This document shows positions 1-62,157 of a DNA stretch of 62,157 nt, piece after piece. The DNA is from a virus. Taxonomy: Duplodnaviria; Caudoviricetes. Where the stretch lies: the IMG/VR virus record IMGVR_UViG_3300027833_000049, positions 1 through 62,157 of that record; one strand, given 5' to 3'. The notes below the pieces were generated by a model that saw only the letters and a program-made list of their open reading frames with translations, had not been told where the DNA came from and made no database searches. Both the position numbers and the translations under genes were made by a program. How positions within the stretch are numbered: position 1 is the stretch's first letter; the number at the start of each line of letters is the position of its first letter.

Positions 1-32
1 CAGCATCAAGGCGCTGACGGAGCATTAGGATA

Positions 33-692
33 ATGAGACTAATTAAAGAAGTTACAGAAGAGATCCAATACATTTCTGAGCTTAACGAAGAGACTGGTAA
101 GAAGTCACACTTCATTGAAGGTGTTTTCTTGCAGTCAAACCTCAAGAACCGTAATGGTAGAATGTATCCTAAAGAGGTGATGCAGAAAGAGGTTGCTCGT
201 TACACAGCAGAATCTATCGATAAGAAAAGAGCATACGGCGAGTTAGGACATCCAGATGGCCCTACAGTAAATCTTGACCGTGTATCTCATATGATCGTGG
301 GTCTTAAAGAAGACGGCGATAACTATATCGGCAGAGCAAAGATACTTGATACACCTATGGGTCGTATTGTAAAAGAACTTATTGGCGAGGGTGCAAGCTT
401 AGGCGTTAGCTCTCGTGGATTGGGTTCACTTAAAGAAAGAAACGGCGTCAATGAAGTGCAAGAAGACTTCATGTTAGCAACTGCTGCTGATATTGTTGCC
501 GACCCTTCTGCTCCTGATGCTTATGTACAAGGTATCATGGAAAATAAAGAGTGGACATTTGTGAACGGTATTTGGCAAGAACAAGAACTTGAAGAATCAA
601 AAAAACTGATTCACGCTGCAAGTGCAAGTGAACTTGAGGCAGTTAAGTTAGAAGTCTTTGAAAGTTTCTTAAACAAATTATCTAAAATTTAA
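33..692 (+). CDS. gp21: Prohead core protease (T4 gp21-like)
   Basis: Motifs NRNGRMYP, YGELGHP, GVSSRGLGS and DIVADPSAPDA; lies just upstream of the scaffold and capsid genes. Confidence 0.96.
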   Translation: MRLIKEVTEEIQYISELNEETGKKSHFIEGVFLQSNLKNRNGRMYPKEVMQKEVARYTAESIDKKRAYGELGHPDGPTVNLDRVSHMIVGLKEDGDNYIGRAKILDTPMGRIVKELIGEGASLGVSSRGLGSLKERNGVNEVQEDFMLATAADIVADPSAPDAYVQGIMENKEWTFVNGIWQEQELEESKKLIHAASASELEAVKLEVFESFLNKLSKI

Positions 693-697
693 ATTTT

Positions 698-705
698 TAT
701 AAATA
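698..705 (+). promoter_or_regulatory. T4-type late promoter
   Basis: TATAAATA in the intergenic gap before gp22. Confidence 0.85.
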
Positions 706-746
706 TACATTAGAACAAAGAAATACAATCTAATAGGAGAATAAAC

Positions 747-1880
747 ATGGGTGTAGAATCCAAGATCCGAGAGCTTATGGAGGGCGCAGCAAATCGTCCT
801 AAGGATAAGTCACAGGGTGACGCTTCTAGTCCTGCTCAAGGTGGTTCAGACGCTAACCCTGAAATGCAAGACCTTAGTGGTACTGGCAATGCAGAAGGCG
901 GCTTAACCTCAGAAGTAGGCAAAGCGGCATCAGCTAAGAAAGGAAAAGACACTACTTTACCTAAAGGACAAGGCGCTGGTAAAGCTCCTAACTTTGATGA
1001 CAAAGCAGAGAAAGTATCTGGTCTAGCAGCAGAAGAAGTTGAAACTGAAGAAGAAGTTATTTCTGAAGAAGAAGCAGATGTTGTTGAAGACGTTATCGCT
1101 GAGGAAGAAGAAGTAGTTGCAGAAGCAGAAGAGATTACTGAAGAAGAATCTATTGAAGAGGCAACTCTTTTCGAAGCCGATCTTAATGCACTCTTTGCTG
1201 ACGAAGAGCATCTTACAGAAGAATTTAAAGTAAAAGCAGCAGAAGTATTTGAAGCTGTTGTTACTTCAAGAGTTACTGCTGAAATTGCAGAGATAGAAGA
1301 AGAATTGACTGAGGCTGCAAACAAAGAATTTGAATCGCAGCTAGAACAAATGACAGAGAACATTGATAAGTATCTCGGATATGTTACTGAAAACTGGATG
1401 GCAGATAATCAAATTGCTATCGAAAGCGGTGTTCGCACTGAAGTAACTGAGTCGTTTATTAAAGGTCTACAGCAAGTTTTCACTGAGCATTATATAGATG
1501 TCCCAGAAGAAAAGTATGATGTGATGACTGAAATGCAAACACAGATTGATAGCCTTACTGCTAAACTAGACGAAGAAGTTGAGTCTAAGATGTCAGCGGA
1601 ACACGAAGCTATTACTTTGAAGAAGCAAGCAGCGTTTGCTAATATTTCAGAAGACCTAGCGTCAACTGAAAAAGAAAAATTTGCAACATTAGTTGAAGAC
1701 ATTACTTATACTGGTATGGATTCTTATGAGCAAAAACTTCAAGTTGTTAAGGAAAACTATTTTCCAAAAGAAGCAGCACCGGAAGATCAACTTGAAGACA
1801 CTTTTGAGGCTACCAACGAAGTAACTAATACAGTTATGTCTAAGTATGCTCAGGCAATTTCAAAAACAACTAAATTTTAA
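747..1880 (+). CDS. gp22: Prohead core scaffold protein (gp22-like)
   Basis: Very acidic coiled-coil protein with LTEEFKVKAAEVFEA and IDKYLGYVTENW motifs; located between gp21 and gp23. Confidence 0.93.
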   Translation: MGVESKIRELMEGAANRPKDKSQGDASSPAQGGSDANPEMQDLSGTGNAEGGLTSEVGKAASAKKGKDTTLPKGQGAGKAPNFDDKAEKVSGLAAEEVETEEEVISEEEADVVEDVIAEEEEVVAEAEEITEEESIEEATLFEADLNALFADEEHLTEEFKVKAAEVFEAVVTSRVTAEIAEIEEELTEAANKEFESQLEQMTENIDKYLGYVTENWMADNQIAIESGVRTEVTESFIKGLQQVFTEHYIDVPEEKYDVMTEMQTQIDSLTAKLDEEVESKMSAEHEAITLKKQAAFANISEDLASTEKEKFATLVEDITYTGMDSYEQKLQVVKENYFPKEAAPEDQLEDTFEATNEVTNTVMSKYAQAISKTTKF

Positions 1881-1901
1881 TTAAACCGAAAGTAAACTTT
1901 T

Positions 1902-1909
1902 TATAAATA
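1902..1909 (+). promoter_or_regulatory. T4-type late promoter
   Basis: TATAAATA upstream of gp23, followed by an AGGAG SD. Confidence 0.85.
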
Positions 1910-1948
1910 GTACTATTAATAATAAAACTGAAAACCAAGGAGACTTAA

Positions 1949-3211
1949 ATGTATCTTTCAGAGCAAATTGAGAGCAAGTGGGCACCAGTCCTCGAGCATG
2001 CTGACCTGCAGCCTATTGCAGATCCGTACAAGAAAGCTGTTACCGCTGTAGTTCTCGAAAATCAAGAAAAAGCCCTTTTTGAAGAAAAAGGCATCATGGA
2101 AGCAACTCACGTTAACCAAACAGGTGCCGGCGTAGATAACTACGATCCAATCCTAATTAGCCTCGTCCGTCGTGCGCTTCCCAATCTAATGGCATATGAT
2201 GTTGCTGGCGTTCAGCCGATGACTGGACCTACTGGTCTTATCTTCGCCATGAAGTCACACTACACTAATATGACAGGCACTGAAGCTTTGTTCAACGAAG
2301 CTGATACTGATTTCTCAGGTGGCGGTACTCATGCTGGTTCAAACCCAGTTGATGGTACTTACACTACTGGTGCTGGCGTTGCTACTGCAACTGCTGAAGG
2401 CTTCGGTGACGGAACTACTTTGAACGAGATGGCTTTCTCAATTGAGAAGACTACTGTTACAGCTAAGTCTCGTGCATTGAAAGCTGAGTACACTGTAGAA
2501 CTCGCACAAGATCTCAAAGCAATTCATGGTCTTGACGCTGAGTCAGAGCTTTCTAACATTCTTTCACAAGAAATTCTTGCTGAAATTAACCGTGAAGTTA
2601 TTCGTACAATCTACAAAGTCGCTAAGACTGGTTCTGCATCTACTGCAACACCTGGTACTTTCGATCTTGACGTTGACTCAAACGGTCGTTGGTCAGTTGA
2701 GCGTTTCAAAGGCTTGTTGTTCAACATCGAGCGTGACGCTAACGTAATTGCACAAGATACTCGTAGAGGGAAAGGTAACTTCATTATCTGCTCTTCAGAC
2801 GTAGCATCAGCGCTTGCAATGTCAGGTGTACTTGATTACGCTCCTGCACTACAAACTAACCTCAGCGTTGACGATACTGGCAACACTTTCGCAGGTGTTC
2901 TTAACGGTCGTTACAAAGTTTATATCGATCCATACAGTGCTAACACTGGTTCAGCATCACAGTTCTACGTTGCTGGATACAAAGGTACTAGCCCTTATGA
3001 CGCAGGCATCTTCTATTGCCCATACGTTCCTTTACAAATGGTTCGTGCGATTGACCCTGAAACCTTCCAGCCTAAGATCGGCTTCAAGACTCGTTACGGC
3101 ATGGTTGCTAACCCATACGTTACACAGACTGATGGTACTACTGACGGTGATACATTCACTGCTTCACGTAACCAGTACTACAGGAAAGTCAAAGTACAAA
3201 ACTTGATGTAA
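1949..3211 (+). CDS. gp23: Major capsid protein (gp23)
   Basis: Motifs GVQPMTGPTGLIFAM, SRALKAEYTVELAQDLKAIHGLDAE, YCPYVPLQM and FQPKIGFKTRYG. Confidence 0.99.
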   Translation: MYLSEQIESKWAPVLEHADLQPIADPYKKAVTAVVLENQEKALFEEKGIMEATHVNQTGAGVDNYDPILISLVRRALPNLMAYDVAGVQPMTGPTGLIFAMKSHYTNMTGTEALFNEADTDFSGGGTHAGSNPVDGTYTTGAGVATATAEGFGDGTTLNEMAFSIEKTTVTAKSRALKAEYTVELAQDLKAIHGLDAESELSNILSQEILAEINREVIRTIYKVAKTGSASTATPGTFDLDVDSNGRWSVERFKGLLFNIERDANVIAQDTRRGKGNFIICSSDVASALAMSGVLDYAPALQTNLSVDDTGNTFAGVLNGRYKVYIDPYSANTGSASQFYVAGYKGTSPYDAGIFYCPYVPLQMVRAIDPETFQPKIGFKTRYGMVANPYVTQTDGTTDGDTFTASRNQYYRKVKVQNLM

Positions 3212-3252
3212 GCATCAAAAATAAAAAGAATTGCTCAAAGCAATCTATTTTG

Positions 3253-3278
3253 AAAGGGCTCTTCGGAGTCCTTTTTTT
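3253..3278 (+). terminator. Rho-independent terminator after gp23
   Basis: AAGGGCTC-TTCG-GAGTCCTT stem with a UUCG loop, followed by a T run. Confidence 0.9.
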
Positions 3279-3333
3279 GGCCTAAAAACTGTGTAACAAT
3301 TTGTGTAAATCTATATTTAAGAATTTTTCGTAT

Positions 3334-3341
3334 TATAAATA
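3334..3341 (+). promoter_or_regulatory. T4-type late promoter for the monooxygenase/cytochrome operon
   Basis: TATAAATA after the gp23 terminator and 32 nt before the ATG at 3374. Confidence 0.8.
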
Positions 3342-3373
3342 GTAAACATAAACTAAACTAACGAAGGTGCATT

Positions 3374-4660
3374 ATGAAAAAAATATTATCAATGATTACA
3401 TTCTTTGCGATAGGATTTGTTGCCGGCGGCGTCAACGGACAAACCTATACAGCAGAAGTGGCAGATATCATTAATGAAAACTGTGTAGTGTGTCATCGTC
3501 AAGGCGGCATTGGACCAATGAGCTTTGAAACATACGAGCAAGTAAGACCTTGGGCGCCGCTGATTGCTATGAAAGTAGCAAGTAGAGAAATGCCTCCTTA
3601 CGCCTATGATCATGGAATTGGTATTCAAGACCTTCAAGGCGATTGGAGACTAGCTCAACAAGATATTGATAGTATAGTAGAATGGGTAAACAGCGGATCA
3701 AAGTATGGTAATCCTGATACATTGGTAGCTTCTCCAGATTTAGGTGATACTGAAGCTTGGAGTTTCGAAGGCGACTTCGGTGCACCAGATGCAATTATTC
3801 CTTCTGTAGCAATAGACATTCCTGCAAACGGTAACGATTTATGGCACAAGCATTTAGTTCCAACAGGACTTACTGAAGATCGTTGCATTAAAGCAGTACA
3901 AGTTAAGCCACGGGGCGAAGCTAAAGCAGTCGTACATCACGCCAACTCTAATGTGGTTATTGATGGAGGCCGTGAAGGCATGCTGACCGAGTATGCTATG
4001 GGAAAATGGGGAGAGATTGTTCCAGAAGGAGTATGCAGAATTCTTCCAGGGAACGCAGAAATTAGATGGGATATTCACATGTTCCCCGGCGGACTTGGTG
4101 CGATGGCACCAGGATCAGTCATTAAAGACAACGTGGTAGAGATCGGCCTTTGGTTATACTCTGACGAAGAGAGCAAGGCACTTAAATACAAGCAAGATTT
4201 GTCGCTTTATCGCTTAGGGAATCAGGACGATCTAGTAGTTCCTCCTCATGGTTATGCAATGACTCAAGGCTTTCACAGTTTTGATCATCCAGTAAGACTA
4301 GATAGTTTTCAGCCACATGGTCACTTGCGTATGAATGCAGCAAGCCTTGAAATCTTCTACCCAGAGACTGGTCGTACTGAGCAAGTCAGTCAGATAAGCA
4401 AGTGGAGTGCAACATGGCACCACAGTCATCTATATTCGCCTGAAGCCGCTCCTTTGATTCCAGCAGGTGCAGTTATTATTCTCAAGCAATGGTATGACAA
4501 TACAGCAGAGAATCCAAATAACCCAGATCCTGATATGTATGTAATGGGCGGTTCAAGAACTGGTGATGAAATGACGCACAGCTGGTTAGCCATCACTCAT
4601 TTAGATGACGAAGGATTTTCTGAACTCAAAGCAAAACGAATGATAGCAGGCAATGACTAA
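3374..4660 (+). CDS. Exported heme c-containing copper type II (PHM/DBH-like) monooxygenase, copy 1
   Basis: N-terminal signal peptide; CVVCH heme motif with a candidate distal Met in EMPP; VVHHAN...DIH (CuH-like site); PHGHL...DEM (CuM-like site); YDNTAENPNNP motif. Confidence 0.8.
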   Translation: MKKILSMITFFAIGFVAGGVNGQTYTAEVADIINENCVVCHRQGGIGPMSFETYEQVRPWAPLIAMKVASREMPPYAYDHGIGIQDLQGDWRLAQQDIDSIVEWVNSGSKYGNPDTLVASPDLGDTEAWSFEGDFGAPDAIIPSVAIDIPANGNDLWHKHLVPTGLTEDRCIKAVQVKPRGEAKAVVHHANSNVVIDGGREGMLTEYAMGKWGEIVPEGVCRILPGNAEIRWDIHMFPGGLGAMAPGSVIKDNVVEIGLWLYSDEESKALKYKQDLSLYRLGNQDDLVVPPHGYAMTQGFHSFDHPVRLDSFQPHGHLRMNAASLEIFYPETGRTEQVSQISKWSATWHHSHLYSPEAAPLIPAGAVIILKQWYDNTAENPNNPDPDMYVMGGSRTGDEMTHSWLAITHLDDEGFSELKAKRMIAGND

Positions 4661-4826
4661 AATACAATTAATATTAGCAAGTATTATTATAGCAAGTTGT
4701 ACTAGTTCTGGCTACAATGGATCGCATGAGGTCGATTGGATGCCAGATCGAGTAGTTTGGGAACAAAATATTATAGACTGTAGAAGAGCAACTGTTTGTA
4801 GAGCAGAAGATCTTTTTAAGCAGTGA
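4653..4826 (+). CDS. Small predicted lipoprotein (57 aa, not in the ORF track)
   Basis: MTKIQLILASIIIASC lipobox-like signal; overlaps the stop of the upstream gene; two further Cys (DCRRATVC). Confidence 0.65.
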   Translation: MTKIQLILASIIIASCTSSGYNGSHEVDWMPDRVVWEQNIIDCRRATVCRAEDLFKQ

Positions 4827-4852
4827 TAAACCAATTAGGATGATAGTAGAAG

Positions 4853-5176
4853 ATGATTAAATTTATTAAAATATTAGCAGTATCAACATTTTGTATTGTT
4901 TGGACTAGCATAGCAGTTCATGCAGATGAGTTTGATTCAGTAAAAATGAAATGGAGAACCTGTGCAGCCTGTCACGGCAATGAAGCACAAGGCAAGCCAG
5001 GATTTCCTAGTCTTAACTGGATGGAAGAAGATTACATCGTAGAAGCATTGACTGACTACAAACAAATGATTACCCGTGGTGACATGAGTGGTATTATGTT
5101 TGGTCAAGCAGCAACGCTATCAGATGAGGAAGTTGTACAGATGGCAAAATATATTAAGGAACTAAAAAATGACTAG
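4853..5176 (+). CDS. Monoheme class I cytochrome c (c553/c4-like)
   Basis: Signal peptide ending AVHA; CAACHG; PSL motif; distal Met in IMFGQAATLSDEEV. Confidence 0.9.
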   Translation: MIKFIKILAVSTFCIVWTSIAVHADEFDSVKMKWRTCAACHGNEAQGKPGFPSLNWMEEDYIVEALTDYKQMITRGDMSGIMFGQAATLSDEEVVQMAKYIKELKND

Positions 5177-6407
5177 ACTAAATACAGCAGTAAGTACATT
5201 TGCAATCCTAGTTTTTATGCTAGGAGCAAAAGCAGAAGCAGCAGAGATTGATTATGCAGAAAATGTAGCACCTATCTTTGTAGAGCAGTGTCAGAGCTGT
5301 CACAGAGAAGGCGGCATTGCTCCTTGGGCAATGACTGACTACAGAATGCTTCAAGCATTCGCACCTGCAATCAAAGAAGCAGTTACATCATTAAGAATGC
5401 CACCAGGACAGATTGATCGTAAGTATGCAAAGGATATCATAAATCATCGTACACTAAATGATTTAGAAATGGAAACTATTGTAGAGTGGGTCAATGCAGG
5501 AGCACCTGTAGAAGGTGACAGAGATCCACTAACAGAAACTGTTTACTCTACATCAGAGTGGGTACACGGCGAGCCTGATATGATCATTGAAGTACCTCCT
5601 ATGGAGATTCCTGCAGGTCCTTCAGCAATTCCTTATCGTTATGTCAGTGTACCCACTGGTTTAACAGAAGACAAGTGGTTGCGTGGATCGGAGTATTTGC
5701 CTTCAGAGCCTACTGTGATGCATCACATGCTAAACTCAGTCGTACTTCCTGGTAAAGGCAGTATGAATATTCTAGGCGCACAAGGTGGCGGACAAGCTGA
5801 GATGAACTTTGCGAGTGTCTCTGCTTATGTTCCAGGTGGTGATCCAGATTTTTATGACGAGAATACTGGCGGATTACTTCGTGCAGGTTCAATTGTAAAT
5901 CTACAGTTACACTACACACCAGACGGCACTGCTAGAACAGACAACGCACGAATTGGGTTGTACTTCCATGACGAAGGCGTAGTACCAGAAGAAAGAATGG
6001 CAGGCGATTGTGCTTGTATATTCCCGCAAACTTGGACACCGATTCCGCCGTACGATCCTAACTTTGTACAGACAGCAGAAGTAGTATTAAAGAACGATGT
6101 TAACTTGCACACATTCTTACCACACATGCATTTCCGTGGTAAGAGTATGAAAGCAACTGCATTCTACCCAGACGGCAGCAGTGAAGAGTTGATTGATGTT
6201 CCTGTGTACGACTATGCTTGGCAGCTTTCATATACATGGAAAGAGCCTAAGCCCTTACCCAAAGGAACTCGTTTGTTTGTAGAAGGCGCATTCGATAACT
6301 CAGTAGACAACAAGATGAACCCTGATCCAAGCGCCACTGTGATGTGGGGGCAAATGTCTGAGCAGGAAATGTTCTTCGGAGCGTTCACTTGGAAGAATGC
6401 AGAATAA
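5169..6407 (+). CDS. Exported heme c-containing copper type II monooxygenase, copy 2
   Basis: Signal peptide (AEA); CQSCH and RMPP; VMHHML...QLHY; PHMHFRG...QEM; FDNSVDNKMNP motif. Confidence 0.8.
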   Translation: MTRLNTAVSTFAILVFMLGAKAEAAEIDYAENVAPIFVEQCQSCHREGGIAPWAMTDYRMLQAFAPAIKEAVTSLRMPPGQIDRKYAKDIINHRTLNDLEMETIVEWVNAGAPVEGDRDPLTETVYSTSEWVHGEPDMIIEVPPMEIPAGPSAIPYRYVSVPTGLTEDKWLRGSEYLPSEPTVMHHMLNSVVLPGKGSMNILGAQGGGQAEMNFASVSAYVPGGDPDFYDENTGGLLRAGSIVNLQLHYTPDGTARTDNARIGLYFHDEGVVPEERMAGDCACIFPQTWTPIPPYDPNFVQTAEVVLKNDVNLHTFLPHMHFRGKSMKATAFYPDGSSEELIDVPVYDYAWQLSYTWKEPKPLPKGTRLFVEGAFDNSVDNKMNPDPSATVMWGQMSEQEMFFGAFTWKNAE

Positions 6408-6415
6408 GTTATTTT

Positions 6416-6423
6416 TATAAATA
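6416..6423 (+). promoter_or_regulatory. T4-type late promoter
   Basis: TATAAATA before the GIY-YIG gene. Confidence 0.75.
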
Positions 6424-6431
6424 GTAGAAAC

Positions 6432-6465
6432 GAGATAGAGAGAGGCTGTAACTTCTCTCTATCTC
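6432..6465 (+). other. 14-bp stem-loop in the leader of the homing endonuclease
   Basis: GAGATAGAGAGAGG-CTGTAA-CTTCTCTCTATCTC, with one G-U pair. Confidence 0.7.
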
Positions 6466-6495
6466 TAAACAAGTGAAACTAATAAGGAGAATCAC

Positions 6496-7119
6496 ATGTC
6501 TACTACTACTTATAACATTGTATATAAGACTACCAACCTTGTCAATAACAAAATATATATTGGCGTCCATTCTACCAATGATCTTGATGACGGCTACTTC
6601 GGATCTGGTACTGCATTAAAATACTCTATAGAAAAACATGGTATAGATAATTTCTCTCGTGAAATATTATATTTCTTTGCCACAGCAGACGAAGCCTACG
6701 CTAAAGAAAAACAGCTAGTCACTGAATCTTTTGTTTCTCGGCAAGATAATTATAATATGAAGCCAGGAGGTTATGGCGGATTCAATTCCCCTACAAAAGA
6801 ACAACGAAGAGCAATTTCAATTCGGGTGTCCGGCGAAAATAATCCAATGTATGGCCAAGGCGAGAAACTTCTTGGTGAAAAGAATGGGATGTTCGGAGCA
6901 GATAGACCTGACGAATGGTGTAAACAGCACTCATCATTTATGAAAGGCAATAAAAATGCCGTGGGAGCAAACTGGTCAGAAGAAGCTAGAAAGAAAAAAT
7001 CTGAGCAGATGAAAAAAGTTGTAAAGAAACGAGCTGCCTGCATCAAGTGTCACAAAGAAATCACAATACAAAATTTAGGTAGGCACTACGCAACTCATAA
7101 TAATTTGACAATAGAGTAA
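6496..7119 (+). mobile_element. Free-standing GIY-YIG homing endonuclease (Seg-like)
   Basis: IVYKTTNLVNNKIYIGVH, YFGSG and YNMKPGG motifs; NUMOD3-like repeats GENNPMYG/GEKNGMFG; C-terminal CxxC...H. Confidence 0.9.
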
Positions 7120-7248
7120 CATAAAGTAACAACATAATGTCACTTATCTACTCATTTTAGGTTCTAGAAGTTATATATAGTAATGAGTGTTTTATCAAGG
7201 CGCTCATTTACTTTAACTTTATTTTGCTCACAAGGCAAGGAATTAAAA

Positions 7249-7353
7249 ATGATTATCGGCGCAAAGACAGCCAAACTAGAAACAGTTGTTACTTTTATGT
7301 TAGCGTTAGTAGTAACCTCACCTGTAGTACTCGCAGCAATCGCAGTAATTTAA
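7249..7353 (+). CDS. Small hydrophobic protein (34 aa, not in the ORF track)
   Basis: AAGGA SD; MIIGAKTAKLETVVTFMLALVVTSPVVLAAIAVI with one TM-like segment. Confidence 0.5.
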   Translation: MIIGAKTAKLETVVTFMLALVVTSPVVLAAIAVI

Positions 7354-7357
7354 GCGT

Positions 7358-7365
7358 TATAAATA
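7358..7365 (+). promoter_or_regulatory. T4-type late promoter
   Basis: TATAAATA before the gp3-like gene. Confidence 0.8.
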
Positions 7366-7392
7366 GTAATATAGAAAGACAAGGATATTACT

Positions 7393-7974
7393 ATGGTAAA
7401 CGTTTTAGCAAATGTAACAGAATCAACATGGGACGCTAGTAACCCTGGTGAATTAGACTATCTAAAGCCTAATGGTTTTAAGTTTAAGATTCACAATTTA
7501 CCTAGTGTCTCATTCTTTTGTCAGTCTGCAAACATTCCAGATGTTTCAATGGGATCTCCCCAAGTTGCTACACCTCTTGTTGATTATTATCAGCCAGGAG
7601 ATAAGCTTGCCTATGGTGAGCTAAATATTCGTTTTCTTATTCAAGAAAATATGAACAACTATAATGAAATATATGAATGGCTAGTCGGACTAGGCTTCCC
7701 AGAAAGTCATAAACAATATACTGATTTTTCTAATAGTCAGTCATATCGCTTCCCTACCATAAACCCATCAAAGCAAAGATCGCTCGGCAACTTTAGCGAT
7801 GCATCTTTGTTTATTCTTGATTCAAATAATAATACAATAAAAACAATAGTGTTTCAAGATGCGTTTCCGGTTTCTCTTAGTGGTCTTGAGTTTGAGATAA
7901 GTTCCGGTAGCACTGAATATTTTCAAGGAGTTGCTGCGTTTAGATACAGACAGTACAAGATTACAACGCCATAA
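7393..7974 (+). CDS. gp3: Tail completion / tube terminator protein (gp3-like)
   Basis: LKPNGFKF, FFCQSANIP, PGDKLAYGEL and FPVSLSGLEF motifs (tail-tube fold); synteny before uvsY. Confidence 0.8.
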   Translation: MVNVLANVTESTWDASNPGELDYLKPNGFKFKIHNLPSVSFFCQSANIPDVSMGSPQVATPLVDYYQPGDKLAYGELNIRFLIQENMNNYNEIYEWLVGLGFPESHKQYTDFSNSQSYRFPTINPSKQRSLGNFSDASLFILDSNNNTIKTIVFQDAFPVSLSGLEFEISSGSTEYFQGVAAFRYRQYKITTP

Positions 7975-8001
7975 ATATGATATATATTATGAGGTTTTAT
8001 T

Positions 8002-8445
8002 ATGATTACATTGAACGAACTACAAGACACATGGAAAACAGACTGCAAAATAGACGAACTCAACCTTGGCAGTGAGTCTATAAAAACCGCAGAGCTTCAC
8101 TCTAAGTATCTCAACCATCTAACTAACTTTAAGCTACAGCTAAGAAAGTTTGAATCTCAAATGCTTACTCTTCGTAGAGTGAAGTGGAGATACTTTCGTG
8201 GCGAATTATCCAAACTAGAACTAGACGATTTAGGTTGGGAGCAGTACTTAGGTCCACAGCCTTTGAAAAATGAAATGCAAGAATACCTAGACAGCGACTC
8301 TGAAATTATCAAAATAAATGATAAGCTAGATTATGTAAGAGCTTGTTTGTACCAATGTGAGTCTATTATGAAGTCACTAAATAGTAGAACATGGGATATA
8401 AAAAATGCTGTGGAATTTATGAAGTTTACCAACGGAAGTTTTTAG
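8002..8445 (+). CDS. uvsY: Recombination mediator UvsY
   Basis: LHSKYL, WRYFRGE and SRTWDIKNAVEFMKF motifs; precedes uvsW. Confidence 0.88.
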   Translation: MITLNELQDTWKTDCKIDELNLGSESIKTAELHSKYLNHLTNFKLQLRKFESQMLTLRRVKWRYFRGELSKLELDDLGWEQYLGPQPLKNEMQEYLDSDSEIIKINDKLDYVRACLYQCESIMKSLNSRTWDIKNAVEFMKFTNGSF

Positions 8446-9929
8446 TGATTAGAGTAATAAAAAAAGACGAAGCATATTTACGAGTAGAAACAGACCCTAG
8501 TACATCTCAAGAAATCTGTGATTTTTTTACATTTGAAGTTCCTGGTGCTAAGTTTATGCCTAGCTATCGGGCTAGAGTGTGGGACGGAAAAGCTAGATTG
8601 TTTAACATGTATCGCCAAGAACTATATGTAGGCTTGTTGCCATATTTACAAGAGTTTGCAGATACATTAGAATATACGGTTGAAGTTGATATTGCTAAAA
8701 TAGGTGACCCGGTATCGTCACAGTATGTTGAAGCGTTTGCTAAAAAACTAAATCTACAAAGCGCAGGCAAAGATATTGAAATACGAGATTACCAAGTAGA
8801 AGCTGTTAAGCATTCTATCAACAAAGGCAGAGCGTTACTTCTATCACCTACTGCTTCAGGCAAATCTCTCATCATATACAATCTTGTTAGATATCACCAA
8901 CATCTTGGAAGAGAGCAGCTCCTCATCGTACCTACTACCTCTCTAGTTGAACAGATGTACGGAGATTTTAAAGACTACTCAACTGCAAATGATTGGGACG
9001 TGGCTGAAAACTGCCATAGAATATATGGCGGCAAAGATAAAACAATAGAACTGCCAGTAACTATTTCTACTTGGCAATCTATTTACAAATATCCTAAATC
9101 TTGGTTTGATAGATTTGATGTTGTCTACGGTGATGAAGCTCACAACTTTAAAGCTAAGTCTCTTACTTCCATATTAGATAAATGTACTGATGCAGCTTAT
9201 CGTATTGGAACAACAGGCACACTTGATGGCGCCAAAACCCACAAGCTAGTGTTAGAAGGTATCTTTGGTTCAGTCAAAAAAGTTATTACTACTAAGAAGT
9301 TAATGGATGATAATGCAGTTGCCAGCCTTGATATAACTTGTTTAGTATTAGAATATTCTGATGTTGAGCGTAAGCTAGTTAAAGGTATGACGTATCAAGA
9401 AGAAATGGATTGGATTGTAAGTCATCCTGTTAGAAATACTTTTCTAAAAAACTTATGTACTACACAAACAGGTAACACCTTAGTATTGTTTCAATATGTT
9501 GAGAAGCATGGGAGAGTGTTATATGACCTTATAAATAATAAGGTAGGCGATACTAGAAGTGTGTTTTTTGTGTATGGTGGAACTGCTACTGAACAACGTG
9601 AAGAAATACGAGCGTTAACAGAAACAAAAGATGATGCAATTATAGTTGCCTCATACGGAACTTTCTCTACTGGTATTAACATTAGGAATCTTCACAATAT
9701 AGTATTTGCGAGTCCTAGTAAATCTAGAATAAGAAATCTACAATCCATTGGTAGAGGACTTAGAAAAGGTGATAACAAAACAAGTTGCAATCTCTTTGAT
9801 GTAGGTGATGATATATCCTGGAAGTCAAAGAAAAACTATACACTCGGTCATATGGTTGAACGAGTAAAAATATATAATGAAGAAGGGTTTAAATATAAAC
9901 TCGTTAAGGTACCCATTAATGTCTCATAA
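8445..9929 (+). CDS. uvsW: SF2 DNA helicase UvsW (probable GTG start at 8445)
   Basis: RDYQ, SPTASGKS, DEAH, GTTGT and LQSIGRGLR motifs. Confidence 0.95.
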   Translation: MIRVIKKDEAYLRVETDPSTSQEICDFFTFEVPGAKFMPSYRARVWDGKARLFNMYRQELYVGLLPYLQEFADTLEYTVEVDIAKIGDPVSSQYVEAFAKKLNLQSAGKDIEIRDYQVEAVKHSINKGRALLLSPTASGKSLIIYNLVRYHQHLGREQLLIVPTTSLVEQMYGDFKDYSTANDWDVAENCHRIYGGKDKTIELPVTISTWQSIYKYPKSWFDRFDVVYGDEAHNFKAKSLTSILDKCTDAAYRIGTTGTLDGAKTHKLVLEGIFGSVKKVITTKKLMDDNAVASLDITCLVLEYSDVERKLVKGMTYQEEMDWIVSHPVRNTFLKNLCTTQTGNTLVLFQYVEKHGRVLYDLINNKVGDTRSVFFVYGGTATEQREEIRALTETKDDAIIVASYGTFSTGINIRNLHNIVFASPSKSRIRNLQSIGRGLRKGDNKTSCNLFDVGDDISWKSKKNYTLGHMVERVKIYNEEGFKYKLVKVPINVS

Positions 9930-10356
9930 CTATAAAATTGTAAACCTAATAAATGGTCTTAATATCGTAGGTGATTTAGAATACACCGCAGAAGAAGTTG
10001 TAGTTAAGTACCCGTTAGAGATTGCTGCTAAACCTATCAATAATGAAGCAGGTGTTTTAATAGGAGAACATATGGTTCTTCGACCTTATCTTGTAATGAC
10101 CGATGATGTTGAAGTTAATATTCATCAAATCTCTGTTGTTGCCATTTCTTCTTTGAGCGAAAAGCTTTGGGGGTCTTATGAGGATATGGTTGAAAACGTC
10201 TATCTAAAAGAGATTTCTTTTGATGGTAATTTTATTAAAGAAGATGCTAACGAATTGCCAGAAGACATTACAAACATGGATGATGAAGAACTTGATTACC
10301 TACAAGAACAACTAGACTTAATTGCTAATGGTAATAAAGATAAAACCTATCATTAA
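9919..10356 (+). CDS. Hypothetical protein (Sm-like N-terminus, acidic tail)
   Basis: Coupled to the end of uvsW; usual position before gp55 in marine T4-like phages. Confidence 0.65.
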   Translation: MSHNYKIVNLINGLNIVGDLEYTAEEVVVKYPLEIAAKPINNEAGVLIGEHMVLRPYLVMTDDVEVNIHQISVVAISSLSEKLWGSYEDMVENVYLKEISFDGNFIKEDANELPEDITNMDDEELDYLQEQLDLIANGNKDKTYH

Positions 10357-10382
10357 GGTATCCCTTTCTTTCTAACAGAATC

Positions 10383-10411
10383 ATTATAACAAGGTGTTCG
10401 GTTAGTGTCAA
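10383..10411 (-). promoter_or_regulatory. Antisense sigma70-type promoter
   Basis: Minus strand reads GCTTGACA-17 nt-TATAAT with a TGn extension. Confidence 0.7.
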
Positions 10412-10444
10412 GCATTACTTAACATTATTATCAATTAATTTAGC

Positions 10445-10473
10445 TTGACAAAGGATGGTTTTTTTAGTATTAT
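10445..10473 (+). promoter_or_regulatory. Sigma70-type promoter for gp55
   Basis: TTGACA-17-TATTAT. Confidence 0.7.
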
Positions 10474-10501
10474 TATATTATGATTTCAATTGGAGACTAA
10501 T

Positions 10502-11062
10502 ATGTCAAAAGAAAAGAACGCCCACTATGTAGACAATAAAAAGTTCTATGCAGAAATAACAGTGTGGAAACAACAGTGGGATGAGTCAGTAGCTAAAGGC
10601 GAACCTACACCTCAATGCACACACTATCTCGGTGAATGTTTTGTTAAGATTTCAAATCATCTCGCATATAAATCAAACTTTGTAAACTATACTTTCAGAG
10701 ATGAAATGATTCTAGACGGCATTGAAAACTGTTTGCGCTATGCTGATAGGTTCAACCCAGAGAAATCTAAAAATCCGTTTGCATACTTCACACAGATTAC
10801 TTACTATTCTTTTATTCGCCGAATTAAGAAAGAGGCAAGACAAACCGAAACGGCTATGAATTACTTACAGAGTATTGACTTGCAGCAATTGCTAGACGAA
10901 GTTGAAGGTGATTCCGGTAGCTATGAATATCTCAAGTGGGTTCAAACTCAAGTAGATTTGAATGCCAAAGAAAAACAAAGCCTAAACTCTATTTCGGATA
11001 AAAAAACTGTAAAAAGAAGACCCAAGTATTTTGATAAAAAAGAAGAAGAGCTTGACATATAA
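10502..11062 (+). CDS. gp55: Late transcription sigma factor gp55
   Basis: HYVDNKKF, NFVNYTFRDEMILDGIENC and NPFAYFTQI motifs. Confidence 0.95.
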   Translation: MSKEKNAHYVDNKKFYAEITVWKQQWDESVAKGEPTPQCTHYLGECFVKISNHLAYKSNFVNYTFRDEMILDGIENCLRYADRFNPEKSKNPFAYFTQITYYSFIRRIKKEARQTETAMNYLQSIDLQQLLDEVEGDSGSYEYLKWVQTQVDLNAKEKQSLNSISDKKTVKRRPKYFDKKEEELDI

Positions 11063-11080
11063 TAATAGTTGTAGTATACT
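11052..11080 (+). promoter_or_regulatory. Sigma70-type promoter for the queE cluster
   Basis: TTGACA-17-TATACT. Confidence 0.75.
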
Positions 11081-11109
11081 GTATTTAAAACTAACAGGAC
11101 TATTATATA

Positions 11110-11997
11110 ATGAAAGTACGTTACTCCGAGATATTTTATAGTTTTCAAGGCGAAGCTGAACTTGCCGGAACACCGACAACTTGGCTTCGATTCTTCGGCT
11201 GTAATTTAGAATGTAATGGATTTGGTCAAGACAACCCTGCCGATACAACGACACACGAACTTCCGTATAAAGACTTTGACACTAGCAATATAATTGCCGT
11301 TGAACAATTGCCAGTGTGGGAATTCGGATGTGATTCCTCATACTCTTGGTCTATGAAGTACAAACACTTAGCTCAAGATGCTACCCCCGAAGTTGCTGCT
11401 GATAAGCTAGAAGCATTGCTTCCTCATGGAAAGTTTACTCATCCTGAGACTGGTCAAGAAAACATGCTTGCTTTTACAGGCGGCGAGCCAATGTTACAAC
11501 AAAAGCAAATGAAAGCTATTGTAAATGAGTTCTTAATCAGAGGCAACCCTCCGAAGATTATCACTGTTGAAACTAATGGCACTAAAAAACTCAGTGCAGA
11601 CTTAAAAAACTTTATCAATGATTATCTATCTGAGATGGGCATTCGTTGGCATTGGGCTATTAGTCCCAAAATACTACACACTTCAGGTGAAACTGGTGCG
11701 GTTGATGTAGACATGTTTATGTCGTACATTGACGGCGTGTACGGTACCGGGTGTCTCAAGTTTGTATGCAATGGTTCTGATGCTTCATGGGCAGAAATAG
11801 AACGATATGTCAAAGAAGTTATTGTTTATTGCAACGGAGCAGAGATAACTGTTCCTGATATATGGATCATGCCCGTAGGGGCAACAAAAGAAGAACAGGA
11901 AACTGTTGCTGACATTGTAAACGAATCTATGAGACGAGGATATAAAGTAGCAACTCGTAATCACGCATATGTGTATGGCAATCAGATAGGAACTTAA
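11110..11997 (+). CDS. queE: 7-carboxy-7-deazaguanine synthase QueE (radical SAM)
   Basis: EIFYSFQGE; RFFGCNLEC...CDS (Cys motif with an insertion); FTGGEPML, VETNG and ISPK motifs. Confidence 0.9.
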   Translation: MKVRYSEIFYSFQGEAELAGTPTTWLRFFGCNLECNGFGQDNPADTTTHELPYKDFDTSNIIAVEQLPVWEFGCDSSYSWSMKYKHLAQDATPEVAADKLEALLPHGKFTHPETGQENMLAFTGGEPMLQQKQMKAIVNEFLIRGNPPKIITVETNGTKKLSADLKNFINDYLSEMGIRWHWAISPKILHTSGETGAVDVDMFMSYIDGVYGTGCLKFVCNGSDASWAEIERYVKEVIVYCNGAEITVPDIWIMPVGATKEEQETVADIVNESMRRGYKVATRNHAYVYGNQIGT

Positions 11998-11999
11998 TT

Positions 12000-12422
12000 A
12001 TGCAGTTTAAAGATGACAAACTATTTGTAGATTGGACTGACATTGATGCCTTCTGTTTAGAGATGGCACACGAAGGAAGTCGGTTGGGCATTGATAAAGT
12101 TGTCGGTGTTTCTCGTGGCGGGCTAATACCTGGTGTTATTATTTCACATTTGATGGGAGTGCCTTTTGATTCAATCACTTGGCAAACTCGTGACGGCGAT
12201 AATCGAGATACTAAAAAAGTTCTAAATTTTAATAATCCTAAATATATGATAGTAGATGACATGGTTGACAGTGGCAAGACTATGATAGACTTGATGTGTC
12301 TTGCTCCTGACGCAGTTAAAGCGGTTATCTTTAATAAAAAAGAAGATGTATTACTTGACATTGTAGGTCAAGAGTTATATAATGTAAGCGAATGGGTAGT
12401 CTTTCCTTGGGAAAATAATTAA
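12000..12422 (+). CDS. Type I phosphoribosyltransferase (Gpt-like)
   Basis: GVSRGGLIP, PRPP loop IVDDMVDSGKT, and WVVFPWE. Confidence 0.9.
   Translation: MQFKDDKLFVDWTDIDAFCLEMAHEGSRLGIDKVVGVSRGGLIPGVIISHLMGVPFDSITWQTRDGDNRDTKKVLNFNNPKYMIVDDMVDSGKTMIDLMCLAPDAVKAVIFNKKEDVLLDIVGQELYNVSEWVVFPWENN
12355..12383 (+). promoter_or_regulatory. Internal consensus sigma70 promoter within the PRTase CDS
   Basis: Exact TTGACA-17-TATAAT. Confidence 0.7.
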
Positions 12423-12431
12423 CAGGATAAT

Positions 12432-12626
12432 ATGATGAGAACTAGCACTGTAAGACAAATTCCGTATGTTGGTTCTGGATCTTCAGGCCCAGATACGATT
12501 TATGTGGTAGACTTCTATGAAAATAGCATTAAGGTTGAAACCAGAGAATTCGTGAACAAAAGTGTACATTATGCAGAATCTGCTGCAAGAAATTGGGACG
12601 CAGGGATAATTAAAAATGATAAGTAA
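12432..12626 (+). CDS. Hypothetical protein
   Basis: 64-aa ORF with an AGGA SD; KSVHYAESAARNW motif. Confidence 0.6.
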   Translation: MMRTSTVRQIPYVGSGSSGPDTIYVVDFYENSIKVETREFVNKSVHYAESAARNWDAGIIKNDK

Positions 12627-13290
12627 ACAGATTAAAACTAGATTACAACGAGCAGGTAAGCGTTTTCATGCCGCAGATAATATTTCTGAGTTTATGCATG
12701 AGGGAGACCATGAAGAATTAATTGAAGAGCTTACTGACAAATTTCAAGGTGTGTTAGAGAGCCTAGTTATAGATGTTGATAACGATCCGAATAGCATAGA
12801 CACTAGCCGAAGGTTAGCTAAAATGTATATAAACGAGATAATGTCTGGTCGTTATAACGATATGCCTAAAGTAACTTCATTTCCTAATGAAGGCCAATAT
12901 GATCAGTTGATAATAGTTCGGTCAGATATCAAGTCAATGTGTTCACATCATCATCAGCCAGTTACTGGTATCTGTTACATAGCTTGTTTGCCCGGAGATA
13001 ACGTTATTGGTCTTTCTAAGTACACTAGGATAGCACAACATTTAGCTCAACGAGGACAGCTTCAGGAAGAGTTGACTGAAATGATTGCAACCGAAATAGA
13101 GATGCTTACACAGGCTCCGGCTGTTGGTGTTTATATTCGTGCCCGTCACGGTTGTTGTGAGAATAGAGGAATTCGTTCTTCAAATAGTTCAACACAAACT
13201 ACTGTACTGAAGGGTGCTTTGAAAACAGACGCTGCGTTACGAAATGAATTTATGCACAATATTCAAATTCAGGAACATCTATGCGGATAA
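12616..13290 (+). CDS. folE: GTP cyclohydrolase I FolE
   Basis: SMCSHHHQP, IGLSKYTR, QLQEELT and HGCCENRG motifs. Confidence 0.95.
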   Translation: MISKQIKTRLQRAGKRFHAADNISEFMHEGDHEELIEELTDKFQGVLESLVIDVDNDPNSIDTSRRLAKMYINEIMSGRYNDMPKVTSFPNEGQYDQLIIVRSDIKSMCSHHHQPVTGICYIACLPGDNVIGLSKYTRIAQHLAQRGQLQEELTEMIATEIEMLTQAPAVGVYIRARHGCCENRGIRSSNSSTQTTVLKGALKTDAALRNEFMHNIQIQEHLCG

Positions 13291-13823
13291 AACAAACTGA
13301 TAGACAGGTCGTTGTAGATCTAGAGACACTAAGTACTCGCCCAAATGCTTGCATTGTTTCTATAGGTGCGGTTGCATTTAATCTACAAGACGGTATACTA
13401 GATGAGTTCTTTATAAATGTTGACGCAAGCAATTCCCGTAAACATGGTTTGCATATAGACCTAAATACAATTGAATGGTGGAAACAACAATCTAAAGAAG
13501 CACAAGAAGCATGGCAGCAAGACCCTCAGCCTCTTGATTATGCACTGGAGAAGTTTGCTGAGTTTTATCAAACAGGAAATCCCATATGGGGAAATGGTTC
13601 TAGCTTTGATATTACAATTCTAGAATCTGCATACTATGCTGTCGGTTGGGACAAGGACAAAGTGTATGGAAAACACTTACCTTGGAAGTTCTGGGATATA
13701 TATGACATGCGTACATTGACTAGCATATTAGGCAAGAAACTTGAAAAAACAGGTGTAGACCACAATGCACTTGACGATGCGATGGCAGAAGCAAAATTAT
13801 TAATTGAGATGTTAAAATCGTGA
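13281..13823 (+). CDS. DEDDh 3'-5' exonuclease (DexA/Rv2179c-like)
   Basis: VDLETL, WGNGSSFDITIL and HNALDDA motifs. Confidence 0.85.
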   Translation: MRIKQTDRQVVVDLETLSTRPNACIVSIGAVAFNLQDGILDEFFINVDASNSRKHGLHIDLNTIEWWKQQSKEAQEAWQQDPQPLDYALEKFAEFYQTGNPIWGNGSSFDITILESAYYAVGWDKDKVYGKHLPWKFWDIYDMRTLTSILGKKLEKTGVDHNALDDAMAEAKLLIEMLKS

Positions 13824-15178
13824 AATTAGAATACGTTGCATCAGGCACATCATTTATGCAGCTTGCCAAACTTAAAGAACATCCAGAAGCGGCTGCTGTA
13901 GTTAACAACATGTTCGCTGACATCTTTGGTGATCAACCAGGACACACATTTTCAATATTGTATAATGCTTGGGCAGAAAGTTCTTATGGTGAAAAGCTGA
14001 GTGTACTGAAGCCATCTATTCATAACTTACACGCAGACTCAGGTGGGTTACAGATGGTCACACTCGCCCACAAATTGCCTAAAGGCACTAATATGAATAC
14101 CCTCAGAGAAGAGGTATATCATAATCAAGCCGAGTGGGCTGACGTTGGCATGTGCTTTGATGAGATTCCTGTAGTCACTACCGGGGCATCAGATAGAAAC
14201 GATACTAGCAACAGGTACTTTGACAGGGAGAATCGTCACAAGTATGCACAACAAACTGCTGACAACGTAGCTCGTCAAATTGAAGTCTTCAAAGAAAATA
14301 ATAGTTCGTGTAAGCCTTTTATGATTTGTCAAGGCGGCGACTTAGAAACATATCTCGAATGGATTGATACTATCTTAAAAACTGTGCCTGAGGGAGATCA
14401 TCATCGCATAGGCGGAGTAGCAATGGGGGGCGCTGCATTAGGCACAGGCCCTCTAGAAGATATCCAAAAAGCTTTCTTTGCTAGTCAAGTTCCTGTTAGA
14501 GATGAGAATGGCAAACTACATCTTCATGTATTAGGCGTAGGATCTATTACCCGAATGATACCTTATCTTATCTTTTTACAGAATGGATCATATGGAAATG
14601 TTCACATGTCGTATGACTCTACTACACACTCTAGAGGGGTAGAAACAGGTATGTATTATATCAGAGGAGAGATTAGAAACGGAGAACACATTCCAGGTCC
14701 TGGTAGAACAATGAATTTCACTAGAGCCAAGAGTGCAGACTCTGTAGTGGTAGGAGAACCGGGTGAATCTTGTCCTGACTTACAATATGATATTTTAATG
14801 GATGACATAAATCGTGTATACAATCTTGGCATGACAAAAGAAAGGTTTCACGAGTGTCTAAACGTTCCTACAGTTCCTTATATGGAAAAATATGGAGAAC
14901 TCAGTACTTGGTATACTGCAAGAAACGCATTGTGCTGTGTATCTATTAAAAACTTTATGGATGAACTTGAAGAACTTATAAACGATAAAGATAAGTTATT
15001 ACAATTAGCCAACAAAAGATACCCTGGAATTTCAGGTCAACAATTATTTGACGTTAAAGATATAGATTCTTTTAATGCTTGGATGGATCGTTGGGGTGGT
15101 ATCTTTAAGGAAAAGAAAAAATCTAAAAGTATTTCACACACTAAGCCAGTAGAAGAAATACAACTAGATTTTACATGA
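13820..15178 (+). CDS. dpdA: TGT-fold guanine transglycosylase (DpdA-like)
   Basis: DSGGLQ, FDEIP, ICQG, GVAMGG, HLHVLGVG and SYDSTT motifs; lies within the queE/folE/queD cluster. Confidence 0.8.
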   Translation: MKLEYVASGTSFMQLAKLKEHPEAAAVVNNMFADIFGDQPGHTFSILYNAWAESSYGEKLSVLKPSIHNLHADSGGLQMVTLAHKLPKGTNMNTLREEVYHNQAEWADVGMCFDEIPVVTTGASDRNDTSNRYFDRENRHKYAQQTADNVARQIEVFKENNSSCKPFMICQGGDLETYLEWIDTILKTVPEGDHHRIGGVAMGGAALGTGPLEDIQKAFFASQVPVRDENGKLHLHVLGVGSITRMIPYLIFLQNGSYGNVHMSYDSTTHSRGVETGMYYIRGEIRNGEHIPGPGRTMNFTRAKSADSVVVGEPGESCPDLQYDILMDDINRVYNLGMTKERFHECLNVPTVPYMEKYGELSTWYTARNALCCVSIKNFMDELEELINDKDKLLQLANKRYPGISGQQLFDVKDIDSFNAWMDRWGGIFKEKKKSKSISHTKPVEEIQLDFT

Positions 15179-15209
15179 GCAGTTATTATTTAACTTAGGA
15201 GTATATATT

Positions 15210-15440
15210 ATGGATCAACAGAAAGTACGCAATGCAATTGAAGAGATGTCAAACTCAATGACTCGAATGGACGCAGAGCGTGATCTAATTAAAGAGATTG
15301 TAGAAAAAATCCACGAGGAAGAATTCTTAGACAAGCGAGTGATCCGGAAAATGGCTCGGGTATATCACAAGCAAAACTTTGCGGAAGAGTCTACCATCAA
15401 CGAAGAGTTCGAGACTCATTTCAAAAATATTATGAGTTAG
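15210..15440 (+). CDS. Small dsDNA-binding protein (T4 DsbA-like)
   Basis: SMTRMDAERDLIKEI...IRKMARVYHKQNF pattern. Confidence 0.65.
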   Translation: MDQQKVRNAIEEMSNSMTRMDAERDLIKEIVEKIHEEEFLDKRVIRKMARVYHKQNFAEESTINEEFETHFKNIMS

Positions 15441-15443
15441 ATA

Positions 15444-15472
15444 TTGACAAAGCAAAAATATTCTGTTATTAT
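15444..15472 (+). promoter_or_regulatory. Sigma70-type promoter
   Basis: TTGACA-17-TATTAT with TGn. Confidence 0.65.
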
Positions 15473-15496
15473 ATACAGACACTAGAGGAATATCTT

Positions 15497-16042
15497 ATGA
15501 ATGTTTTTGCTTTGCACACAGACCCAGTAATCGCTGCTCAAATGCATGCCGATAAACATGTGGTAAAAATGATTATAGAGTATGCACAACTAATGTCCAC
15601 AGCACATCGTGTGCTAGACGGCTCGCTGTATCAAGACAAAACCTCTAACGGAAGAAGCATCAAGCGTTGGTCATTACCGAATGGGGTGTTAGAGAGCGTG
15701 GTGTATAAAGCATCGCATGTCAATCACCCTTCTGGTATTTGGTGCCGAAAAACATCTGAAAATTACCAGTACCTATATACTATGTGGAAAGAATTATGTG
15801 CAGAGTATACACATCGGTATGGTAAAATTCACTTGACACAGCAGAAGCTAGAGAGTATACTATCTGTTACTCCTGTTAATATTCCACACGGAGAATTGAC
15901 AGAATTACCACAAGCAATGCCAGACGATGCAAAACTTCCTAATGTTGTAGAGGCTTATCGTAATTACTACAGAGTCTACAAGCGAGGTTTCGCTAGGTGG
16001 ACTAAACGACAAACACCGGAGTGGTTCAATGCCAGTGACTAA
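15497..16042 (+). CDS. Pyrimidine-dimer DNA glycosylase (DenV)-family protein
   Basis: MNVF...DKHVVKMIIEYAQLMSTAH, HVNHPSGIW, EYTHRYGKIH and PQAMPD...AYRNYY motifs. Confidence 0.75.
   Translation: MNVFALHTDPVIAAQMHADKHVVKMIIEYAQLMSTAHRVLDGSLYQDKTSNGRSIKRWSLPNGVLESVVYKASHVNHPSGIWCRKTSENYQYLYTMWKELCAEYTHRYGKIHLTQQKLESILSVTPVNIPHGELTELPQAMPDDAKLPNVVEAYRNYYRVYKRGFARWTKRQTPEWFNASD
15833..15861 (+). promoter_or_regulatory. Internal sigma70 promoter within the DenV-like CDS
   Basis: TTGACA-17-TATACT, upstream of the dpdL-like and glycosyltransferase genes. Confidence 0.55.
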
Positions 16043-16382
16043 TAGAAATATTCGTGTTAGCTTTCAGAAAGAAGGCATACACAAATATCCAGCAGCTAAA
16101 GATTTGAAGGGGGTAGAGTTTTTACAATACCCTCATCGCCACATCTTTCATTTCTATGTAACATTAGAAGTTAATCATAACGACCGAGATGTGGAATTCA
16201 TTTTGTTCAAGCGTGAGCTAGAGTCTCTGTTTGAATCAGGTGCAATGCAAGCTGACTACATGTCATGCGAAATGATGGCAGAAGAACTTTTAGGATACAT
16301 TGAAGAAACATATCCTAATAGAACAGTGCAAGTTGAAGTTTATGAAGATGACGAAAACGGAGCAATATTAAATAATGCGTAA
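16029..16382 (+). CDS. QueD-like T-fold protein, DpdL-like (putative CDG decarboxylase)
   Basis: LQYPHRHIF fits the LxxxHRHxF pattern; also HNDRDVEF, SCEMMAE and VYEDDENGA motifs. Confidence 0.65.
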   Translation: MPVTNRNIRVSFQKEGIHKYPAAKDLKGVEFLQYPHRHIFHFYVTLEVNHNDRDVEFILFKRELESLFESGAMQADYMSCEMMAEELLGYIEETYPNRTVQVEVYEDDENGAILNNA

Positions 16383-17568
16383 ATTATTTTACATGGGATT
16401 AGAAAGTTACGAAGCACGATACACTCTTCAACTGCAAGAATGGAACGAGCGTGTATTTAAACTTCGTGGTGTTGATTATGAAGTTATCCGAGGGCAAGAG
16501 CTAGACAATAGCCAAGCTATTGTAACTGGTAGTGTACTTGATGCTCATGGTAGAACATACTATAGCATGTCACAGCACATGTCGTTAATTCAGAAAATGA
16601 AAAATGGTGAAGTAACTAGTGATGATGTAATCTTTTATGAAGATATGTTTACTCCTGGGTTAGAATGTTTACCTTATATCATGCAACAAAGTCCTGCAGA
16701 ATATCGTCCTAAAGTATTTCTTCGTTTCTTAGCACAGTCTGTAGATCCAGATGATTTTATAGTTCGTGAAGGTATGTTTGACTGGATGCGTAAGTACGAA
16801 GAAATGGTAGATCAATTTGTTGATGGTATCATGGTAGCATCAGAAGAATTCGTAGCACATCTTCGTATTGCAGGTATCAAATGTCCGATCTATGTCACAG
16901 GTCTGCCTTTTGGCAAATCAGAAGTCCAAGAACGAGTTTCTAATCAGATACCCATAGTTGATAGGACGAATCGTGTAGCATACTCTTCTAGGTGGGATGA
17001 TGAAAAACAGCCTCACTTCTATATGGATCTAGCAGAAGAATACTACAAGGTTGATCCTACAATGGAGTTTTCTATATTTTGTGGGCACCCTGAACTAAAA
17101 AGTAATAAACAGGAATATGTAGATAGAGCAATGTTTTTGCAAGATAGCAACACTGCTAATTTTAAAGTATACACTGGACTAAAGAAAAACGATTACTATA
17201 GTTTGCTTGCTGATAGTAAAATACTATTCAATTGTGCGTTACAGGATTGGGTTAGTAATACAGTGAGCGAAGCTGATACTATGGGCTGCTTGACACTATT
17301 TCCAGCATACAGAAGTTTTCCAGAAGTATTTGCTAACAATGGCAATCACATGTATATTCCTTGGTCTATCGAGGATGCGTTAGAAAAGTTAGGAAGAATG
17401 GTATTAAGCATTGACAACTTAGACACATCTATGTATAATATAGGCAAGATTAGTGATTATCAGAATGGAACTATTGACAGGACATTAGATAGTATACTGA
17501 CTGAAGATGCAAACCTTAGAGATCGTACATCATTTCGTAAATATGTAGCAAAGGCAAAGTATGAATAA
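16375..17568 (+). CDS. GT-B fold glycosyltransferase
   Basis: SSRWDDEKQP and FNCALQDWVSNTVSEA...PAYRSFPEV resemble the GT-B nucleotide-sugar binding region; adjacent to galE. Confidence 0.7.
   Translation: MRKLFYMGLESYEARYTLQLQEWNERVFKLRGVDYEVIRGQELDNSQAIVTGSVLDAHGRTYYSMSQHMSLIQKMKNGEVTSDDVIFYEDMFTPGLECLPYIMQQSPAEYRPKVFLRFLAQSVDPDDFIVREGMFDWMRKYEEMVDQFVDGIMVASEEFVAHLRIAGIKCPIYVTGLPFGKSEVQERVSNQIPIVDRTNRVAYSSRWDDEKQPHFYMDLAEEYYKVDPTMEFSIFCGHPELKSNKQEYVDRAMFLQDSNTANFKVYTGLKKNDYYSLLADSKILFNCALQDWVSNTVSEADTMGCLTLFPAYRSFPEVFANNGNHMYIPWSIEDALEKLGRMVLSIDNLDTSMYNIGKISDYQNGTIDRTLDSILTEDANLRDRTSFRKYVAKAKYE
17411..17439 (+). promoter_or_regulatory. Internal consensus sigma70 promoter within the glycosyltransferase CDS
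   Basis: Exact TTGACA-17-TATAAT upstream of galE-queD. Confidence 0.7.
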
Positions 17569-18505
17569 AAATGTATTAGTAACTGGCGGCAATGGTTATA
17601 TAGGTCACCAAACTGTTATTCAATTAAAAGAAAATGGCTTCAATCCAATTGTAGTTGATTGGGTAGCAGATGCTGCAAAGACTTCTTATACATATTCATT
17701 CGATGACAATCATGTCCTAGAAATAATGAAAGTACATGAAGTTGAAACCGTTATACATTTTGCGGCTGACCACGAAGTTGGTAGGAGTGTAGAAGAGCCT
17801 TCTGTATTCTACAACAATAATATACTTGCAAGTGTTAAACTCTTAGATAGATGTATACAAGCAGGAGTTAAAAACTTTATTTTTAGTAGCTCTAGTAGTG
17901 TATACGGAGACAACGTAGACTTCCCAACTACTGAAGCAACTATTAAAAATCCTATGTCTCCTTACGGTAGAACTAAGGATATGTTTGAGGAAATACTCAA
18001 AGATTATGAGGCAGCGTATGGCATTAACACACTAGCGTTAAGATATTTCAATGCAGCAGGTGCAGACGTATTAAATAGACATGGGTATGTACAAGAACCA
18101 CAGTCACATCTTTTCCCTATACTTGCTAGATGTTTTGGACGAGAGTTACCTTTTACTGTGTTCGGTAACGACTATGACACTCCTGATGGAACTTGCATTC
18201 GAGACTACACGCATGTATCAGACATCGCCAACGCACACATCTCAGCTATAGACTATTTGAACAGAGAAGGAACTCATAAAGTATTTAATATAGGCAAAGG
18301 CAGTGGCGAGAGCGTTTTAGATGTTATAAATGCTTTCAGTGAATATACAGGAAAAGAAATTCAAGTGAATTACGGTGATAGAAGAGCAGGTGATCCACCT
18401 AAAACTTTTGCTGACATCACTCTGGCTATAAATGAATTGATGTGGGTTCCTAAATATACTCTATCTGATATTGTAGAGCATGCATATAAGTGGGAGAATA
18501 AATAA
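17561..18505 (+). CDS. galE: UDP-glucose 4-epimerase
   Basis: VTGGNGYIG, SSSSSVYG, PYGRTK (YxxxK), LRYFNAAG and DGTCIRDYTHV motifs. Confidence 0.93.
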   Translation: MNKNVLVTGGNGYIGHQTVIQLKENGFNPIVVDWVADAAKTSYTYSFDDNHVLEIMKVHEVETVIHFAADHEVGRSVEEPSVFYNNNILASVKLLDRCIQAGVKNFIFSSSSSVYGDNVDFPTTEATIKNPMSPYGRTKDMFEEILKDYEAAYGINTLALRYFNAAGADVLNRHGYVQEPQSHLFPILARCFGRELPFTVFGNDYDTPDGTCIRDYTHVSDIANAHISAIDYLNREGTHKVFNIGKGSGESVLDVINAFSEYTGKEIQVNYGDRRAGDPPKTFADITLAINELMWVPKYTLSDIVEHAYKWENK

Positions 18506-18948
18506 TGTATTATAGTACTAAGCATTACGATCATAGCATAGGGTTATCAGCCGTATTTCGTCAACCTAACGCAGATCATTCGCATTGCAATTTGTTGCAC
18601 GGGTACAGTCTAGCATTCACGTTTACGTTTGGTTGTAAAGACTTAGACAATAAAAACTGGGCAGTAGATTTCGGCGGGCTGAAGCCATTAAAATCTTGGC
18701 TTGAAGATAACTTTGACCATAAGTTAGTAGTTGACCGAGCTGATCCTCATCTAGCAGATTTATTAGAATTGCAAAAGAAAGGATTGGCTGAGATCAGAGT
18801 AATGACTGGTGTTGGTGCCGAGAAGTTTGCAGAACACTCATTCAACTTTGCGGATAGATTAGTTCGTGAAATGACTGATGATCGCTGCTTCTGTGTAAAA
18901 TCTGAAGTCGCTGAACATGGTTCTAATTCAGCAATCTATGAGGCTTAA
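18505..18948 (+). CDS. queD: 6-carboxytetrahydropterin synthase QueD
   Basis: HCNLLHGY, VDFGGLK and FDH motifs. Confidence 0.88.
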   Translation: MYYSTKHYDHSIGLSAVFRQPNADHSHCNLLHGYSLAFTFTFGCKDLDNKNWAVDFGGLKPLKSWLEDNFDHKLVVDRADPHLADLLELQKKGLAEIRVMTGVGAEKFAEHSFNFADRLVREMTDDRCFCVKSEVAEHGSNSAIYEA

Positions 18949-18950
18949 TC

Positions 18951-20012
18951 TTGAAATTTGCAATGGTAACAGACTTGCATTTCGGTGCAAGAAGTGATTC
19001 AGTAGCATTTGATGCACACTTTAGAAAGTTCTATGAAGAGGTATTTTTCCCAGAGCTTATAGAGCAAGGAATAAAAACTGTATTTGATCTAGGTGATACC
19101 TTTGATCGTAGAAAGTATATCAACTATAATACTTTAAAAAGTTGTAAAGAGTATTTCTTTGACCGCTTGCAAGAACTAGATATTGACTTGCATATGATTC
19201 CTGGCAACCATGATACATATTTTAAAAACACAAATGATGTAAACTCCCCTGATCTTTTGTTGCGGGACTATACTAATATTGCCCTTTATCAGAAAGTCAC
19301 TGAAATTAAGATGGGTGAAAGCACAGTAATGTTTGTGCCTTGGATATGTAATGAAAACTATGAAGAGTCATTTGAAATTATATCTAAATCAAAAGCTGAC
19401 ATATGCCTGGGACACTTTGAGTTCTCTGGTTATGACATGTATCGTGGATCCCCTAATCCTCACGGTATGGATCCTGGCATGTTTAAGCATCTGCCTATGG
19501 TGGTCAGCGGTCACTTTCATCACCGTCATACTAAGGGTAATATTACTTACATGGGCAACCCTTACGAGATAACTTGGTCAGACTATGATGACCCTAGAGG
19601 ATTCGCAATATATGATACACAAAAGAAAGAGCTTAATTACGTTAATAACCCAAATAGAATATTCCACAAAATCTATTATGATGACACCGATACCGGATCT
19701 TTTTCTGGTGATTTTGTTTACGATTTTAACTCAGTCAGAGATGGTTGTGTAAAAGTAATAGTATCTAAGAAAACTGATTTTGCTAAGTTTGATGCCTTTA
19801 TAGATAACTTGTATCAGTGTAATTTAATTGAACTTAAAATCATTGAAGATTTATCTGAATTTGAAGATGAAGCAATCGGTGAGGACGTAGACTTAGAAGA
19901 TACTATGTCATTGCTTAAAGAATATGTTGACGGTATTGAAGTAAGTGTTGATAAAGAAAAACTCAAGACACTACTCCAAACGCTGTATGTTGAAGCACAG
20001 GATGATGCATGA
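18951..20012 (+). CDS. gp47: Recombination nuclease gp47 (Mre11/SbcD-like)
   Basis: TDLHFG, LGDTFD, PGNHD and SGHFH phosphoesterase motifs. Confidence 0.95.
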   Translation: MKFAMVTDLHFGARSDSVAFDAHFRKFYEEVFFPELIEQGIKTVFDLGDTFDRRKYINYNTLKSCKEYFFDRLQELDIDLHMIPGNHDTYFKNTNDVNSPDLLLRDYTNIALYQKVTEIKMGESTVMFVPWICNENYEESFEIISKSKADICLGHFEFSGYDMYRGSPNPHGMDPGMFKHLPMVVSGHFHHRHTKGNITYMGNPYEITWSDYDDPRGFAIYDTQKKELNYVNNPNRIFHKIYYDDTDTGSFSGDFVYDFNSVRDGCVKVIVSKKTDFAKFDAFIDNLYQCNLIELKIIEDLSEFEDEAIGEDVDLEDTMSLLKEYVDGIEVSVDKEKLKTLLQTLYVEAQDDA

Positions 20013-21679
20013 TAATCTTTAAAACTATCCGATGGAAGAACTTCCTATCAACTGGAAATGCTTTCACAGAAATGCAGTTAGATAGAAATACTAGCACTCT
20101 TATTATAGGCGACAATGGATCAGGTAAATCTACCTTGCTTGATGCCATAACTTTTGCTTTGTTCAATAAGCCTTTTAGAAATATATCAAAGCCTCAGCTT
20201 ATAAACACCATCAATCGTAAAAAGATGGTAGTTGAAGTCGAGTTCAATATAGGATCTAAAAAATACATTATTAGACGAGGCAGTCAGCCTAGTATATTTG
20301 ACATAGAGATTGATGGTGTCCTAGTAGATCAAAATGCTAATATACGAGACTATCAACGTCACTTAGAAGAAAACATTCTAAAACTAAACTACAAGTCATT
20401 CACACAGATTGTTATTCTAGGTAGTGCATCCTTCACACCTTTTATGCAGTTGACTCCTAATATTCGCCGTGAAATTATTGAAGATATTTTAGACATCCGA
20501 ATCTTTACTACAATGAAAGATGCACTAAAAGTTAAAATGAACGAATTGAAAGACAAGTTACGGACACTTGAAGGTGAGTTGACAGTAACCAAAGAAAAGG
20601 CAAATTTGCAAAAGAAATATATTGATACCCTTGAAAATGATAAGCAAGAGCGTGTCGATAAAATAGTGAATGAGATTTCTGATATAGAAGCTACTATTAC
20701 CTCTCTTCTTGGTCAAGTTGCTATTGATATTGAAGTTAAAAATGAATACGGTGATATAGAGGCAAATCGTAAAAAGTTAGAAAACTTTAAGATGGAGTTT
20801 ACTCGCAAGATTAAAGAACAAAAAGCAGCCCTTTCTTTTTATGCTGACCACGATGACTGTCCTACTTGCAAACAGGGAATACCTCACGAGTTTAAAGAAA
20901 CGATTACTACTGAAAAAGAAACGAAGATATCTGAATTGGAAGTCGCTAATACAGAACTAGTGGTTCAGTGGGAATCTCTTGATAAAAATTACGAAGAGTA
21001 TTTAAATCTACAACAAAAAATAGTAGACACTAATAATACTATCATGTCCACACAAACTCTTCTACAAAGATTGGTTGTAGAGAAGTCAGAGGTAGAAAAT
21101 AAAGTAGGGGACATTGAGAAAGAAACTCTAGCACTCAAAGAAGTTGCTAAAGATTTAATATCTAAAACCAATGAAAGGACTGATATTAAAGAAGAACAAG
21201 AGTATCATACTATAGCAGAATCTCTGTTAAAAGATTCAGGTATTAAAACAAAGATTATTAGACAATATTTGCCTGTGATAAATAAATTAGTAAACAAGTA
21301 TTTAAAGTCGATGGATTTCTTTGTACAGTTTGATCTTGATGAAACGTTCAAAGAGACTATTAAGTCCAGGCATCGAGATAAGTTTACATATGCTTCATTC
21401 AGTGAAGGAGAAAAGCAGCGTATTGATTTAGCACTAGTATTCACTTGGCGAACCATTGCTAAGATGAAGAATAGCGCCAGTACGAACTTACTTCTTTTAG
21501 ATGAAGTGTTTGACAGTTCTCTAGATGTAAATGGAACTGACTATGTAATGCAGCTTCTAAATACTATAGGTGATGATGCAAATGTATTTGTGATCTCACA
21601 TAAATCAGATCAGCTATTTGATAAGTTTAGAAGTGTGGTTAAATTTGAAAAGAAAAATAACTATTCGGTGATGACATAA
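20009..21679 (+). CDS. gp46: Recombination ATPase gp46 (Rad50/SbcC-like)
   Basis: GDNGSGKST, CPTC zinc hook, FSEGEKQRIDL and LLDEVFD motifs. Confidence 0.96.
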   Translation: MIIFKTIRWKNFLSTGNAFTEMQLDRNTSTLIIGDNGSGKSTLLDAITFALFNKPFRNISKPQLINTINRKKMVVEVEFNIGSKKYIIRRGSQPSIFDIEIDGVLVDQNANIRDYQRHLEENILKLNYKSFTQIVILGSASFTPFMQLTPNIRREIIEDILDIRIFTTMKDALKVKMNELKDKLRTLEGELTVTKEKANLQKKYIDTLENDKQERVDKIVNEISDIEATITSLLGQVAIDIEVKNEYGDIEANRKKLENFKMEFTRKIKEQKAALSFYADHDDCPTCKQGIPHEFKETITTEKETKISELEVANTELVVQWESLDKNYEEYLNLQQKIVDTNNTIMSTQTLLQRLVVEKSEVENKVGDIEKETLALKEVAKDLISKTNERTDIKEEQEYHTIAESLLKDSGIKTKIIRQYLPVINKLVNKYLKSMDFFVQFDLDETFKETIKSRHRDKFTYASFSEGEKQRIDLALVFTWRTIAKMKNSASTNLLLLDEVFDSSLDVNGTDYVMQLLNTIGDDANVFVISHKSDQLFDKFRSVVKFEKKNNYSVMT

Positions 21680-22194
21680 TGGAAGATTTAGAATTAATAC
21701 CCTTTGCTGATCCTTTACTAAAAAAGGCTCCTGAACTTTTTGATTTTGAAAAAGAAGATGCCAAAGAAATTAGTGAAAGATTATTTATTGCAATGAAAAA
21801 ATGTGGTGGTATTGGTATATCAGCTAATCAAGTAGGCTTGGACATGAGAGTGTTCGTAGTCGGCAACGTTGAGGGTATGCAAGAAAAAGCAGTTTTCAAC
21901 CCAGAGCTGCTTTCAGTAGGAGCTCAAACAATTCCTATGCGAGAAGGATGTTTGTCTTATCCTGGTCTATGGTTGATGATTAGAAGACCTGTATCTTGTG
22001 TGCTAAAATATATGAATGAGGAAGGTGAAGAACTAGTAGAAGAGTTTGGTGGAGTACCAGCTCGTGTAATTCTGCATGAGTTCGATCATATGGTAGGACA
22101 AAACTTTACTATGAGAGCATCGTCTTTAAAAATAAATCGAGCTTTGAAAAGCTTAGATAAGAAAGTAAAAGCATACAGAAGGGGAACTGCATAA
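21679..22194 (+). CDS. def: Peptide deformylase
   Basis: GIGISANQ, EGCLS and HEFDH motifs. Confidence 0.92.
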   Translation: MEDLELIPFADPLLKKAPELFDFEKEDAKEISERLFIAMKKCGGIGISANQVGLDMRVFVVGNVEGMQEKAVFNPELLSVGAQTIPMREGCLSYPGLWLMIRRPVSCVLKYMNEEGEELVEEFGGVPARVILHEFDHMVGQNFTMRASSLKINRALKSLDKKVKAYRRGTA

Positions 22195-22562
22195 TGTCAG
22201 ATGATTGGGATTTTGGATTCACTGCCGTCGATGATATGCCGCAGACTAATTTAGAACCGGCAGAGCCTGTTGTAGCACATGTTGATGACGCACAGATACA
22301 AACCCTAGTCGATAAGATGGACAGATTAGAAGCTCTCATCATCACTTCGGATTCATCCTCTATGGTCAATGAGCATAGAGAGTTAGTACAGCAAGACGTT
22401 GTTGCAAAACTGAAGCAAGTAGAGGATCTTATCTTACCTTTGCTATTCAATCTTCAAAAGAACGCAGACAAAGATTATATACATTGGCCTGGAAGAGTGG
22501 CTATTATTGACAAGCAGATTGAGAAAATCAAAGCGGTCACACGGTATTACGATAACATATAA
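22194..22562 (+). CDS. Hypothetical protein
   Basis: DFGFTAVD...ILPLLFNL...YIHWPGR; translationally coupled to def. Confidence 0.7.
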   Translation: MSDDWDFGFTAVDDMPQTNLEPAEPVVAHVDDAQIQTLVDKMDRLEALIITSDSSSMVNEHRELVQQDVVAKLKQVEDLILPLLFNLQKNADKDYIHWPGRVAIIDKQIEKIKAVTRYYDNI

Positions 22563-22600
22563 TAAGGTTTTTGAACGATAATATAATAATGGAGTATAGT

Positions 22601-23236
22601 ATGGCTAAAGCATCTAAAGATCGGGAGTTTGATGTCTCCCCCGTAGTAAGAGGTGTATTCAATCGTCCTACAGGACAGATACTAGACTTTTATTTAAATA
22701 GTGCAATTGGTAATCCAGAAGAATATTCTGAATGGACTCAGATATTGAGGTCCTCTACTGAGCAAGATGTGGTGTATTTGCATATTAACTGTTACGGTGG
22801 TCAAGCACTAACAGCAGTTCAGTTGATGAGAGCAATGTCTGAATCTAGAGCCACCATTGTTGCGTCAGTAGAAGGAGCCTGCATGTCAGCAGCTACTTTC
22901 ATCTTCTTGATGGCAGACGTATGTGAGATTTCAGACCATAGTATCTTTATGTTCCACAATTTCTCAGGCGGCACCATAGGCAAGGGCAATGAGATGTTAG
23001 CTCAGGTTCATCACAATGACAAGTGGGCTAGAGGGCTAATGGATAGTGTGTATAAAGACTTCTTTACAGATGATGAAATAGAGAGTATACTAGAGGGTAA
23101 AGACTATTGGTTATCACCAGAAGAAGTTACCGAGAGACTTAAAAAGCGTAATAATAAGTTGGAAAAACAAGCAAAAACTGCCCAAAATGCAGCGGAAAAG
23201 GCAGAAAAAGCTGTTAAAAAATCAAAAAAATCGTAA
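22601..23236 (+). CDS. ClpP-family serine protease
   Basis: LHINCYGG, GACMSAAT (Ser), FMFH (His) and DYWLSPEE (Asp). Confidence 0.8.
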   Translation: MAKASKDREFDVSPVVRGVFNRPTGQILDFYLNSAIGNPEEYSEWTQILRSSTEQDVVYLHINCYGGQALTAVQLMRAMSESRATIVASVEGACMSAATFIFLMADVCEISDHSIFMFHNFSGGTIGKGNEMLAQVHHNDKWARGLMDSVYKDFFTDDEIESILEGKDYWLSPEEVTERLKKRNNKLEKQAKTAQNAAEKAEKAVKKSKKS

Positions 23237-23304
23237 GTCATTGATTACTATAGCATTATTAGCGTAACTTAATGCTTGACATCCTCACAACCTATTGCTA
23301 TAAT
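23234..23304 (+). promoter_or_regulatory. Early sigma70 promoter with upstream IHF-like box
   Basis: TAAGTCATTGATT at 23234-23246; TTGACA(23276)-17-TATAAT(23299). Confidence 0.8.
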
Positions 23305-23340
23305 AGTTGTAAGAATTGAGAAAAGGTTGTGAGGACCGTC

Positions 23341-25548
23341 ATGAAAATAGAATCTAAGTCAATACTAGCCAAGTTGCTTGCTACTGAAAATATTTCAGTT
23401 CAGCAGCAAAATATCCCTACGGCTGCATTCGATCCAACGAATCGTGTTTTATATATCCCTAACTGGAAAGATATGTCTATCTCTCTCCAGGATCTTCTTA
23501 TCGGCCATGAAGTTGGTCATGCATTTGAGACACCTGCTGAAGGTTGGCACGATGCAATATGTGAAGATAAGACACTCAAGCCTTTCCTGAACATTGTCGA
23601 AGATGCCCGCATCGAACGCAAAATCAAATCACGATACCCAGGGCTTGTTCGTTCATTCTACTCGGCTTATCGTGAATTGTTTGAGCGTGATTTCTTCGGT
23701 GTCAAGGATATAGATACAAATGCTCTTCCTCTTATTGACCGTATCAACCTACACTTTAAAGTAGGCACTCATCTCAATTTACAGTTTAGCGACAGTGAAC
23801 AATCTTTTGTTGACCGTTGTGCTAATACTGAAACTTGGGAAGATGTTGAGGCTTTAGCCCGTGAACTTCATGGCAAAGCGTCGGAAGAAGTTCAGACCGA
23901 TATTGACAATCTTATGGAGCAATTCGGTTCAGATGATGATGACGATTCAGATGTAGATATGTCCTCTGATATGGATATGGATGGAGAGGAGGCTGATGAT
24001 GCTGACGCAGAAGGTGAAGGTACTGCTCCTGGTCAGGGTCTTGACTCGGATGAAGAGGAACAAGATGCGTTTGATGAACTCTTCGGAGATGACGAGGAAG
24101 ATCAACTTCCAACGCCTATCCGAGAATTTGTTGATACTAATGAGCCAGGCTCCATCACAGATAAAGTTTTCCGTGAAATGGAATCAAGTCTAGTAGATAC
24201 CGCTGAACAAAAGAAAAAGTTATATGTAAACATTCCTAAAGTGGATTTGAATAGAGTTATCACACCTGCAAAGGACGTTTACAAGTTATCTGACATCACA
24301 TTGCGTTTTGCTCGCAATGGTGAAACAGTAGAAGACATGGCAAAAACTTTATACAAAGAGTTTTTGGCCAAGAACACTAAGACTGTCAATCAGATGGCTG
24401 CTAATTTTGAGATGAAACGCAAAGCCTCGTTATACATCAAGGCAAAGACTGCTAAAACCGGCGAGCTAAATGACAAAAAGCTGTGGTCATACAAGACTTC
24501 AGACGATTTGTTCAAGCAAATCACTTCAGTTCCAGACGGCAAAAATCACGGCATGATTATGTATCTTGATATGTCTGGATCTATGTTCCGTAACATGTCA
24601 GGTACTATTGATCAACTAATTAACCTTAGCATGTTTTGTCGTAAAGTAAACATTCCTTTTGAAGTTTACGGATTTACTTCTACCGATACATACTATGGGC
24701 AACGACCTGTATGCACTCAAGAAAAAGTTTTGGGTGATCTTTCAATTCAAGATGCTAAGGTTGTTCATTTGCTTTCATCGTCATTCAACAAGCGACAAAA
24801 CGAAGAAGCCTACAAGTATCTGCTAGTTTGGAAACAGTCGTTTTACAATCGTTTGAACCGTGAAGGTTGTTCAATCGAAATGAACAACCCTGCTATGGAT
24901 ATGATTGCTACTCCTCTCAATGCTACTATTGCTATTGGTATAGAGATTGCAAAGAAATTCCGTGAGGCGCACAAGGTTGAAATTCTCAATACAATCTATC
25001 TGACAGATGGTGGTGCAACCGATTATGTTGAATCTTTTCAAGAAGCCAAGTGGCGTGATGAAGATGATCTGTATCCAGGCAAGCCTGGACATCAAGAGGC
25101 ACCTGTTTTCACATATGGATCAGCGTCATATCCTTTGGTCGGTGGTTATGTTTTCAAAAACGTTGCAGCCACCGTCACTTTATTAGAGATTTATAAAGAG
25201 ATCACAGGATCTAAGGTTATTAACTTTCATCTGTTGGATCGCTGGACACCTGCAGAGTTGTCAAACTGTGATGACTACGCTAAGGCAGGTAATCATAATT
25301 TTTGTTATGACGGATGGGACAAGCTAATAAAGTCACAGAAGTCTTCTGGTGTCATCGAAGTAAAAGATTTTAAAGGCTTTGATGTTCGTTACCTTGTTAA
25401 GGGAGGTAAGTCATTAAACTTACAAGACAGCGACCTCGAGGTCAAGTCTAACACTAGGGGTGATCTGCTCAAAGGATTCCGGAAATTTGCTTCAAATAAG
25501 TCTCAAAGTCGAGTATTTGTGCAAAAATTCATTCCTCAGGTAGCGTAA
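23341..25548 (+). CDS. CobT-like metallopeptidase-VWA protein
   Basis: HEVGH and NIVEDARIE; acidic linker; MIDAS motif DMSGSM, TPL and LTDG. Confidence 0.85.
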   Translation: MKIESKSILAKLLATENISVQQQNIPTAAFDPTNRVLYIPNWKDMSISLQDLLIGHEVGHAFETPAEGWHDAICEDKTLKPFLNIVEDARIERKIKSRYPGLVRSFYSAYRELFERDFFGVKDIDTNALPLIDRINLHFKVGTHLNLQFSDSEQSFVDRCANTETWEDVEALARELHGKASEEVQTDIDNLMEQFGSDDDDDSDVDMSSDMDMDGEEADDADAEGEGTAPGQGLDSDEEEQDAFDELFGDDEEDQLPTPIREFVDTNEPGSITDKVFREMESSLVDTAEQKKKLYVNIPKVDLNRVITPAKDVYKLSDITLRFARNGETVEDMAKTLYKEFLAKNTKTVNQMAANFEMKRKASLYIKAKTAKTGELNDKKLWSYKTSDDLFKQITSVPDGKNHGMIMYLDMSGSMFRNMSGTIDQLINLSMFCRKVNIPFEVYGFTSTDTYYGQRPVCTQEKVLGDLSIQDAKVVHLLSSSFNKRQNEEAYKYLLVWKQSFYNRLNREGCSIEMNNPAMDMIATPLNATIAIGIEIAKKFREAHKVEILNTIYLTDGGATDYVESFQEAKWRDEDDLYPGKPGHQEAPVFTYGSASYPLVGGYVFKNVAATVTLLEIYKEITGSKVINFHLLDRWTPAELSNCDDYAKAGNHNFCYDGWDKLIKSQKSSGVIEVKDFKGFDVRYLVKGGKSLNLQDSDLEVKSNTRGDLLKGFRKFASNKSQSRVFVQKFIPQVA

Positions 25549-25616
25549 GTGATTGATTTCTATTCGGAAAATAAGTTAAATAAAGGCTTGACAATATACG
25601 TTATTATCGTTATAAT
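25546..25616 (+). promoter_or_regulatory. Early sigma70 promoter with upstream IHF-like box
   Basis: TAAGTGATTGATT at 25546-25558; TTGACA(25588)-17-TATAAT(25611). Confidence 0.8.
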
Positions 25617-25673
25617 GTATACATAAACTGAAAAAACAAACTATTTTTAACTATGACTGTGAGGGTCTATATT

Positions 25674-26828
25674 ATGAATAACACTAAAGAAACGCTAATC
25701 AACAATCTCCGTTCGTTCGCAGACGATAATTCATATGTGAGCCGCAAGTGCATTATCCGTGAAGCTAAGGCTCTCGGTATCAATCATCCGAGCTTCCTTC
25801 TTAAAGATAACTTTAAGGTTGAGTCAGGTGTATATAATCTGACCGAGATGTTCAGCGGTGTACAATCAATCTCTGCTCCAAAAGCACCTAGGGTCGTAGT
25901 CGATAATACTACACCGGTAGCTAAAAAAGTTACACAGGCTAAACTTGATATGGAAATACAAAACTTGATTCCTGCAAAGGATTCAACCTTTGTTCCCTTT
26001 GGCTTCTACACGGATCTAAAAAAGATTCTAACAGCCAAAATCTTTTACCCTGTATTCATTAGTGGTCTGTCAGGTAACGGCAAGACTACAATGGTAGAAC
26101 AAATTTGTGCGAATCTCAAGCGTGAGGCAATTCGTGTTAATATTAGTGTTGAAACCGACGAGGATGATTTAATCGGTGGCAACACACTAGTTGATGGTAA
26201 CGTAGTCTATCGAGAAGGGCCCGTCCTCACCGCTATGAAGCGGGGCGCAGTTCTCATTTTAGATGAAGTAGATCGTGGATCGAATAAGCTGATGTGTCTC
26301 CAAGCTGTCCTCGAGGGTAAGTCCTACTTCAATAAAAAGACTGGCGAAACCATAACTCCTGCTAGCGGATTTACAATCATGGCAACGGCTAATACAAAAG
26401 GTCGTGGCTCTGATGATGGTAAATTTATTAGCGCCCAGTTACTTGACGAGGCTTTCTTGGAGAGATTTGCCATCACCGTTGAGCAGGAGTACCCTACAAT
26501 GTCAGTTGAGAAGAAGATTGTTCTCAACAAGATGGAACGTGCAGGGTGTGTCGATGAGGAATTTGCTACACACCTCGTCACATGGTCTGATGTTATCCGT
26601 AAGACCTTTAATGAAGGTGCTATTGATGAACTCGTCAGCACTCGAAGGCTGGAACATATTGTGAATGCTTATGCTGTTTTTAAGAACAAGCTCAAAGCAA
26701 TCACACTGTGTACAAATCGCTTTGATGAGGACACTAAGCAAGCCTTCATCGATTTGTACACTAAGGTGGATCCTTCTAACGAGCAGGATGATGTCTCGGA
26801 AGAAACTACAAATGATGTCAGCTTTTAG
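25674..26828 (+). CDS. cobS: CobS-like MoxR-family AAA+ ATPase
   Basis: GLSGNGKT, LILDEVD, ATANTKG and LDEAFLERF motifs; partner of the upstream VWA protein. Confidence 0.88.
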   Translation: MNNTKETLINNLRSFADDNSYVSRKCIIREAKALGINHPSFLLKDNFKVESGVYNLTEMFSGVQSISAPKAPRVVVDNTTPVAKKVTQAKLDMEIQNLIPAKDSTFVPFGFYTDLKKILTAKIFYPVFISGLSGNGKTTMVEQICANLKREAIRVNISVETDEDDLIGGNTLVDGNVVYREGPVLTAMKRGAVLILDEVDRGSNKLMCLQAVLEGKSYFNKKTGETITPASGFTIMATANTKGRGSDDGKFISAQLLDEAFLERFAITVEQEYPTMSVEKKIVLNKMERAGCVDEEFATHLVTWSDVIRKTFNEGAIDELVSTRRLEHIVNAYAVFKNKLKAITLCTNRFDEDTKQAFIDLYTKVDPSNEQDDVSEETTNDVSF

Positions 26829-26831
26829 GGA

Positions 26832-26860
26832 TTGACATCATCACAAAACTTTGTTATACT
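26832..26860 (+). promoter_or_regulatory. Sigma70-type promoter for the endonuclease/methyltransferase pair
   Basis: TTGACA-17-TATACT with TGn. Confidence 0.7.
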
Positions 26861-26889
26861 ATATTTTTATTAGTGAGGACTATTAAAAA

Positions 26890-27468
26890 ATGAAATATAA
26901 AATAAATTCTACAACTGCACAAAAAGAAATTAGTTCTTTTATTAACAAAAATTTAAATGATCCATGGGAAGGCACCGTGCTTGCAAACTACAAGTTTGTC
27001 AACAACAAGCAAAAAGGTGCTATGGGCGAGATGATTGTGGAAGTATTGACGAAAGAACTTGGTTCCATAGTGAAATCTGCTGAGAACGGAACTGCTCCAT
27101 ATGATCGCATTATTGATGGTTATAAGACTGAAATAAAATTTAGTGCTGCTCACAGCGACAACAGTAAAACAGATCCTGCACTCAAACGAGATAAAGAAGG
27201 TCGCTGTTATTGGGCTATTAATCATGTTGGAATAAACAAAGGCTGGGATCGTCTTATATTTTGTGGTGCGGATTTAGTTGATGGTGATGTAGCCTTTACT
27301 ATGATGTGGTGCACAAAACAAGATTTTAAAGAGTGTGTAGATGACGGAGAATTTTTCAGGCGGCAGCAAGGCGGAAAAGATGGTGGTAATGATGATTATA
27401 TTTGTGCTGGAACTAAGCCTGTAGACTGGACAAAATCAAAGTTTGTGAGGAGTATAGCAGAATGGTAG
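26890..27468 (+). CDS. Putative PD-(D/E)xK restriction-like endonuclease
   Basis: KGAMGE...YDRIIDGYKTEIK pattern; coupled to a methyltransferase. Confidence 0.6.
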   Translation: MKYKINSTTAQKEISSFINKNLNDPWEGTVLANYKFVNNKQKGAMGEMIVEVLTKELGSIVKSAENGTAPYDRIIDGYKTEIKFSAAHSDNSKTDPALKRDKEGRCYWAINHVGINKGWDRLIFCGADLVDGDVAFTMMWCTKQDFKECVDDGEFFRRQQGGKDGGNDDYICAGTKPVDWTKSKFVRSIAEW

Positions 27469-28460
27469 AGCAATTTTTAGGTATAAAGAACTCAACTAGA
27501 GAGCTTTCAGATATAGATTTTGAAAAAATAATATCACGCCTTGCAACAGAGCTTACCTCTGTTGATTATAAAACTACATACTCGGATAAAGTTTTGTATA
27601 AAGAGTGGGATAATTTGTTAGAATTTTCAAACCGAACTAACATTTCTTCATCATCTGTGCGTACCGGAATTAAATTATGTGAACATTTTTTCCCAAACTT
27701 TTACGATATTGAGAATAAGAATGGAATTTCTTTTTCTTCTCTTTGGTCACAACCAAGCGTTCTTGAAAAAGTGCTGAGATGGAATCGCAAATCACATAGC
27801 ACTCCATATTTGTCTGAGCTTAAAAGAGGCATTTATTTTACGCAAGGTCTTACAAAGAATACTATGTTCCGTCCGCATCTTGCAAAGATGGTTTGTGATA
27901 TGTCTGACACAGAAACAGTGCTTGATCCCTGTTGTGGTTGGGGCGGCCGACTTCTAGGAGCAGTCGCAAGTGGCAAACACTATGTAGGATTTGATCCTAA
28001 TCCTATTACTTATGATAATTTAAAAAGACTTGTAAAATCTTTAGGAATTGAAAACAAAGTTACATTGATTAATGATGGCGCTGAAAACATGGACAAATAT
28101 GACTTTCCTGAGGTAGGATTAGTCCTTACCAGCCCCCCTTATTTCAACTTAGAGATATATCATAATGGAAATCAGCAAAGTGAAAATCAGCACGACAGTT
28201 ATGAACAATGGAAAACTCTGTGGTTGAGAAAAGTTATTTCTCTTTCCTTAGATAGATTGAATGGATACTCATGCTGGAATGTACATAATGTTGGTAAGAT
28301 GAAAATGATTGATGATGTTAAACAAATCCACGAAGAGCTGGGATATGAAGAGCATACACGATATTCGTTACAATCTTCGCCGAGACAATCAAATAAAACT
28401 AAAGAAACTGCCAAAAAGAAAAACAGCGATCTAACTATTTGTTATAGGATCAAAAAATGA
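27462..28460 (+). CDS. DNA amino-methyltransferase (m4C/m6A type)
   Basis: SAM motif VLDPCCGWGGR precedes the catalytic TSPPY. Confidence 0.88.
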   Translation: MVEQFLGIKNSTRELSDIDFEKIISRLATELTSVDYKTTYSDKVLYKEWDNLLEFSNRTNISSSSVRTGIKLCEHFFPNFYDIENKNGISFSSLWSQPSVLEKVLRWNRKSHSTPYLSELKRGIYFTQGLTKNTMFRPHLAKMVCDMSDTETVLDPCCGWGGRLLGAVASGKHYVGFDPNPITYDNLKRLVKSLGIENKVTLINDGAENMDKYDFPEVGLVLTSPPYFNLEIYHNGNQQSENQHDSYEQWKTLWLRKVISLSLDRLNGYSCWNVHNVGKMKMIDDVKQIHEELGYEEHTRYSLQSSPRQSNKTKETAKKKNSDLTICYRIKK

Positions 28461-28738
28461 AAAATAAAATCTACAAGTTTAACGAAGACGCTCTTGTAAA
28501 AGAGTTTATGGATTACATAGACTCTACTTACGGTGGACACTACGGACAAGGCGGACTACAGTCCGCTGAGGTCATCGTAGACAGAGGACACGGTCTAGGA
28601 TTCTTTCTAGGTAATGTCGATAAGTACAATGCTCGGTACGGTAAGAAAGGTGAACCGGCTGATCATCGTAAGGACATCTTGAAAGTGATTCATTATGCAT
28701 TCCTAGCATTGAATGAACACGATAGAATAAACTCTTGA
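28457..28738 (+). CDS. Conserved phage protein (DUF3310-like)
   Basis: STYGGHY, GFFLGNVDKY and RYGKK...DILKVIHY motifs. Confidence 0.7.
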   Translation: MKNKIYKFNEDALVKEFMDYIDSTYGGHYGQGGLQSAEVIVDRGHGLGFFLGNVDKYNARYGKKGEPADHRKDILKVIHYAFLALNEHDRINS

Positions 28739-28763
28739 CTTTGAACTACAAGTTATGTATACT
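28735..28763 (+). promoter_or_regulatory. Sigma70-type promoter for gp45
   Basis: TTGACT-17-TATACT. Confidence 0.6.
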
Positions 28764-28792
28764 GTAGGTACAATAAATTTTAAGGATATATT

Positions 28793-29452
28793 ATGAAAAT
28801 AAGTAACGATACACTCTCGGTTCTAAAAAACTTCGCAGGTGTTAACACTAACATTCTGATCCGTGAAGGTAATGTGTTGTCTACTATCAGTGCTGGCAAG
28901 AATATCTTTGCTCGTGCTACTGTAGCCGAACGCTTTGATCGTGAGTTTGCAATATACGATCTTAACAGTCTGTTAGGTTTGTTGACTCTGATGGAAGATA
29001 CTGATGTAGCTTTTGGTGATGAGTCAATCACGGTATCAAAGGATCGCAGTCTGTTTGAATATTACTACGCTGACCCTGAGATCATTGTGTCAGCTCCTGA
29101 CAAGCAAATTGAAGTAGATGATTATTTCAGTTTTGATCTTTCTGCTACTGACTTAAATATGGTGATGAAGGCAGTTGGTATTACAGCAGCACCGATGATG
29201 AGTATTATAGGTGATGGTTCTGAGGTTGTTCTTACTGTAGGTGACCCGGCAACTGCTAAGAGCAATAGCTTCAAGCAAGTTATTGGTGCTAGTGAAAAGA
29301 AGTTTGCAGCACATCTTCAGATTGAAAACTTAAAAGTCATCTCAGGCGATTATCGTATTATTATTTCCGAGAAAAGGTTCATGCATCTTATAAATACTAA
29401 TACTGATGTAAAATATTGGTTAGCTCTTGATAAGACTTCGGAGATCTCATAA
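28793..29452 (+). CDS. gp45: Sliding clamp gp45
   Basis: TLSVLKNFAGVN, FAIYDLNSLL and KYWLALD motifs. Confidence 0.95.
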   Translation: MKISNDTLSVLKNFAGVNTNILIREGNVLSTISAGKNIFARATVAERFDREFAIYDLNSLLGLLTLMEDTDVAFGDESITVSKDRSLFEYYYADPEIIVSAPDKQIEVDDYFSFDLSATDLNMVMKAVGITAAPMMSIIGDGSEVVLTVGDPATAKSNSFKQVIGASEKKFAAHLQIENLKVISGDYRIIISEKRFMHLINTNTDVKYWLALDKTSEIS

Positions 29453-29634
29453 TGAATGAAGATCGCCTTGAAATTCAAATAAGAGAAGCTACTAACGGTT
29501 GGGTAGTAGAATTTAATAAATTTGGCGAGACTATAGAGTACATATACTCTCGCCCTGGTCCTGCTATTAGTTTTGCTAAAAAAGTAATGACAGGTGATGC
29601 AGATGTTTTTAACGGAGCAGCAGATGAATCCTAG
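29452..29634 (+). CDS. Hypothetical protein
   Basis: 60-aa ORF coupled to gp45; IREATNGWVV motif. Confidence 0.6.
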   Translation: MNEDRLEIQIREATNGWVVEFNKFGETIEYIYSRPGPAISFAKKVMTGDADVFNGAADES

Positions 29635-29758
29635 TAAAGAAAATCTCGAATCAGAAGTAACTATCGAAGATGATAATTCTTCAGAAGATGAGACTGAAGG
29701 TAGGCACATTGAGTTAGTCATCAACGATGATACTTCTATTAAAGAGAAGTTTGGTTAG
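29624..29758 (+). CDS. Small acidic hypothetical protein (44 aa, not in the ORF track)
   Basis: GGAG SD; overlaps the upstream stop; fills the gap before gp44. Confidence 0.4.
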   Translation: MNPSKENLESEVTIEDDNSSEDETEGRHIELVINDDTSIKEKFG

Positions 29759-29806
29759 TGAATTTGTTCTTTTTCTTATTAAAATATATTATGACTGGTG
29801 TAAACG

Positions 29807-30742
29807 ATGAAAGAACATTTCCTCTGGGTCGAGAAATACAGACCCCAAACAATCGATGATTGTATCCTACCTGAAGATACAAAGGCGACTTTTAAAGAGT
29901 TTCTAAAGAAAGGAGAGGTTCCTAATCTTCTCCTTTGTGGTACAGCAGGCACAGGTAAGACTACAGTTGCTAGAGCCTTATGTGAAGAACTCGGCTGTGA
30001 TTATATTGTTATCAATGGTTCAGATGAAGGTCGTCAAATCGATACTCTCCGAACTAAGATCAAAAGTTTCGCTAGTGCTATCAGTTTCGAAGGTAAAACT
30101 AAGGTCGTAATCATCGATGAGGCTGACTATCTTAACAAGGATAGTGTACAGCCTGCTCTTCGTGCATTCATAGAAAACTTCTCAGAAAATTGTAGATTTA
30201 TATTTACTTGCAATTATAAGCAGCGTATCATAGCTCCTTTACATAGCCGAACAACTGTAATTGAGTTTAAGTCGGACAAGAAAGATAAAGCAGTACTTGC
30301 AACTAAGTTTATGAAGCGTATGCAAGGCATCCTTAATAGTGAAGGAGTTACATACAAAGATCCGGTATTAGCAGAACTGCTAATGAAATATTTCCCTGAT
30401 TATCGTAGAGTCATAAACGAACTTCAACGATATAGCTCTGCTGGTACTATTGATGAAGGAATCCTTAACAATATAGCAGAGATAAATACGAAGGAACTTG
30501 TCAATTCTTTGAGAGAAAAGGATTGGAAGAAGATGAGGCAGTGGGTTGCTAACAATGTTGATAGTGATCCTCAATGTATATTCAGATTTATTTTTGATAG
30601 TTTGGTTCCTGAAATTTCTACTGTTCCTCAGATGGTTCTTCTTATTGCAGACTATCAGTATAAATCGGCATTCGTGGCCGATCAAGAGATAAATCTTATA
30701 GCCTGTTTGACTGAAATAATGGCAAGCGTGAAATTCAAATGA
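29807..30742 (+). CDS. gp44: Clamp loader large subunit gp44
   Basis: LWVEKYRP, GTAGTGKTT, IIDEAD and PLHSR motifs. Confidence 0.96.
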   Translation: MKEHFLWVEKYRPQTIDDCILPEDTKATFKEFLKKGEVPNLLLCGTAGTGKTTVARALCEELGCDYIVINGSDEGRQIDTLRTKIKSFASAISFEGKTKVVIIDEADYLNKDSVQPALRAFIENFSENCRFIFTCNYKQRIIAPLHSRTTVIEFKSDKKDKAVLATKFMKRMQGILNSEGVTYKDPVLAELLMKYFPDYRRVINELQRYSSAGTIDEGILNNIAEINTKELVNSLREKDWKKMRQWVANNVDSDPQCIFRFIFDSLVPEISTVPQMVLLIADYQYKSAFVADQEINLIACLTEIMASVKFK

Positions 30743-30963
30743 TAAAATATATACACGTTAATCAACATAAAATTCGTTCTAACAAAAAGCATGGGACTAA
30801 TGAACCTGTAATTACTATCAAAGAAGGCAGGAAAAATACTTACTGCCATGAAGTAGAGATACACGGTCCTAGTAAAATGTTTTATGGTGGTAACGACAAA
30901 CCAATTCTACCTTGCGGGGCAAGAGTAGTAATAGAGACAGAAGCGTCGGTGACATACAAATGA
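30739..30963 (+). CDS. Hypothetical protein
   Basis: IHVNQHKI...PVITIK...CGARVVIET; coupled to gp44. Confidence 0.7.
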   Translation: MIKYIHVNQHKIRSNKKHGTNEPVITIKEGRKNTYCHEVEIHGPSKMFYGGNDKPILPCGARVVIETEASVTYK

Positions 30964-31568
30964 AAACAAATTTTACAACAGTAGATTATCACTCTAAGGT
31001 CAAAATAGTTTTTAAAAATGGATTTTCACATGAAGTTTGGGTGAAAGGTATTATATTTGATGATGATGGTCAAATTGGATGGGAACACATACACGACCAT
31101 AATGAATTCCTCGAGTTCTTACCAGATGAAATTCTATGCATACTTAGAGTAAAGTATAAAAAAGTCAGACAATGGCACATTCTTCGAGGTCTGATTGGCT
31201 TATTTTCTAGCACTTCTACTAGTGTCAAGACTGCTTCATCAACTGCTTCTAGCGGCATAACCGGACTATTCTCATCTATCGGGTTTGCTATAAAGAAAGT
31301 GGTATCAGGAATCTTTAACGGTATTAGAAGAATAGTATTAGGAATCCTTAATGGTATTAAGCGAATAGTTTTAGGAATACTTATTGGTATTAAAACAATA
31401 GTATTAGGAATTCTTAATGGCATCAAACGAATAGTTTTAGGAATTCTCAATGGTATTAAAGCCATACTTTCTGCTATTTGGGCTAACATAAAGAAATTGT
31501 ATATCATAGTGCAAAAGATACGACAAATGATAACTAAAACTAGAAGACGGCTTTTTGGAATAAAATAA
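30960..31568 (+). CDS. Hypothetical protein with 11-residue amphipathic repeats
   Basis: ATGA coupling to the upstream gene; five GILNGIKRIVL-type units. Confidence 0.65.
   Translation: MKTNFTTVDYHSKVKIVFKNGFSHEVWVKGIIFDDDGQIGWEHIHDHNEFLEFLPDEILCILRVKYKKVRQWHILRGLIGLFSSTSTSVKTASSTASSGITGLFSSIGFAIKKVVSGIFNGIRRIVLGILNGIKRIVLGILIGIKTIVLGILNGIKRIVLGILNGIKAILSAIWANIKKLYIIVQKIRQMITKTRRRLFGIK
31308..31472 (+). repeat. 33-bp tandem repeat, about 5 degenerate copies (coding)
   Basis: GGAATYCTTAATGGTATTAARCGAATAGTWTTA-like units with mostly third-position variation. Confidence 0.9.
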
Positions 31569-31569
31569 T

Positions 31570-32025
31570 ATGAGTTTTCTTGAAGAATTGGGTCCGCCTG
31601 TTGAAGTAGTGAACGAAAAAGATTACGAAGAAAAGATATCAAAGATTAGTCCTTTTCAGTTTGCCGACAGCATTAGTAATACTAAAGTAGATTTAATGGA
31701 TACTGAACATGCTGAATCTCAGTATAATCCTTTTATAGTAAACCGTGCATTGAGCTTCGGGCATGACACTGTAATTGCTGCTAATGAGATGAATAGTAGA
31801 CCTCACATAGATGCAAGAATGCAGTATGATTTTTTGAGAGCAGTAATCAGGAAAGGTAAACGATACAATAAATGGTTAAAACCTGAAGAGTCTGATTTAG
31901 AAGCGATACAAGAATATTTTGGGTACAGTTTTAACAAAGCTAAAGAAGCATTGCGAATTCTTTCCAACGATGATATAGAAAGTATAAAAATAAAATTGAG
32001 AACCTCTAAAGGTGGTAAAGTATAA
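31570..32025 (+). CDS. gp62: Clamp loader small subunit gp62
   Basis: YNPFIVNRALS, ANEMN, QYDFL and YFGYSFNKAKEAL motifs. Confidence 0.92.
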   Translation: MSFLEELGPPVEVVNEKDYEEKISKISPFQFADSISNTKVDLMDTEHAESQYNPFIVNRALSFGHDTVIAANEMNSRPHIDARMQYDFLRAVIRKGKRYNKWLKPEESDLEAIQEYFGYSFNKAKEALRILSNDDIESIKIKLRTSKGGKV

Positions 32026-32069
32026 ATACCTATGTTAAATTGAACAGCATTAATATAGGTGAAATAAAA

Positions 32070-32489
32070 ATGGATGACCGTAGTAATTTTTTTGACATTG
32101 ATTATCCTGGATATTCTCCCTTGGAGATAAGATTAGACAATCCAGAAAATTTTCTTAAAATAAAAGAAACACTCTCTAGGATTGGAGTAGCTTCCCGCAA
32201 AGATCAAATTCTTTATCAGTCTTGCCACATTCTTCATAAGCAAGGCAGATACTTTATAACTCATTTCAAAGAGCTGTTTGCTTTAGATGGCAAGATTGCT
32301 GACTTCACTGAAAATGATATACAACGAAGAAACACTATTGCCAAATTATTGCAGGAATGGGGTTTAATTGCTATATTAAATACAGAAGAATTGTCAGGTT
32401 GTCCAATGAGCCAAGTTAAAATTGTTTCGTTCAAAGAAAAAGTTGAATGGGAATTAGTGCCTAAATACAATATAGGCAAAAAAAGATAA
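32070..32489 (+). CDS. regA: Translational repressor RegA
   Basis: FLKIKETLSRIG, LYQSCHILHKQGRYFITHFKELF and WELVPKY motifs. Confidence 0.96.
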   Translation: MDDRSNFFDIDYPGYSPLEIRLDNPENFLKIKETLSRIGVASRKDQILYQSCHILHKQGRYFITHFKELFALDGKIADFTENDIQRRNTIAKLLQEWGLIAILNTEELSGCPMSQVKIVSFKEKVEWELVPKYNIGKKR

Positions 32490-32495
32490 AAAAAG

Positions 32496-32605
32496 TTGAC
32501 GTTAGCATATAAATGATGTATAAATATTAGTGTCAGATGAACTGACACTAATACCCGGGATGCCGTAAGGATCCCATTACATACTCGCTGAAAAGGAGAC
32601 GCAAG
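32496..32605 (+). promoter_or_regulatory. hsp20 promoter(s) and structured leader
   Basis: TTGACG at 32496; TATAAATA at 32519-32526; hairpin TATTAGTGTCAG/CTGACACTAATA; second hairpin GGGATGCC-GTAA-GGATCCC. Confidence 0.55.
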
Positions 32606-33049
32606 ATGGTAACTCGTAAGTTCAATGTAGCCGACATGGCTGAAATTTTAGATAATGTAAGACCATTCACAGTGGGCTTTGATCGTATATTTGACAATCT
32701 CAACAATGTATCAGAGATTGCAAGCAACTATCCCCCCTACAATATCATTAAACAAGATGATGAACACTTTGTAATAGAACTTGCCGCCGCAGGTTTTTCT
32801 AAAGAAGAGTTCAACATACATCTTGTACCAGAAGGCAATAAACTTGTTGTCCAAGGGGTACAAGATAGAGGTGAAGACACAAAAGAATACTATCATAAAG
32901 GCATTGCTGCTAGAAACTTTACACGAACTTTTGCTTTGACAGAAGATGTAGAAGTAGAAGGTGCAGAGTTTACAGATGGTATGCTTAACATTTCTCTCGT
33001 TAGGATTATTCCTGAGGAGAAAAAACCGAAAGAAATTACAGTGAAATAA
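32606..33049 (+). CDS. hsp20: Small heat shock protein Hsp20 (IbpA-like)
   Basis: NYPPYNI, IELAAAGF, HKGIAARNFTRTF and DGMLNI motifs. Confidence 0.95.
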   Translation: MVTRKFNVADMAEILDNVRPFTVGFDRIFDNLNNVSEIASNYPPYNIIKQDDEHFVIELAAAGFSKEEFNIHLVPEGNKLVVQGVQDRGEDTKEYYHKGIAARNFTRTFALTEDVEVEGAEFTDGMLNISLVRIIPEEKKPKEITVK

Positions 33050-33062
33050 ATAGGATATTATT

Positions 33063-33404
33063 ATGGCCAACGTACAAATTATAAAGCTTTCTTCAGGCGA
33101 GGATATCATCGGTGATGTTACTGAGATAAATCTTGAAGGCGGTAAGATGATTCAAATTTCTAAACCGTGTTATATTATGATGAGACCTAAGCCCGAGAAT
33201 GAGTATGAATATGTACTTGGCCTTACCCCATACTGTCCGTATGCGAAAGATCAAATCATCCCAATCATGCCTACGCATGTCATTTCAGTATATAATCCCA
33301 CTACTGCGTTGTTGAATGAATACAATAACAGATATGGTAGCGGTATTGTTGTTCCTGATGATAAAGTAGCTGCCCCTGCACCTAAACAAATCATCACAGG
33401 ATAA
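33063..33404 (+). CDS. Hypothetical protein (Sm-like fold)
   Basis: IKLSSGEDIIG...YNNRYGSGIV; usual position after hsp20. Confidence 0.7.
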   Translation: MANVQIIKLSSGEDIIGDVTEINLEGGKMIQISKPCYIMMRPKPENEYEYVLGLTPYCPYAKDQIIPIMPTHVISVYNPTTALLNEYNNRYGSGIVVPDDKVAAPAPKQIITG

Positions 33405-33407
33405 ATT

Positions 33408-33851
33408 ATGTACGAATATAGAGCAACAATAAGAAGGGTCGTGGACGGTGACACCGTAGATGTTGACATCGACTTAGGTTTTGGTGTATGGTTGAAAGAT
33501 GAACGGGTTCGTATCATGGGCATCGACACACCTGAGTCTCGCACCAGAGATAAGGTTGAAAAGAAGTTTGGAAAAGCTGCCGGTGCTAGATTGAAAAGTT
33601 TATTAGGAAAAACTGCTGTACTGAAAACTCGTGTAGCAAAAGGCGGCGAGGATATGAAAGGGAAGTTCGGACGAATTCTAGGAGACTTTCAGGTTTACTA
33701 TGAAGCTGAAGACAGGTACTGCCTTGCAGGTGAGATTCTAGTGAAAGAAGGATATGCTGTACTGTATGAGGGTCAATCTAAGGACGATGTAGAAGACGCT
33801 CATCTGAAAAATCGCCAGAGGCTCATATCAGAAGGAAAAGTATCTGTATAA
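33408..33851 (+). CDS. Thermonuclease (SNase)-like nuclease
   Basis: RVVDGDTVD, RVRIMGIDTPESR and GKFGRILG motifs. Confidence 0.88.
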   Translation: MYEYRATIRRVVDGDTVDVDIDLGFGVWLKDERVRIMGIDTPESRTRDKVEKKFGKAAGARLKSLLGKTAVLKTRVAKGGEDMKGKFGRILGDFQVYYEAEDRYCLAGEILVKEGYAVLYEGQSKDDVEDAHLKNRQRLISEGKVSV

Positions 33852-33855
33852 GTGC

Positions 33856-33884
33856 TTGACATATACTCTCTATCGTTGTATAAT
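33856..33884 (+). promoter_or_regulatory. Sigma70 promoter for DNA polymerase
   Basis: Exact TTGACA-17-TATAAT. Confidence 0.8.
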
Positions 33885-33907
33885 AGTTAAAATGATAGGG
33901 AGTTTAT

Positions 33908-36394
33908 ATGTTTTACACATACGCTAGACACTACGGCAACAAAATTCTTTACAGAGGTATAAGCACCTCAGGTAAACGACAAACAGCTAGACACGATTTT
34001 CAACCTACTCTTTTTGTCCCCTCCGACAAGCCAAGCATATACAAGTCTATGTTTGGAGAATCTGTTTCTCCTATTAAGTTTGAATCTAATACTGAAGCAA
34101 AAGAATTCATTCAAAGCTACTCAGATGTTTCTAATTATCCTATCTATGGTCAATCTGATTGGAACTATCAATATCTAACTGAAAAGTTTCCTGACGAAGT
34201 TGATTGGGATCAGAGTAAAATTAAACTCATATCAATAGATATTGAAACGACAGTTGATAACGGGTTCCCTGATGTCAACAATCCGCTAGAGCAAGTCACA
34301 CTTATTACTATTCAAGATGCGGTTACTAAGAAGATTATTACTTGGGGCTGCGGTGAGTACACTCCTACTGAACATACCGCTCACTTGAATGTAGACTATC
34401 GATGGTGTGAAAACGAGAAGGCATTGTTTACTAGCTTTTTAAACTGGTGGGCTATGGATCCTCCTGATGTAGTGACTGGGTGGAATATTCAGTTATTTGA
34501 TATTCCGTATTTAGTTTCTCGTACCGACAAGTTGTTCGGTGACGATATGAAAAAAGCCTTTAGTCCTTTCAATCTTGTTAAGAAGCATGTCGTAAAACTA
34601 GGCGCTCGTGAATTCTTACGCTATGAACTATGGGGAGTCGCTCAGTTAGACTATCTTGACTTGTACAAGAAGTTTACTTATGTCACTCGTGAATCTTATA
34701 AATTGGATCACATTACTGAAGTTGAATTGGGTCACAAAAAGTTAGAAAATCCGCATGACTCGTTCAGAGAGTTTTACGAAAAAGATTGGAATCTGTTTGT
34801 AGAATATAATATTATTGATACTGTGCTTGTTGACGAATTAGAAGACAAGCTCAAATTGATTGAACTTTGTTTTACTATGGCATATGATGGTAAGATGAAT
34901 TATTCCGATGTATCTTCTCCTGTAAAAACGTGGGACTGTTTGCTGTACAATCATCTTTGGCAACAGAACGTTGTCTTTGGACAGAAGGAAAGTAAGCAAA
35001 GTCGTAGCATTGCAGGTGCATATGTGCAAGAGCCTGTTCCAGGTCAATACGAATGGGTCGAGAGTTTTGATGCAACCTCACTCTATCCTTCTATCATCAT
35101 GCAATACAACATGTCACCTGAGACGCTAGTGCCAGGCGAAGTGTACGATGTGACTGTTGATGGCATGTTAGAGAAAAAGTATTCCTTTGATGGTAAGTAT
35201 GCGGTTGCGTCTAACGGTCAATGCTTCTCTCGTGATAAGCTAGGATATATGCCAGAGATTGTACAGAAGTTTTTTGATGATAGACAGCGATATAAGAAGT
35301 TGATGAAGGAGTCTGAACAGTTACTTGAGGACACGAAAGATCCTAAGTATAAGAACGAGATTGCTAAATACAATAACTTTCAGATGGCTCGTAAGATTCA
35401 ACTTAACTCACTTTATGGTGCGATGGCGAATGAGTACTTCAGATTTTTTGATACTCGAATAGCAGAAGGCATCACACTATCAGGGCAAGTTATCATTCGT
35501 GAAACTGCAATTGCTTTGGATGCTTATGTTAATGAAGTGTGCGGGACAAAGGGAGAAACCTACAGTTTCTATTCTGACACTGACTCCTGTTACATCACAC
35601 TCAAAGCAGTTGTTGACAAATTCTTTGCAGACAAAGATACTAATAAACTAGTTGACATACTCGATAAGATTGGCACAGATCAAATTGAACCTTGCATATC
35701 AAGAGCAATGGACAAACTAGTAGACTATACACACGCCTATGAGAAAAAGATATTCTTCAAGCGAGAAGCGATAGCAGACAAGGCTATTTGGATCGCCAAG
35801 AAGCGATACGCTATGAATGTGTATGACAATGAAGGAACTCGTTATCAAGTTCCTCAATTGAAGGTAATGGGATTAGAGATTGTTAGATCATCTACTCCTG
35901 CACCTGTTCGGGCTAGTTTGAAGGAAGCTGTTAGGCTTACTCTTACTACAGATGAGAACACTCTTCAAAAGTTTATAGAGAAAACGCAAAAAGAATTTAA
36001 GTCAATGTCTCCTGAGGAGATCGCATTTCCTCGAGGTTGTAATAATATAGGAAAATACACTTGCGATACTGAAATATACAAAAAAGGTTGTCCCATACAC
36101 GTTCGTGGAAGTTTGTTGTATAATCATTACTTAGATGTAAATAATATATCGCAAAAGTATGAGAAAATACAAGAAGGGGATAAGGTAAAGTTCTTGTATT
36201 TAAAAGAGCCTAATACTATGCGTGAGAATTGCATATCATTCAACTCAAAAATACCTGCTGAGTTTAATGTACATCGCTATGTAGATTATGATGTAATGTT
36301 TCAAAAAGCCTTTCTTGATCCTATGGACACTATCGTTAAATCTCTAGGGTGGGAAACCGAAGAGACACATACACTAGAAGATTTGTTTTCTTAA
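33908..36394 (+). CDS. gp43: Family B DNA polymerase gp43
   Basis: Exonuclease motifs DIET, GWNIQLFD and YNIID; polymerase motifs FDATSLYPS, KIQLNSLYG, YSDTDS and KKRY. Confidence 0.98.
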   Translation: MFYTYARHYGNKILYRGISTSGKRQTARHDFQPTLFVPSDKPSIYKSMFGESVSPIKFESNTEAKEFIQSYSDVSNYPIYGQSDWNYQYLTEKFPDEVDWDQSKIKLISIDIETTVDNGFPDVNNPLEQVTLITIQDAVTKKIITWGCGEYTPTEHTAHLNVDYRWCENEKALFTSFLNWWAMDPPDVVTGWNIQLFDIPYLVSRTDKLFGDDMKKAFSPFNLVKKHVVKLGAREFLRYELWGVAQLDYLDLYKKFTYVTRESYKLDHITEVELGHKKLENPHDSFREFYEKDWNLFVEYNIIDTVLVDELEDKLKLIELCFTMAYDGKMNYSDVSSPVKTWDCLLYNHLWQQNVVFGQKESKQSRSIAGAYVQEPVPGQYEWVESFDATSLYPSIIMQYNMSPETLVPGEVYDVTVDGMLEKKYSFDGKYAVASNGQCFSRDKLGYMPEIVQKFFDDRQRYKKLMKESEQLLEDTKDPKYKNEIAKYNNFQMARKIQLNSLYGAMANEYFRFFDTRIAEGITLSGQVIIRETAIALDAYVNEVCGTKGETYSFYSDTDSCYITLKAVVDKFFADKDTNKLVDILDKIGTDQIEPCISRAMDKLVDYTHAYEKKIFFKREAIADKAIWIAKKRYAMNVYDNEGTRYQVPQLKVMGLEIVRSSTPAPVRASLKEAVRLTLTTDENTLQKFIEKTQKEFKSMSPEEIAFPRGCNNIGKYTCDTEIYKKGCPIHVRGSLLYNHYLDVNNISQKYEKIQEGDKVKFLYLKEPNTMRENCISFNSKIPAEFNVHRYVDYDVMFQKAFLDPMDTIVKSLGWETEETHTLEDLFS

Positions 36395-36399
36395 AGTGC

Positions 36400-36428
36400 T
36401 TGACTTATGGTATTATATTATGTACAAT
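36400..36428 (+). promoter_or_regulatory. Sigma70-type promoter
   Basis: TTGACT-17-TACAAT. Confidence 0.55.
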
Positions 36429-36457
36429 GTATTTAATAATATGAAAGGGGGATACCC

Positions 36458-36706
36458 ATGAAAAGAATAAAGCTTTGGTGGACAAGTTTGTGGTTTGAAC
36501 AACACGAATTAATAATTACCGTTCCAGTGGATATCATATATCACGAAGACGGCTCTAGGACTGAAACAACACGAATGGATACATATCAAGTATCTAAATT
36601 GATAAAGACTACACCTAAAATTTTCATATTCGAAGATATAGATGGACGAAGGCATGAAATTAGATTTTTGAAGCCTGTAGTTTTTCACATTATAAAAGTA
36701 TGGTAG
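36458..36706 (+). CDS. Hypothetical protein
   Basis: 82-aa ORF with a GGGGG SD, located between gp43 and uvsX. Confidence 0.6.
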   Translation: MKRIKLWWTSLWFEQHELIITVPVDIIYHEDGSRTETTRMDTYQVSKLIKTTPKIFIFEDIDGRRHEIRFLKPVVFHIIKVW

Positions 36707-36715
36707 GAGAAATAA

Positions 36716-37795
36716 ATGAGTTTATTAGAAAAATTGAAGAAGAATAGTACGATTAAAGATACGTCTATTCTCACTGATTCAAAGTTCTTTGGTGCAAAGG
36801 ACTTAATACAAACTGCTGTCCCTGCTCTGAATGTTGCGTTGAGCGGCAAGCTAGACGGTGGGTTAACTCCTGGGCTGACAGTATTTGCTGGTCCTTCTAA
36901 GCATTTCAAAACTGCTTTCTCATTGTTGCTTGCTAAATCATACTTAGACAAGTATGATGACGGTGTAGTTTTGTTTTACGATTCAGAGTTTGGTACACCG
37001 CAGGCATACTTCGATACTTTTGGTATTGATACTAGCCGAGTGATTCATACGCCTATCACAGACATCGAACAGTTGAAGCATGATGCAATGTCACAGATGA
37101 ATGGCTTTGAGCGAGGCGATCATGTTATTGTGATTGTAGACTCTGTTGGCAACTTAGCATCTAAGAAAGAAGTTGATGATGCACTTGATGGTAAGTCTGT
37201 TGCTGATATGACACGAGCAAAGCAGATGAAGTCATTGTTCAGAATGATTACGCCTCACTTAACAATCAAAGACATTCCTATGGTGGTTGTGAATCACACT
37301 TATCAGACTATGGAAATGTTTAGTAAGGCAGTTGTGTCAGGCGGGACAGGTATCTACTACTCAGCAGATAATATCTACATCATTGGTCGGCAACAAGAGA
37401 AGACAGGTACAGACCTAACAGGCTATAACTTCATTATCAATGTTGAGAAGTCTCGTTTCGTTCGTGAGAAATCTAAGATTCCTGTTGAAGTATCGTTCAC
37501 AGGCGGCATTGCAAAGTGGTCAGGGCTGCTTGATATGGCAATGGAATCAGGTCATGTTATCAAGCCTAGCAACGGTTGGTATCAGAGAGTAGACACTGAT
37601 TCAGGAGAAGCAGTAGAACCTAAAGTAAGAAACAAAGATACTTACACTAAGGATTTCTGGTTGCCTATTCTTCAAGATCAGACATTCATCGATTGGATTG
37701 AAAAACGATATACAATCTCAAGTTCAGACGGCATAATGAAAGAAGAAATCACTGAGGAAGACATCGCAGATGTTTACGAAGCAATTGAAGTCTAA
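36716..37795 (+). CDS. uvsX: RecA-like recombinase UvsX
   Basis: AGPSKHFKT, FYDSEFG, DSVGNLASKKE and VSGGTG motifs. Confidence 0.96.
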   Translation: MSLLEKLKKNSTIKDTSILTDSKFFGAKDLIQTAVPALNVALSGKLDGGLTPGLTVFAGPSKHFKTAFSLLLAKSYLDKYDDGVVLFYDSEFGTPQAYFDTFGIDTSRVIHTPITDIEQLKHDAMSQMNGFERGDHVIVIVDSVGNLASKKEVDDALDGKSVADMTRAKQMKSLFRMITPHLTIKDIPMVVVNHTYQTMEMFSKAVVSGGTGIYYSADNIYIIGRQQEKTGTDLTGYNFIINVEKSRFVREKSKIPVEVSFTGGIAKWSGLLDMAMESGHVIKPSNGWYQRVDTDSGEAVEPKVRNKDTYTKDFWLPILQDQTFIDWIEKRYTISSSDGIMKEEITEEDIADVYEAIEV

Positions 37796-37937
37796 GGGTG
37801 CATGTGATCGTTGTCAAATGACGATTTATGAAAGTGACGAAGCAATATGTTTCCACACAGATGCAGAAGAATTGTATCTGTGTGGAGAGTGTGTTGAAAT
37901 AATCCGTGAAGAATTTATGCGTGAGGAAAACATTTAG
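37770..37937 (+). CDS. Small Zn-binding protein (55 aa, not in the ORF track)
   Basis: CDRC...CGEC; bridges uvsX and gp41 with overlaps at both ends. Confidence 0.55.
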   Translation: MFTKQLKSKGACDRCQMTIYESDEAICFHTDAEELYLCGECVEIIREEFMREENI

Positions 37938-39322
37938 TGCAACAAAACATTGAAAGAATTATCCTATCTAATCTATGTTATAATGAAGACTTCCTCAGAA
38001 AAGTTATTCCTTTTCTAAAGCCTGAGTATTTTTCGAATGGTTCAGAGCGAGTTATATTTAATAAAATATCAGAGTATACTGTTAATTATAATGCGCCTCC
38101 GTCGAAGCAAGCTATTATCATCTCTGTTACAGATGACAAATCGGTTTCAGAAACTCAATACAATGAGATTCAAGAAATTGTAAATGATATTGAGAACGAA
38201 GACAGTAACTCAGAATGGCTATTAACTGAAACCGAAAAGTTTTGTAAAGACAAAGCTCTATATAATGCAATCATGGAAGGTATTCAGATAATAGATGGTC
38301 GTAATAAGGATATGGGTAAAGACGCTTTGCCTAGTATATTGTCTGATGCGCTTGCGGTAGGATTTGATAACAATGTAGGGCATGACTATATTGATAACGC
38401 ACCTGAGCGATATGATTTCTATCATAGATTAGAAGAAAAACTACCTTTTGACCTAGAAATGTTTAATAAGATTACTGATGGCGGACTTGCAAACAAAACA
38501 CTGAATGTGGCGTTAGCAGGTACAGGTGTTGGTAAATCATTGTTCATGTGTCACATGTCTGCGGGTCATATAGCTCAAGGCAGAAATGTTTTATATATTA
38601 CTATGGAGATGGCAGAAGAAAGAATCGCAGAGCGTATTGATGCAAATCTAATGAATGTTCCTATTCAGCAATTGAAAGATTTATCAAGAGAAATGTTTGA
38701 TGATAGGATTGATAAGATAAACAATAAGATTCAAGGTAGGCTTATTATCAAAGAATATCCTACTGCATCTGCACATGCAGGACATTTTAAGGCACTGCTG
38801 AATGAGTTGAAGTTGAAAAGAAATTTCATGCCTGATATAATCTTCATAGATTATTTGAATATTTGTGCGAGTAGTAGATTCAAAGCAGGGTCAGCAGCAA
38901 ACTCATATACAATCATTAAGAGTATTGCAGAAGAGCTTAGAGGTCTTGCAGGCGAGTTTAATGTTCCTGTTGTTACTGCTACACAAACAACTCGTAGTGG
39001 CTATGGTAACAGTGATGTAGAATTGACAGACACATCAGAATCTTTCGGTCTTCCTGCTACAGCAGACATCATGGTTGCTCTTATAAGTACTGAAGAGCTA
39101 GAGAAACAAGGTGTGATAATGGTGAAGCAATTGAAGAATCGTTATGCTGATCCTACTTCAAACAAAAGATTTATGATAGGTGTTGACAGGTCAAGAATGA
39201 AATTATTTGACTTAGAAGATTCTCAGGCTGGATTAACTGATTCAGGTGCGTCTCAGCAAGATTCAACACCTGTATTCGATAGAGGAACTTCTTCGGATAA
39301 ATTTGAAGGTATTAAGTTTTAA
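37937..39322 (+). CDS. gp41: Replicative helicase gp41
   Basis: LAGTGVGKS, ITMEMAEERI, IDYLNIC, ATQTTR, ESFGLPATAD and KNRY motifs. Confidence 0.97.
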   Translation: MQQNIERIILSNLCYNEDFLRKVIPFLKPEYFSNGSERVIFNKISEYTVNYNAPPSKQAIIISVTDDKSVSETQYNEIQEIVNDIENEDSNSEWLLTETEKFCKDKALYNAIMEGIQIIDGRNKDMGKDALPSILSDALAVGFDNNVGHDYIDNAPERYDFYHRLEEKLPFDLEMFNKITDGGLANKTLNVALAGTGVGKSLFMCHMSAGHIAQGRNVLYITMEMAEERIAERIDANLMNVPIQQLKDLSREMFDDRIDKINNKIQGRLIIKEYPTASAHAGHFKALLNELKLKRNFMPDIIFIDYLNICASSRFKAGSAANSYTIIKSIAEELRGLAGEFNVPVVTATQTTRSGYGNSDVELTDTSESFGLPATADIMVALISTEELEKQGVIMVKQLKNRYADPTSNKRFMIGVDRSRMKLFDLEDSQAGLTDSGASQQDSTPVFDRGTSSDKFEGIKF

Positions 39323-39326
39323 GATT

Positions 39327-39334
39327 TATAAATA
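39327..39334 (+). promoter_or_regulatory. T4-type late promoter
   Basis: TATAAATA before the 112-aa membrane protein. Confidence 0.75.
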
Positions 39335-39358
39335 GTAGAACCCCAAGAGGACACTACT

Positions 39359-39697
39359 ATGTCAGAACAAAAACTTACGCTTGATTCATCTGAAGAGTTA
39401 AAGCAGGCCGATTTAAACAGTGACGGCCACCTTTCTACACAAGAAATGGAGTTGATGTTGGACGCTAAGAAAAAGCGATTAGAAGATGAAGATGCCATGC
39501 GAGACGCACAGCGTAAAATGGCATGGTTTGCTCTCGGCGGCATGCTATTATATCCTTTCGCTGTCGTTATTGCTGAAATGGCTGGATTGCAAAATGCTTC
39601 TAGTACATTAGGCGATATGGCACCTACTTACTTCGTTTCAGTTGCTGCTATAGTAGCTGCATTTTACGGCAAATCTGCTCTAGAAAGCAAGAAGTAG
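39359..39697 (+). CDS. Two-TM membrane protein with an EF-hand-like loop (holin candidate)
   Basis: DLNSDGHLSTQE loop; two hydrophobic segments; basic C-terminus; late promoter. Confidence 0.6.
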   Translation: MSEQKLTLDSSEELKQADLNSDGHLSTQEMELMLDAKKKRLEDEDAMRDAQRKMAWFALGGMLLYPFAVVIAEMAGLQNASSTLGDMAPTYFVSVAAIVAAFYGKSALESKK

Positions 39698-39770
39698 CAC
39701 TCCAAGTAACACGTTATAGTCTAGAAATAACGTTCAGCACAGGCGCTCACAGAGCGTCTGATGCGATTTA

Positions 39771-39921
39771 TAAGTCATTGATTCTATTATATTTTTAACG
39801 CTTGACAATAGCCCTTTATATTGCTATACTGTATAGACAATATAGGTTTATAGGTTATTGATTTGAGTGTGGAAAAAAAGTGAAAATAAAGCTTGACATT
39901 TCGGTAGTTAGTCTGTATAAT
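39771..39921 (+). promoter_or_regulatory. Tandem early sigma70 promoters, each with an IHF-like box
   Basis: Box 39771-39783 then TTGACA(39802)-17-TATACT; box 39851-39863 then TTGACA(39893)-17-TATAAT. Confidence 0.8.
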
Positions 39922-39962
39922 GTACTTATAAACTGAAAAAACAAGCTGTGAGGGCTTATATT

Positions 39963-40223
39963 ATGATAAACACTAGTGAGCGTGAACAATTAGCTAACTA
40001 CATTTCAGATGCTTTCAAGGACTTACACGGTCATCGTCCCAGATTTTTCCAGTGGGAAAGTGCAAGTCTGGTTTTTTTACGGTCTGAAGCAAAAGCTCTC
40101 AGCGAACAGATTGAGTACGAAATCCATCGTGACCGTCTTGAGATGGAAGCGGCAGCCGGCGCAATGTTGCAGTATGCCCCAGACTTAGAAACAGCCCAAC
40201 GATGGGCACAGGAGGTGGCGTAA
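39963..40223 (+). CDS. Early hypothetical protein
   Basis: YISDAFKDLHGHRPR motif; GAGGG SD; follows tandem promoters. Confidence 0.7.
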   Translation: MINTSEREQLANYISDAFKDLHGHRPRFFQWESASLVFLRSEAKALSEQIEYEIHRDRLEMEAAAGAMLQYAPDLETAQRWAQEVA

Positions 40224-40432
40224 TGAATTACTCTAAGTATCCTTGTCAGGTTGAGATGGTTAAATATCATCTAGATGGCATGAAAGCAGGTATGCACACC
40301 AAAGAGAACATGGGCTTTATGTCTTGGAACGATGCTTGCACATGGGCAGGGTCAGTTACCGAAAGCAAAAAAGTTGGGTATGTTGTTTTGGAGATGCGTA
40401 ATCTCGAAACAAATGAGTTAGAAAAGTTTTAA
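40223..40432 (+). CDS. Early hypothetical protein
   Basis: GGAGG SD; TAATG coupling to the upstream gene. Confidence 0.65.
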   Translation: MNYSKYPCQVEMVKYHLDGMKAGMHTKENMGFMSWNDACTWAGSVTESKKVGYVVLEMRNLETNELEKF

Positions 40433-40439
40433 TTAATGC

Positions 40440-40468
40440 TTGACATTGTACCTCTGATTCTGTATAAT
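40440..40468 (+). promoter_or_regulatory. Sigma70 promoter
   Basis: Exact TTGACA-17-TATAAT. Confidence 0.8.
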
Positions 40469-40559
40469 GTTTAGTATAGTAAAGAATTTGAGAGTGATCT
40501 CAGATAGCGACCGTAAAGTCGTTTAATTTTAAATGAAAGTAACTTAAGGTGATTTAATT

Positions 40560-40838
40560 ATGGCTACAACTACAACTACAACCACGGCAGCAACTAAGAC
40601 ACAAAACGCTAAGATTCTTAATTTTCTTCGTTCTGGTCAGTCTTTGACAGCCGCACAAGCAGTTTCTATGTTTGGTGTTAAAACTGTCAGCGCTCGTGTT
40701 GCAGAACTCCGTGCAGCAGGACAGCCTATTTACACTAATGTAAGCAAGGCTGGCAAAACTTCATATCGTCTAGGTCGTCCTAGCAGCGCTATGATTGCAG
40801 CAGCATATGCCGCTGTTGGTTCTTCAGTCTTCGGCTAA
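40560..40838 (+). CDS. Winged HTH DNA-binding protein
   Basis: ILNFLRSGQSLTAAQAVSMFGVKTVSARVAELRAAG...YRLG pattern. Confidence 0.75.
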   Translation: MATTTTTTTAATKTQNAKILNFLRSGQSLTAAQAVSMFGVKTVSARVAELRAAGQPIYTNVSKAGKTSYRLGRPSSAMIAAAYAAVGSSVFG

Positions 40839-40921
40839 GAACTATTTGGTAAATCCAAATCGTCCTGGGATATGACATAAAACTGTCCTACCACTTTTTT
40901 TGTATTCGGTCGGAGATACTA

Positions 40922-41470
40922 ATGGCTAACCATGTAGATAATGTATTAAGTATTACCACCGAAATACCAGAAGCAGCAAAATTATTCAATGAAGTATTCT
41001 CTAGCATACAAAATCTTGATGAATCCGGGCTTCAATACTCAAACTTCCTCCCGCAATGGGATGGAGATTGGCCTTCAAGAGATTACATGGAAGAAATCAT
41101 CGGTGCTAAATGGGCAAATATTGAATCTGTTGCTGCTCGGCGTGTTGTGATAACTTCTGCATGGTCCTCTATATATGCTTATGTTAAGAACATGGGTCAT
41201 TATCTTTCTGAAATAGATCCTAATGTTATTATCTCATGTAGGTATGAAGATGAATTTTATAATTTTGCAGGCGCAATGGTTTATTTTGATGGCGGTCTTG
41301 ATTGGCAAGAAGAAAGTCTAGATTGGTTTATTGCAGACCGTTGTGAAGATTTAGGAATGATTAAAACAGACTGGGATTCATCTGAAGACTATGGGTGGTA
41401 CAAATCAGTTGATCACAAACTGATTGAATGGGAAAATGACTTAATTGAAAAATCAAGGAATAATATATAA
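40922..41470 (+). CDS. Hypothetical protein (DUF1281/Api92-like)
   Basis: MANHVDNVL, GAKWAN, SAWS and YEDE motifs. Confidence 0.6.
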   Translation: MANHVDNVLSITTEIPEAAKLFNEVFSSIQNLDESGLQYSNFLPQWDGDWPSRDYMEEIIGAKWANIESVAARRVVITSAWSSIYAYVKNMGHYLSEIDPNVIISCRYEDEFYNFAGAMVYFDGGLDWQEESLDWFIADRCEDLGMIKTDWDSSEDYGWYKSVDHKLIEWENDLIEKSRNNI

Positions 41471-41661
41471 TGGATACTAACACTGCAAAAAGAAAGATCG
41501 CTAACTGTATAGCTGCTAGTAAACGTTCTCTCAACCCAAGCTTTCAATCTTATTGGAAAGATACTGCTAATAAATTGGGTGTTAAATACAATGTAGATGT
41601 GAAGGAAATTGAAAAGTCTCCGGAATTTTATCAGTCAGCTAACTCTGCTAGTATGCACTAA
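41470..41661 (+). CDS. Hypothetical protein
   Basis: 63-aa ORF with TAATG coupling. Confidence 0.55.
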   Translation: MDTNTAKRKIANCIAASKRSLNPSFQSYWKDTANKLGVKYNVDVKEIEKSPEFYQSANSASMH

Positions 41662-41701
41662 CAGGTAGTGTATTATAAACTACTTGATAGAATGTAAATA
41701 T

Positions 41702-41738
41702 ATCCCGGGGCTTCTATATGATAGTCCTGGGATTTTTT
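41702..41738 (+). terminator. Rho-independent terminator
   Basis: ATCCCGGGGCT/AGTCCTGGGAT stem followed by a T run. Confidence 0.75.
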
Positions 41739-41778
41739 ATTTGTAATAAAGAAAAACATTTCTCCTATAATTAATTGT

Positions 41779-41786
41779 TATAAATA
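41779..41786 (+). promoter_or_regulatory. T4-type late promoter (probably leaderless transcript)
   Basis: TATAAATA separated by 5 nt from the ATG at 41792. Confidence 0.75.
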
Positions 41787-41791
41787 CTAAT

Positions 41792-42955
41792 ATGATTAAA
41801 TTTAGCAAGTTTATAACCGAATCAGCGTCAAATGACGATAAGTTGACACATCTTGAACATGTGGAAGATCATGTTGTTCACGGTGGTTCAGACGGATTTG
41901 CCCACGCTTTTCATACGCTCAACGGTGTACATGAACAATTGCGAGGCGCTAAAAATAATACTAAGATTACTATGAAGTATGATGGTAGTCCTTCTGTTGT
42001 ATTCGGTACACACCCAGAAACTGGCAAATTCTTTGTCGGTTCTAAGTCAGTGTTCAACAAAACGCCCAAGCTAAATTACACACCAGAAGACATTCAACAG
42101 AATCACGGACACGCACCTGGTCTAGTATCAAAACTGCAAGCAGCATTGACACATCTTCCGAAAGTACATGACGGTAAGGGTATCTATCAAGCTGACATTA
42201 TGCATGCCGGAGATGTTAAGCACGAAGGTCACCGAGTGTCATACAAGACAAACACACTTACATACCATCATCCTGCTGATTCAGAACATGCACAGAAAGC
42301 AGTAAATTCTCACATAGGTGTAGCGGTGCATACAGCGTATGAGGGTAATAAGTTTGAAGACATGAAAGTTAAACAAGGACATGTACCAGAGCTTAAAGAA
42401 CACGCCGATGTACATCAATTGCCTATTCACCATGATGTTTCAAAGGCAGTATACACTCCTTCTCATCAAGCAGAATACAAGAAGCATTTGGATGCAGCAG
42501 TATCAGAGTTTAAGAAAGCACCTAAGGAGTCTCACGCAGCGGTAGCTAAACATATTATACCTATAAAAACTTATATGAATGCTACCGTGAGAGATGGTAC
42601 AACTCCTACACATGAAGGATTTTCAAAGCATTACTCTACTGCAATGAAAAAGAAAGTTGCTGGTGTTAAGACTGAAGCTGCTAAGAACAGGCATACTAAG
42701 ACGCATGACGATACCATGCAACATGTTAAACAGAATAAAGCACACATTGAAAGCGCCATTGCAATGCAGCAACACTTACAAAAAGCTAAGACTGTGTTGA
42801 CAGATGCGCTTAACTCACATAATACAATAGGACACGAAATAGCAGGAGCTCCTGCAAATCCTGAAGGGTATGTTGTCCATCATAATAATAAACCATCTAA
42901 GTTTGTGCATAGACACGAGTTTAGTGCTGCAAACTTTGCAAGGGCAGGTGATTAA
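41792..42955 (+). CDS. His-rich ligase-fold (covalent nucleotidyltransferase-like) protein
   Basis: KYDG (motif I-like) and EGYVV...SKFV (motif IV/V-like); N-terminus MIKFSKFITE. Confidence 0.6.
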   Translation: MIKFSKFITESASNDDKLTHLEHVEDHVVHGGSDGFAHAFHTLNGVHEQLRGAKNNTKITMKYDGSPSVVFGTHPETGKFFVGSKSVFNKTPKLNYTPEDIQQNHGHAPGLVSKLQAALTHLPKVHDGKGIYQADIMHAGDVKHEGHRVSYKTNTLTYHHPADSEHAQKAVNSHIGVAVHTAYEGNKFEDMKVKQGHVPELKEHADVHQLPIHHDVSKAVYTPSHQAEYKKHLDAAVSEFKKAPKESHAAVAKHIIPIKTYMNATVRDGTTPTHEGFSKHYSTAMKKKVAGVKTEAAKNRHTKTHDDTMQHVKQNKAHIESAIAMQQHLQKAKTVLTDALNSHNTIGHEIAGAPANPEGYVVHHNNKPSKFVHRHEFSAANFARAGD

Positions 42956-43590
42956 TGGCTGACAAGCATATGGTATTCTCATTCGGCAGGATGTCTCCTC
43001 CGACGGCAGGACACAGTAAAGTTGTGGATCATGTTACTAATACTGCCTCTAAACTAGGTGCGGATCATCGGGTTATTGTAAGTCATTCACAAGACAAGAA
43101 TAAGAACCCGCTACACCCACAGCATAAAGTAGATTATTTGAAGCATGTTCACCCGACTGCAAACGTTGAATCCTCTTCTAAAGAGCATCCTCATTTTATG
43201 GCACATCTAGCTAAGATGCACAAGGAGGGCTACTCCCATGTTACAATGGTAGCAGGATCTGATAGAGTAGGAGAGTTTCAAAAATTAGCTGATAAATACA
43301 ATGGTCCGAACGGCAGTTATAACTTTAAACATTTGAAAGTAGTATCAGCAGGACATAGAGATCCTGATGCAGAAGGTACTGCTGGAATCAGTGGTACTAA
43401 GATGCGTTCACACGCTGGTAATAACGATTATAAATCATTTAAGTCAGGGTTGCATCCTAATGCATCTGACGAACATGCGAAGAAATTATTTACTGCAACT
43501 CGCACTGGTATGGGTTTACATAAAGAACAAACAAGATTATCTTTTGGAGCATTTTTGAATGAACATAGAAGAAGTATACACTCAACTTAA
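42955..43590 (+). CDS. HIGH-family nucleotidyltransferase (cytidyltransferase/NMNAT-like)
   Basis: FGRMSPPTAGH, VAGSDR and ISGTKMR motifs. Confidence 0.85.
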   Translation: MADKHMVFSFGRMSPPTAGHSKVVDHVTNTASKLGADHRVIVSHSQDKNKNPLHPQHKVDYLKHVHPTANVESSSKEHPHFMAHLAKMHKEGYSHVTMVAGSDRVGEFQKLADKYNGPNGSYNFKHLKVVSAGHRDPDAEGTAGISGTKMRSHAGNNDYKSFKSGLHPNASDEHAKKLFTATRTGMGLHKEQTRLSFGAFLNEHRRSIHST

Positions 43591-44017
43591 AATTGACGAA
43601 GGTGTTAGATATAAAATTTATGCAGACCATTTAGGTCTAGCCACTTTCGGCATTGGGCATCTAGTAATAGCAAGTGACCCTGAATATGGTCAACCTTTGG
43701 GTACAGAGGTATCCGAAGATAGAGTGCGTGAATGTTTTGAGAGAGATTTAGACACATCTATATCAGAGTGCGGTGTACTATACGGCAAAGAAGAATTTGG
43801 TGCATTTCCAGAAGAAGTACAGCAAGTCCTAGTTAACATGATGTTTAACATGGGGCGTCCTCGTCTTACTCAATTTAAGAAATTCAATGCTCATATTCTT
43901 GCTCGAAACTGGTTAAGAGCCGCACATGAAGGCAGAGACTCTAAGTGGCATAGGCAAGTTAATAATAGAGCAGAAAGATTAATGATGAGATTAGATGTAT
44001 TGAAGGGAGTAGAATAA
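43559..44017 (+). CDS. T4-type lysozyme (endolysin)
   Basis: DEG...YADHLGLATFGIGHL catalytic E/D/T region; NMMFNMG and SKWHRQVNNRA motifs. Confidence 0.92.
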   Translation: MNIEEVYTQLKIDEGVRYKIYADHLGLATFGIGHLVIASDPEYGQPLGTEVSEDRVRECFERDLDTSISECGVLYGKEEFGAFPEEVQQVLVNMMFNMGRPRLTQFKKFNAHILARNWLRAAHEGRDSKWHRQVNNRAERLMMRLDVLKGVE

Positions 44018-44733
44018 TGTTATCAACTGAGTTTTATGCACATGCTTGTATTGCAGAGCTTGCATACAAAGACATAGATAAAGATGTCAGAAAAGAATTT
44101 AAAGCCCTAGGATTTACTTCGATAAAGTTTATAGATATTGATGGCGCTCAAGCATATGTTCTAAGCAACAAAGAAAGAATCACTGTCGCATTTCGTGGAA
44201 CTGAAGCGACTGAAAAAAGTGATATATACGCAGACTTAGAAATCACGCACGAAAAAGGATTTCACGAAGGATTCTACGAAGAGTACGAGAAACTAGAATT
44301 AGCAGTGCATGGTGAAGTTTCTAAACTCAGAGGACGAAAGAAGCGTCCAGTATATGTAACTGGTCATAGTTTAGGAGCAGCTATTGCTTCTATTTTCTGC
44401 TTTAATTATCACGAAGCAGTAGCATTATATACATTTGGTTGTCCTAGAAACGCATCTTGGTCAAAGTCTAAAGAACTTAAAGTACCACATTATAGATGTG
44501 TAAACAACAATGATATAGTACCTAAGATGCCACCTGCTATCTTGAACTATAGACATCACGGTGAATTGCATTACATCAATTTTTATGGTAATGTCCGTGT
44601 ATTGACTTGGTGGCAAAGGTTTAAAGATTCTTGGCGTGGCCGAAGGGCGGCGTGGAGAAATAAAGATAAGTTTGACGGTATCAGTGATCACGGTATGACT
44701 GAATATTGCAGATGTTTAGAAGACAATAAATAA
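44017..44733 (+). CDS. Class 3 lipase (alpha/beta hydrolase)
   Basis: VAFRGTE, HEGF, TGHSLGAA, YTFGCPR, NDIVP and DH motifs. Confidence 0.9.
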   Translation: MLSTEFYAHACIAELAYKDIDKDVRKEFKALGFTSIKFIDIDGAQAYVLSNKERITVAFRGTEATEKSDIYADLEITHEKGFHEGFYEEYEKLELAVHGEVSKLRGRKKRPVYVTGHSLGAAIASIFCFNYHEAVALYTFGCPRNASWSKSKELKVPHYRCVNNNDIVPKMPPAILNYRHHGELHYINFYGNVRVLTWWQRFKDSWRGRRAAWRNKDKFDGISDHGMTEYCRCLEDNK

Positions 44734-44750
44734 AAAAAGGAGATTGCTAA

Positions 44751-45032
44751 ATGTGGTTCTTGTTACTTAAAGCAGCTTTTACTGGTATATTTGGATCAGC
44801 ATTTGGCAAATGGTTTTTAACAACTCGTATGGGCAGATGGTTTCAAGATAAACTTAATGCCTATATGCAATACTTAGCAGTTAAATATGATATAAAAGTA
44901 GCTAAAAGAGAAGCTAAGTGGAAATCAGAATATCCTGGATTGGTAAAACGATTAGATGATATGGAAAAGGAAATAAAAACAATAAAAAAAGCCTCATCGG
45001 GAGTAAAGAGAGTCCCTAGGAAGAAAGCATGA
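44751..45032 (+). CDS. Small membrane-anchored protein (holin/antiholin candidate)
   Basis: Hydrophobic N-terminus and basic tail; lies within the lysis block. Confidence 0.5.
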   Translation: MWFLLLKAAFTGIFGSAFGKWFLTTRMGRWFQDKLNAYMQYLAVKYDIKVAKREAKWKSEYPGLVKRLDDMEKEIKTIKKASSGVKRVPRKKA

Positions 45033-45331
45033 AGACATTTAGCGAATGGTTAGAAGAAGAAAGAGGGTCAGATTCAGATGGTCATAAACGATCTACTGAG
45101 TCAGGCGCTGGATTGACAAAGAAAGGAGTCGCTGCACATCGCAGGGCTAATCCTGGTTCTAAACTACAAACTGCTGTGACTACGCCTCCTAGTAAACTAA
45201 AAAAGGGCAGTAAAGCAGCTAAACGCCGCAAATCTTTTTGCGCTAGAATGTCTGGTATGAAAGGTCCTATGAAAGATGAGAAGGGTCGCCCAACTCGTAA
45301 GGCTATGTCATTGAGACGGTGGAACTGCTGA
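45029..45331 (+). CDS. Basic internal head protein candidate
   Basis: MKTFSEWLEE N-terminus; RRKSFCARM...SLRRWNC motif. Confidence 0.65.
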   Translation: MKTFSEWLEEERGSDSDGHKRSTESGAGLTKKGVAAHRRANPGSKLQTAVTTPPSKLKKGSKAAKRRKSFCARMSGMKGPMKDEKGRPTRKAMSLRRWNC

Positions 45332-45720
45332 TGAAAATTGCATTATTCTTCTTTCTAATTATGTGTGGTATGGGCGCTGTCGGATACTTTTACTACAACG
45401 ACACGCAAGATAGATTGGCGCAACTCAGAGAGAATAATACTAGACTTGAAATTGCTGCACAGACTAGCCAAGAAACAATTGGCCGAATGCAAGCAGATGC
45501 TACACAGTTTGCAGAAGCTAATACAAAACTGCGAGAAGAACTTGATGAGGCAGAAGAATACTCAGACGACCTCGCAAGTAAATTGAGAAGACATAATCTA
45601 ACTGTCCTGACTTTACAAAAACCAGGCCTTATTGAAACGAGAGTGAACAATGCAACAGCAAAGTTATTTGATGAAATGGAAAACATTACGGGTAAGTCTG
45701 CTCCTGCTACTGCTGAGTAG
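45331..45720 (+). CDS. Inner-membrane spanin (Rz-like)
   Basis: N-terminal TM followed by a coiled coil; overlapped by a lipoprotein gene. Confidence 0.7.
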   Translation: MKIALFFFLIMCGMGAVGYFYYNDTQDRLAQLRENNTRLEIAAQTSQETIGRMQADATQFAEANTKLREELDEAEEYSDDLASKLRRHNLTVLTLQKPGLIETRVNNATAKLFDEMENITGKSAPATAE

Positions 45721-46069
45721 TACGACCGCCTGTTCTCTATTTCCTTCACGCAAACCTGAAGAAGTTGTAATAACTCAGGTAGAATATGTAGAAAGGACTA
45801 TTCCTACACAACCTCGTCCTAAGCCTGTATCTCTATATGACATAGAGTTTTATGCTGTCACAGAAGAAAACCTAGATGAGTTTTTGGACAGATTTGAAAA
45901 AGAAAACGGCGACATAGTATTCTTTGCTATCAGTGTTCCTGATTACGAAAACATATCACTAAATATGGGTGAGTTAAGACGATTTATAGAACAACAAAAA
46001 TCTATCATTCTATACTACGAAGAGAATGTGAAACCGAGAGAAGCGGAAGGGACTGATGAAAACATTTAA
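45671..46069 (+). CDS. Outer-membrane spanin lipoprotein (Rz1-like)
   Basis: MKWKTLRVSLLLLLLSSTTAC lipobox; Pro-rich segment; overlaps the 3' end of the i-spanin. Confidence 0.7.
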   Translation: MKWKTLRVSLLLLLLSSTTACSLFPSRKPEEVVITQVEYVERTIPTQPRPKPVSLYDIEFYAVTEENLDEFLDRFEKENGDIVFFAISVPDYENISLNMGELRRFIEQQKSIILYYEENVKPREAEGTDENI

Positions 46070-47723
46070 GACCTATCTACTAGACGAAGACTTGCGAAAG
46101 TGGTTCGGCAAAGGAAAAGAAGGCGATTGGGTTCGTGTAGGGACTGACGGTGAAATTAAAGGCGATTGTGCTAGAGAAGAAGGCGAAGGTAAGCCCAAGT
46201 GTATGCCTAGAAGCCGAGCGCATGGCATGGACAAAGATGATAGAGCAAAGTCTGCTCGAAGAAAGCGCAGAGAAGATCCTGTAGCAGATAGAAAAGGCAA
46301 AGGCGGCAAGCCTGTTATGGTAGCGACAGAAGAAACTATCACCGAAAAAAATGTCCCCACTAAACCTGCTTTATGGTCTAAGTACAAGTCACAAGCAAAG
46401 GCTAAGTTTGATGTGTATCCTTCCGCATATGCTAATGGTTGGGCATCAAAGATGTACAAGAAAGCAGGCGGTGGTTGGAAGTCTGTGTCTGAGGGTGTAC
46501 AAGCAGGCGTTGCTGAAGCGTGTTGGTCTGGATACAAACAGAAAGGCATGAAGAAGAAAGGTAATAAGGTTGTTCCTAACTGTGTACCAGAAGAAATGGT
46601 TAGCGAAATGCCTATGAGCGGTCCTACTGGCTCTATGTTTGCTATGAAGAAAGAAGGCAAAGAGCATTCTTGGAAGTCAGAAGGTCATTACACTAAAGAC
46701 GGCAAAGAGTGGACAGGGCCTCAACACGCACACGATGGCCAAGTAATGACAGGTGAGAAGCACACCGCTGATAGTCAAGACTTGTATCACTACAAAGCAC
46801 TTCCTGCTGATGTTAGGAAGAAAGTCGCAAAGACGATTGAAGAGAAGCTTCTTGCTAGAAAGAATAGCATCGGCGACTATATTAAAGATTTCAAGAAATC
46901 TGACGCCCCCCAGTTCAAAGGACGTGGTGAATCAAAGCGTAAACAGATGGCAGTGGCAGCTTACTTAAAGTCCAAGAGAAGAGACGGCGAGAGAGCATTG
47001 GGCGAAGATATCAAATACGACTCAAACATGGGTGCTATGGATTGGGGAACACCCGAAGGCACTGAGTACATGAAAGATGTTACTCCTGGCGAAAAGAAAA
47101 AGAAGTCAAAAGCAATCAAAGAGTCAGGTGCTGCACACGAAACTAAAGCAGAATACAGAAAAGATAATGCTGAAGATGCACCTGAGTTAGGAGATTATGC
47201 TTTTAGTAAACAAGATATTAAAGAGCTAGAATATGAAGCAGATAATTTGTCATATGAAGATGCACTTAGTTTAGGTGTGTTTGATGACGAAATAGATGAC
47301 ACGGAAGTAAATATTACTGAGGTGTTATCAGTACAAGGTCGTCTCAAAAGACGATTCGCAGCAAGAAAGAATAGACAGAAACTTAAAGTAGCCCGTGGCA
47401 TAGCTTTAAGGCGTGGTTCATCACCTGATCGGTTGAAGAAAAGAGCAACTCGTGGTGCAAGGGGTATGGTATATAAACGTCTCCTAAAAGGCAGAGATAA
47501 GTCAGCTCTCCCACCAGCAGAGAAAGGCCGTTTAGAGAAATTGATAGGAATGTATGCACCTCTAGTGTCTAGGCTGGCAGTTAGAATGTTGCCAGGTATG
47601 CGTAAGATGGAAATAAATCGCATGAAGAGCAGGAAAGCAGGAACTAAGTCTTCTAAGAAGTATAAAGCAGCAAGACCTACAGCTAAGAAGCAAACATCGA
47701 AGAAATTCAAAATTAAGAAATAA
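46056..47723 (+). CDS. Modular basic protein, internal head polyprotein candidate
   Basis: MKTFKTYLLDE N-terminus; Lys/Arg-rich modules separated by Glu linkers. Confidence 0.65.
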   Translation: MKTFKTYLLDEDLRKWFGKGKEGDWVRVGTDGEIKGDCAREEGEGKPKCMPRSRAHGMDKDDRAKSARRKRREDPVADRKGKGGKPVMVATEETITEKNVPTKPALWSKYKSQAKAKFDVYPSAYANGWASKMYKKAGGGWKSVSEGVQAGVAEACWSGYKQKGMKKKGNKVVPNCVPEEMVSEMPMSGPTGSMFAMKKEGKEHSWKSEGHYTKDGKEWTGPQHAHDGQVMTGEKHTADSQDLYHYKALPADVRKKVAKTIEEKLLARKNSIGDYIKDFKKSDAPQFKGRGESKRKQMAVAAYLKSKRRDGERALGEDIKYDSNMGAMDWGTPEGTEYMKDVTPGEKKKKSKAIKESGAAHETKAEYRKDNAEDAPELGDYAFSKQDIKELEYEADNLSYEDALSLGVFDDEIDDTEVNITEVLSVQGRLKRRFAARKNRQKLKVARGIALRRGSSPDRLKKRATRGARGMVYKRLLKGRDKSALPPAEKGRLEKLIGMYAPLVSRLAVRMLPGMRKMEINRMKSRKAGTKSSKKYKAARPTAKKQTSKKFKIKK

Positions 47724-47746
47724 TTTAATATATAAGATTATTTTAT

Positions 47747-47754
47747 TATAAATA
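47747..47754 (+). promoter_or_regulatory. T4-type late promoter
   Basis: TATAAATA in an AT-rich gap. Confidence 0.7.
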
Positions 47755-47812
47755 AAGTGTAAATAATTTTATTATTTTAAAATTAACTTTAAAGTAAAAC
47801 TAGGAAACAAGT

Positions 47813-48085
47813 ATGAAAACTATTGTAGACAGCACAACAAATGTATCAAAGTATCTTCTTGCAGATGATAAAGCTGTTGCCATGGGCGCAGACGTTATCA
47901 CTGTTGGTGATCCAGCAGAGTTCATTATCGGTGATATGAACAGCGGCAACGCTACTTTAATCGAAGGCGTATCAACTCCTGAGGATTATATGGGTTGTAA
48001 GTACACCTGCGCTGCTGACGGTACTTTTACCGCAGTTGAAGGCTGGGTTGATCCTCGTATAGAAGAAGAAGAAGGCGGCGAGTAA
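47813..48085 (+). CDS. Small acidic late protein
   Basis: Stand-alone unit with its own late promoter and terminator. Confidence 0.7.
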   Translation: MKTIVDSTTNVSKYLLADDKAVAMGADVITVGDPAEFIIGDMNSGNATLIEGVSTPEDYMGCKYTCAADGTFTAVEGWVDPRIEEEEGGE

Positions 48086-48117
48086 ACTTTAACTCGGTAT
48101 AAATCTTTGCAAAGATT

Positions 48118-48152
48118 AAAAGCTCCTGTATCTACGGTACGGGAGTTTTTTT
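48118..48152 (+). terminator. Rho-independent terminator
   Basis: AAAAGCTCCTGTA/TACGGGAGTTTT stem followed by a T run. Confidence 0.8.
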
Positions 48153-48182
48153 ATGTCTCCATATTATGCAATATTAATTTTG

Positions 48183-48190
48183 TATAAATA
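48183..48190 (+). promoter_or_regulatory. T4-type late promoter (probably leaderless transcript)
   Basis: TATAAATA separated by 5 nt from the ATG at 48196. Confidence 0.75.
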
Positions 48191-48195
48191 CAAGT

Positions 48196-49440
48196 ATGGA
48201 CAAGAAAAAAAAACAACGATTAGAACAGTTAGTGCGTCAAGGAATTGTTCCTAGCAGCAAGCTTCCTATACTGATGCAAGCCATGAGCAATCTTCACATG
48301 GGCAAACAACTTATGCCAAAAGAAAGAGATGTTTTGGCGAAGTATATGTTCAATATGACTGACATAATGTTGAAAGATACAACCGTATTTAATCGTGCTA
48401 AATTACATACACAAAAAACAAGATACCAAACAGAGGAGACTGAAGTGGACTCTATAGATGAAAAAATGATTGGCGGCGTTGATGTTGTTGACGGCCCAGA
48501 AGATGAAGAGCGTATGAGACACGCCGCTCAAACTAAAGCTAAAAGGCTTTCCATTAAGAAGCGTGATAAATTCAGGCTACTATCACCAGAAGTAAAAAAA
48601 GAAAAAATGAAAGCTGGTGTAGAAGAGCAAGTACTCAAAATGAATGAGGACTATAAAGCTAAGTTTGAAGCCGCACTCAAGAAGTTCGGTGTTTCTAACA
48701 TTCGTGATTTGCCTGCTGATAAGAAGAAAGAATTCTTTAATCATGTTGATGCTTCACATGTAGCGCAGAACGAAGAAGTAGAAATTGAAGAAGAATATAC
48801 AAACTCTCACTTCCTGGGTGGAAATAAAGTTGTCAAAGTTAAAAGCAACGGTGCAACAGGAGAAGTTGTAGGAAGACATCGACAGGATAATGGAGATATT
48901 CATTTTACTGTAAAACACGGTGACACAACATCCAAGCATCCTGGGTCAAATCTTCGAGTACATAAAGAAGAAGTAGAAATCGAAGAAGATATGCAAGTCA
49001 AGCAAGCTATCGGCATTGCTTCTGATAAGCGTTACAAAGGCGGCGACATGACTGGCGCTGTTAGTGCAATCGAAAAGATGCGTAAAGGTTTGTCAGATCA
49101 TCCTCAAGTTAAGGCAGTTCTCAAGCGACAAAACGAAGAGACAGAACAGCTAGACGAGTATGGCAACCCTGCTGCTACACCTGACAGACTTTCTATGATT
49201 AGAAAAGCGGCTGACAGAGTACAAAGTGGACAATCTGGTAAAGATGCTCAAAAACGAGCTAAAGCAGACATGAAGCAGAAAGGCGCTCAAAGGGGCATGG
49301 CTCCTACGAAGAAAGAAGTTGAAGAGCAAATAAATATAATGAGAAAAACTATTAAAGAAGGAACCGTTAGAGAAAAGGTTGAAGCTTACACTGAGTTGAA
49401 TAGATTAATAGAACAATTTAAAATAACTGGAGAATTATAA
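48196..49440 (+). CDS. Modular late protein, internal head polyprotein candidate
   Basis: Basic modules separated by EEVEIEE/EETEQLDE linkers. Confidence 0.65.
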   Translation: MDKKKKQRLEQLVRQGIVPSSKLPILMQAMSNLHMGKQLMPKERDVLAKYMFNMTDIMLKDTTVFNRAKLHTQKTRYQTEETEVDSIDEKMIGGVDVVDGPEDEERMRHAAQTKAKRLSIKKRDKFRLLSPEVKKEKMKAGVEEQVLKMNEDYKAKFEAALKKFGVSNIRDLPADKKKEFFNHVDASHVAQNEEVEIEEEYTNSHFLGGNKVVKVKSNGATGEVVGRHRQDNGDIHFTVKHGDTTSKHPGSNLRVHKEEVEIEEDMQVKQAIGIASDKRYKGGDMTGAVSAIEKMRKGLSDHPQVKAVLKRQNEETEQLDEYGNPAATPDRLSMIRKAADRVQSGQSGKDAQKRAKADMKQKGAQRGMAPTKKEVEEQINIMRKTIKEGTVREKVEAYTELNRLIEQFKITGEL

Positions 49441-51263
49441 TGTCAGGATGGGGTAAGGCAGACGATAAAACAAGCACGGGTACGGTAGCTCTAGCAGCTC
49501 CTACTTCTACTTTTAACGGCGCATCTAATGTGGATAGTAGTATTATTACAGTTGCTGCTCATCCATTTCGCAATGGCGATAAAGTCAATTACATTGATGG
49601 CGGCGGTACACAAGTTGTTGGTCTTGTAGATACTACAAACTATTTTATTACTAATGCTACCACAAACACAGTTCAATTAGCGTCTTCACAAGAAGATGCA
49701 CTTCGAAATGTTCCAGCAGTCATTACACTTGCTGATGGTGCTGGTGCAGCACACAAACTTACTCTCGCCTTTGCACCTGGCACTCGTGGACTTATTACTG
49801 GTGCTTCATCAGCAGACTTTGAAGGCGCCGGTCAAGAAGCATTTGTTGGTGATATTATCACCGTTCTAACACAACAAATGCTTATCCTTTCAATTGAAAG
49901 CGCAACTAAATGTACTGTAATGAATCTTGACCGTTCAGTAGCTCTTGCAGCCTTTAGTGCAGCCCAATATACATTGAATGAAAAGCCACTCTCAATTGGT
50001 TCTGATGCTAATGTTAGTTCTTCTGATGTTTATGGTATTGATTCTGCTGAGATGGTTGGCGGTGCTGACAATGTTGTTGCGTCATCAATTTCAAACGCTG
50101 GTACATCATACCTTGAAGCTCCTGCTGTAACTGTAACTGCTCCGGCAGGTCTTGTAGTTGCTACGTCAGCAGTAAGTATTGCCGCAGACACCATCACTAT
50201 AACAGGTCACAATCTTAATACTGGTGACAAGCTTACTTACACCCATCAAGGTGGTACTGCTCTTGCTGGTCTTGCTAATGCTACAGCTTACTTTGTAATT
50301 AAAGTAGACGCAAACACAATTCAAGTTGCATCTAGCTTGAGCAATGCAAACGCTGGAACTAAAATTACATTGACTGGTACTGGTAACAACGCACAAAAAT
50401 TCACTGGTGATACTGCGGCAGTTACTGCTTCTGTTGCTGGCGGTGTTGTTTCTGCTCTTACTATTACAGACGTAGGTTCAGGTTATACTGCTGCACTTCC
50501 TACAATGTCTATGCCGATAGCTCGCCGTACTATTCCACTCGCATCTGTTGCGGATGGTGTCACTGATACTATTACATATACTGCTCACAGTTTAGATACT
50601 GCCGCTGAAGTTAAATACCAAGACGGCGGCGGCACTGCCCTTGCTGGTTTAGTTGATAACACTTCATACTTTGTTTCTGCCCTCGGAGCCGGTGCTGATA
50701 AGTTCCGTCTTGCTACTTCTGCTGTTATAGCTGCCGGTTCTAACTTAGGAACTGTTGTTATTGGCGGAACAGGCGGTCAGTTTACTTGTGCGGCTGCTAC
50801 ATTGGCAGCAGGCGACCGTATCCAGATATCTGGGACATTAGGTGGCACTGGTGCGATTGCTGGTTATGCTACAGGCACTGTGTATAAAGTTTCTGCTGTA
50901 ACTGGTTCTTCACCAAACGTAACTGGATTCACCTTAGAAACTGAAGCAGACCAAGCTATTGTAACGACTGCTGGTACACCAACTGGTCTAACATATCTAG
51001 CTGCTACTGTTATTAACTTTACTGGCCAAGGCAATAACGCTCAATTCTTCGAGCTTATTGGTGAAACAACTGCAACTGGCGTATTTAGTCGTGGTATTGG
51101 CGGCGCTGAAGACGGTGCAGGTGGTGTTGCTCACTCAGGTTGGGTAAAACGTACAGTTGGTACTGGCGCTCGTGCAGGTCGTATACAGTATGAAGTTCTT
51201 GTTGCACTATCTAAGAACGGAATTACTAGTGATGCGGCTGACGATATTCAGATTCCAGACTAA
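49440..51263 (+). CDS. Virion structural/fiber-like protein with repeated beta domains
   Basis: Ala/Gly/Thr-rich; three clear H..xGD/AE.V.Y...GGTALAGL....YFV repeats; MSGWG start and HSGWV...EVLVA end. Confidence 0.7.
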   Translation: MSGWGKADDKTSTGTVALAAPTSTFNGASNVDSSIITVAAHPFRNGDKVNYIDGGGTQVVGLVDTTNYFITNATTNTVQLASSQEDALRNVPAVITLADGAGAAHKLTLAFAPGTRGLITGASSADFEGAGQEAFVGDIITVLTQQMLILSIESATKCTVMNLDRSVALAAFSAAQYTLNEKPLSIGSDANVSSSDVYGIDSAEMVGGADNVVASSISNAGTSYLEAPAVTVTAPAGLVVATSAVSIAADTITITGHNLNTGDKLTYTHQGGTALAGLANATAYFVIKVDANTIQVASSLSNANAGTKITLTGTGNNAQKFTGDTAAVTASVAGGVVSALTITDVGSGYTAALPTMSMPIARRTIPLASVADGVTDTITYTAHSLDTAAEVKYQDGGGTALAGLVDNTSYFVSALGAGADKFRLATSAVIAAGSNLGTVVIGGTGGQFTCAAATLAAGDRIQISGTLGGTGAIAGYATGTVYKVSAVTGSSPNVTGFTLETEADQAIVTTAGTPTGLTYLAATVINFTGQGNNAQFFELIGETTATGVFSRGIGGAEDGAGGVAHSGWVKRTVGTGARAGRIQYEVLVALSKNGITSDAADDIQIPD

Positions 51264-51275
51264 GGATTATTTCAT

Positions 51276-51716
51276 ATGGCAGATGCGAAACTATCAGAAC
51301 TAACAGCGGCCACTACGGCCGCTGGAACTGATTCACTATATTTGGTGCAATCAAGTAGCAGTAAAAAAATTACTATTGCTAACTTGTTTGCTGATGTAGC
51401 CACACCGGTTAAATTTAGCGATACTATCGCTATCACTGATACTAACACACAAACTACTGCAGGCGCAATTCTGACTACTACTAATATTACTCATATTAGC
51501 AATGTAGATGCAGCAGGAGTTTGCACATTAGCAGCAGGAGTTGATGGTCAAATTAAAATCATTGTTATGGTTTCTAATACAGGCTCTCATACTGTAACAT
51601 TGCAAGACACAACGGTTGCTAACGATATAACATTTACTGCTGCAGGTCACTCTGCAACCTTACTATATACTAATAGCAAATGGTATTTCATCGGGGGTAC
51701 CGCTACAGTATCATAG
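51276..51716 (+). CDS. Virion structural protein
   Basis: MADAKLSELTAAT N-terminal fiber-type motif; LAAGVDGQIKII...SATLLY...W. Confidence 0.65.
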   Translation: MADAKLSELTAATTAAGTDSLYLVQSSSSKKITIANLFADVATPVKFSDTIAITDTNTQTTAGAILTTTNITHISNVDAAGVCTLAAGVDGQIKIIVMVSNTGSHTVTLQDTTVANDITFTAAGHSATLLYTNSKWYFIGGTATVS

Positions 51717-51725
51717 GACTTTATA

Positions 51726-52103
51726 ATGTTTCAATTGAATGAAGATAATTTTTTGCTTTTCGCTGTAAAAAATTATCACAACCCAGGGTCAATGGGTATG
51801 TCTGACCTTGAGAATGATTTAAAAAAAATTAAGTATGTAAAACGGCTTCTTAACCGGTATCAAAAGACTGGTGAAATAAGTGAAAGGCTTGTACTGAATC
51901 ATTTAGTAATTCTGTACAATGTCTTTGGTGACGCTACTACGGATATGTTATTTTACAAATTGGAAAAAGAATTTTGGACTGATTTAAAAACATATTTAGT
52001 TTATTTACAACGAATGCCATTGGAGACAGTAGTTTCTCCGGGCATTAAAGAAACAGACATATCGTTAAATGTTGAGTTAATAGAAGTGTTAAGGGCGCTG
52101 TAA
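51726..52103 (+). CDS. Conserved T4-like phage hypothetical protein
   Basis: LNEDNFLLFAVKNY, KYVKRLL and ERLVLNHLVILYNVFG motifs. Confidence 0.75.
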   Translation: MFQLNEDNFLLFAVKNYHNPGSMGMSDLENDLKKIKYVKRLLNRYQKTGEISERLVLNHLVILYNVFGDATTDMLFYKLEKEFWTDLKTYLVYLQRMPLETVVSPGIKETDISLNVELIEVLRAL

Positions 52104-52627
52104 TGGGAAGATTAGCAGACGGATATATAACATTAAGAATTCTTAAAATGTTATCCACTCCTATAGAAAAAACCAAAGCATACGAATTAGGACTCGTTGA
52201 CTCTGATGGAAAACAACTAAAAAAAGCTGTTTCTACCTCAGAAAAAGATTCCTATTCCATGCTTCAAAGATTCGTTTTCAAAGTTCAACGGTCTTTGATG
52301 AAATCTCCTGACAGAAATTCTAAAAGATTATTGACATTAGCAGCAGCTCTTAGTATACTAAAAGAGAATGATGACTTAGACGATTTAGACGTTGATACGT
52401 TATTGGAAATGTATTCTTCATTTGAGGACGTAGAACAAAACGCAAGACTACTAGAATACAACTTACTTTCCTTCAATACCTTTTTAGATGAAGAAGTAGC
52501 TGCTAATTCTGCTGGTAGTGGTAGTGTTGATGGTATAGGAGTAGGGGACGAAGGCGAACCCGGAAAAGACGCTCTTATTATGCCAATGATAAGACGCAAA
52601 AAGAAGAAGAAATATGGCAACAGTTAA
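52103..52627 (+). CDS. Conserved hypothetical late protein
   Basis: KAYELGLVDSDG; C-terminal AANSAGSG...GEPG...RRKKKK. Confidence 0.7.
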   Translation: MGRLADGYITLRILKMLSTPIEKTKAYELGLVDSDGKQLKKAVSTSEKDSYSMLQRFVFKVQRSLMKSPDRNSKRLLTLAAALSILKENDDLDDLDVDTLLEMYSSFEDVEQNARLLEYNLLSFNTFLDEEVAANSAGSGSVDGIGVGDEGEPGKDALIMPMIRRKKKKKYGNS

Positions 52628-53084
52628 AAGTATAGATACAGAACTTGCAGTAGTGAAAAACGAAGTAGGTCAAATGGGCCAACTCTTTGCTAAGTTAGAA
52701 ATTGCACTTGATAAGATCACAGATGTTTCTAATAATATTGGGCAAATTTTAGCTGTACACGAAAGAAGACTTGAAGATGGAGAACAACACTTCGAAGACT
52801 TGAAACGTGAAATGGAACATGCTGAAGAAAAGTTTGACGATGAAATCAAAGATTTGCATTCTCGCCTTACCACCAATAGTAGAGAGATAGAAACTAAAAT
52901 GACAAACGAGATAGATAAAGTCTTGGATGCCATAAAAGACCTAAAGTCGCATATGGTAGATAAGCATAATCAACTAGAAGTACGCTTGGCCGCATTAGAA
53001 AGATGGAGATGGATATTATTGGGTGCGTTTGCTGTGGGTGGTGCATTGTTGGGTAACGGGGTAGATTTTTCTAGTTTGTTTTAA
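52614..53084 (+). CDS. Coiled-coil protein with a C-terminal TM anchor
   Basis: LAVHERRL; RLAALERWRW followed by a hydrophobic tail. Confidence 0.7.
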   Translation: MATVKSIDTELAVVKNEVGQMGQLFAKLEIALDKITDVSNNIGQILAVHERRLEDGEQHFEDLKREMEHAEEKFDDEIKDLHSRLTTNSREIETKMTNEIDKVLDAIKDLKSHMVDKHNQLEVRLAALERWRWILLGAFAVGGALLGNGVDFSSLF

Positions 53085-53093
53085 AAAAACAGC

Positions 53094-53122
53094 TTGACAA
53101 ACACCTAAGTTTATACTATAAT
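53094..53122 (+). promoter_or_regulatory. Sigma70 promoter for the primase operon
   Basis: Exact TTGACA-17-TATAAT. Confidence 0.8.
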
Positions 53123-53152
53123 AAACCTATACTCATGCTATAGGTTTTTTTT
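53123..53152 (+). terminator. Terminator-like hairpin directly before primase
   Basis: AAACCTATA-CTCATGC-TATAGGTTT, continuing into a T run. Confidence 0.55.
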
Positions 53153-54184
53153 ATGTCGCTGTTTGTAGATTTGAAATATATAAATATGATTTCTCATCGT
53201 TTGGAACGATTCAAGCGTAAGGATGATTACCTGTTTAATTGCAGATGTCCAATTTGCGGTGACTCTTCCGGCAGTAAAATAAAAGCTCGTGGATACATTT
53301 ATAAAAAAGAAGATGGATTATTCTATCGATGTCATAACTGTGACTTCGGAACCACTCTCGGCAAATTTGTAGAACAACTTGATCCTACTTTGTACAAAGA
53401 GTATGTGTTAGAAAAATTCATTGAACCTAAGAAAAAAATAGTAACGATAAAGAAAAAAGAACCTAACCCAGAATACGCTTTCGATTTTAAACCTGCATTT
53501 GATAAGCCATCATCTCTTATTGGCAGCTTAATGGATCGCCTAGACACCTTGTCAGATAACCATGAAGTTGTTAGATATGTCAAAGCTAGAAAGATACCTG
53601 AATCAACCTACAACAGATTGTACTATGTTGACGATATTAGGGAGCTTTCACAATTAAACTCCAAATACGCAAAAGCACTAAATATAAAGCAGCCTCGCCT
53701 GGCCATGCCGTTTATCCGCATGGATGGTCAACTGTCGGGTGTAGCTCTTCGGGATATCCGAGGCGGAAAATTAAGATACATCAATCTAAAAGTGAAAGAA
53801 GAAGATCCTACTGTCTTCGGTATGGATGTAGTTGATCTCAAGCGTGAAATCTTCGTAGTCGAAGGCCCTATAGATAGTTTGTTCATCGACAACTCAATAG
53901 CAGCCGCCGGTTCAGCATTCAACAAAATTGACTTGTTGGGCTTGACGCACTTTACTGTGATTTTTGATAATCAACCTAGAAACAAGGAGATATGTAGTTT
54001 AATACATAAACAAATAAAATCCGGTAATCGGGTTTGTTTATTTCCAGAGGACATAGTAGAGAAAGATATTAATGATATGGTGTTAGCAGGCTTGACAACA
54101 GACAATATTAGTAGTATAATAAACAATAATACATACGAAGGTCTTGAGGCCGAACTACGATTTACAGAATGGAGAAAATGCTAA
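53153..54184 (+). CDS. gp61: DNA primase gp61
   Basis: CPICGDS...CHNC zinc finger; VVEGPIDSLF, FDNQPRN and KDINDM TOPRIM motifs. Confidence 0.96.
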   Translation: MSLFVDLKYINMISHRLERFKRKDDYLFNCRCPICGDSSGSKIKARGYIYKKEDGLFYRCHNCDFGTTLGKFVEQLDPTLYKEYVLEKFIEPKKKIVTIKKKEPNPEYAFDFKPAFDKPSSLIGSLMDRLDTLSDNHEVVRYVKARKIPESTYNRLYYVDDIRELSQLNSKYAKALNIKQPRLAMPFIRMDGQLSGVALRDIRGGKLRYINLKVKEEDPTVFGMDVVDLKREIFVVEGPIDSLFIDNSIAAAGSAFNKIDLLGLTHFTVIFDNQPRNKEICSLIHKQIKSGNRVCLFPEDIVEKDINDMVLAGLTTDNISSIINNNTYEGLEAELRFTEWRKC

Positions 54185-54185
54185 G

Positions 54186-54839
54186 ATGTCTGTTTGCCTA
54201 ATAGGAATGACTACACCATCCGCTGTAACTGGATGTAATACTGCTAATGAACTCATTGCATATGCTGCACGAGTAAGTAACCCAGAGAACCAAAACAACA
54301 CAGAAACAGCATCAAAACTGTTAAAATACCTCATAAAACACGAACATTGGAGCCCTTTTGAGATGGTTTCTGTCACTATGGCGATTACTACTACCCGTGA
54401 CATCTCTAGGCAGATTTTAAGGCATCGTAGTTTTAGTTTCCAGGAATTTAGTCAAAGATATGCAGTTTCTACAAATTTTCAGACTAGAGATTGTAGGTTA
54501 CAAGATAGAAAGAATAGGCAAAATAGTATAGAAGCAGATGACGCTGATCTATCTAAATGGTGGAAGATGGCACAAGAAGAATTGATACGAAAGTCTAAGT
54601 TGGTATATCAATCAGCATTAGACCACGGAATTGCAAAAGAACAAGCAAGGGCTGTACTACCAGAAGGTAATACAGAAACAACACTATACATGTCAGGCAC
54701 ACTTCGTTCGTGGGTACACTACTGCAAACTTAGAACTGGCCCGGAAACACAACAAGAACATATCGATGTTGCAGCTAAATGTTGGGACGTTCTCAGACAA
54801 CATTTTCCAGATGTAGCAAAAGCGGTAGAGGAGCTGTAA
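54186..54839 (+). CDS. thyX: Flavin-dependent thymidylate synthase ThyX
   Basis: HWSPFE and RQILRHRSFSFQEFSQRY signature. Confidence 0.96.
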   Translation: MSVCLIGMTTPSAVTGCNTANELIAYAARVSNPENQNNTETASKLLKYLIKHEHWSPFEMVSVTMAITTTRDISRQILRHRSFSFQEFSQRYAVSTNFQTRDCRLQDRKNRQNSIEADDADLSKWWKMAQEELIRKSKLVYQSALDHGIAKEQARAVLPEGNTETTLYMSGTLRSWVHYCKLRTGPETQQEHIDVAAKCWDVLRQHFPDVAKAVEEL

Positions 54840-56641
54840 TGGCAAAGAAAGAATATTTAGGAATACAAATAGATTATGCAAGAGACTCCTTGTTTGATAA
54901 ACTCGGCGTAGCTCGTTTACAAGAAAGTTATATGCGTGAAGATGAAACTTCACCGCAAGAAAGATTTGCACATGTGAGCAATAAATTCAGTAGCAATCCT
55001 GAACACGCTCAACGACTCTATGATTATAGCAGTAAACATTGGTTATCGTATTCTACTCCTATTCTTTCATTCGGGCGATCTACTAAAGGAATGCCCATCT
55101 CATGTTTTTTAAATTACATAAATGATACAGCAGAGGGTCTCGTTGAAAATCTTTCTGAAACAAATTGGTTATCTATGCTTGGCGGGGGCGTTGGGATTGG
55201 TTTTGGTATCCGTAGCTCCGATGATAAGTCTGTGGGTGTTATGCCTCATCTCAAGACTTACGATGCATCGTGCCTCGCATATCGCCAAGGACGCACTCGC
55301 CGCGGCTCTTACGCTACTTACTTGGATATTTCTCACCCAGACGTTTTAATGTATCTGGAGATGAGAAAGCCTACTGGTGATCCAAATGTTCGCTGTCTGA
55401 ATCTACATCACGGTATCAACATCTCAGATAGGTTCATGGAACTAATTGAACGAGCAATGACCGATCCTAACGCAGATGATGGGTGGAATCTTATTGACCC
55501 TCACTCAGGTGTAATCAGAGAAACAGTATCAGCTAAATCACTTTGGCAAAAGATTCTTGAACTACGAATGGAAACAGGTGAACCTTACGTTCACTTTATT
55601 GATACTAGTAACCGACACTTACCTGAGTGGCAGAAAGAATTGGGACTCAAAGTACATCAATCAAACCTGTGTTCAGAAATAATTTTACCAACTAATAAAG
55701 ATAGAACAGCCGTTTGCTGTCTTTCTTCTGTAAATCTAGAGTACTATGATGCTTGGAGCAAGAACGGCTTATTCTTAAAAGATATGGCTGAAATGCTAGA
55801 CAATGTATTACAGTATTTTATTGACAATGCCCCTGATCAGGTAGCACGAGCTAAATTCTCAGCAACTCGTGAAAGAAGTATTGGTGTCGGTGCATTAGGC
55901 TTTCACGCTTATCTACAAAGCAAGAATATTCCTTGGGAAAGTGCAATAGCCAAGGGTACTAATCTGAGAATGTTTAAACACATACGAGGAAAACTTGATG
56001 TCGCAAATACAGAACTCGCAGAAGAAAGAGGAGAAGCTCCAGACGCTAAAGGAAGAGGCAAGCGATTTAGCCACGTCATGGCGATTGCTCCCAATGCGTC
56101 TAGTAGTATTATTATGGGGAACACTTCGCCTAGCATTGAACCTTTTAGGGCTAATGCTTACCGCCAAGATACATTATCTGGAGCTTTTCTTAATAAAAAT
56201 AAGTATCTTGTGGAGCTTATTAAAAATAAGATTGAAACTGGGGCGACTAAACAGGCAGAAGACGAAATCTGGTCCTCAGTAATATCAAACGACGGATCAG
56301 TACAACACTTAAACTTCCTCGATGCTTGGGAGAAAGATGTTTTCAAAACATCAATGGAAATAGATCAGAGATGGGTGATAGAACACGCTGCAACTAGACA
56401 AGAGTTTATTGACCAAGCACAATCACTCAATCTGTTCTTCCGACCAGACTCTAATATTAAGTATTTACATGCTATTCACTACATGGCATGGAAGCAGGGA
56501 TTGAAAACACTTTACTATTGCCGATCAGAAAAGCTAGGTAAAGCAGATAAAGTATCTAACAAAATAGAAAGGCAGATTATCAAAGAAATTGATATGACTT
56601 CTCTTGTGAACGATGACACTTGTTTGGCATGTGAAGGCTAA
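54839..56641 (+). CDS. nrdA: Class I ribonucleotide reductase alpha subunit (no ATP cone evident)
   Basis: ISCF, SNLCSEI, APNASSS, KTLYY and C-terminal CLACEG motifs. Confidence 0.96.
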   Translation: MAKKEYLGIQIDYARDSLFDKLGVARLQESYMREDETSPQERFAHVSNKFSSNPEHAQRLYDYSSKHWLSYSTPILSFGRSTKGMPISCFLNYINDTAEGLVENLSETNWLSMLGGGVGIGFGIRSSDDKSVGVMPHLKTYDASCLAYRQGRTRRGSYATYLDISHPDVLMYLEMRKPTGDPNVRCLNLHHGINISDRFMELIERAMTDPNADDGWNLIDPHSGVIRETVSAKSLWQKILELRMETGEPYVHFIDTSNRHLPEWQKELGLKVHQSNLCSEIILPTNKDRTAVCCLSSVNLEYYDAWSKNGLFLKDMAEMLDNVLQYFIDNAPDQVARAKFSATRERSIGVGALGFHAYLQSKNIPWESAIAKGTNLRMFKHIRGKLDVANTELAEERGEAPDAKGRGKRFSHVMAIAPNASSSIIMGNTSPSIEPFRANAYRQDTLSGAFLNKNKYLVELIKNKIETGATKQAEDEIWSSVISNDGSVQHLNFLDAWEKDVFKTSMEIDQRWVIEHAATRQEFIDQAQSLNLFFRPDSNIKYLHAIHYMAWKQGLKTLYYCRSEKLGKADKVSNKIERQIIKEIDMTSLVNDDTCLACEG

Positions 56642-56669
56642 CTAAGAACAAAAATAAGGTAAAGATTTA

Positions 56670-57650
56670 ATGGCAAAAGAAAAATTAAAACTCCAAGACG
56701 AACGAGCTACGTTCAAACCTTTCAACTATCCTTGGGCATACGATGCTTGGATAAAACATGAGCAGTCTCATTGGCTTCATACAGAAGTACCGATGAATGA
56801 AGATGTTAATGATTGGAAAAGTAAACTAAATGAAGCTGAGAAGGGGTTTCTTACTAACATTTTTAGATTCTTTACTCAGGGTGACATTGATGTTGCGGGT
56901 GGGTATGTAAATAATTACTTGCCACACTTTCCGCAACCTGAAGTCCGTATGATGTTAATGGGATTTGCAGCAAGAGAAGCACTACATGTTGCAGCATACT
57001 CTCACCTAATCGAAACTCTAGGTATGCCTGAGTCAACGTATAATGAGTTTCTTGAATATGAAGCGATGGCTAATAAGCATGAATACTTTTTAGATTTGTC
57101 TAATGATACACAAGACAAAACAACCATAGCAACTAACATTGCAGCCTTCTCAGCATTCACTGAAGGTATGCAGTTGTTCTCTTCATTCATTATGTTGTTG
57201 AATTTCCCACGACATGGTAAGATGAAAGGCATGGGGCAAATTATTACTTGGTCTATTGTTGATGAAACTATGCATGCCGAGTCCATGATTAAATTGTTCC
57301 GTGAGTACATTGAAGAGAACCTTAATATCTGGAACGATGATCTAAAAGGCAAGATATATGCTATTGCTGAAAGAATGGTAGAGCTTGAAGACAAGTTTAT
57401 TGACTTAGCATTTACACTAGGTGACATGGAAAACTTATCAGCAGATGATGTTAAAAAGTATATCCGATACATATGTGACCGAAGACTGATTAGCTTAGGT
57501 CTCAAAGGCATCTTTAAAGTGAAGAAGAATCCTCTCCTGTGGGTCGAGGAAATGATTAATGCTCCTACTCACACAAACTTTTTTGAAAATAAGGTGACTG
57601 ATTACAGTAAAGGTGCTATAAGCGGCGATTGGGGTGATGTTTGGGCATGA
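56670..57650 (+). CDS. nrdB: Class I ribonucleotide reductase beta subunit
   Basis: FTQGD, EALHVAAY, TEGMQLFSSF, DETMH and NFFE motifs. Confidence 0.96.
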   Translation: MAKEKLKLQDERATFKPFNYPWAYDAWIKHEQSHWLHTEVPMNEDVNDWKSKLNEAEKGFLTNIFRFFTQGDIDVAGGYVNNYLPHFPQPEVRMMLMGFAAREALHVAAYSHLIETLGMPESTYNEFLEYEAMANKHEYFLDLSNDTQDKTTIATNIAAFSAFTEGMQLFSSFIMLLNFPRHGKMKGMGQIITWSIVDETMHAESMIKLFREYIEENLNIWNDDLKGKIYAIAERMVELEDKFIDLAFTLGDMENLSADDVKKYIRYICDRRLISLGLKGIFKVKKNPLLWVEEMINAPTHTNFFENKVTDYSKGAISGDWGDVWA

Positions 57651-58087
57651 AGCCAAAATTTATAAAATACTTTGCTAAGATAGCAGAAGAGACTGCAAAA
57701 TTATCTACTGCTAAAAAGCTGCAAGTGGGGTGTGTCATTGTAAAAGATAATAGAATTCTTTCTATTGGTTACAATGGCACACCTGCAGGATGGGACAACG
57801 CATGTGAAGAAATTGTTCCACCGAACGAGTGGGTTGATTATGAGCAACTGAAAACCAAGCCAGAGGTAATACATGCAGAGAGAAATGCTCTTGATAAAGT
57901 AGCCAAGAGTACAGAATCAACGGATGGTGCAGTACTTTTTGTCACTCATACTCCTTGCATCGAGTGTGCGAAAAGTATTTACAATACTGGCATTACAAAA
58001 GTTTACTATATAAATGACTATGATGCCACTCAGGGATGTGGCAAAAACTTTTTAGAGAAAGCCGGAGTATTAGTATGTCCAGTATAA
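57647..58087 (+). CDS. cd: dCMP deaminase
   Basis: GYNGTP, HAERNA and PCIEC motifs. Confidence 0.92.
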   Translation: MKPKFIKYFAKIAEETAKLSTAKKLQVGCVIVKDNRILSIGYNGTPAGWDNACEEIVPPNEWVDYEQLKTKPEVIHAERNALDKVAKSTESTDGAVLFVTHTPCIECAKSIYNTGITKVYYINDYDATQGCGKNFLEKAGVLVCPV

Positions 58088-58260
58088 TAATAAAAAAAAC
58101 AGTGGAATGCGAAGAGTGTGAAGCAGAATACAAAGTCCGTCACGATATGTCTGACAGGCATTATGTCGTGACTTTTTGTTCTTTTTGTGGTACAGAGTTA
58201 GAGATTGAAACGACACTTGATGACTTTATAGATGAAGATGAAATAGAGGAAGATTGGTAA
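58075..58260 (+). CDS. Zn-ribbon protein
   Basis: CEEC...CSFC and an acidic tail. Confidence 0.7.
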   Translation: MSSIIIKKTVECEECEAEYKVRHDMSDRHYVVTFCSFCGTELEIETTLDDFIDEDEIEEDW

Positions 58261-58469
58261 TGGCACAAGGACAATGGGCTGGCGGTAAAGGAAGTGCCCA
58301 ACGCAAAGTAGACAAGAAAAAGTACAGCGATAACTGGGATGCAATCTTCAGTAAAAAGTCTGATACGGATCTAAAATTTACGACTGCTGAAGACTTTATA
58401 AATAGTACACTTGATAATGAAGGTGTACTTGATGGCAGTTGTAAAGAAGAAGACGAAGAAGAAACCTAA
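58260..58469 (+). CDS. Hypothetical protein
   Basis: GGKGSAQR...YSDNWDAIF motif. Confidence 0.6.
   Translation: MAQGQWAGGKGSAQRKVDKKKYSDNWDAIFSKKSDTDLKFTTAEDFINSTLDNEGVLDGSCKEEDEEET
58397..58404 (+). promoter_or_regulatory. T4-type late promoter
   Basis: TATAAATA 27 nt before the ATG at 58432. Confidence 0.55.
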
Positions 58470-58788
58470 GGAAAAACAAATTCACCGAGTGTATGTTACA
58501 TACTTTCCAAATGGTGATTATTACATAGGGTATTCTGGAAAAACTCAGAAGCTCTATGAAAAATACTATGGTAGCTCAAAGTATGTCCTAGAATATGAAG
58601 GACAACTTGACAAAGAAACTATAGCGGAATATGAAAAAAAATCTCATGCAAAAATGTGTGAGTTTTTATTACAATGGCAGCAGAGAAAAGATCCTAAATG
58701 TTTGAACTCGATGTTAAACATCAGGTTGAACAAGGAGCCTCTGGCCACTTTTGAACCTATAGAATGGAGTCCGAGATGTTCTTTATAG
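58432..58788 (+). CDS. Short GIY-YIG-like nuclease
   Basis: VYVTY...YYIGY, YYGSS and E...LN motifs. Confidence 0.65.
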   Translation: MAVVKKKTKKKPKEKQIHRVYVTYFPNGDYYIGYSGKTQKLYEKYYGSSKYVLEYEGQLDKETIAEYEKKSHAKMCEFLLQWQQRKDPKCLNSMLNIRLNKEPLATFEPIEWSPRCSL

Positions 58789-59879
58789 TACTATTAATAA
58801 CTTCTGCCCTTGCAGTATCTGCGGTAGCTGGATATTTTTCTATTGTAGGACTTGTAGCAATATTCCCCTCGGCCGAAACTCCTATCCTTGCAATGGGTAT
58901 TGTCTTAGAAGTGGCTAAACTAGTCACCGCCTCTTGGATATATCGTAATTGGACAACAACCAACGCCCTCTTGCGTACATACTTCACCTCAGCAGTTATC
59001 ATACTTAGCGTTATTACCTCACTAGGAATCTTTGGGTTCTTGTCCAAAGCACACCTTGAACACAGCGTCCTCACGGGTGATAATACTTTGTTAGTCGAAA
59101 GACTTGATAGAAGAATATCGTCCGAGCAGCGAGCAATTGATGACGCTGAGTCTGTTATAAGTCAGCTAGATCAATCAGTACAGACTCTAATGAATTATGA
59201 TAGGATACGAGGCGCTGACGGCGCCATTGCTGTTCGTCAGGGACAGGCAGCTGAACGGCAGCAACTTAACACAGTAATAACTCAATCTGTAAATAATATT
59301 GATTCTTTCTCGGAAGAAAAGTTGATACTAGAAAAAGACCAACTTGCAATTGAAGTTGAAGTGGGTCCAATAAAATATATCGCTGAAATGATTTACGGTA
59401 GTTCGGACAAAGAAACTATTGATAAAGCAGTACAGATTGTAATAATATTGTTAATATTAGTTTTTGACCCATTGGCTATTCTTTTAGTTATTGCAGCTAA
59501 CATGAGCTTGAAACAGCGGCGTGGTGAAAGTATAGCATTTATTTCGGAAAAAGATTTGGAGAAGTCTGAAGATTTTAATCTTGAAACCGAAAGTGAAGAT
59601 GAAGTAGAGACAGAGATGGCAGAGATGCCAGAGATGACAGAAATTTCTGAGATAGTTGAATTGTTAAAACCCGAACTCGAAGAAGAACCAGAAGTAATAC
59701 CAGAGCCTAAGCCAGTAGTTCGCCGCCGAAAGCGGGCAGAAGCAGTACCTGAGTTAGAGCCTGAGCCAGAGCCGGAAAATCCTAATATGGTTATCACTGA
59801 TGACGATATGCAACATGTTCAACGGCTTGATAGAAGGGTTCGGAGAAAGTTAGAATGGCTCATTGATAAGAAAAGTTAA
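58776..59879 (+). CDS. Multi-TM membrane protein with a coiled coil and acidic Pro-rich tail
   Basis: Three N-terminal TMs, EVGPIKY, FDPLAILL TM and an EP-rich tail. Confidence 0.75.
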   Translation: MFFIVLLITSALAVSAVAGYFSIVGLVAIFPSAETPILAMGIVLEVAKLVTASWIYRNWTTTNALLRTYFTSAVIILSVITSLGIFGFLSKAHLEHSVLTGDNTLLVERLDRRISSEQRAIDDAESVISQLDQSVQTLMNYDRIRGADGAIAVRQGQAAERQQLNTVITQSVNNIDSFSEEKLILEKDQLAIEVEVGPIKYIAEMIYGSSDKETIDKAVQIVIILLILVFDPLAILLVIAANMSLKQRRGESIAFISEKDLEKSEDFNLETESEDEVETEMAEMPEMTEISEIVELLKPELEEEPEVIPEPKPVVRRRKRAEAVPELEPEPEPENPNMVITDDDMQHVQRLDRRVRRKLEWLIDKKS

Positions 59880-59889
59880 GTACCACGCA

Positions 59890-60133
59890 ATATAGTTTTG
59901 GAATTGAAGTAAAGGAGTAATACCAGAACCGGAAGTAACCGAAGTAACCGAAGAGGGAATAATCCCAGAATCAGATTATGAAGTAATACCGGGGATAAAA
60001 ATAGAAGTAGTACCGGATAAAAATCTTGAAGATATGATTATGACTGATGACGATATGCAACATGTTCAACGTTAAGTAGACTGCTGTTGCAGTCTAGATA
60101 GACAGAAGAGTACGGCTTAAATTAGAATTTCTC
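59890..60133 (+). pseudogene. Degenerate duplicate of the 3' end of the upstream membrane-protein gene
   Basis: 29-nt exact repeat (59796-59824 vs 60043-60071); reads VIPEP...TDDDMQHVQR*, then DRRVRLKLEFL vs DRRVRRKLEWL; no clear start. Confidence 0.7.
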
Positions 60134-60151
60134 TAATTTTTTATTTTTTGC

Positions 60152-60181
60152 TTGACAAGGAGATACATTGTATGCTATTAT
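60152..60181 (+). promoter_or_regulatory. Sigma70-type promoter
   Basis: TTGACA-18-TATTAT with TGn. Confidence 0.55.
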
Positions 60182-60206
60182 TATTACATGTTTTTAGTGA
60201 AAGTAA

Positions 60207-60758
60207 GTGAAGGTAACTGTCATAGGTAACGGAATTTCTAGAACACCAATTCCTTTACATAAAATACCGGGCGTGACAGTCGGATGTAACGAAGTTTACA
60301 AAGAAATGACTCCAAATTATCTTTGTGCAGTAGACTATGTAATGTTATACGAATTGCACGAAAGCAATTACAAAGGACCAGTTTGTTTCAGATTTAAAAG
60401 TTTGAACTTACAGGGACTTAAACCGAAGAGAGATTGGTTTTGTCCTAACTTTATGGATCATAATAGCAGCGGTCATGCTGCCATAGAGTTAGCGGCAGGA
60501 CTAGATGCCACTGAAATTGATATTTTAGGATTTGATTGCCAAGTAGGAAGAGTGTACGGAGAACACACTCCTCCTTCTAGCTTTCAGAGATGGGTCGATA
60601 CTTTGATACATCAGGCAGACAAGTATCCGGTCAGAAGAATAGTAGGTGAAAACAGTTTAGACATACCTGAAATAAAAAACACGATTAGTGTGCAAGATTA
60701 TATTAATGAACTAGAAAGGAAATTACATTATGGCGATATATCATCCAGAAAGAAATGA
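60207..60758 (+). CDS. Rossmann-like protein (sialyltransferase/MptE-like)
   Basis: VIGNGISR, GCN, AVD and SSGHAA...ILGFD motifs. Confidence 0.6.
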   Translation: MKVTVIGNGISRTPIPLHKIPGVTVGCNEVYKEMTPNYLCAVDYVMLYELHESNYKGPVCFRFKSLNLQGLKPKRDWFCPNFMDHNSSGHAAIELAAGLDATEIDILGFDCQVGRVYGEHTPPSSFQRWVDTLIHQADKYPVRRIVGENSLDIPEIKNTISVQDYINELERKLHYGDISSRKK

Positions 60759-61020
60759 ATTGAATTGGCAAGGTACTGTAGTTGACTACCTAACACGTTA
60801 CGAGTGCGAAGTACAGTTTGAAAAGGCTGACGGAACAATTCGTGACATGCAGTGTACTCTACAAGATTCTATAGTACCAGCCACAAAAGGCACTGGGTCG
60901 GATCATAAAGCAGGTATTATTACTGTCTTTGATACTAAAGTCCAAGGCTGGAGAACAATAAAGTTCGATAAAATCATTGAGTTTAAAGTACAAAATGAAT
61001 ATATTCGGTCTCCGAATTAA
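60730..61020 (+). CDS. WYL/SH3-like small protein
   Basis: FEKADGTIRDM...VFD...GWRTIKFD pattern. Confidence 0.65.
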   Translation: MAIYHPERNELNWQGTVVDYLTRYECEVQFEKADGTIRDMQCTLQDSIVPATKGTGSDHKAGIITVFDTKVQGWRTIKFDKIIEFKVQNEYIRSPN

Positions 61021-61023
61021 TGC

Positions 61024-61052
61024 TTGACAAGTCATGTTGCTCCTGTTATAAT
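61024..61052 (+). promoter_or_regulatory. Sigma70 promoter
   Basis: Exact TTGACA-17-TATAAT with TGn. Confidence 0.8.
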
Positions 61053-61084
61053 TAGTACTATAATATAAATGAAGGAGTCCTCCA

Positions 61085-62157
61085 ATGGCAAAACGTTCAC
61101 GTAGTACACATGTTCTTCCGGAACCTAATTGGAAAGAATATAAACAATATACTGACGAGAGCAAACGTGAGGTAGCGTTTAGCTCTTGTGAGTATTTCGT
61201 ACATTATGAAGTTCCAGATAAGTCTGGTGTTCCTCATCTAAAGAAATGGATGAAGGAAAACTATCCTGCCGATGATGTTAAAGTTATCGCTAAGTTGCCT
61301 GACTCAGCATTGCACTCATTTGCAAAGTACGCTTATGTGTGGTCTAAATTGGGCTACATGACAGAAAAGCACACAGAGTTCCTAATGAACCTGCGACCTA
61401 TTCTAGTCGATAAAGGTAACGCTTTTGTTGCTGATAAGGAAGAGGCACCCGCAGTAAAGTTGTCAGTTGTTCGCAACAATCTTCCAGACTTTATTGATTC
61501 AGTAGAGGACGCATTTCATCATGTGATTTCTGGGCAGAATGTAAAGGTAGAGTCTCTGATAGATGCAAGTAAACTATCAGCACCCGAATTGTCAAAAGCA
61601 TACACAGAGATTGATGTTCTTGCATCAGAGTTCCGTGAGGTATTGGCACTACGCAATAAGGCTGAATTAGGTGATTGGGATCAACAATTGGTAGATGGTT
61701 ACTCTCATGTTAAACTACCTATGCTAAAAAAGTTAGTAGACTTTGCAGCACAGTTACAAACTGGCTTGCTTGAAACAAAACAGTCTAAGAAGATTGTACG
61801 CATTCGCCGTAAGAAGCCTACTGATAAAACTAAACTAGTACGCAAGTTAAAGTTCATGGCAGAGTATAAAGAACTTAATCTTAAAAGTGCTAATCCTGTT
61901 GACATCATAGGTGCATCTGAAGTATGGGTGTATGATGTCAAGCGCAAGAAGATAGGCGTATATGCATCTGACTACGAAGGTACTCTAGGTGTGAAAGGTA
62001 CCAGTATAGATAATTATTCTGATGCTAAATCTTATGAGAAAACATTACGCAAGCCTGAACTACAACTGCCAGAGTTTATGGCAGCTAGGAAGAATGGCTT
62101 GCATAAATTTGTTGACAGTGTACGAGGCAAGAAGCTCTCTGCACGAAAGCGTCTACT
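61085..62157 (+). CDS. Hypothetical protein, truncated by the window end
   Basis: AAGGAG SD; frame open from MAKRSRSTH to the end of the window; absent from the ORF track because it has no stop. Confidence 0.75.
   Translation, partial: MAKRSRSTHVLPEPNWKEYKQYTDESKREVAFSSCEYFVHYEVPDKSGVPHLKKWMKENYPADDVKVIAKLPDSALHSFAKYAYVWSKLGYMTEKHTEFLMNLRPILVDKGNAFVADKEEAPAVKLSVVRNNLPDFIDSVEDAFHHVISGQNVKVESLIDASKLSAPELSKAYTEIDVLASEFREVLALRNKAELGDWDQQLVDGYSHVKLPMLKKLVDFAAQLQTGLLETKQSKKIVRIRRKKPTDKTKLVRKLKFMAEYKELNLKSANPVDIIGASEVWVYDVKRKKIGVYASDYEGTLGVKGTSIDNYSDAKSYEKTLRKPELQLPEFMAARKNGLHKFVDSVRGKKLSARKRL

Follow-up and report, generated by a model that had tools for sequence, protein, structure and literature searches.

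The window analysed here is a stretch of viral DNA of 62,157 nucleotides, and it contains four open reading frames (ORFs) encoded on the plus strand at 3374-6407. The first of these, P1 (3374..4660), encodes a protein of 428 aa with a leader, a cytochrome c-like domain and a core predicted to have the PHM/DBH fold. Its stop overlaps the start of an ORF of 57 aa (4653..4826) encoding a predicted lipoprotein. The third ORF (4853..5176) encodes a monoheme class-I-type cytochrome c of 107 aa, and its stop overlaps the start of P4 (5169..6407), which encodes a diverged P1 paralog of 412 aa. A first-pass annotation made from the sequence alone had reported these ORFs, the two stop/start overlaps (4653-4660 and 5169-5176) and a T4-type late-promoter motif in front of them, and all are found where it placed them. 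The cassette has gp21, gp22 and gp23 on one flank and gp3, UvsY and UvsW on the opposite one. A plus-strand gene for a Seg-like GIY-YIG/NUMOD3 homing endonuclease (6496..7119), recognized both by Pfam and as PHROG phrog_314, separates the cassette from gp3.

The late-promoter motif, TATAAATA, is found on the plus strand at 3334..3341, 33 nt upstream of the ATG of P1. It occurs 15 times in the window, always on the coding strand, while 6.05 occurrences are expected for both strands together, and none of 100 shuffled sequences reached 15. The motif is kept in all 14 of the listed related loci where P1 is found in the gp23 context, 37-40 nt upstream of P1 except for three loci where the distance is 66-70 nt, in agreement with the late promoter originally proposed. 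In two metatranscriptome runs no contig covers 3188-3331, and one contig starts at 3363; such contig ends from RNA libraries are a weak hint of a transcript starting from the late promoter. A plus-strand hairpin followed by a U-run is situated downstream of gp23 (3251..3278; -13.4 kcal/mol, z -2.32), and four of 200 shuffled sequences folded equally well. It is probably a terminator or attenuator forming the upstream edge of the cassette. The downstream edge is marked by a strong plus-strand hairpin after P4 (6432..6465; -22.6 kcal/mol, z -6.95), which none of 200 shuffled sequences could equal, and a second copy of TATAAATA lies just upstream of it (6416-6423, plus strand). A scan for consensus terminators between 3000 and 7500 did not list any.

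All four cassette proteins carry visible export signals, and they are among the eight of the 119 plus-strand ORFs of at least 50 aa that display a strongly hydrophobic N-terminus; the proteins are thus likely to be exported. The CxxCH motif is found in only four of the same 119 ORFs, three of them in the cassette and the fourth at the C-terminus of the GIY-YIG protein. No cytochrome c maturation protein was found among the 41 proteins scanned from the 62-kb contig, as the first-pass annotation had also noted, and heme attachment and copper loading would have to be provided by the host machinery. CcmE is encoded in all five of the cellular genomes containing the most closely related genes. A search for tRNA genes in the window gave none, and hence no clue to the host.

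P1 contains a heme-type motif, C37-x-x-C40-H41, and M73 in an N-terminal helical domain resembling cytochrome c, followed by a set of CuH-type ligands (H188, H189 and H235) and a set of CuM-type ligands (H315, H317 and M400). In an alignment of 55 family members CxxCH and Met73 are invariant, and the HH..H and HxH..M ligands are invariant or nearly so. All six copper ligands are present in 63 of 63 phage copies of P1. When the profile made from this alignment was compared with the sequences in PDB, the matches included DBH (4ZEL, 7e-11) and PHM (1.2e-8). The ligands are in register, as the VHH, H, HxH and DEM motifs of the family align with H107/H108, H172, H242/H244 and M314 of PHM (numbering of the copper ligands as given in PMC12164859). 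This alignment implies that the ligands of both P1 and P4 would cluster into two copper sites. Neither P1 nor P4 matched any PDB chain in a direct sequence search even at E<=10, P1 did not match the Pfam families Cu2_monooxygen and Cu2_monoox_C, and an NCBIfam search gave nothing for P1 or the 57-aa lipoprotein and nothing meaningful for P4. The Pfam hits of the N-terminal domains of P1 and P4 (17.2 and 16.0 bits) are below the cut-off of 27, and the family profile matched this part best, among PDB sequences, to the hydrazine synthase alpha heme domain (2.7e-4).

The AlphaFold (AF2) model of P1 (pLDDT 88.3, pTM 0.84) contains a helical N-terminal domain, comprising residues 25-106, and two β-sandwich domains. 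A Foldseek search of PDB with this model returned PHM or DBH structures as all of the first 31 matches (E 1.1e-12 to 6e-9, probability 1.00), while the next match (E 1.6e-5) is to an unrelated protein. The TM-scores on the target are moderate, 0.36-0.65 with the DBH chains lowest, and the rmsd is 4.3-7.0 Å. A fold search of BFVD gave generic β-sandwich matches only (TM on query at most 0.30). The predicted structure thus supports that the core of P1 has the PHM/DBH-type fold with two β-sandwiches.

P4 is a paralog of P1 (28% identity, E 9e-39), and it has a hydrophobic leader and the corresponding motifs, C41-x-x-C44-H45, M77, H185, H186, H248, H319, H321 and M401. All six copper ligands are found in 29 of 29 phage copies. 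Two diverged paralogs with a CxxCH motif and a full copper ligand set had been described from the beginning. The assignment of both to the PHM/DBH type stands for P1, where the family profile and the predicted fold agree, but a narrower profile made from 13 sequences centred on P4 did not find any PHM or DBH chain in PDB, its sole match being a heme domain at 0.018. For P4 the link to PHM is weaker, and is suggested by its homology to P1, its membership in the P1 family alignment and a sub-threshold match to Pfam Cu2_monoox_C (13.7 bits with a cut-off of 23, E 0.043). Next to the CuM ligands each paralog clade has conserved residues of its own, and P1 and P4 therefore probably differ in substrate or act in successive steps.

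The two small proteins were also classified as first annotated. The 57-aa protein has the sequence I-A-S-C16, which we take to be a lipobox based on the consensus for such motifs, and the lipobox cysteine is invariant in 13 of 13 relatives. Two additional cysteines, C43 and C49, are also invariant. The gene is found after P1 in 16 of 63 assessable viral loci, and the protein is probably a partner or a membrane anchor for P1. In one population variant this ORF is missing, 4618 being joined to 4837. The 107-aa protein scores 35.5 bits against Pfam Cytochrom_C (cut-off 21.3 bits, 2.7e-8) and is above the cut-off for Cytochrome_CBB3 as well. It has the heme motif C37-A-A-C-H and a hydrophobic leader, and gives weak matches to c550/c551/c553-like proteins in NCBIfam. 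Just 84 homologs were found, on contigs of up to 103 kb, and the five nearest cellular genomes do not encode any close relative (at most 37% identity). The cytochrome gene is present in only seven of the 63 related viral loci that extend far enough downstream. The proposal that the phage brings its own electron shuttle as an integral part of the system was accordingly given up, and the cytochrome is better viewed as an accessory.

Enzymes of the PHM/DBH type have two copper sites about 11 Å apart across a solvent-filled cleft, and perform hydroxylations that depend on O2 and a reductant. PHM and DBH are the textbook animal enzymes dependent on ascorbate; PHM is eukaryotic and uses this reductant. 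The best structural match of the P1 model is the catalytic core of PHM (E 1.1e-12; PDB 1PHM, 1OPM, 3MLL and others), with which it shares the two β-sandwich domains and, in register, the His-His...His ligands of CuH and the His-x-His...Met ligands of CuM. P1 and P4 are only 12-14% identical in sequence to PHM, which lacks their bacterial export leader and the putative c-type heme domain at their N-terminus. Human dopamine β-hydroxylase (DBH; PDB 4ZEL) is the best match of the sequence profile (7e-11), is found by Foldseek with E-values from 3e-12 to 7e-12, and has an equal set of ligands. DBH contains a DOMON domain and a dimerisation domain, is without heme, and acts on a phenethylamine; nothing in the phage cassette points to such a substrate. 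P1 and P4 are themselves members of a bacterial family of Cu2_monoox-like proteins fused to cytochrome c, and often to a redoxin, and have the same invariant residues as the rest of it. The phage copies lack the N-terminal extension of about 200 aa found in the cellular P4-like proteins, and differ from the cellular genes also in having a phage late-promoter motif and in lacking the cellular neighbours.

The explanation that best accounts for these observations as a whole, and in which we have a fair degree of confidence, is that this is a late auxiliary cassette encoding periplasmic copper monooxygenases fed by heme c. The cassette, with the gene of the major capsid protein (gp23) before it and that for tail completion (gp3) after it, would be expressed late in the infection by an uncultured marine T4-like (Kyanoviridae-like) myophage. 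P1 and P4 would be exported, each as an N-terminal c-type heme domain fused to a PHM/DBH-fold core with two mononuclear copper sites, and act as O2-dependent monooxygenases in the periplasm. We infer the loading with heme and copper, the path of the electrons and the O2 chemistry from the similarities described above. The heme c domain is proposed to stand in for ascorbate as the one-electron donor to CuH, and to receive electrons from the host respiratory chain, with or without the co-encoded soluble cytochrome c of 107 aa as an intermediate. Activation of O2 at CuM would then lead to hydroxylation of the substrate at a C-H bond. A wider proposition, which is put forward tentatively and which we rate as slightly less probable than its opposite, is that marine T4-like phages install a periplasmic copper oxygenase late in infection, drawing electrons from the respiratory chain via c-type hemes, in some phages including a soluble cytochrome c of their own, and thereby oxidize a compound or an envelope component that the host would leave unprocessed on its own.

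The same chemistry might have another target and another benefit. The enzymes could act on the envelope or the receptors of the infected cell, or on exported phage or host peptides, rather than on a nutrient from the environment, and so serve in superinfection exclusion, as an aid in lysis or in the maturation of peptides in the periplasm. The late-promoter motif together with the location among structural genes agrees with this, as do the conserved small lipoprotein that accompanies P1 and the fact that the cassette in nine other phage loci directly follows genes for lysozyme, a class-3 lipase and a small protein. We still regard such a target as unlikely, since the cassette is found in other phages beside genes for Hsp20, QueD or ThyX, that is, in ordinary variable regions, and since the cellular homologs, which form tandem arrays of two to six copies, have neighbours that look like substrate catabolism. 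In 78 cellular loci these neighbours include an MFS transporter (35/78), a regulator (40/78) and a hydrolase of the β-lactamase family (24/78). Another conserved cellular neighbour encodes a secreted protein of 310 aa that did not match anything in Pfam, NCBIfam or the PDB-profile search, and the cellular context of the family gave no clue to the substrate. The 310-aa protein, the MFS transporter and the regulator are not found in any viral locus.

Proteins with a PHM scaffold could also handle electrons or copper without being monooxygenases, for instance as a sink for electrons, in copper storage or in the detoxification of oxygen or ROS, and might in this way keep the respiratory chain running late in the infection. 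A flow of electrons is suggested by the predicted fusion to heme c as well as by the separate cytochrome c. Of ten long bacterial relatives that were scanned, four have an additional AhpC/TSA redoxin domain at the N-terminus; such fusions fit such a role, and they fit a redox-fed enzyme as well. Non-catalytic uses of the scaffold do seem to exist, since the HxH pair is lost from 35 of 184 cellular paralogs, which persist all the same. What makes this alternative quite improbable is that every phage copy of P1 and P4 has retained the six ligands, including the CuM methionine typical of O2-activating sites, and that the residues adjacent to CuM are clade-specific, as would be expected for substrate pockets.

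The fold and ligands of P1 are those of PHM, and an amidation of peptides or N-acyl-glycines similar to that of PAM, where a C-terminal glycine is hydroxylated and a lyase step follows, was thus considered. A gene encoding an NHL-repeat β-propeller was found near the arrays in 21 of the 78 cellular loci (16 and 5 different loci from two queries), with one of the encoded proteins giving a match to the PAL domain of PAM (3FVZ, 9.7e-13). The identical protein is, however, better matched to the NHL domains of TRIM71 (1.2e-21), so that the match to PAL is a generic one, and the NHL gene is not found in any viral locus. PHM has PAL as its partner, and no such partner is encoded by the phage. In PHM, R240 binds the C-terminal carboxylate of the substrate, according to PMC12164859. 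This column, two residues before the first CuM histidine, is not conserved; the P1 clade has Gln there (Q313 in P1) and the P4 clade Leu. The substrate of P1 and P4 is probably not peptidyl-glycine, and we find a PAM-like reaction very hard to credit.

The cassette is found on at least 266 IMG/VR contigs and in several genome positions. P1 follows gp23 in 16 of 80 fetched viral loci, each an independent IMG/VR contig, and gp3 follows P4 in all seven loci that reach that far, while in HTVC008M and Melnitz gp3 is found almost directly after gp23. The placement between gp23 and gp3 is thus recovered in viral metagenomes at each junction, but not for the full cassette, as none of the 63 related viral loci extending far enough has all four genes together. 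None of the fetched relatives combines the lipoprotein with P4. The operon of the first-pass annotation consequently holds for this window and not as a unit; the four-gene form is a composite and not obligate.

Contigs from two metatranscriptome studies span P1 and the P1/lipoprotein and cytochrome c/P4 junctions with 0-3 differences, and, being contigs from RNA libraries, are not proof of transcription. That bacterial DNA has been joined to a phage contig in an assembly chimera can be dismissed as having next to no probability, in spite of the closest named homologs being found in bacterial MAGs and of the GC content of the cassette (42.7%) being above the window mean (38.4%), because the gp23-P1 junction recurs in the 16 contigs mentioned above and is bridged by independent DNA contigs from other runs (X2 record 17 and X3 record 25), the late-promoter motif in front of P1 is conserved, gp3 is found after P4 in seven loci, and GC3 of P1 (0.33) and P4 (0.35) is like that of the phage genes gp23 (0.37) and polymerase (0.36). 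With 52 of 62 pairs usable the median dN/dS of P1 is 0.087, and with 28 of 28 pairs that of P4 is 0.121, showing purifying selection. With its phage flanks, a cellular sister clade and a dN/dS of about 0.1 the cassette has the properties of a phage auxiliary metabolic gene.

Phage P1 clusters with gammaproteobacterial genes of the Pseudohongiellaceae type, 28 viral and five cellular P1 sequences forming one clade (SH-aLRT 98), and all the viral sequences are found on one side of a branch with a support of 69. The closest cellular P1 is 79-81% identical and the closest cellular P4 51%. The nearest cellular genes are found in genomes with a GC content of 46-58%, compared with 38% for the phage, and the present host probably does not belong to the donor clade. 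The P1 gene family, which is shared with Gammaproteobacteria of the Pseudohongiellaceae/OM182 type and tandemly arrayed there, probably entered the phages once, has since taken on their base composition, and moves among phage genomes by recombination. The closest named match (81%), a contig from a 'Neomarinimicrobiota' MAG, was rejected as a clue to the host, as it contains five other matches to phage genes and the phage promoter motif.

The cassette proteins are absent from 50,697 deposited phage records, from PHROGs and from BFVD, and a search of the full-text literature did not give any paper on the cassette or on heme-fused bacterial PHM-like enzymes. As a host-derived phage gene the putative heme-copper monooxygenase cassette thus seems to be undescribed, which is in line with the original view that it is not a known phage module. 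Host-type redox or oxygenase parts carried by phages and expressed during infection include plastocyanin and PTOX in cyanophages and pmoC in large freshwater phages. Plastocyanin belongs to the cupredoxins and pmoC encodes a membrane subunit of particulate methane monooxygenase, families unrelated to P1 and P4. If the proposed function is correct, the cassette would represent a new functional class of auxiliary metabolic gene. The bacterial family comprises 9382 representative clusters at E<=1e-3 and has thousands of close homologs in marine metagenomes, yet the literature search gave no paper on its function. The phage cassette could provide a first experimental handle on these roughly 9,400 clusters of putative heme c-coupled PHM-type monooxygenases without a need for ascorbate, where a built-in c-type heme would be a different way of feeding electrons to two uncoupled copper sites. 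Two enzymes, one cytochrome and one lipoprotein make a compact cassette well suited for heterologous expression. Strong purifying selection and the shuffling between phage genomes argue for a real pay-off in the infection of marine heterotrophs, and the likely effects would be on the O2-dependent transformation of dissolved organic matter or on the envelope of the infected cell. A monooxygenase consumes reducing power, which with regard to the benefit for the phage counts against the favoured explanation.

The GIY-YIG endonuclease does not belong to the enzyme system, but it may help to make the cassette mobile. No homolog of it was found in 158 fetched loci, and in contigs from runs X3 and X16 the endonuclease gene is missing and 6407 is joined to 7152, so that the gene is present in some members of the natural populations and absent from others.

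The four plus-strand genes that lie downstream of the major capsid protein gene (3374-6407, here called the cassette) form a widespread, apparently undescribed phage auxiliary module, and its enzymes belong to a bacterial branch of the PHM/DBH superfamily that is large and uncharacterised. The first-pass annotation had proposed an exported heme c/copper monooxygenase operon that was not recognised as a standard phage module. No description of it was found in full-text searches of the literature, and all four ORFs, their coordinates and both stop/start overlaps were found as annotated. P1 (3374-4660, 428 aa) overlaps a 57-aa ORF that contains a lipobox Cys (4653-4826), and the gene for a 107-aa protein (4853-5176) overlaps P4 (5169-6407, 412 aa). 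A strongly hydrophobic N-terminus is found in eight of 119 ORFs, including all four cassette proteins, while the CxxCH heme motif is rare, occurring in 4 of the 119 plus-strand ORFs of the window.

A match above Pfam's own threshold identifies the 107-aa protein as a monoheme cytochrome c. P1 and P4 are indeed paralogs, with 28% identity along their whole length (E 9e-39). No curated model passed for either of them, the cytochrome matches on both being sub-threshold; P4 has a weak Pfam match to Cu2_monoox_C (E 0.043, below the cut-off), and a direct search of P1 and P4 against PDB sequences gave no match. An exhaustive search at E<=1e-3 showed that the family comprises 9382 representative clusters. 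In a 55-sequence alignment C37, C40, H41, M73, H188, H235, H315, and H317 are invariant, and H189 and M400 nearly so. The profile of this alignment matches human DBH (7e-11) and rat PHM (1.2e-8), and the VHH, H, HxH, and DEM of the family align with the copper ligands of PHM, given as H107/H108/H172 and H242/H244/M314 (PMC12164859). A confident AlphaFold2 model of P1 made from the alignment (pLDDT 88.3, pTM 0.84) is helical in residues 25-106 and contains two β-sandwich domains from about residue 140. When this model was compared to the PDB using Foldseek, every match listed at ranks 1-31 was a PHM or a DBH (E 1.1e-12 to 6e-9, about 300 columns, TM on target 0.36-0.65), and the next one, at 1.6e-5, was unrelated. 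The proposed class of enzyme is thus well supported for P1 by both profile and fold, and the geometry of its copper sites and its heme-to-copper distance are predicted from homology. For P4 the assignment is indirect: homology to P1, identical ligand positions and the weak Pfam match point to a putative PHM-type enzyme, and a narrow profile centred on P4 stopped short of PHM/DBH. By sequence, the P1 heme domain (3464-3700, residues about 30-110) is closest among solved structures to the heme domain at the C-terminus of hydrazine synthase alpha (5C2V; E 2.7e-4 by the family profile and 0.018 by the P4 profile).

A PAM-like amidation by the cassette is a weak alternative, because the NHL neighbour is generic and R240, the residue stated to bind the carboxylate in PHM (PMC12164859), is missing. 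P1-clade proteins have Gln at the aligned position and P4-clade proteins have Leu, and since the position is not conserved a peptidyl-glycine substrate is unlikely. The residues flanking the ligands of CuM, one of the two copper sites (CuH and CuM) of PHM/DBH, are conserved inside each phage clade, with different residues in P1 than in P4.

The window comes from the genome of a T4-like phage. Upstream of the cassette it encodes the gp21 prohead protease (33-692), the gp22 scaffold (747-1880), and the gp23 major capsid protein (1949-3211; Pfam Gp23, 1.4e-141), which shares 66-68% identity with its counterparts in Methylophilales phage Melnitz and in the two Pelagibacter phages HTVC008M and Mosig. 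A GIY-YIG/NUMOD3 homing endonuclease (6496-7119) separates the cassette from a gp3/tail-tube-like protein (7393-7974), which is followed by UvsY (8002-8445) and UvsW (8391-9929). Family B DNA polymerase, UvsX, a gp41-like helicase, a clamp loader, gp46/47-like proteins, ThyX, Hsp20, and lysozyme are among those encoded farther along. In the cultured relatives HTVC008M and Melnitz no more than one small ORF lies between gp23 and gp3, and the cassette is therefore an insertion.

The cassette is genuine and phage-borne. P1 is encoded by none of 50,697 deposited phage genome records, none of the four proteins falls in a PHROG, and BFVD contains no comparable fold; IMG/VR holds at least 266 matching stretches, from which 80 viral loci were kept for comparison of context. 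Directly upstream of P1, 16 of the 80 have gp21-gp22-gp23, and P4 is followed by gp3 in all seven loci that extend far enough. Another 31 of the 80 share at least two other window proteins and have the cassette elsewhere, the alternative sites being after Hsp20, near QueD or ThyX, or after a lysozyme, a class-3 lipase and a small gene; it directly follows the latter trio in nine other phage loci. Contigs of independent runs bridge the gp23-P1 junction, so the cassette is not an assembly chimera. Two metatranscriptome studies gave contigs that span P1 and also the junctions of P1 with the lipoprotein gene and of the cytochrome c gene with P4, at 0-3 differences.

The putative late promoter motif TATAAATA is found at 3334-3341, 33 nt upstream of the P1 start. 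There are 15 copies of it in the window, every one on the coding strand (6.05 expected on both strands), a count reached in none of 100 shuffles, and copies stand ahead of gp22, gp23, P1, the endonuclease, and gp3. Of 58 viral P1 genes 17 are preceded by it, among them each of the 14 listed from a gp23 context; none of 138 cellular P1 genes is. The intergenic region 3188-3331 is covered by DNA runs and by no contig in either RNA run, while one RNA contig starts at 3363; this pattern hints weakly, without proving it, that the late promoter drives transcription. There is a hairpin with a U-run 3' of gp23 and a strong hairpin 3' of P4, neither of which was reported by a simple terminator scan.

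The cassette is a mosaic. Among the 63 viral loci assessable for gene content, 34 contain P1 and P4, 16 P1 and the lipoprotein, seven P1, cytochrome c, and P4, and six P1 alone, and none has all four genes together. The P4 DNA of the window is 93% identical to that of phages carrying the cassette beside lysozyme/lipase genes, and only 75-76% identical to that of same-context relatives, whose gp21-P1 region displays 81-85% identity. Natural variants in other runs are without the lipoprotein gene or without the homing endonuclease gene. The endonuclease has no homolog at that position in 158 fetched loci, and contigs of two other runs join 6407 to 7152 in its absence; it is a present/absent mobile gene at the cassette edge.

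In trees made using FastTree (277 sequences) and IQ-TREE (53 sequences) all viral P1 cluster with five cellular sequences (79-80% identical) from Gammaproteobacteria/Pseudohongiellaceae/Pseudomonadales MAGs (L082-L086), and this group is separated from all other cellular copies with an SH-aLRT of 98. Within it a weakly supported branch (69) places the viral sequences on one side. Two 'cellular' matches accompanied by other phage genes, L081 from a Neomarinimicrobiota MAG and L087 from a Flavobacteriales MAG, are probably phage or phage-containing contigs that have been misbinned. L081 (PBPT01000016.1, 335 kb, GC 35%), the closest named 'cellular' match, shows matches to five further T4-like genes, and it has both an ORF resembling the lipoprotein and a copy of TATAAATA that lies 40 nt before P1. 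Phage P4 forms a separate clade; its best cellular match is 51% identical and is found in the same genome as the best P1 match, a genome of an order that gave matches in 27 of the 301 genomes sampled. Cellular P4-like proteins differ in having frames of 570-640 aa with an additional N-terminal region, while other family relatives bear AhpC/TSA redoxin domains. The phage copies are under purifying selection (median dN/dS 0.087 for P1 and 0.121 for P4, with dS >1 and near saturation), and their GC3 is phage-like while the nearest cellular loci have 46-58% GC. The genes were therefore acquired long ago, and they probably came from a clade other than that of the present host.

Cellular P1 genes are found in tandem arrays of two to six copies. 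In 59 of 78 cellular loci the arrays are preceded by a gene for a conserved secreted protein (about 310 aa; e.g., L082:6819-7745), in which the motif D-Q-C-C-W is invariant and which gave no match in Pfam, NCBIfam, or a PDB-profile search. An MFS transporter (35 loci), an AAA/HTH/TPR regulator (40), and a beta-lactamase-family hydrolase (24) are also found nearby, and none of these four occurs in any viral locus. A divergent paralog on the opposite strand beside the arrays (e.g., L082:4677-6545, minus strand) has R/K and N/S/G instead of the CuM His-x-His pair in 35 of 184 cellular sequences; retaining the heme motif, the CuH ligands and the Met, it may be non-catalytic or differently metallated.

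We infer as the most likely mechanism that the leaders would export all four products across the inner membrane and that the hemes would be attached by the host Ccm machinery; CcmE was found in all five of the nearest cellular genomes. Electrons would reach the heme c domain one at a time, either from the respiratory chain or by way of the phage cytochrome c, and would be handed on to CuH, while CuM would bind O2 and hydroxylate the substrate. The phage could benefit from oxidative processing of a dissolved compound, as suggested by the cellular neighbourhood, or from an altered envelope or exported peptides.

Elsewhere in the window, GTP cyclohydrolase I (12616-13290), a 6-pyruvoyl-tetrahydropterin synthase/QueD-like gene (18505-18948) and a weak 4Fe-4S radical-SAM-like match (11110-11997) resemble a 7-deazaguanine (preQ0-type) pathway. 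A phage lysozyme, a class-3 lipase and a small ORF follow each other at 43559-45032. A 555-aa protein encoded at 46056-47723, distant from gp23, has a weak Gp23-family match just under the cut-off (3.5e-5) and is probably a gp24-like vertex protein.
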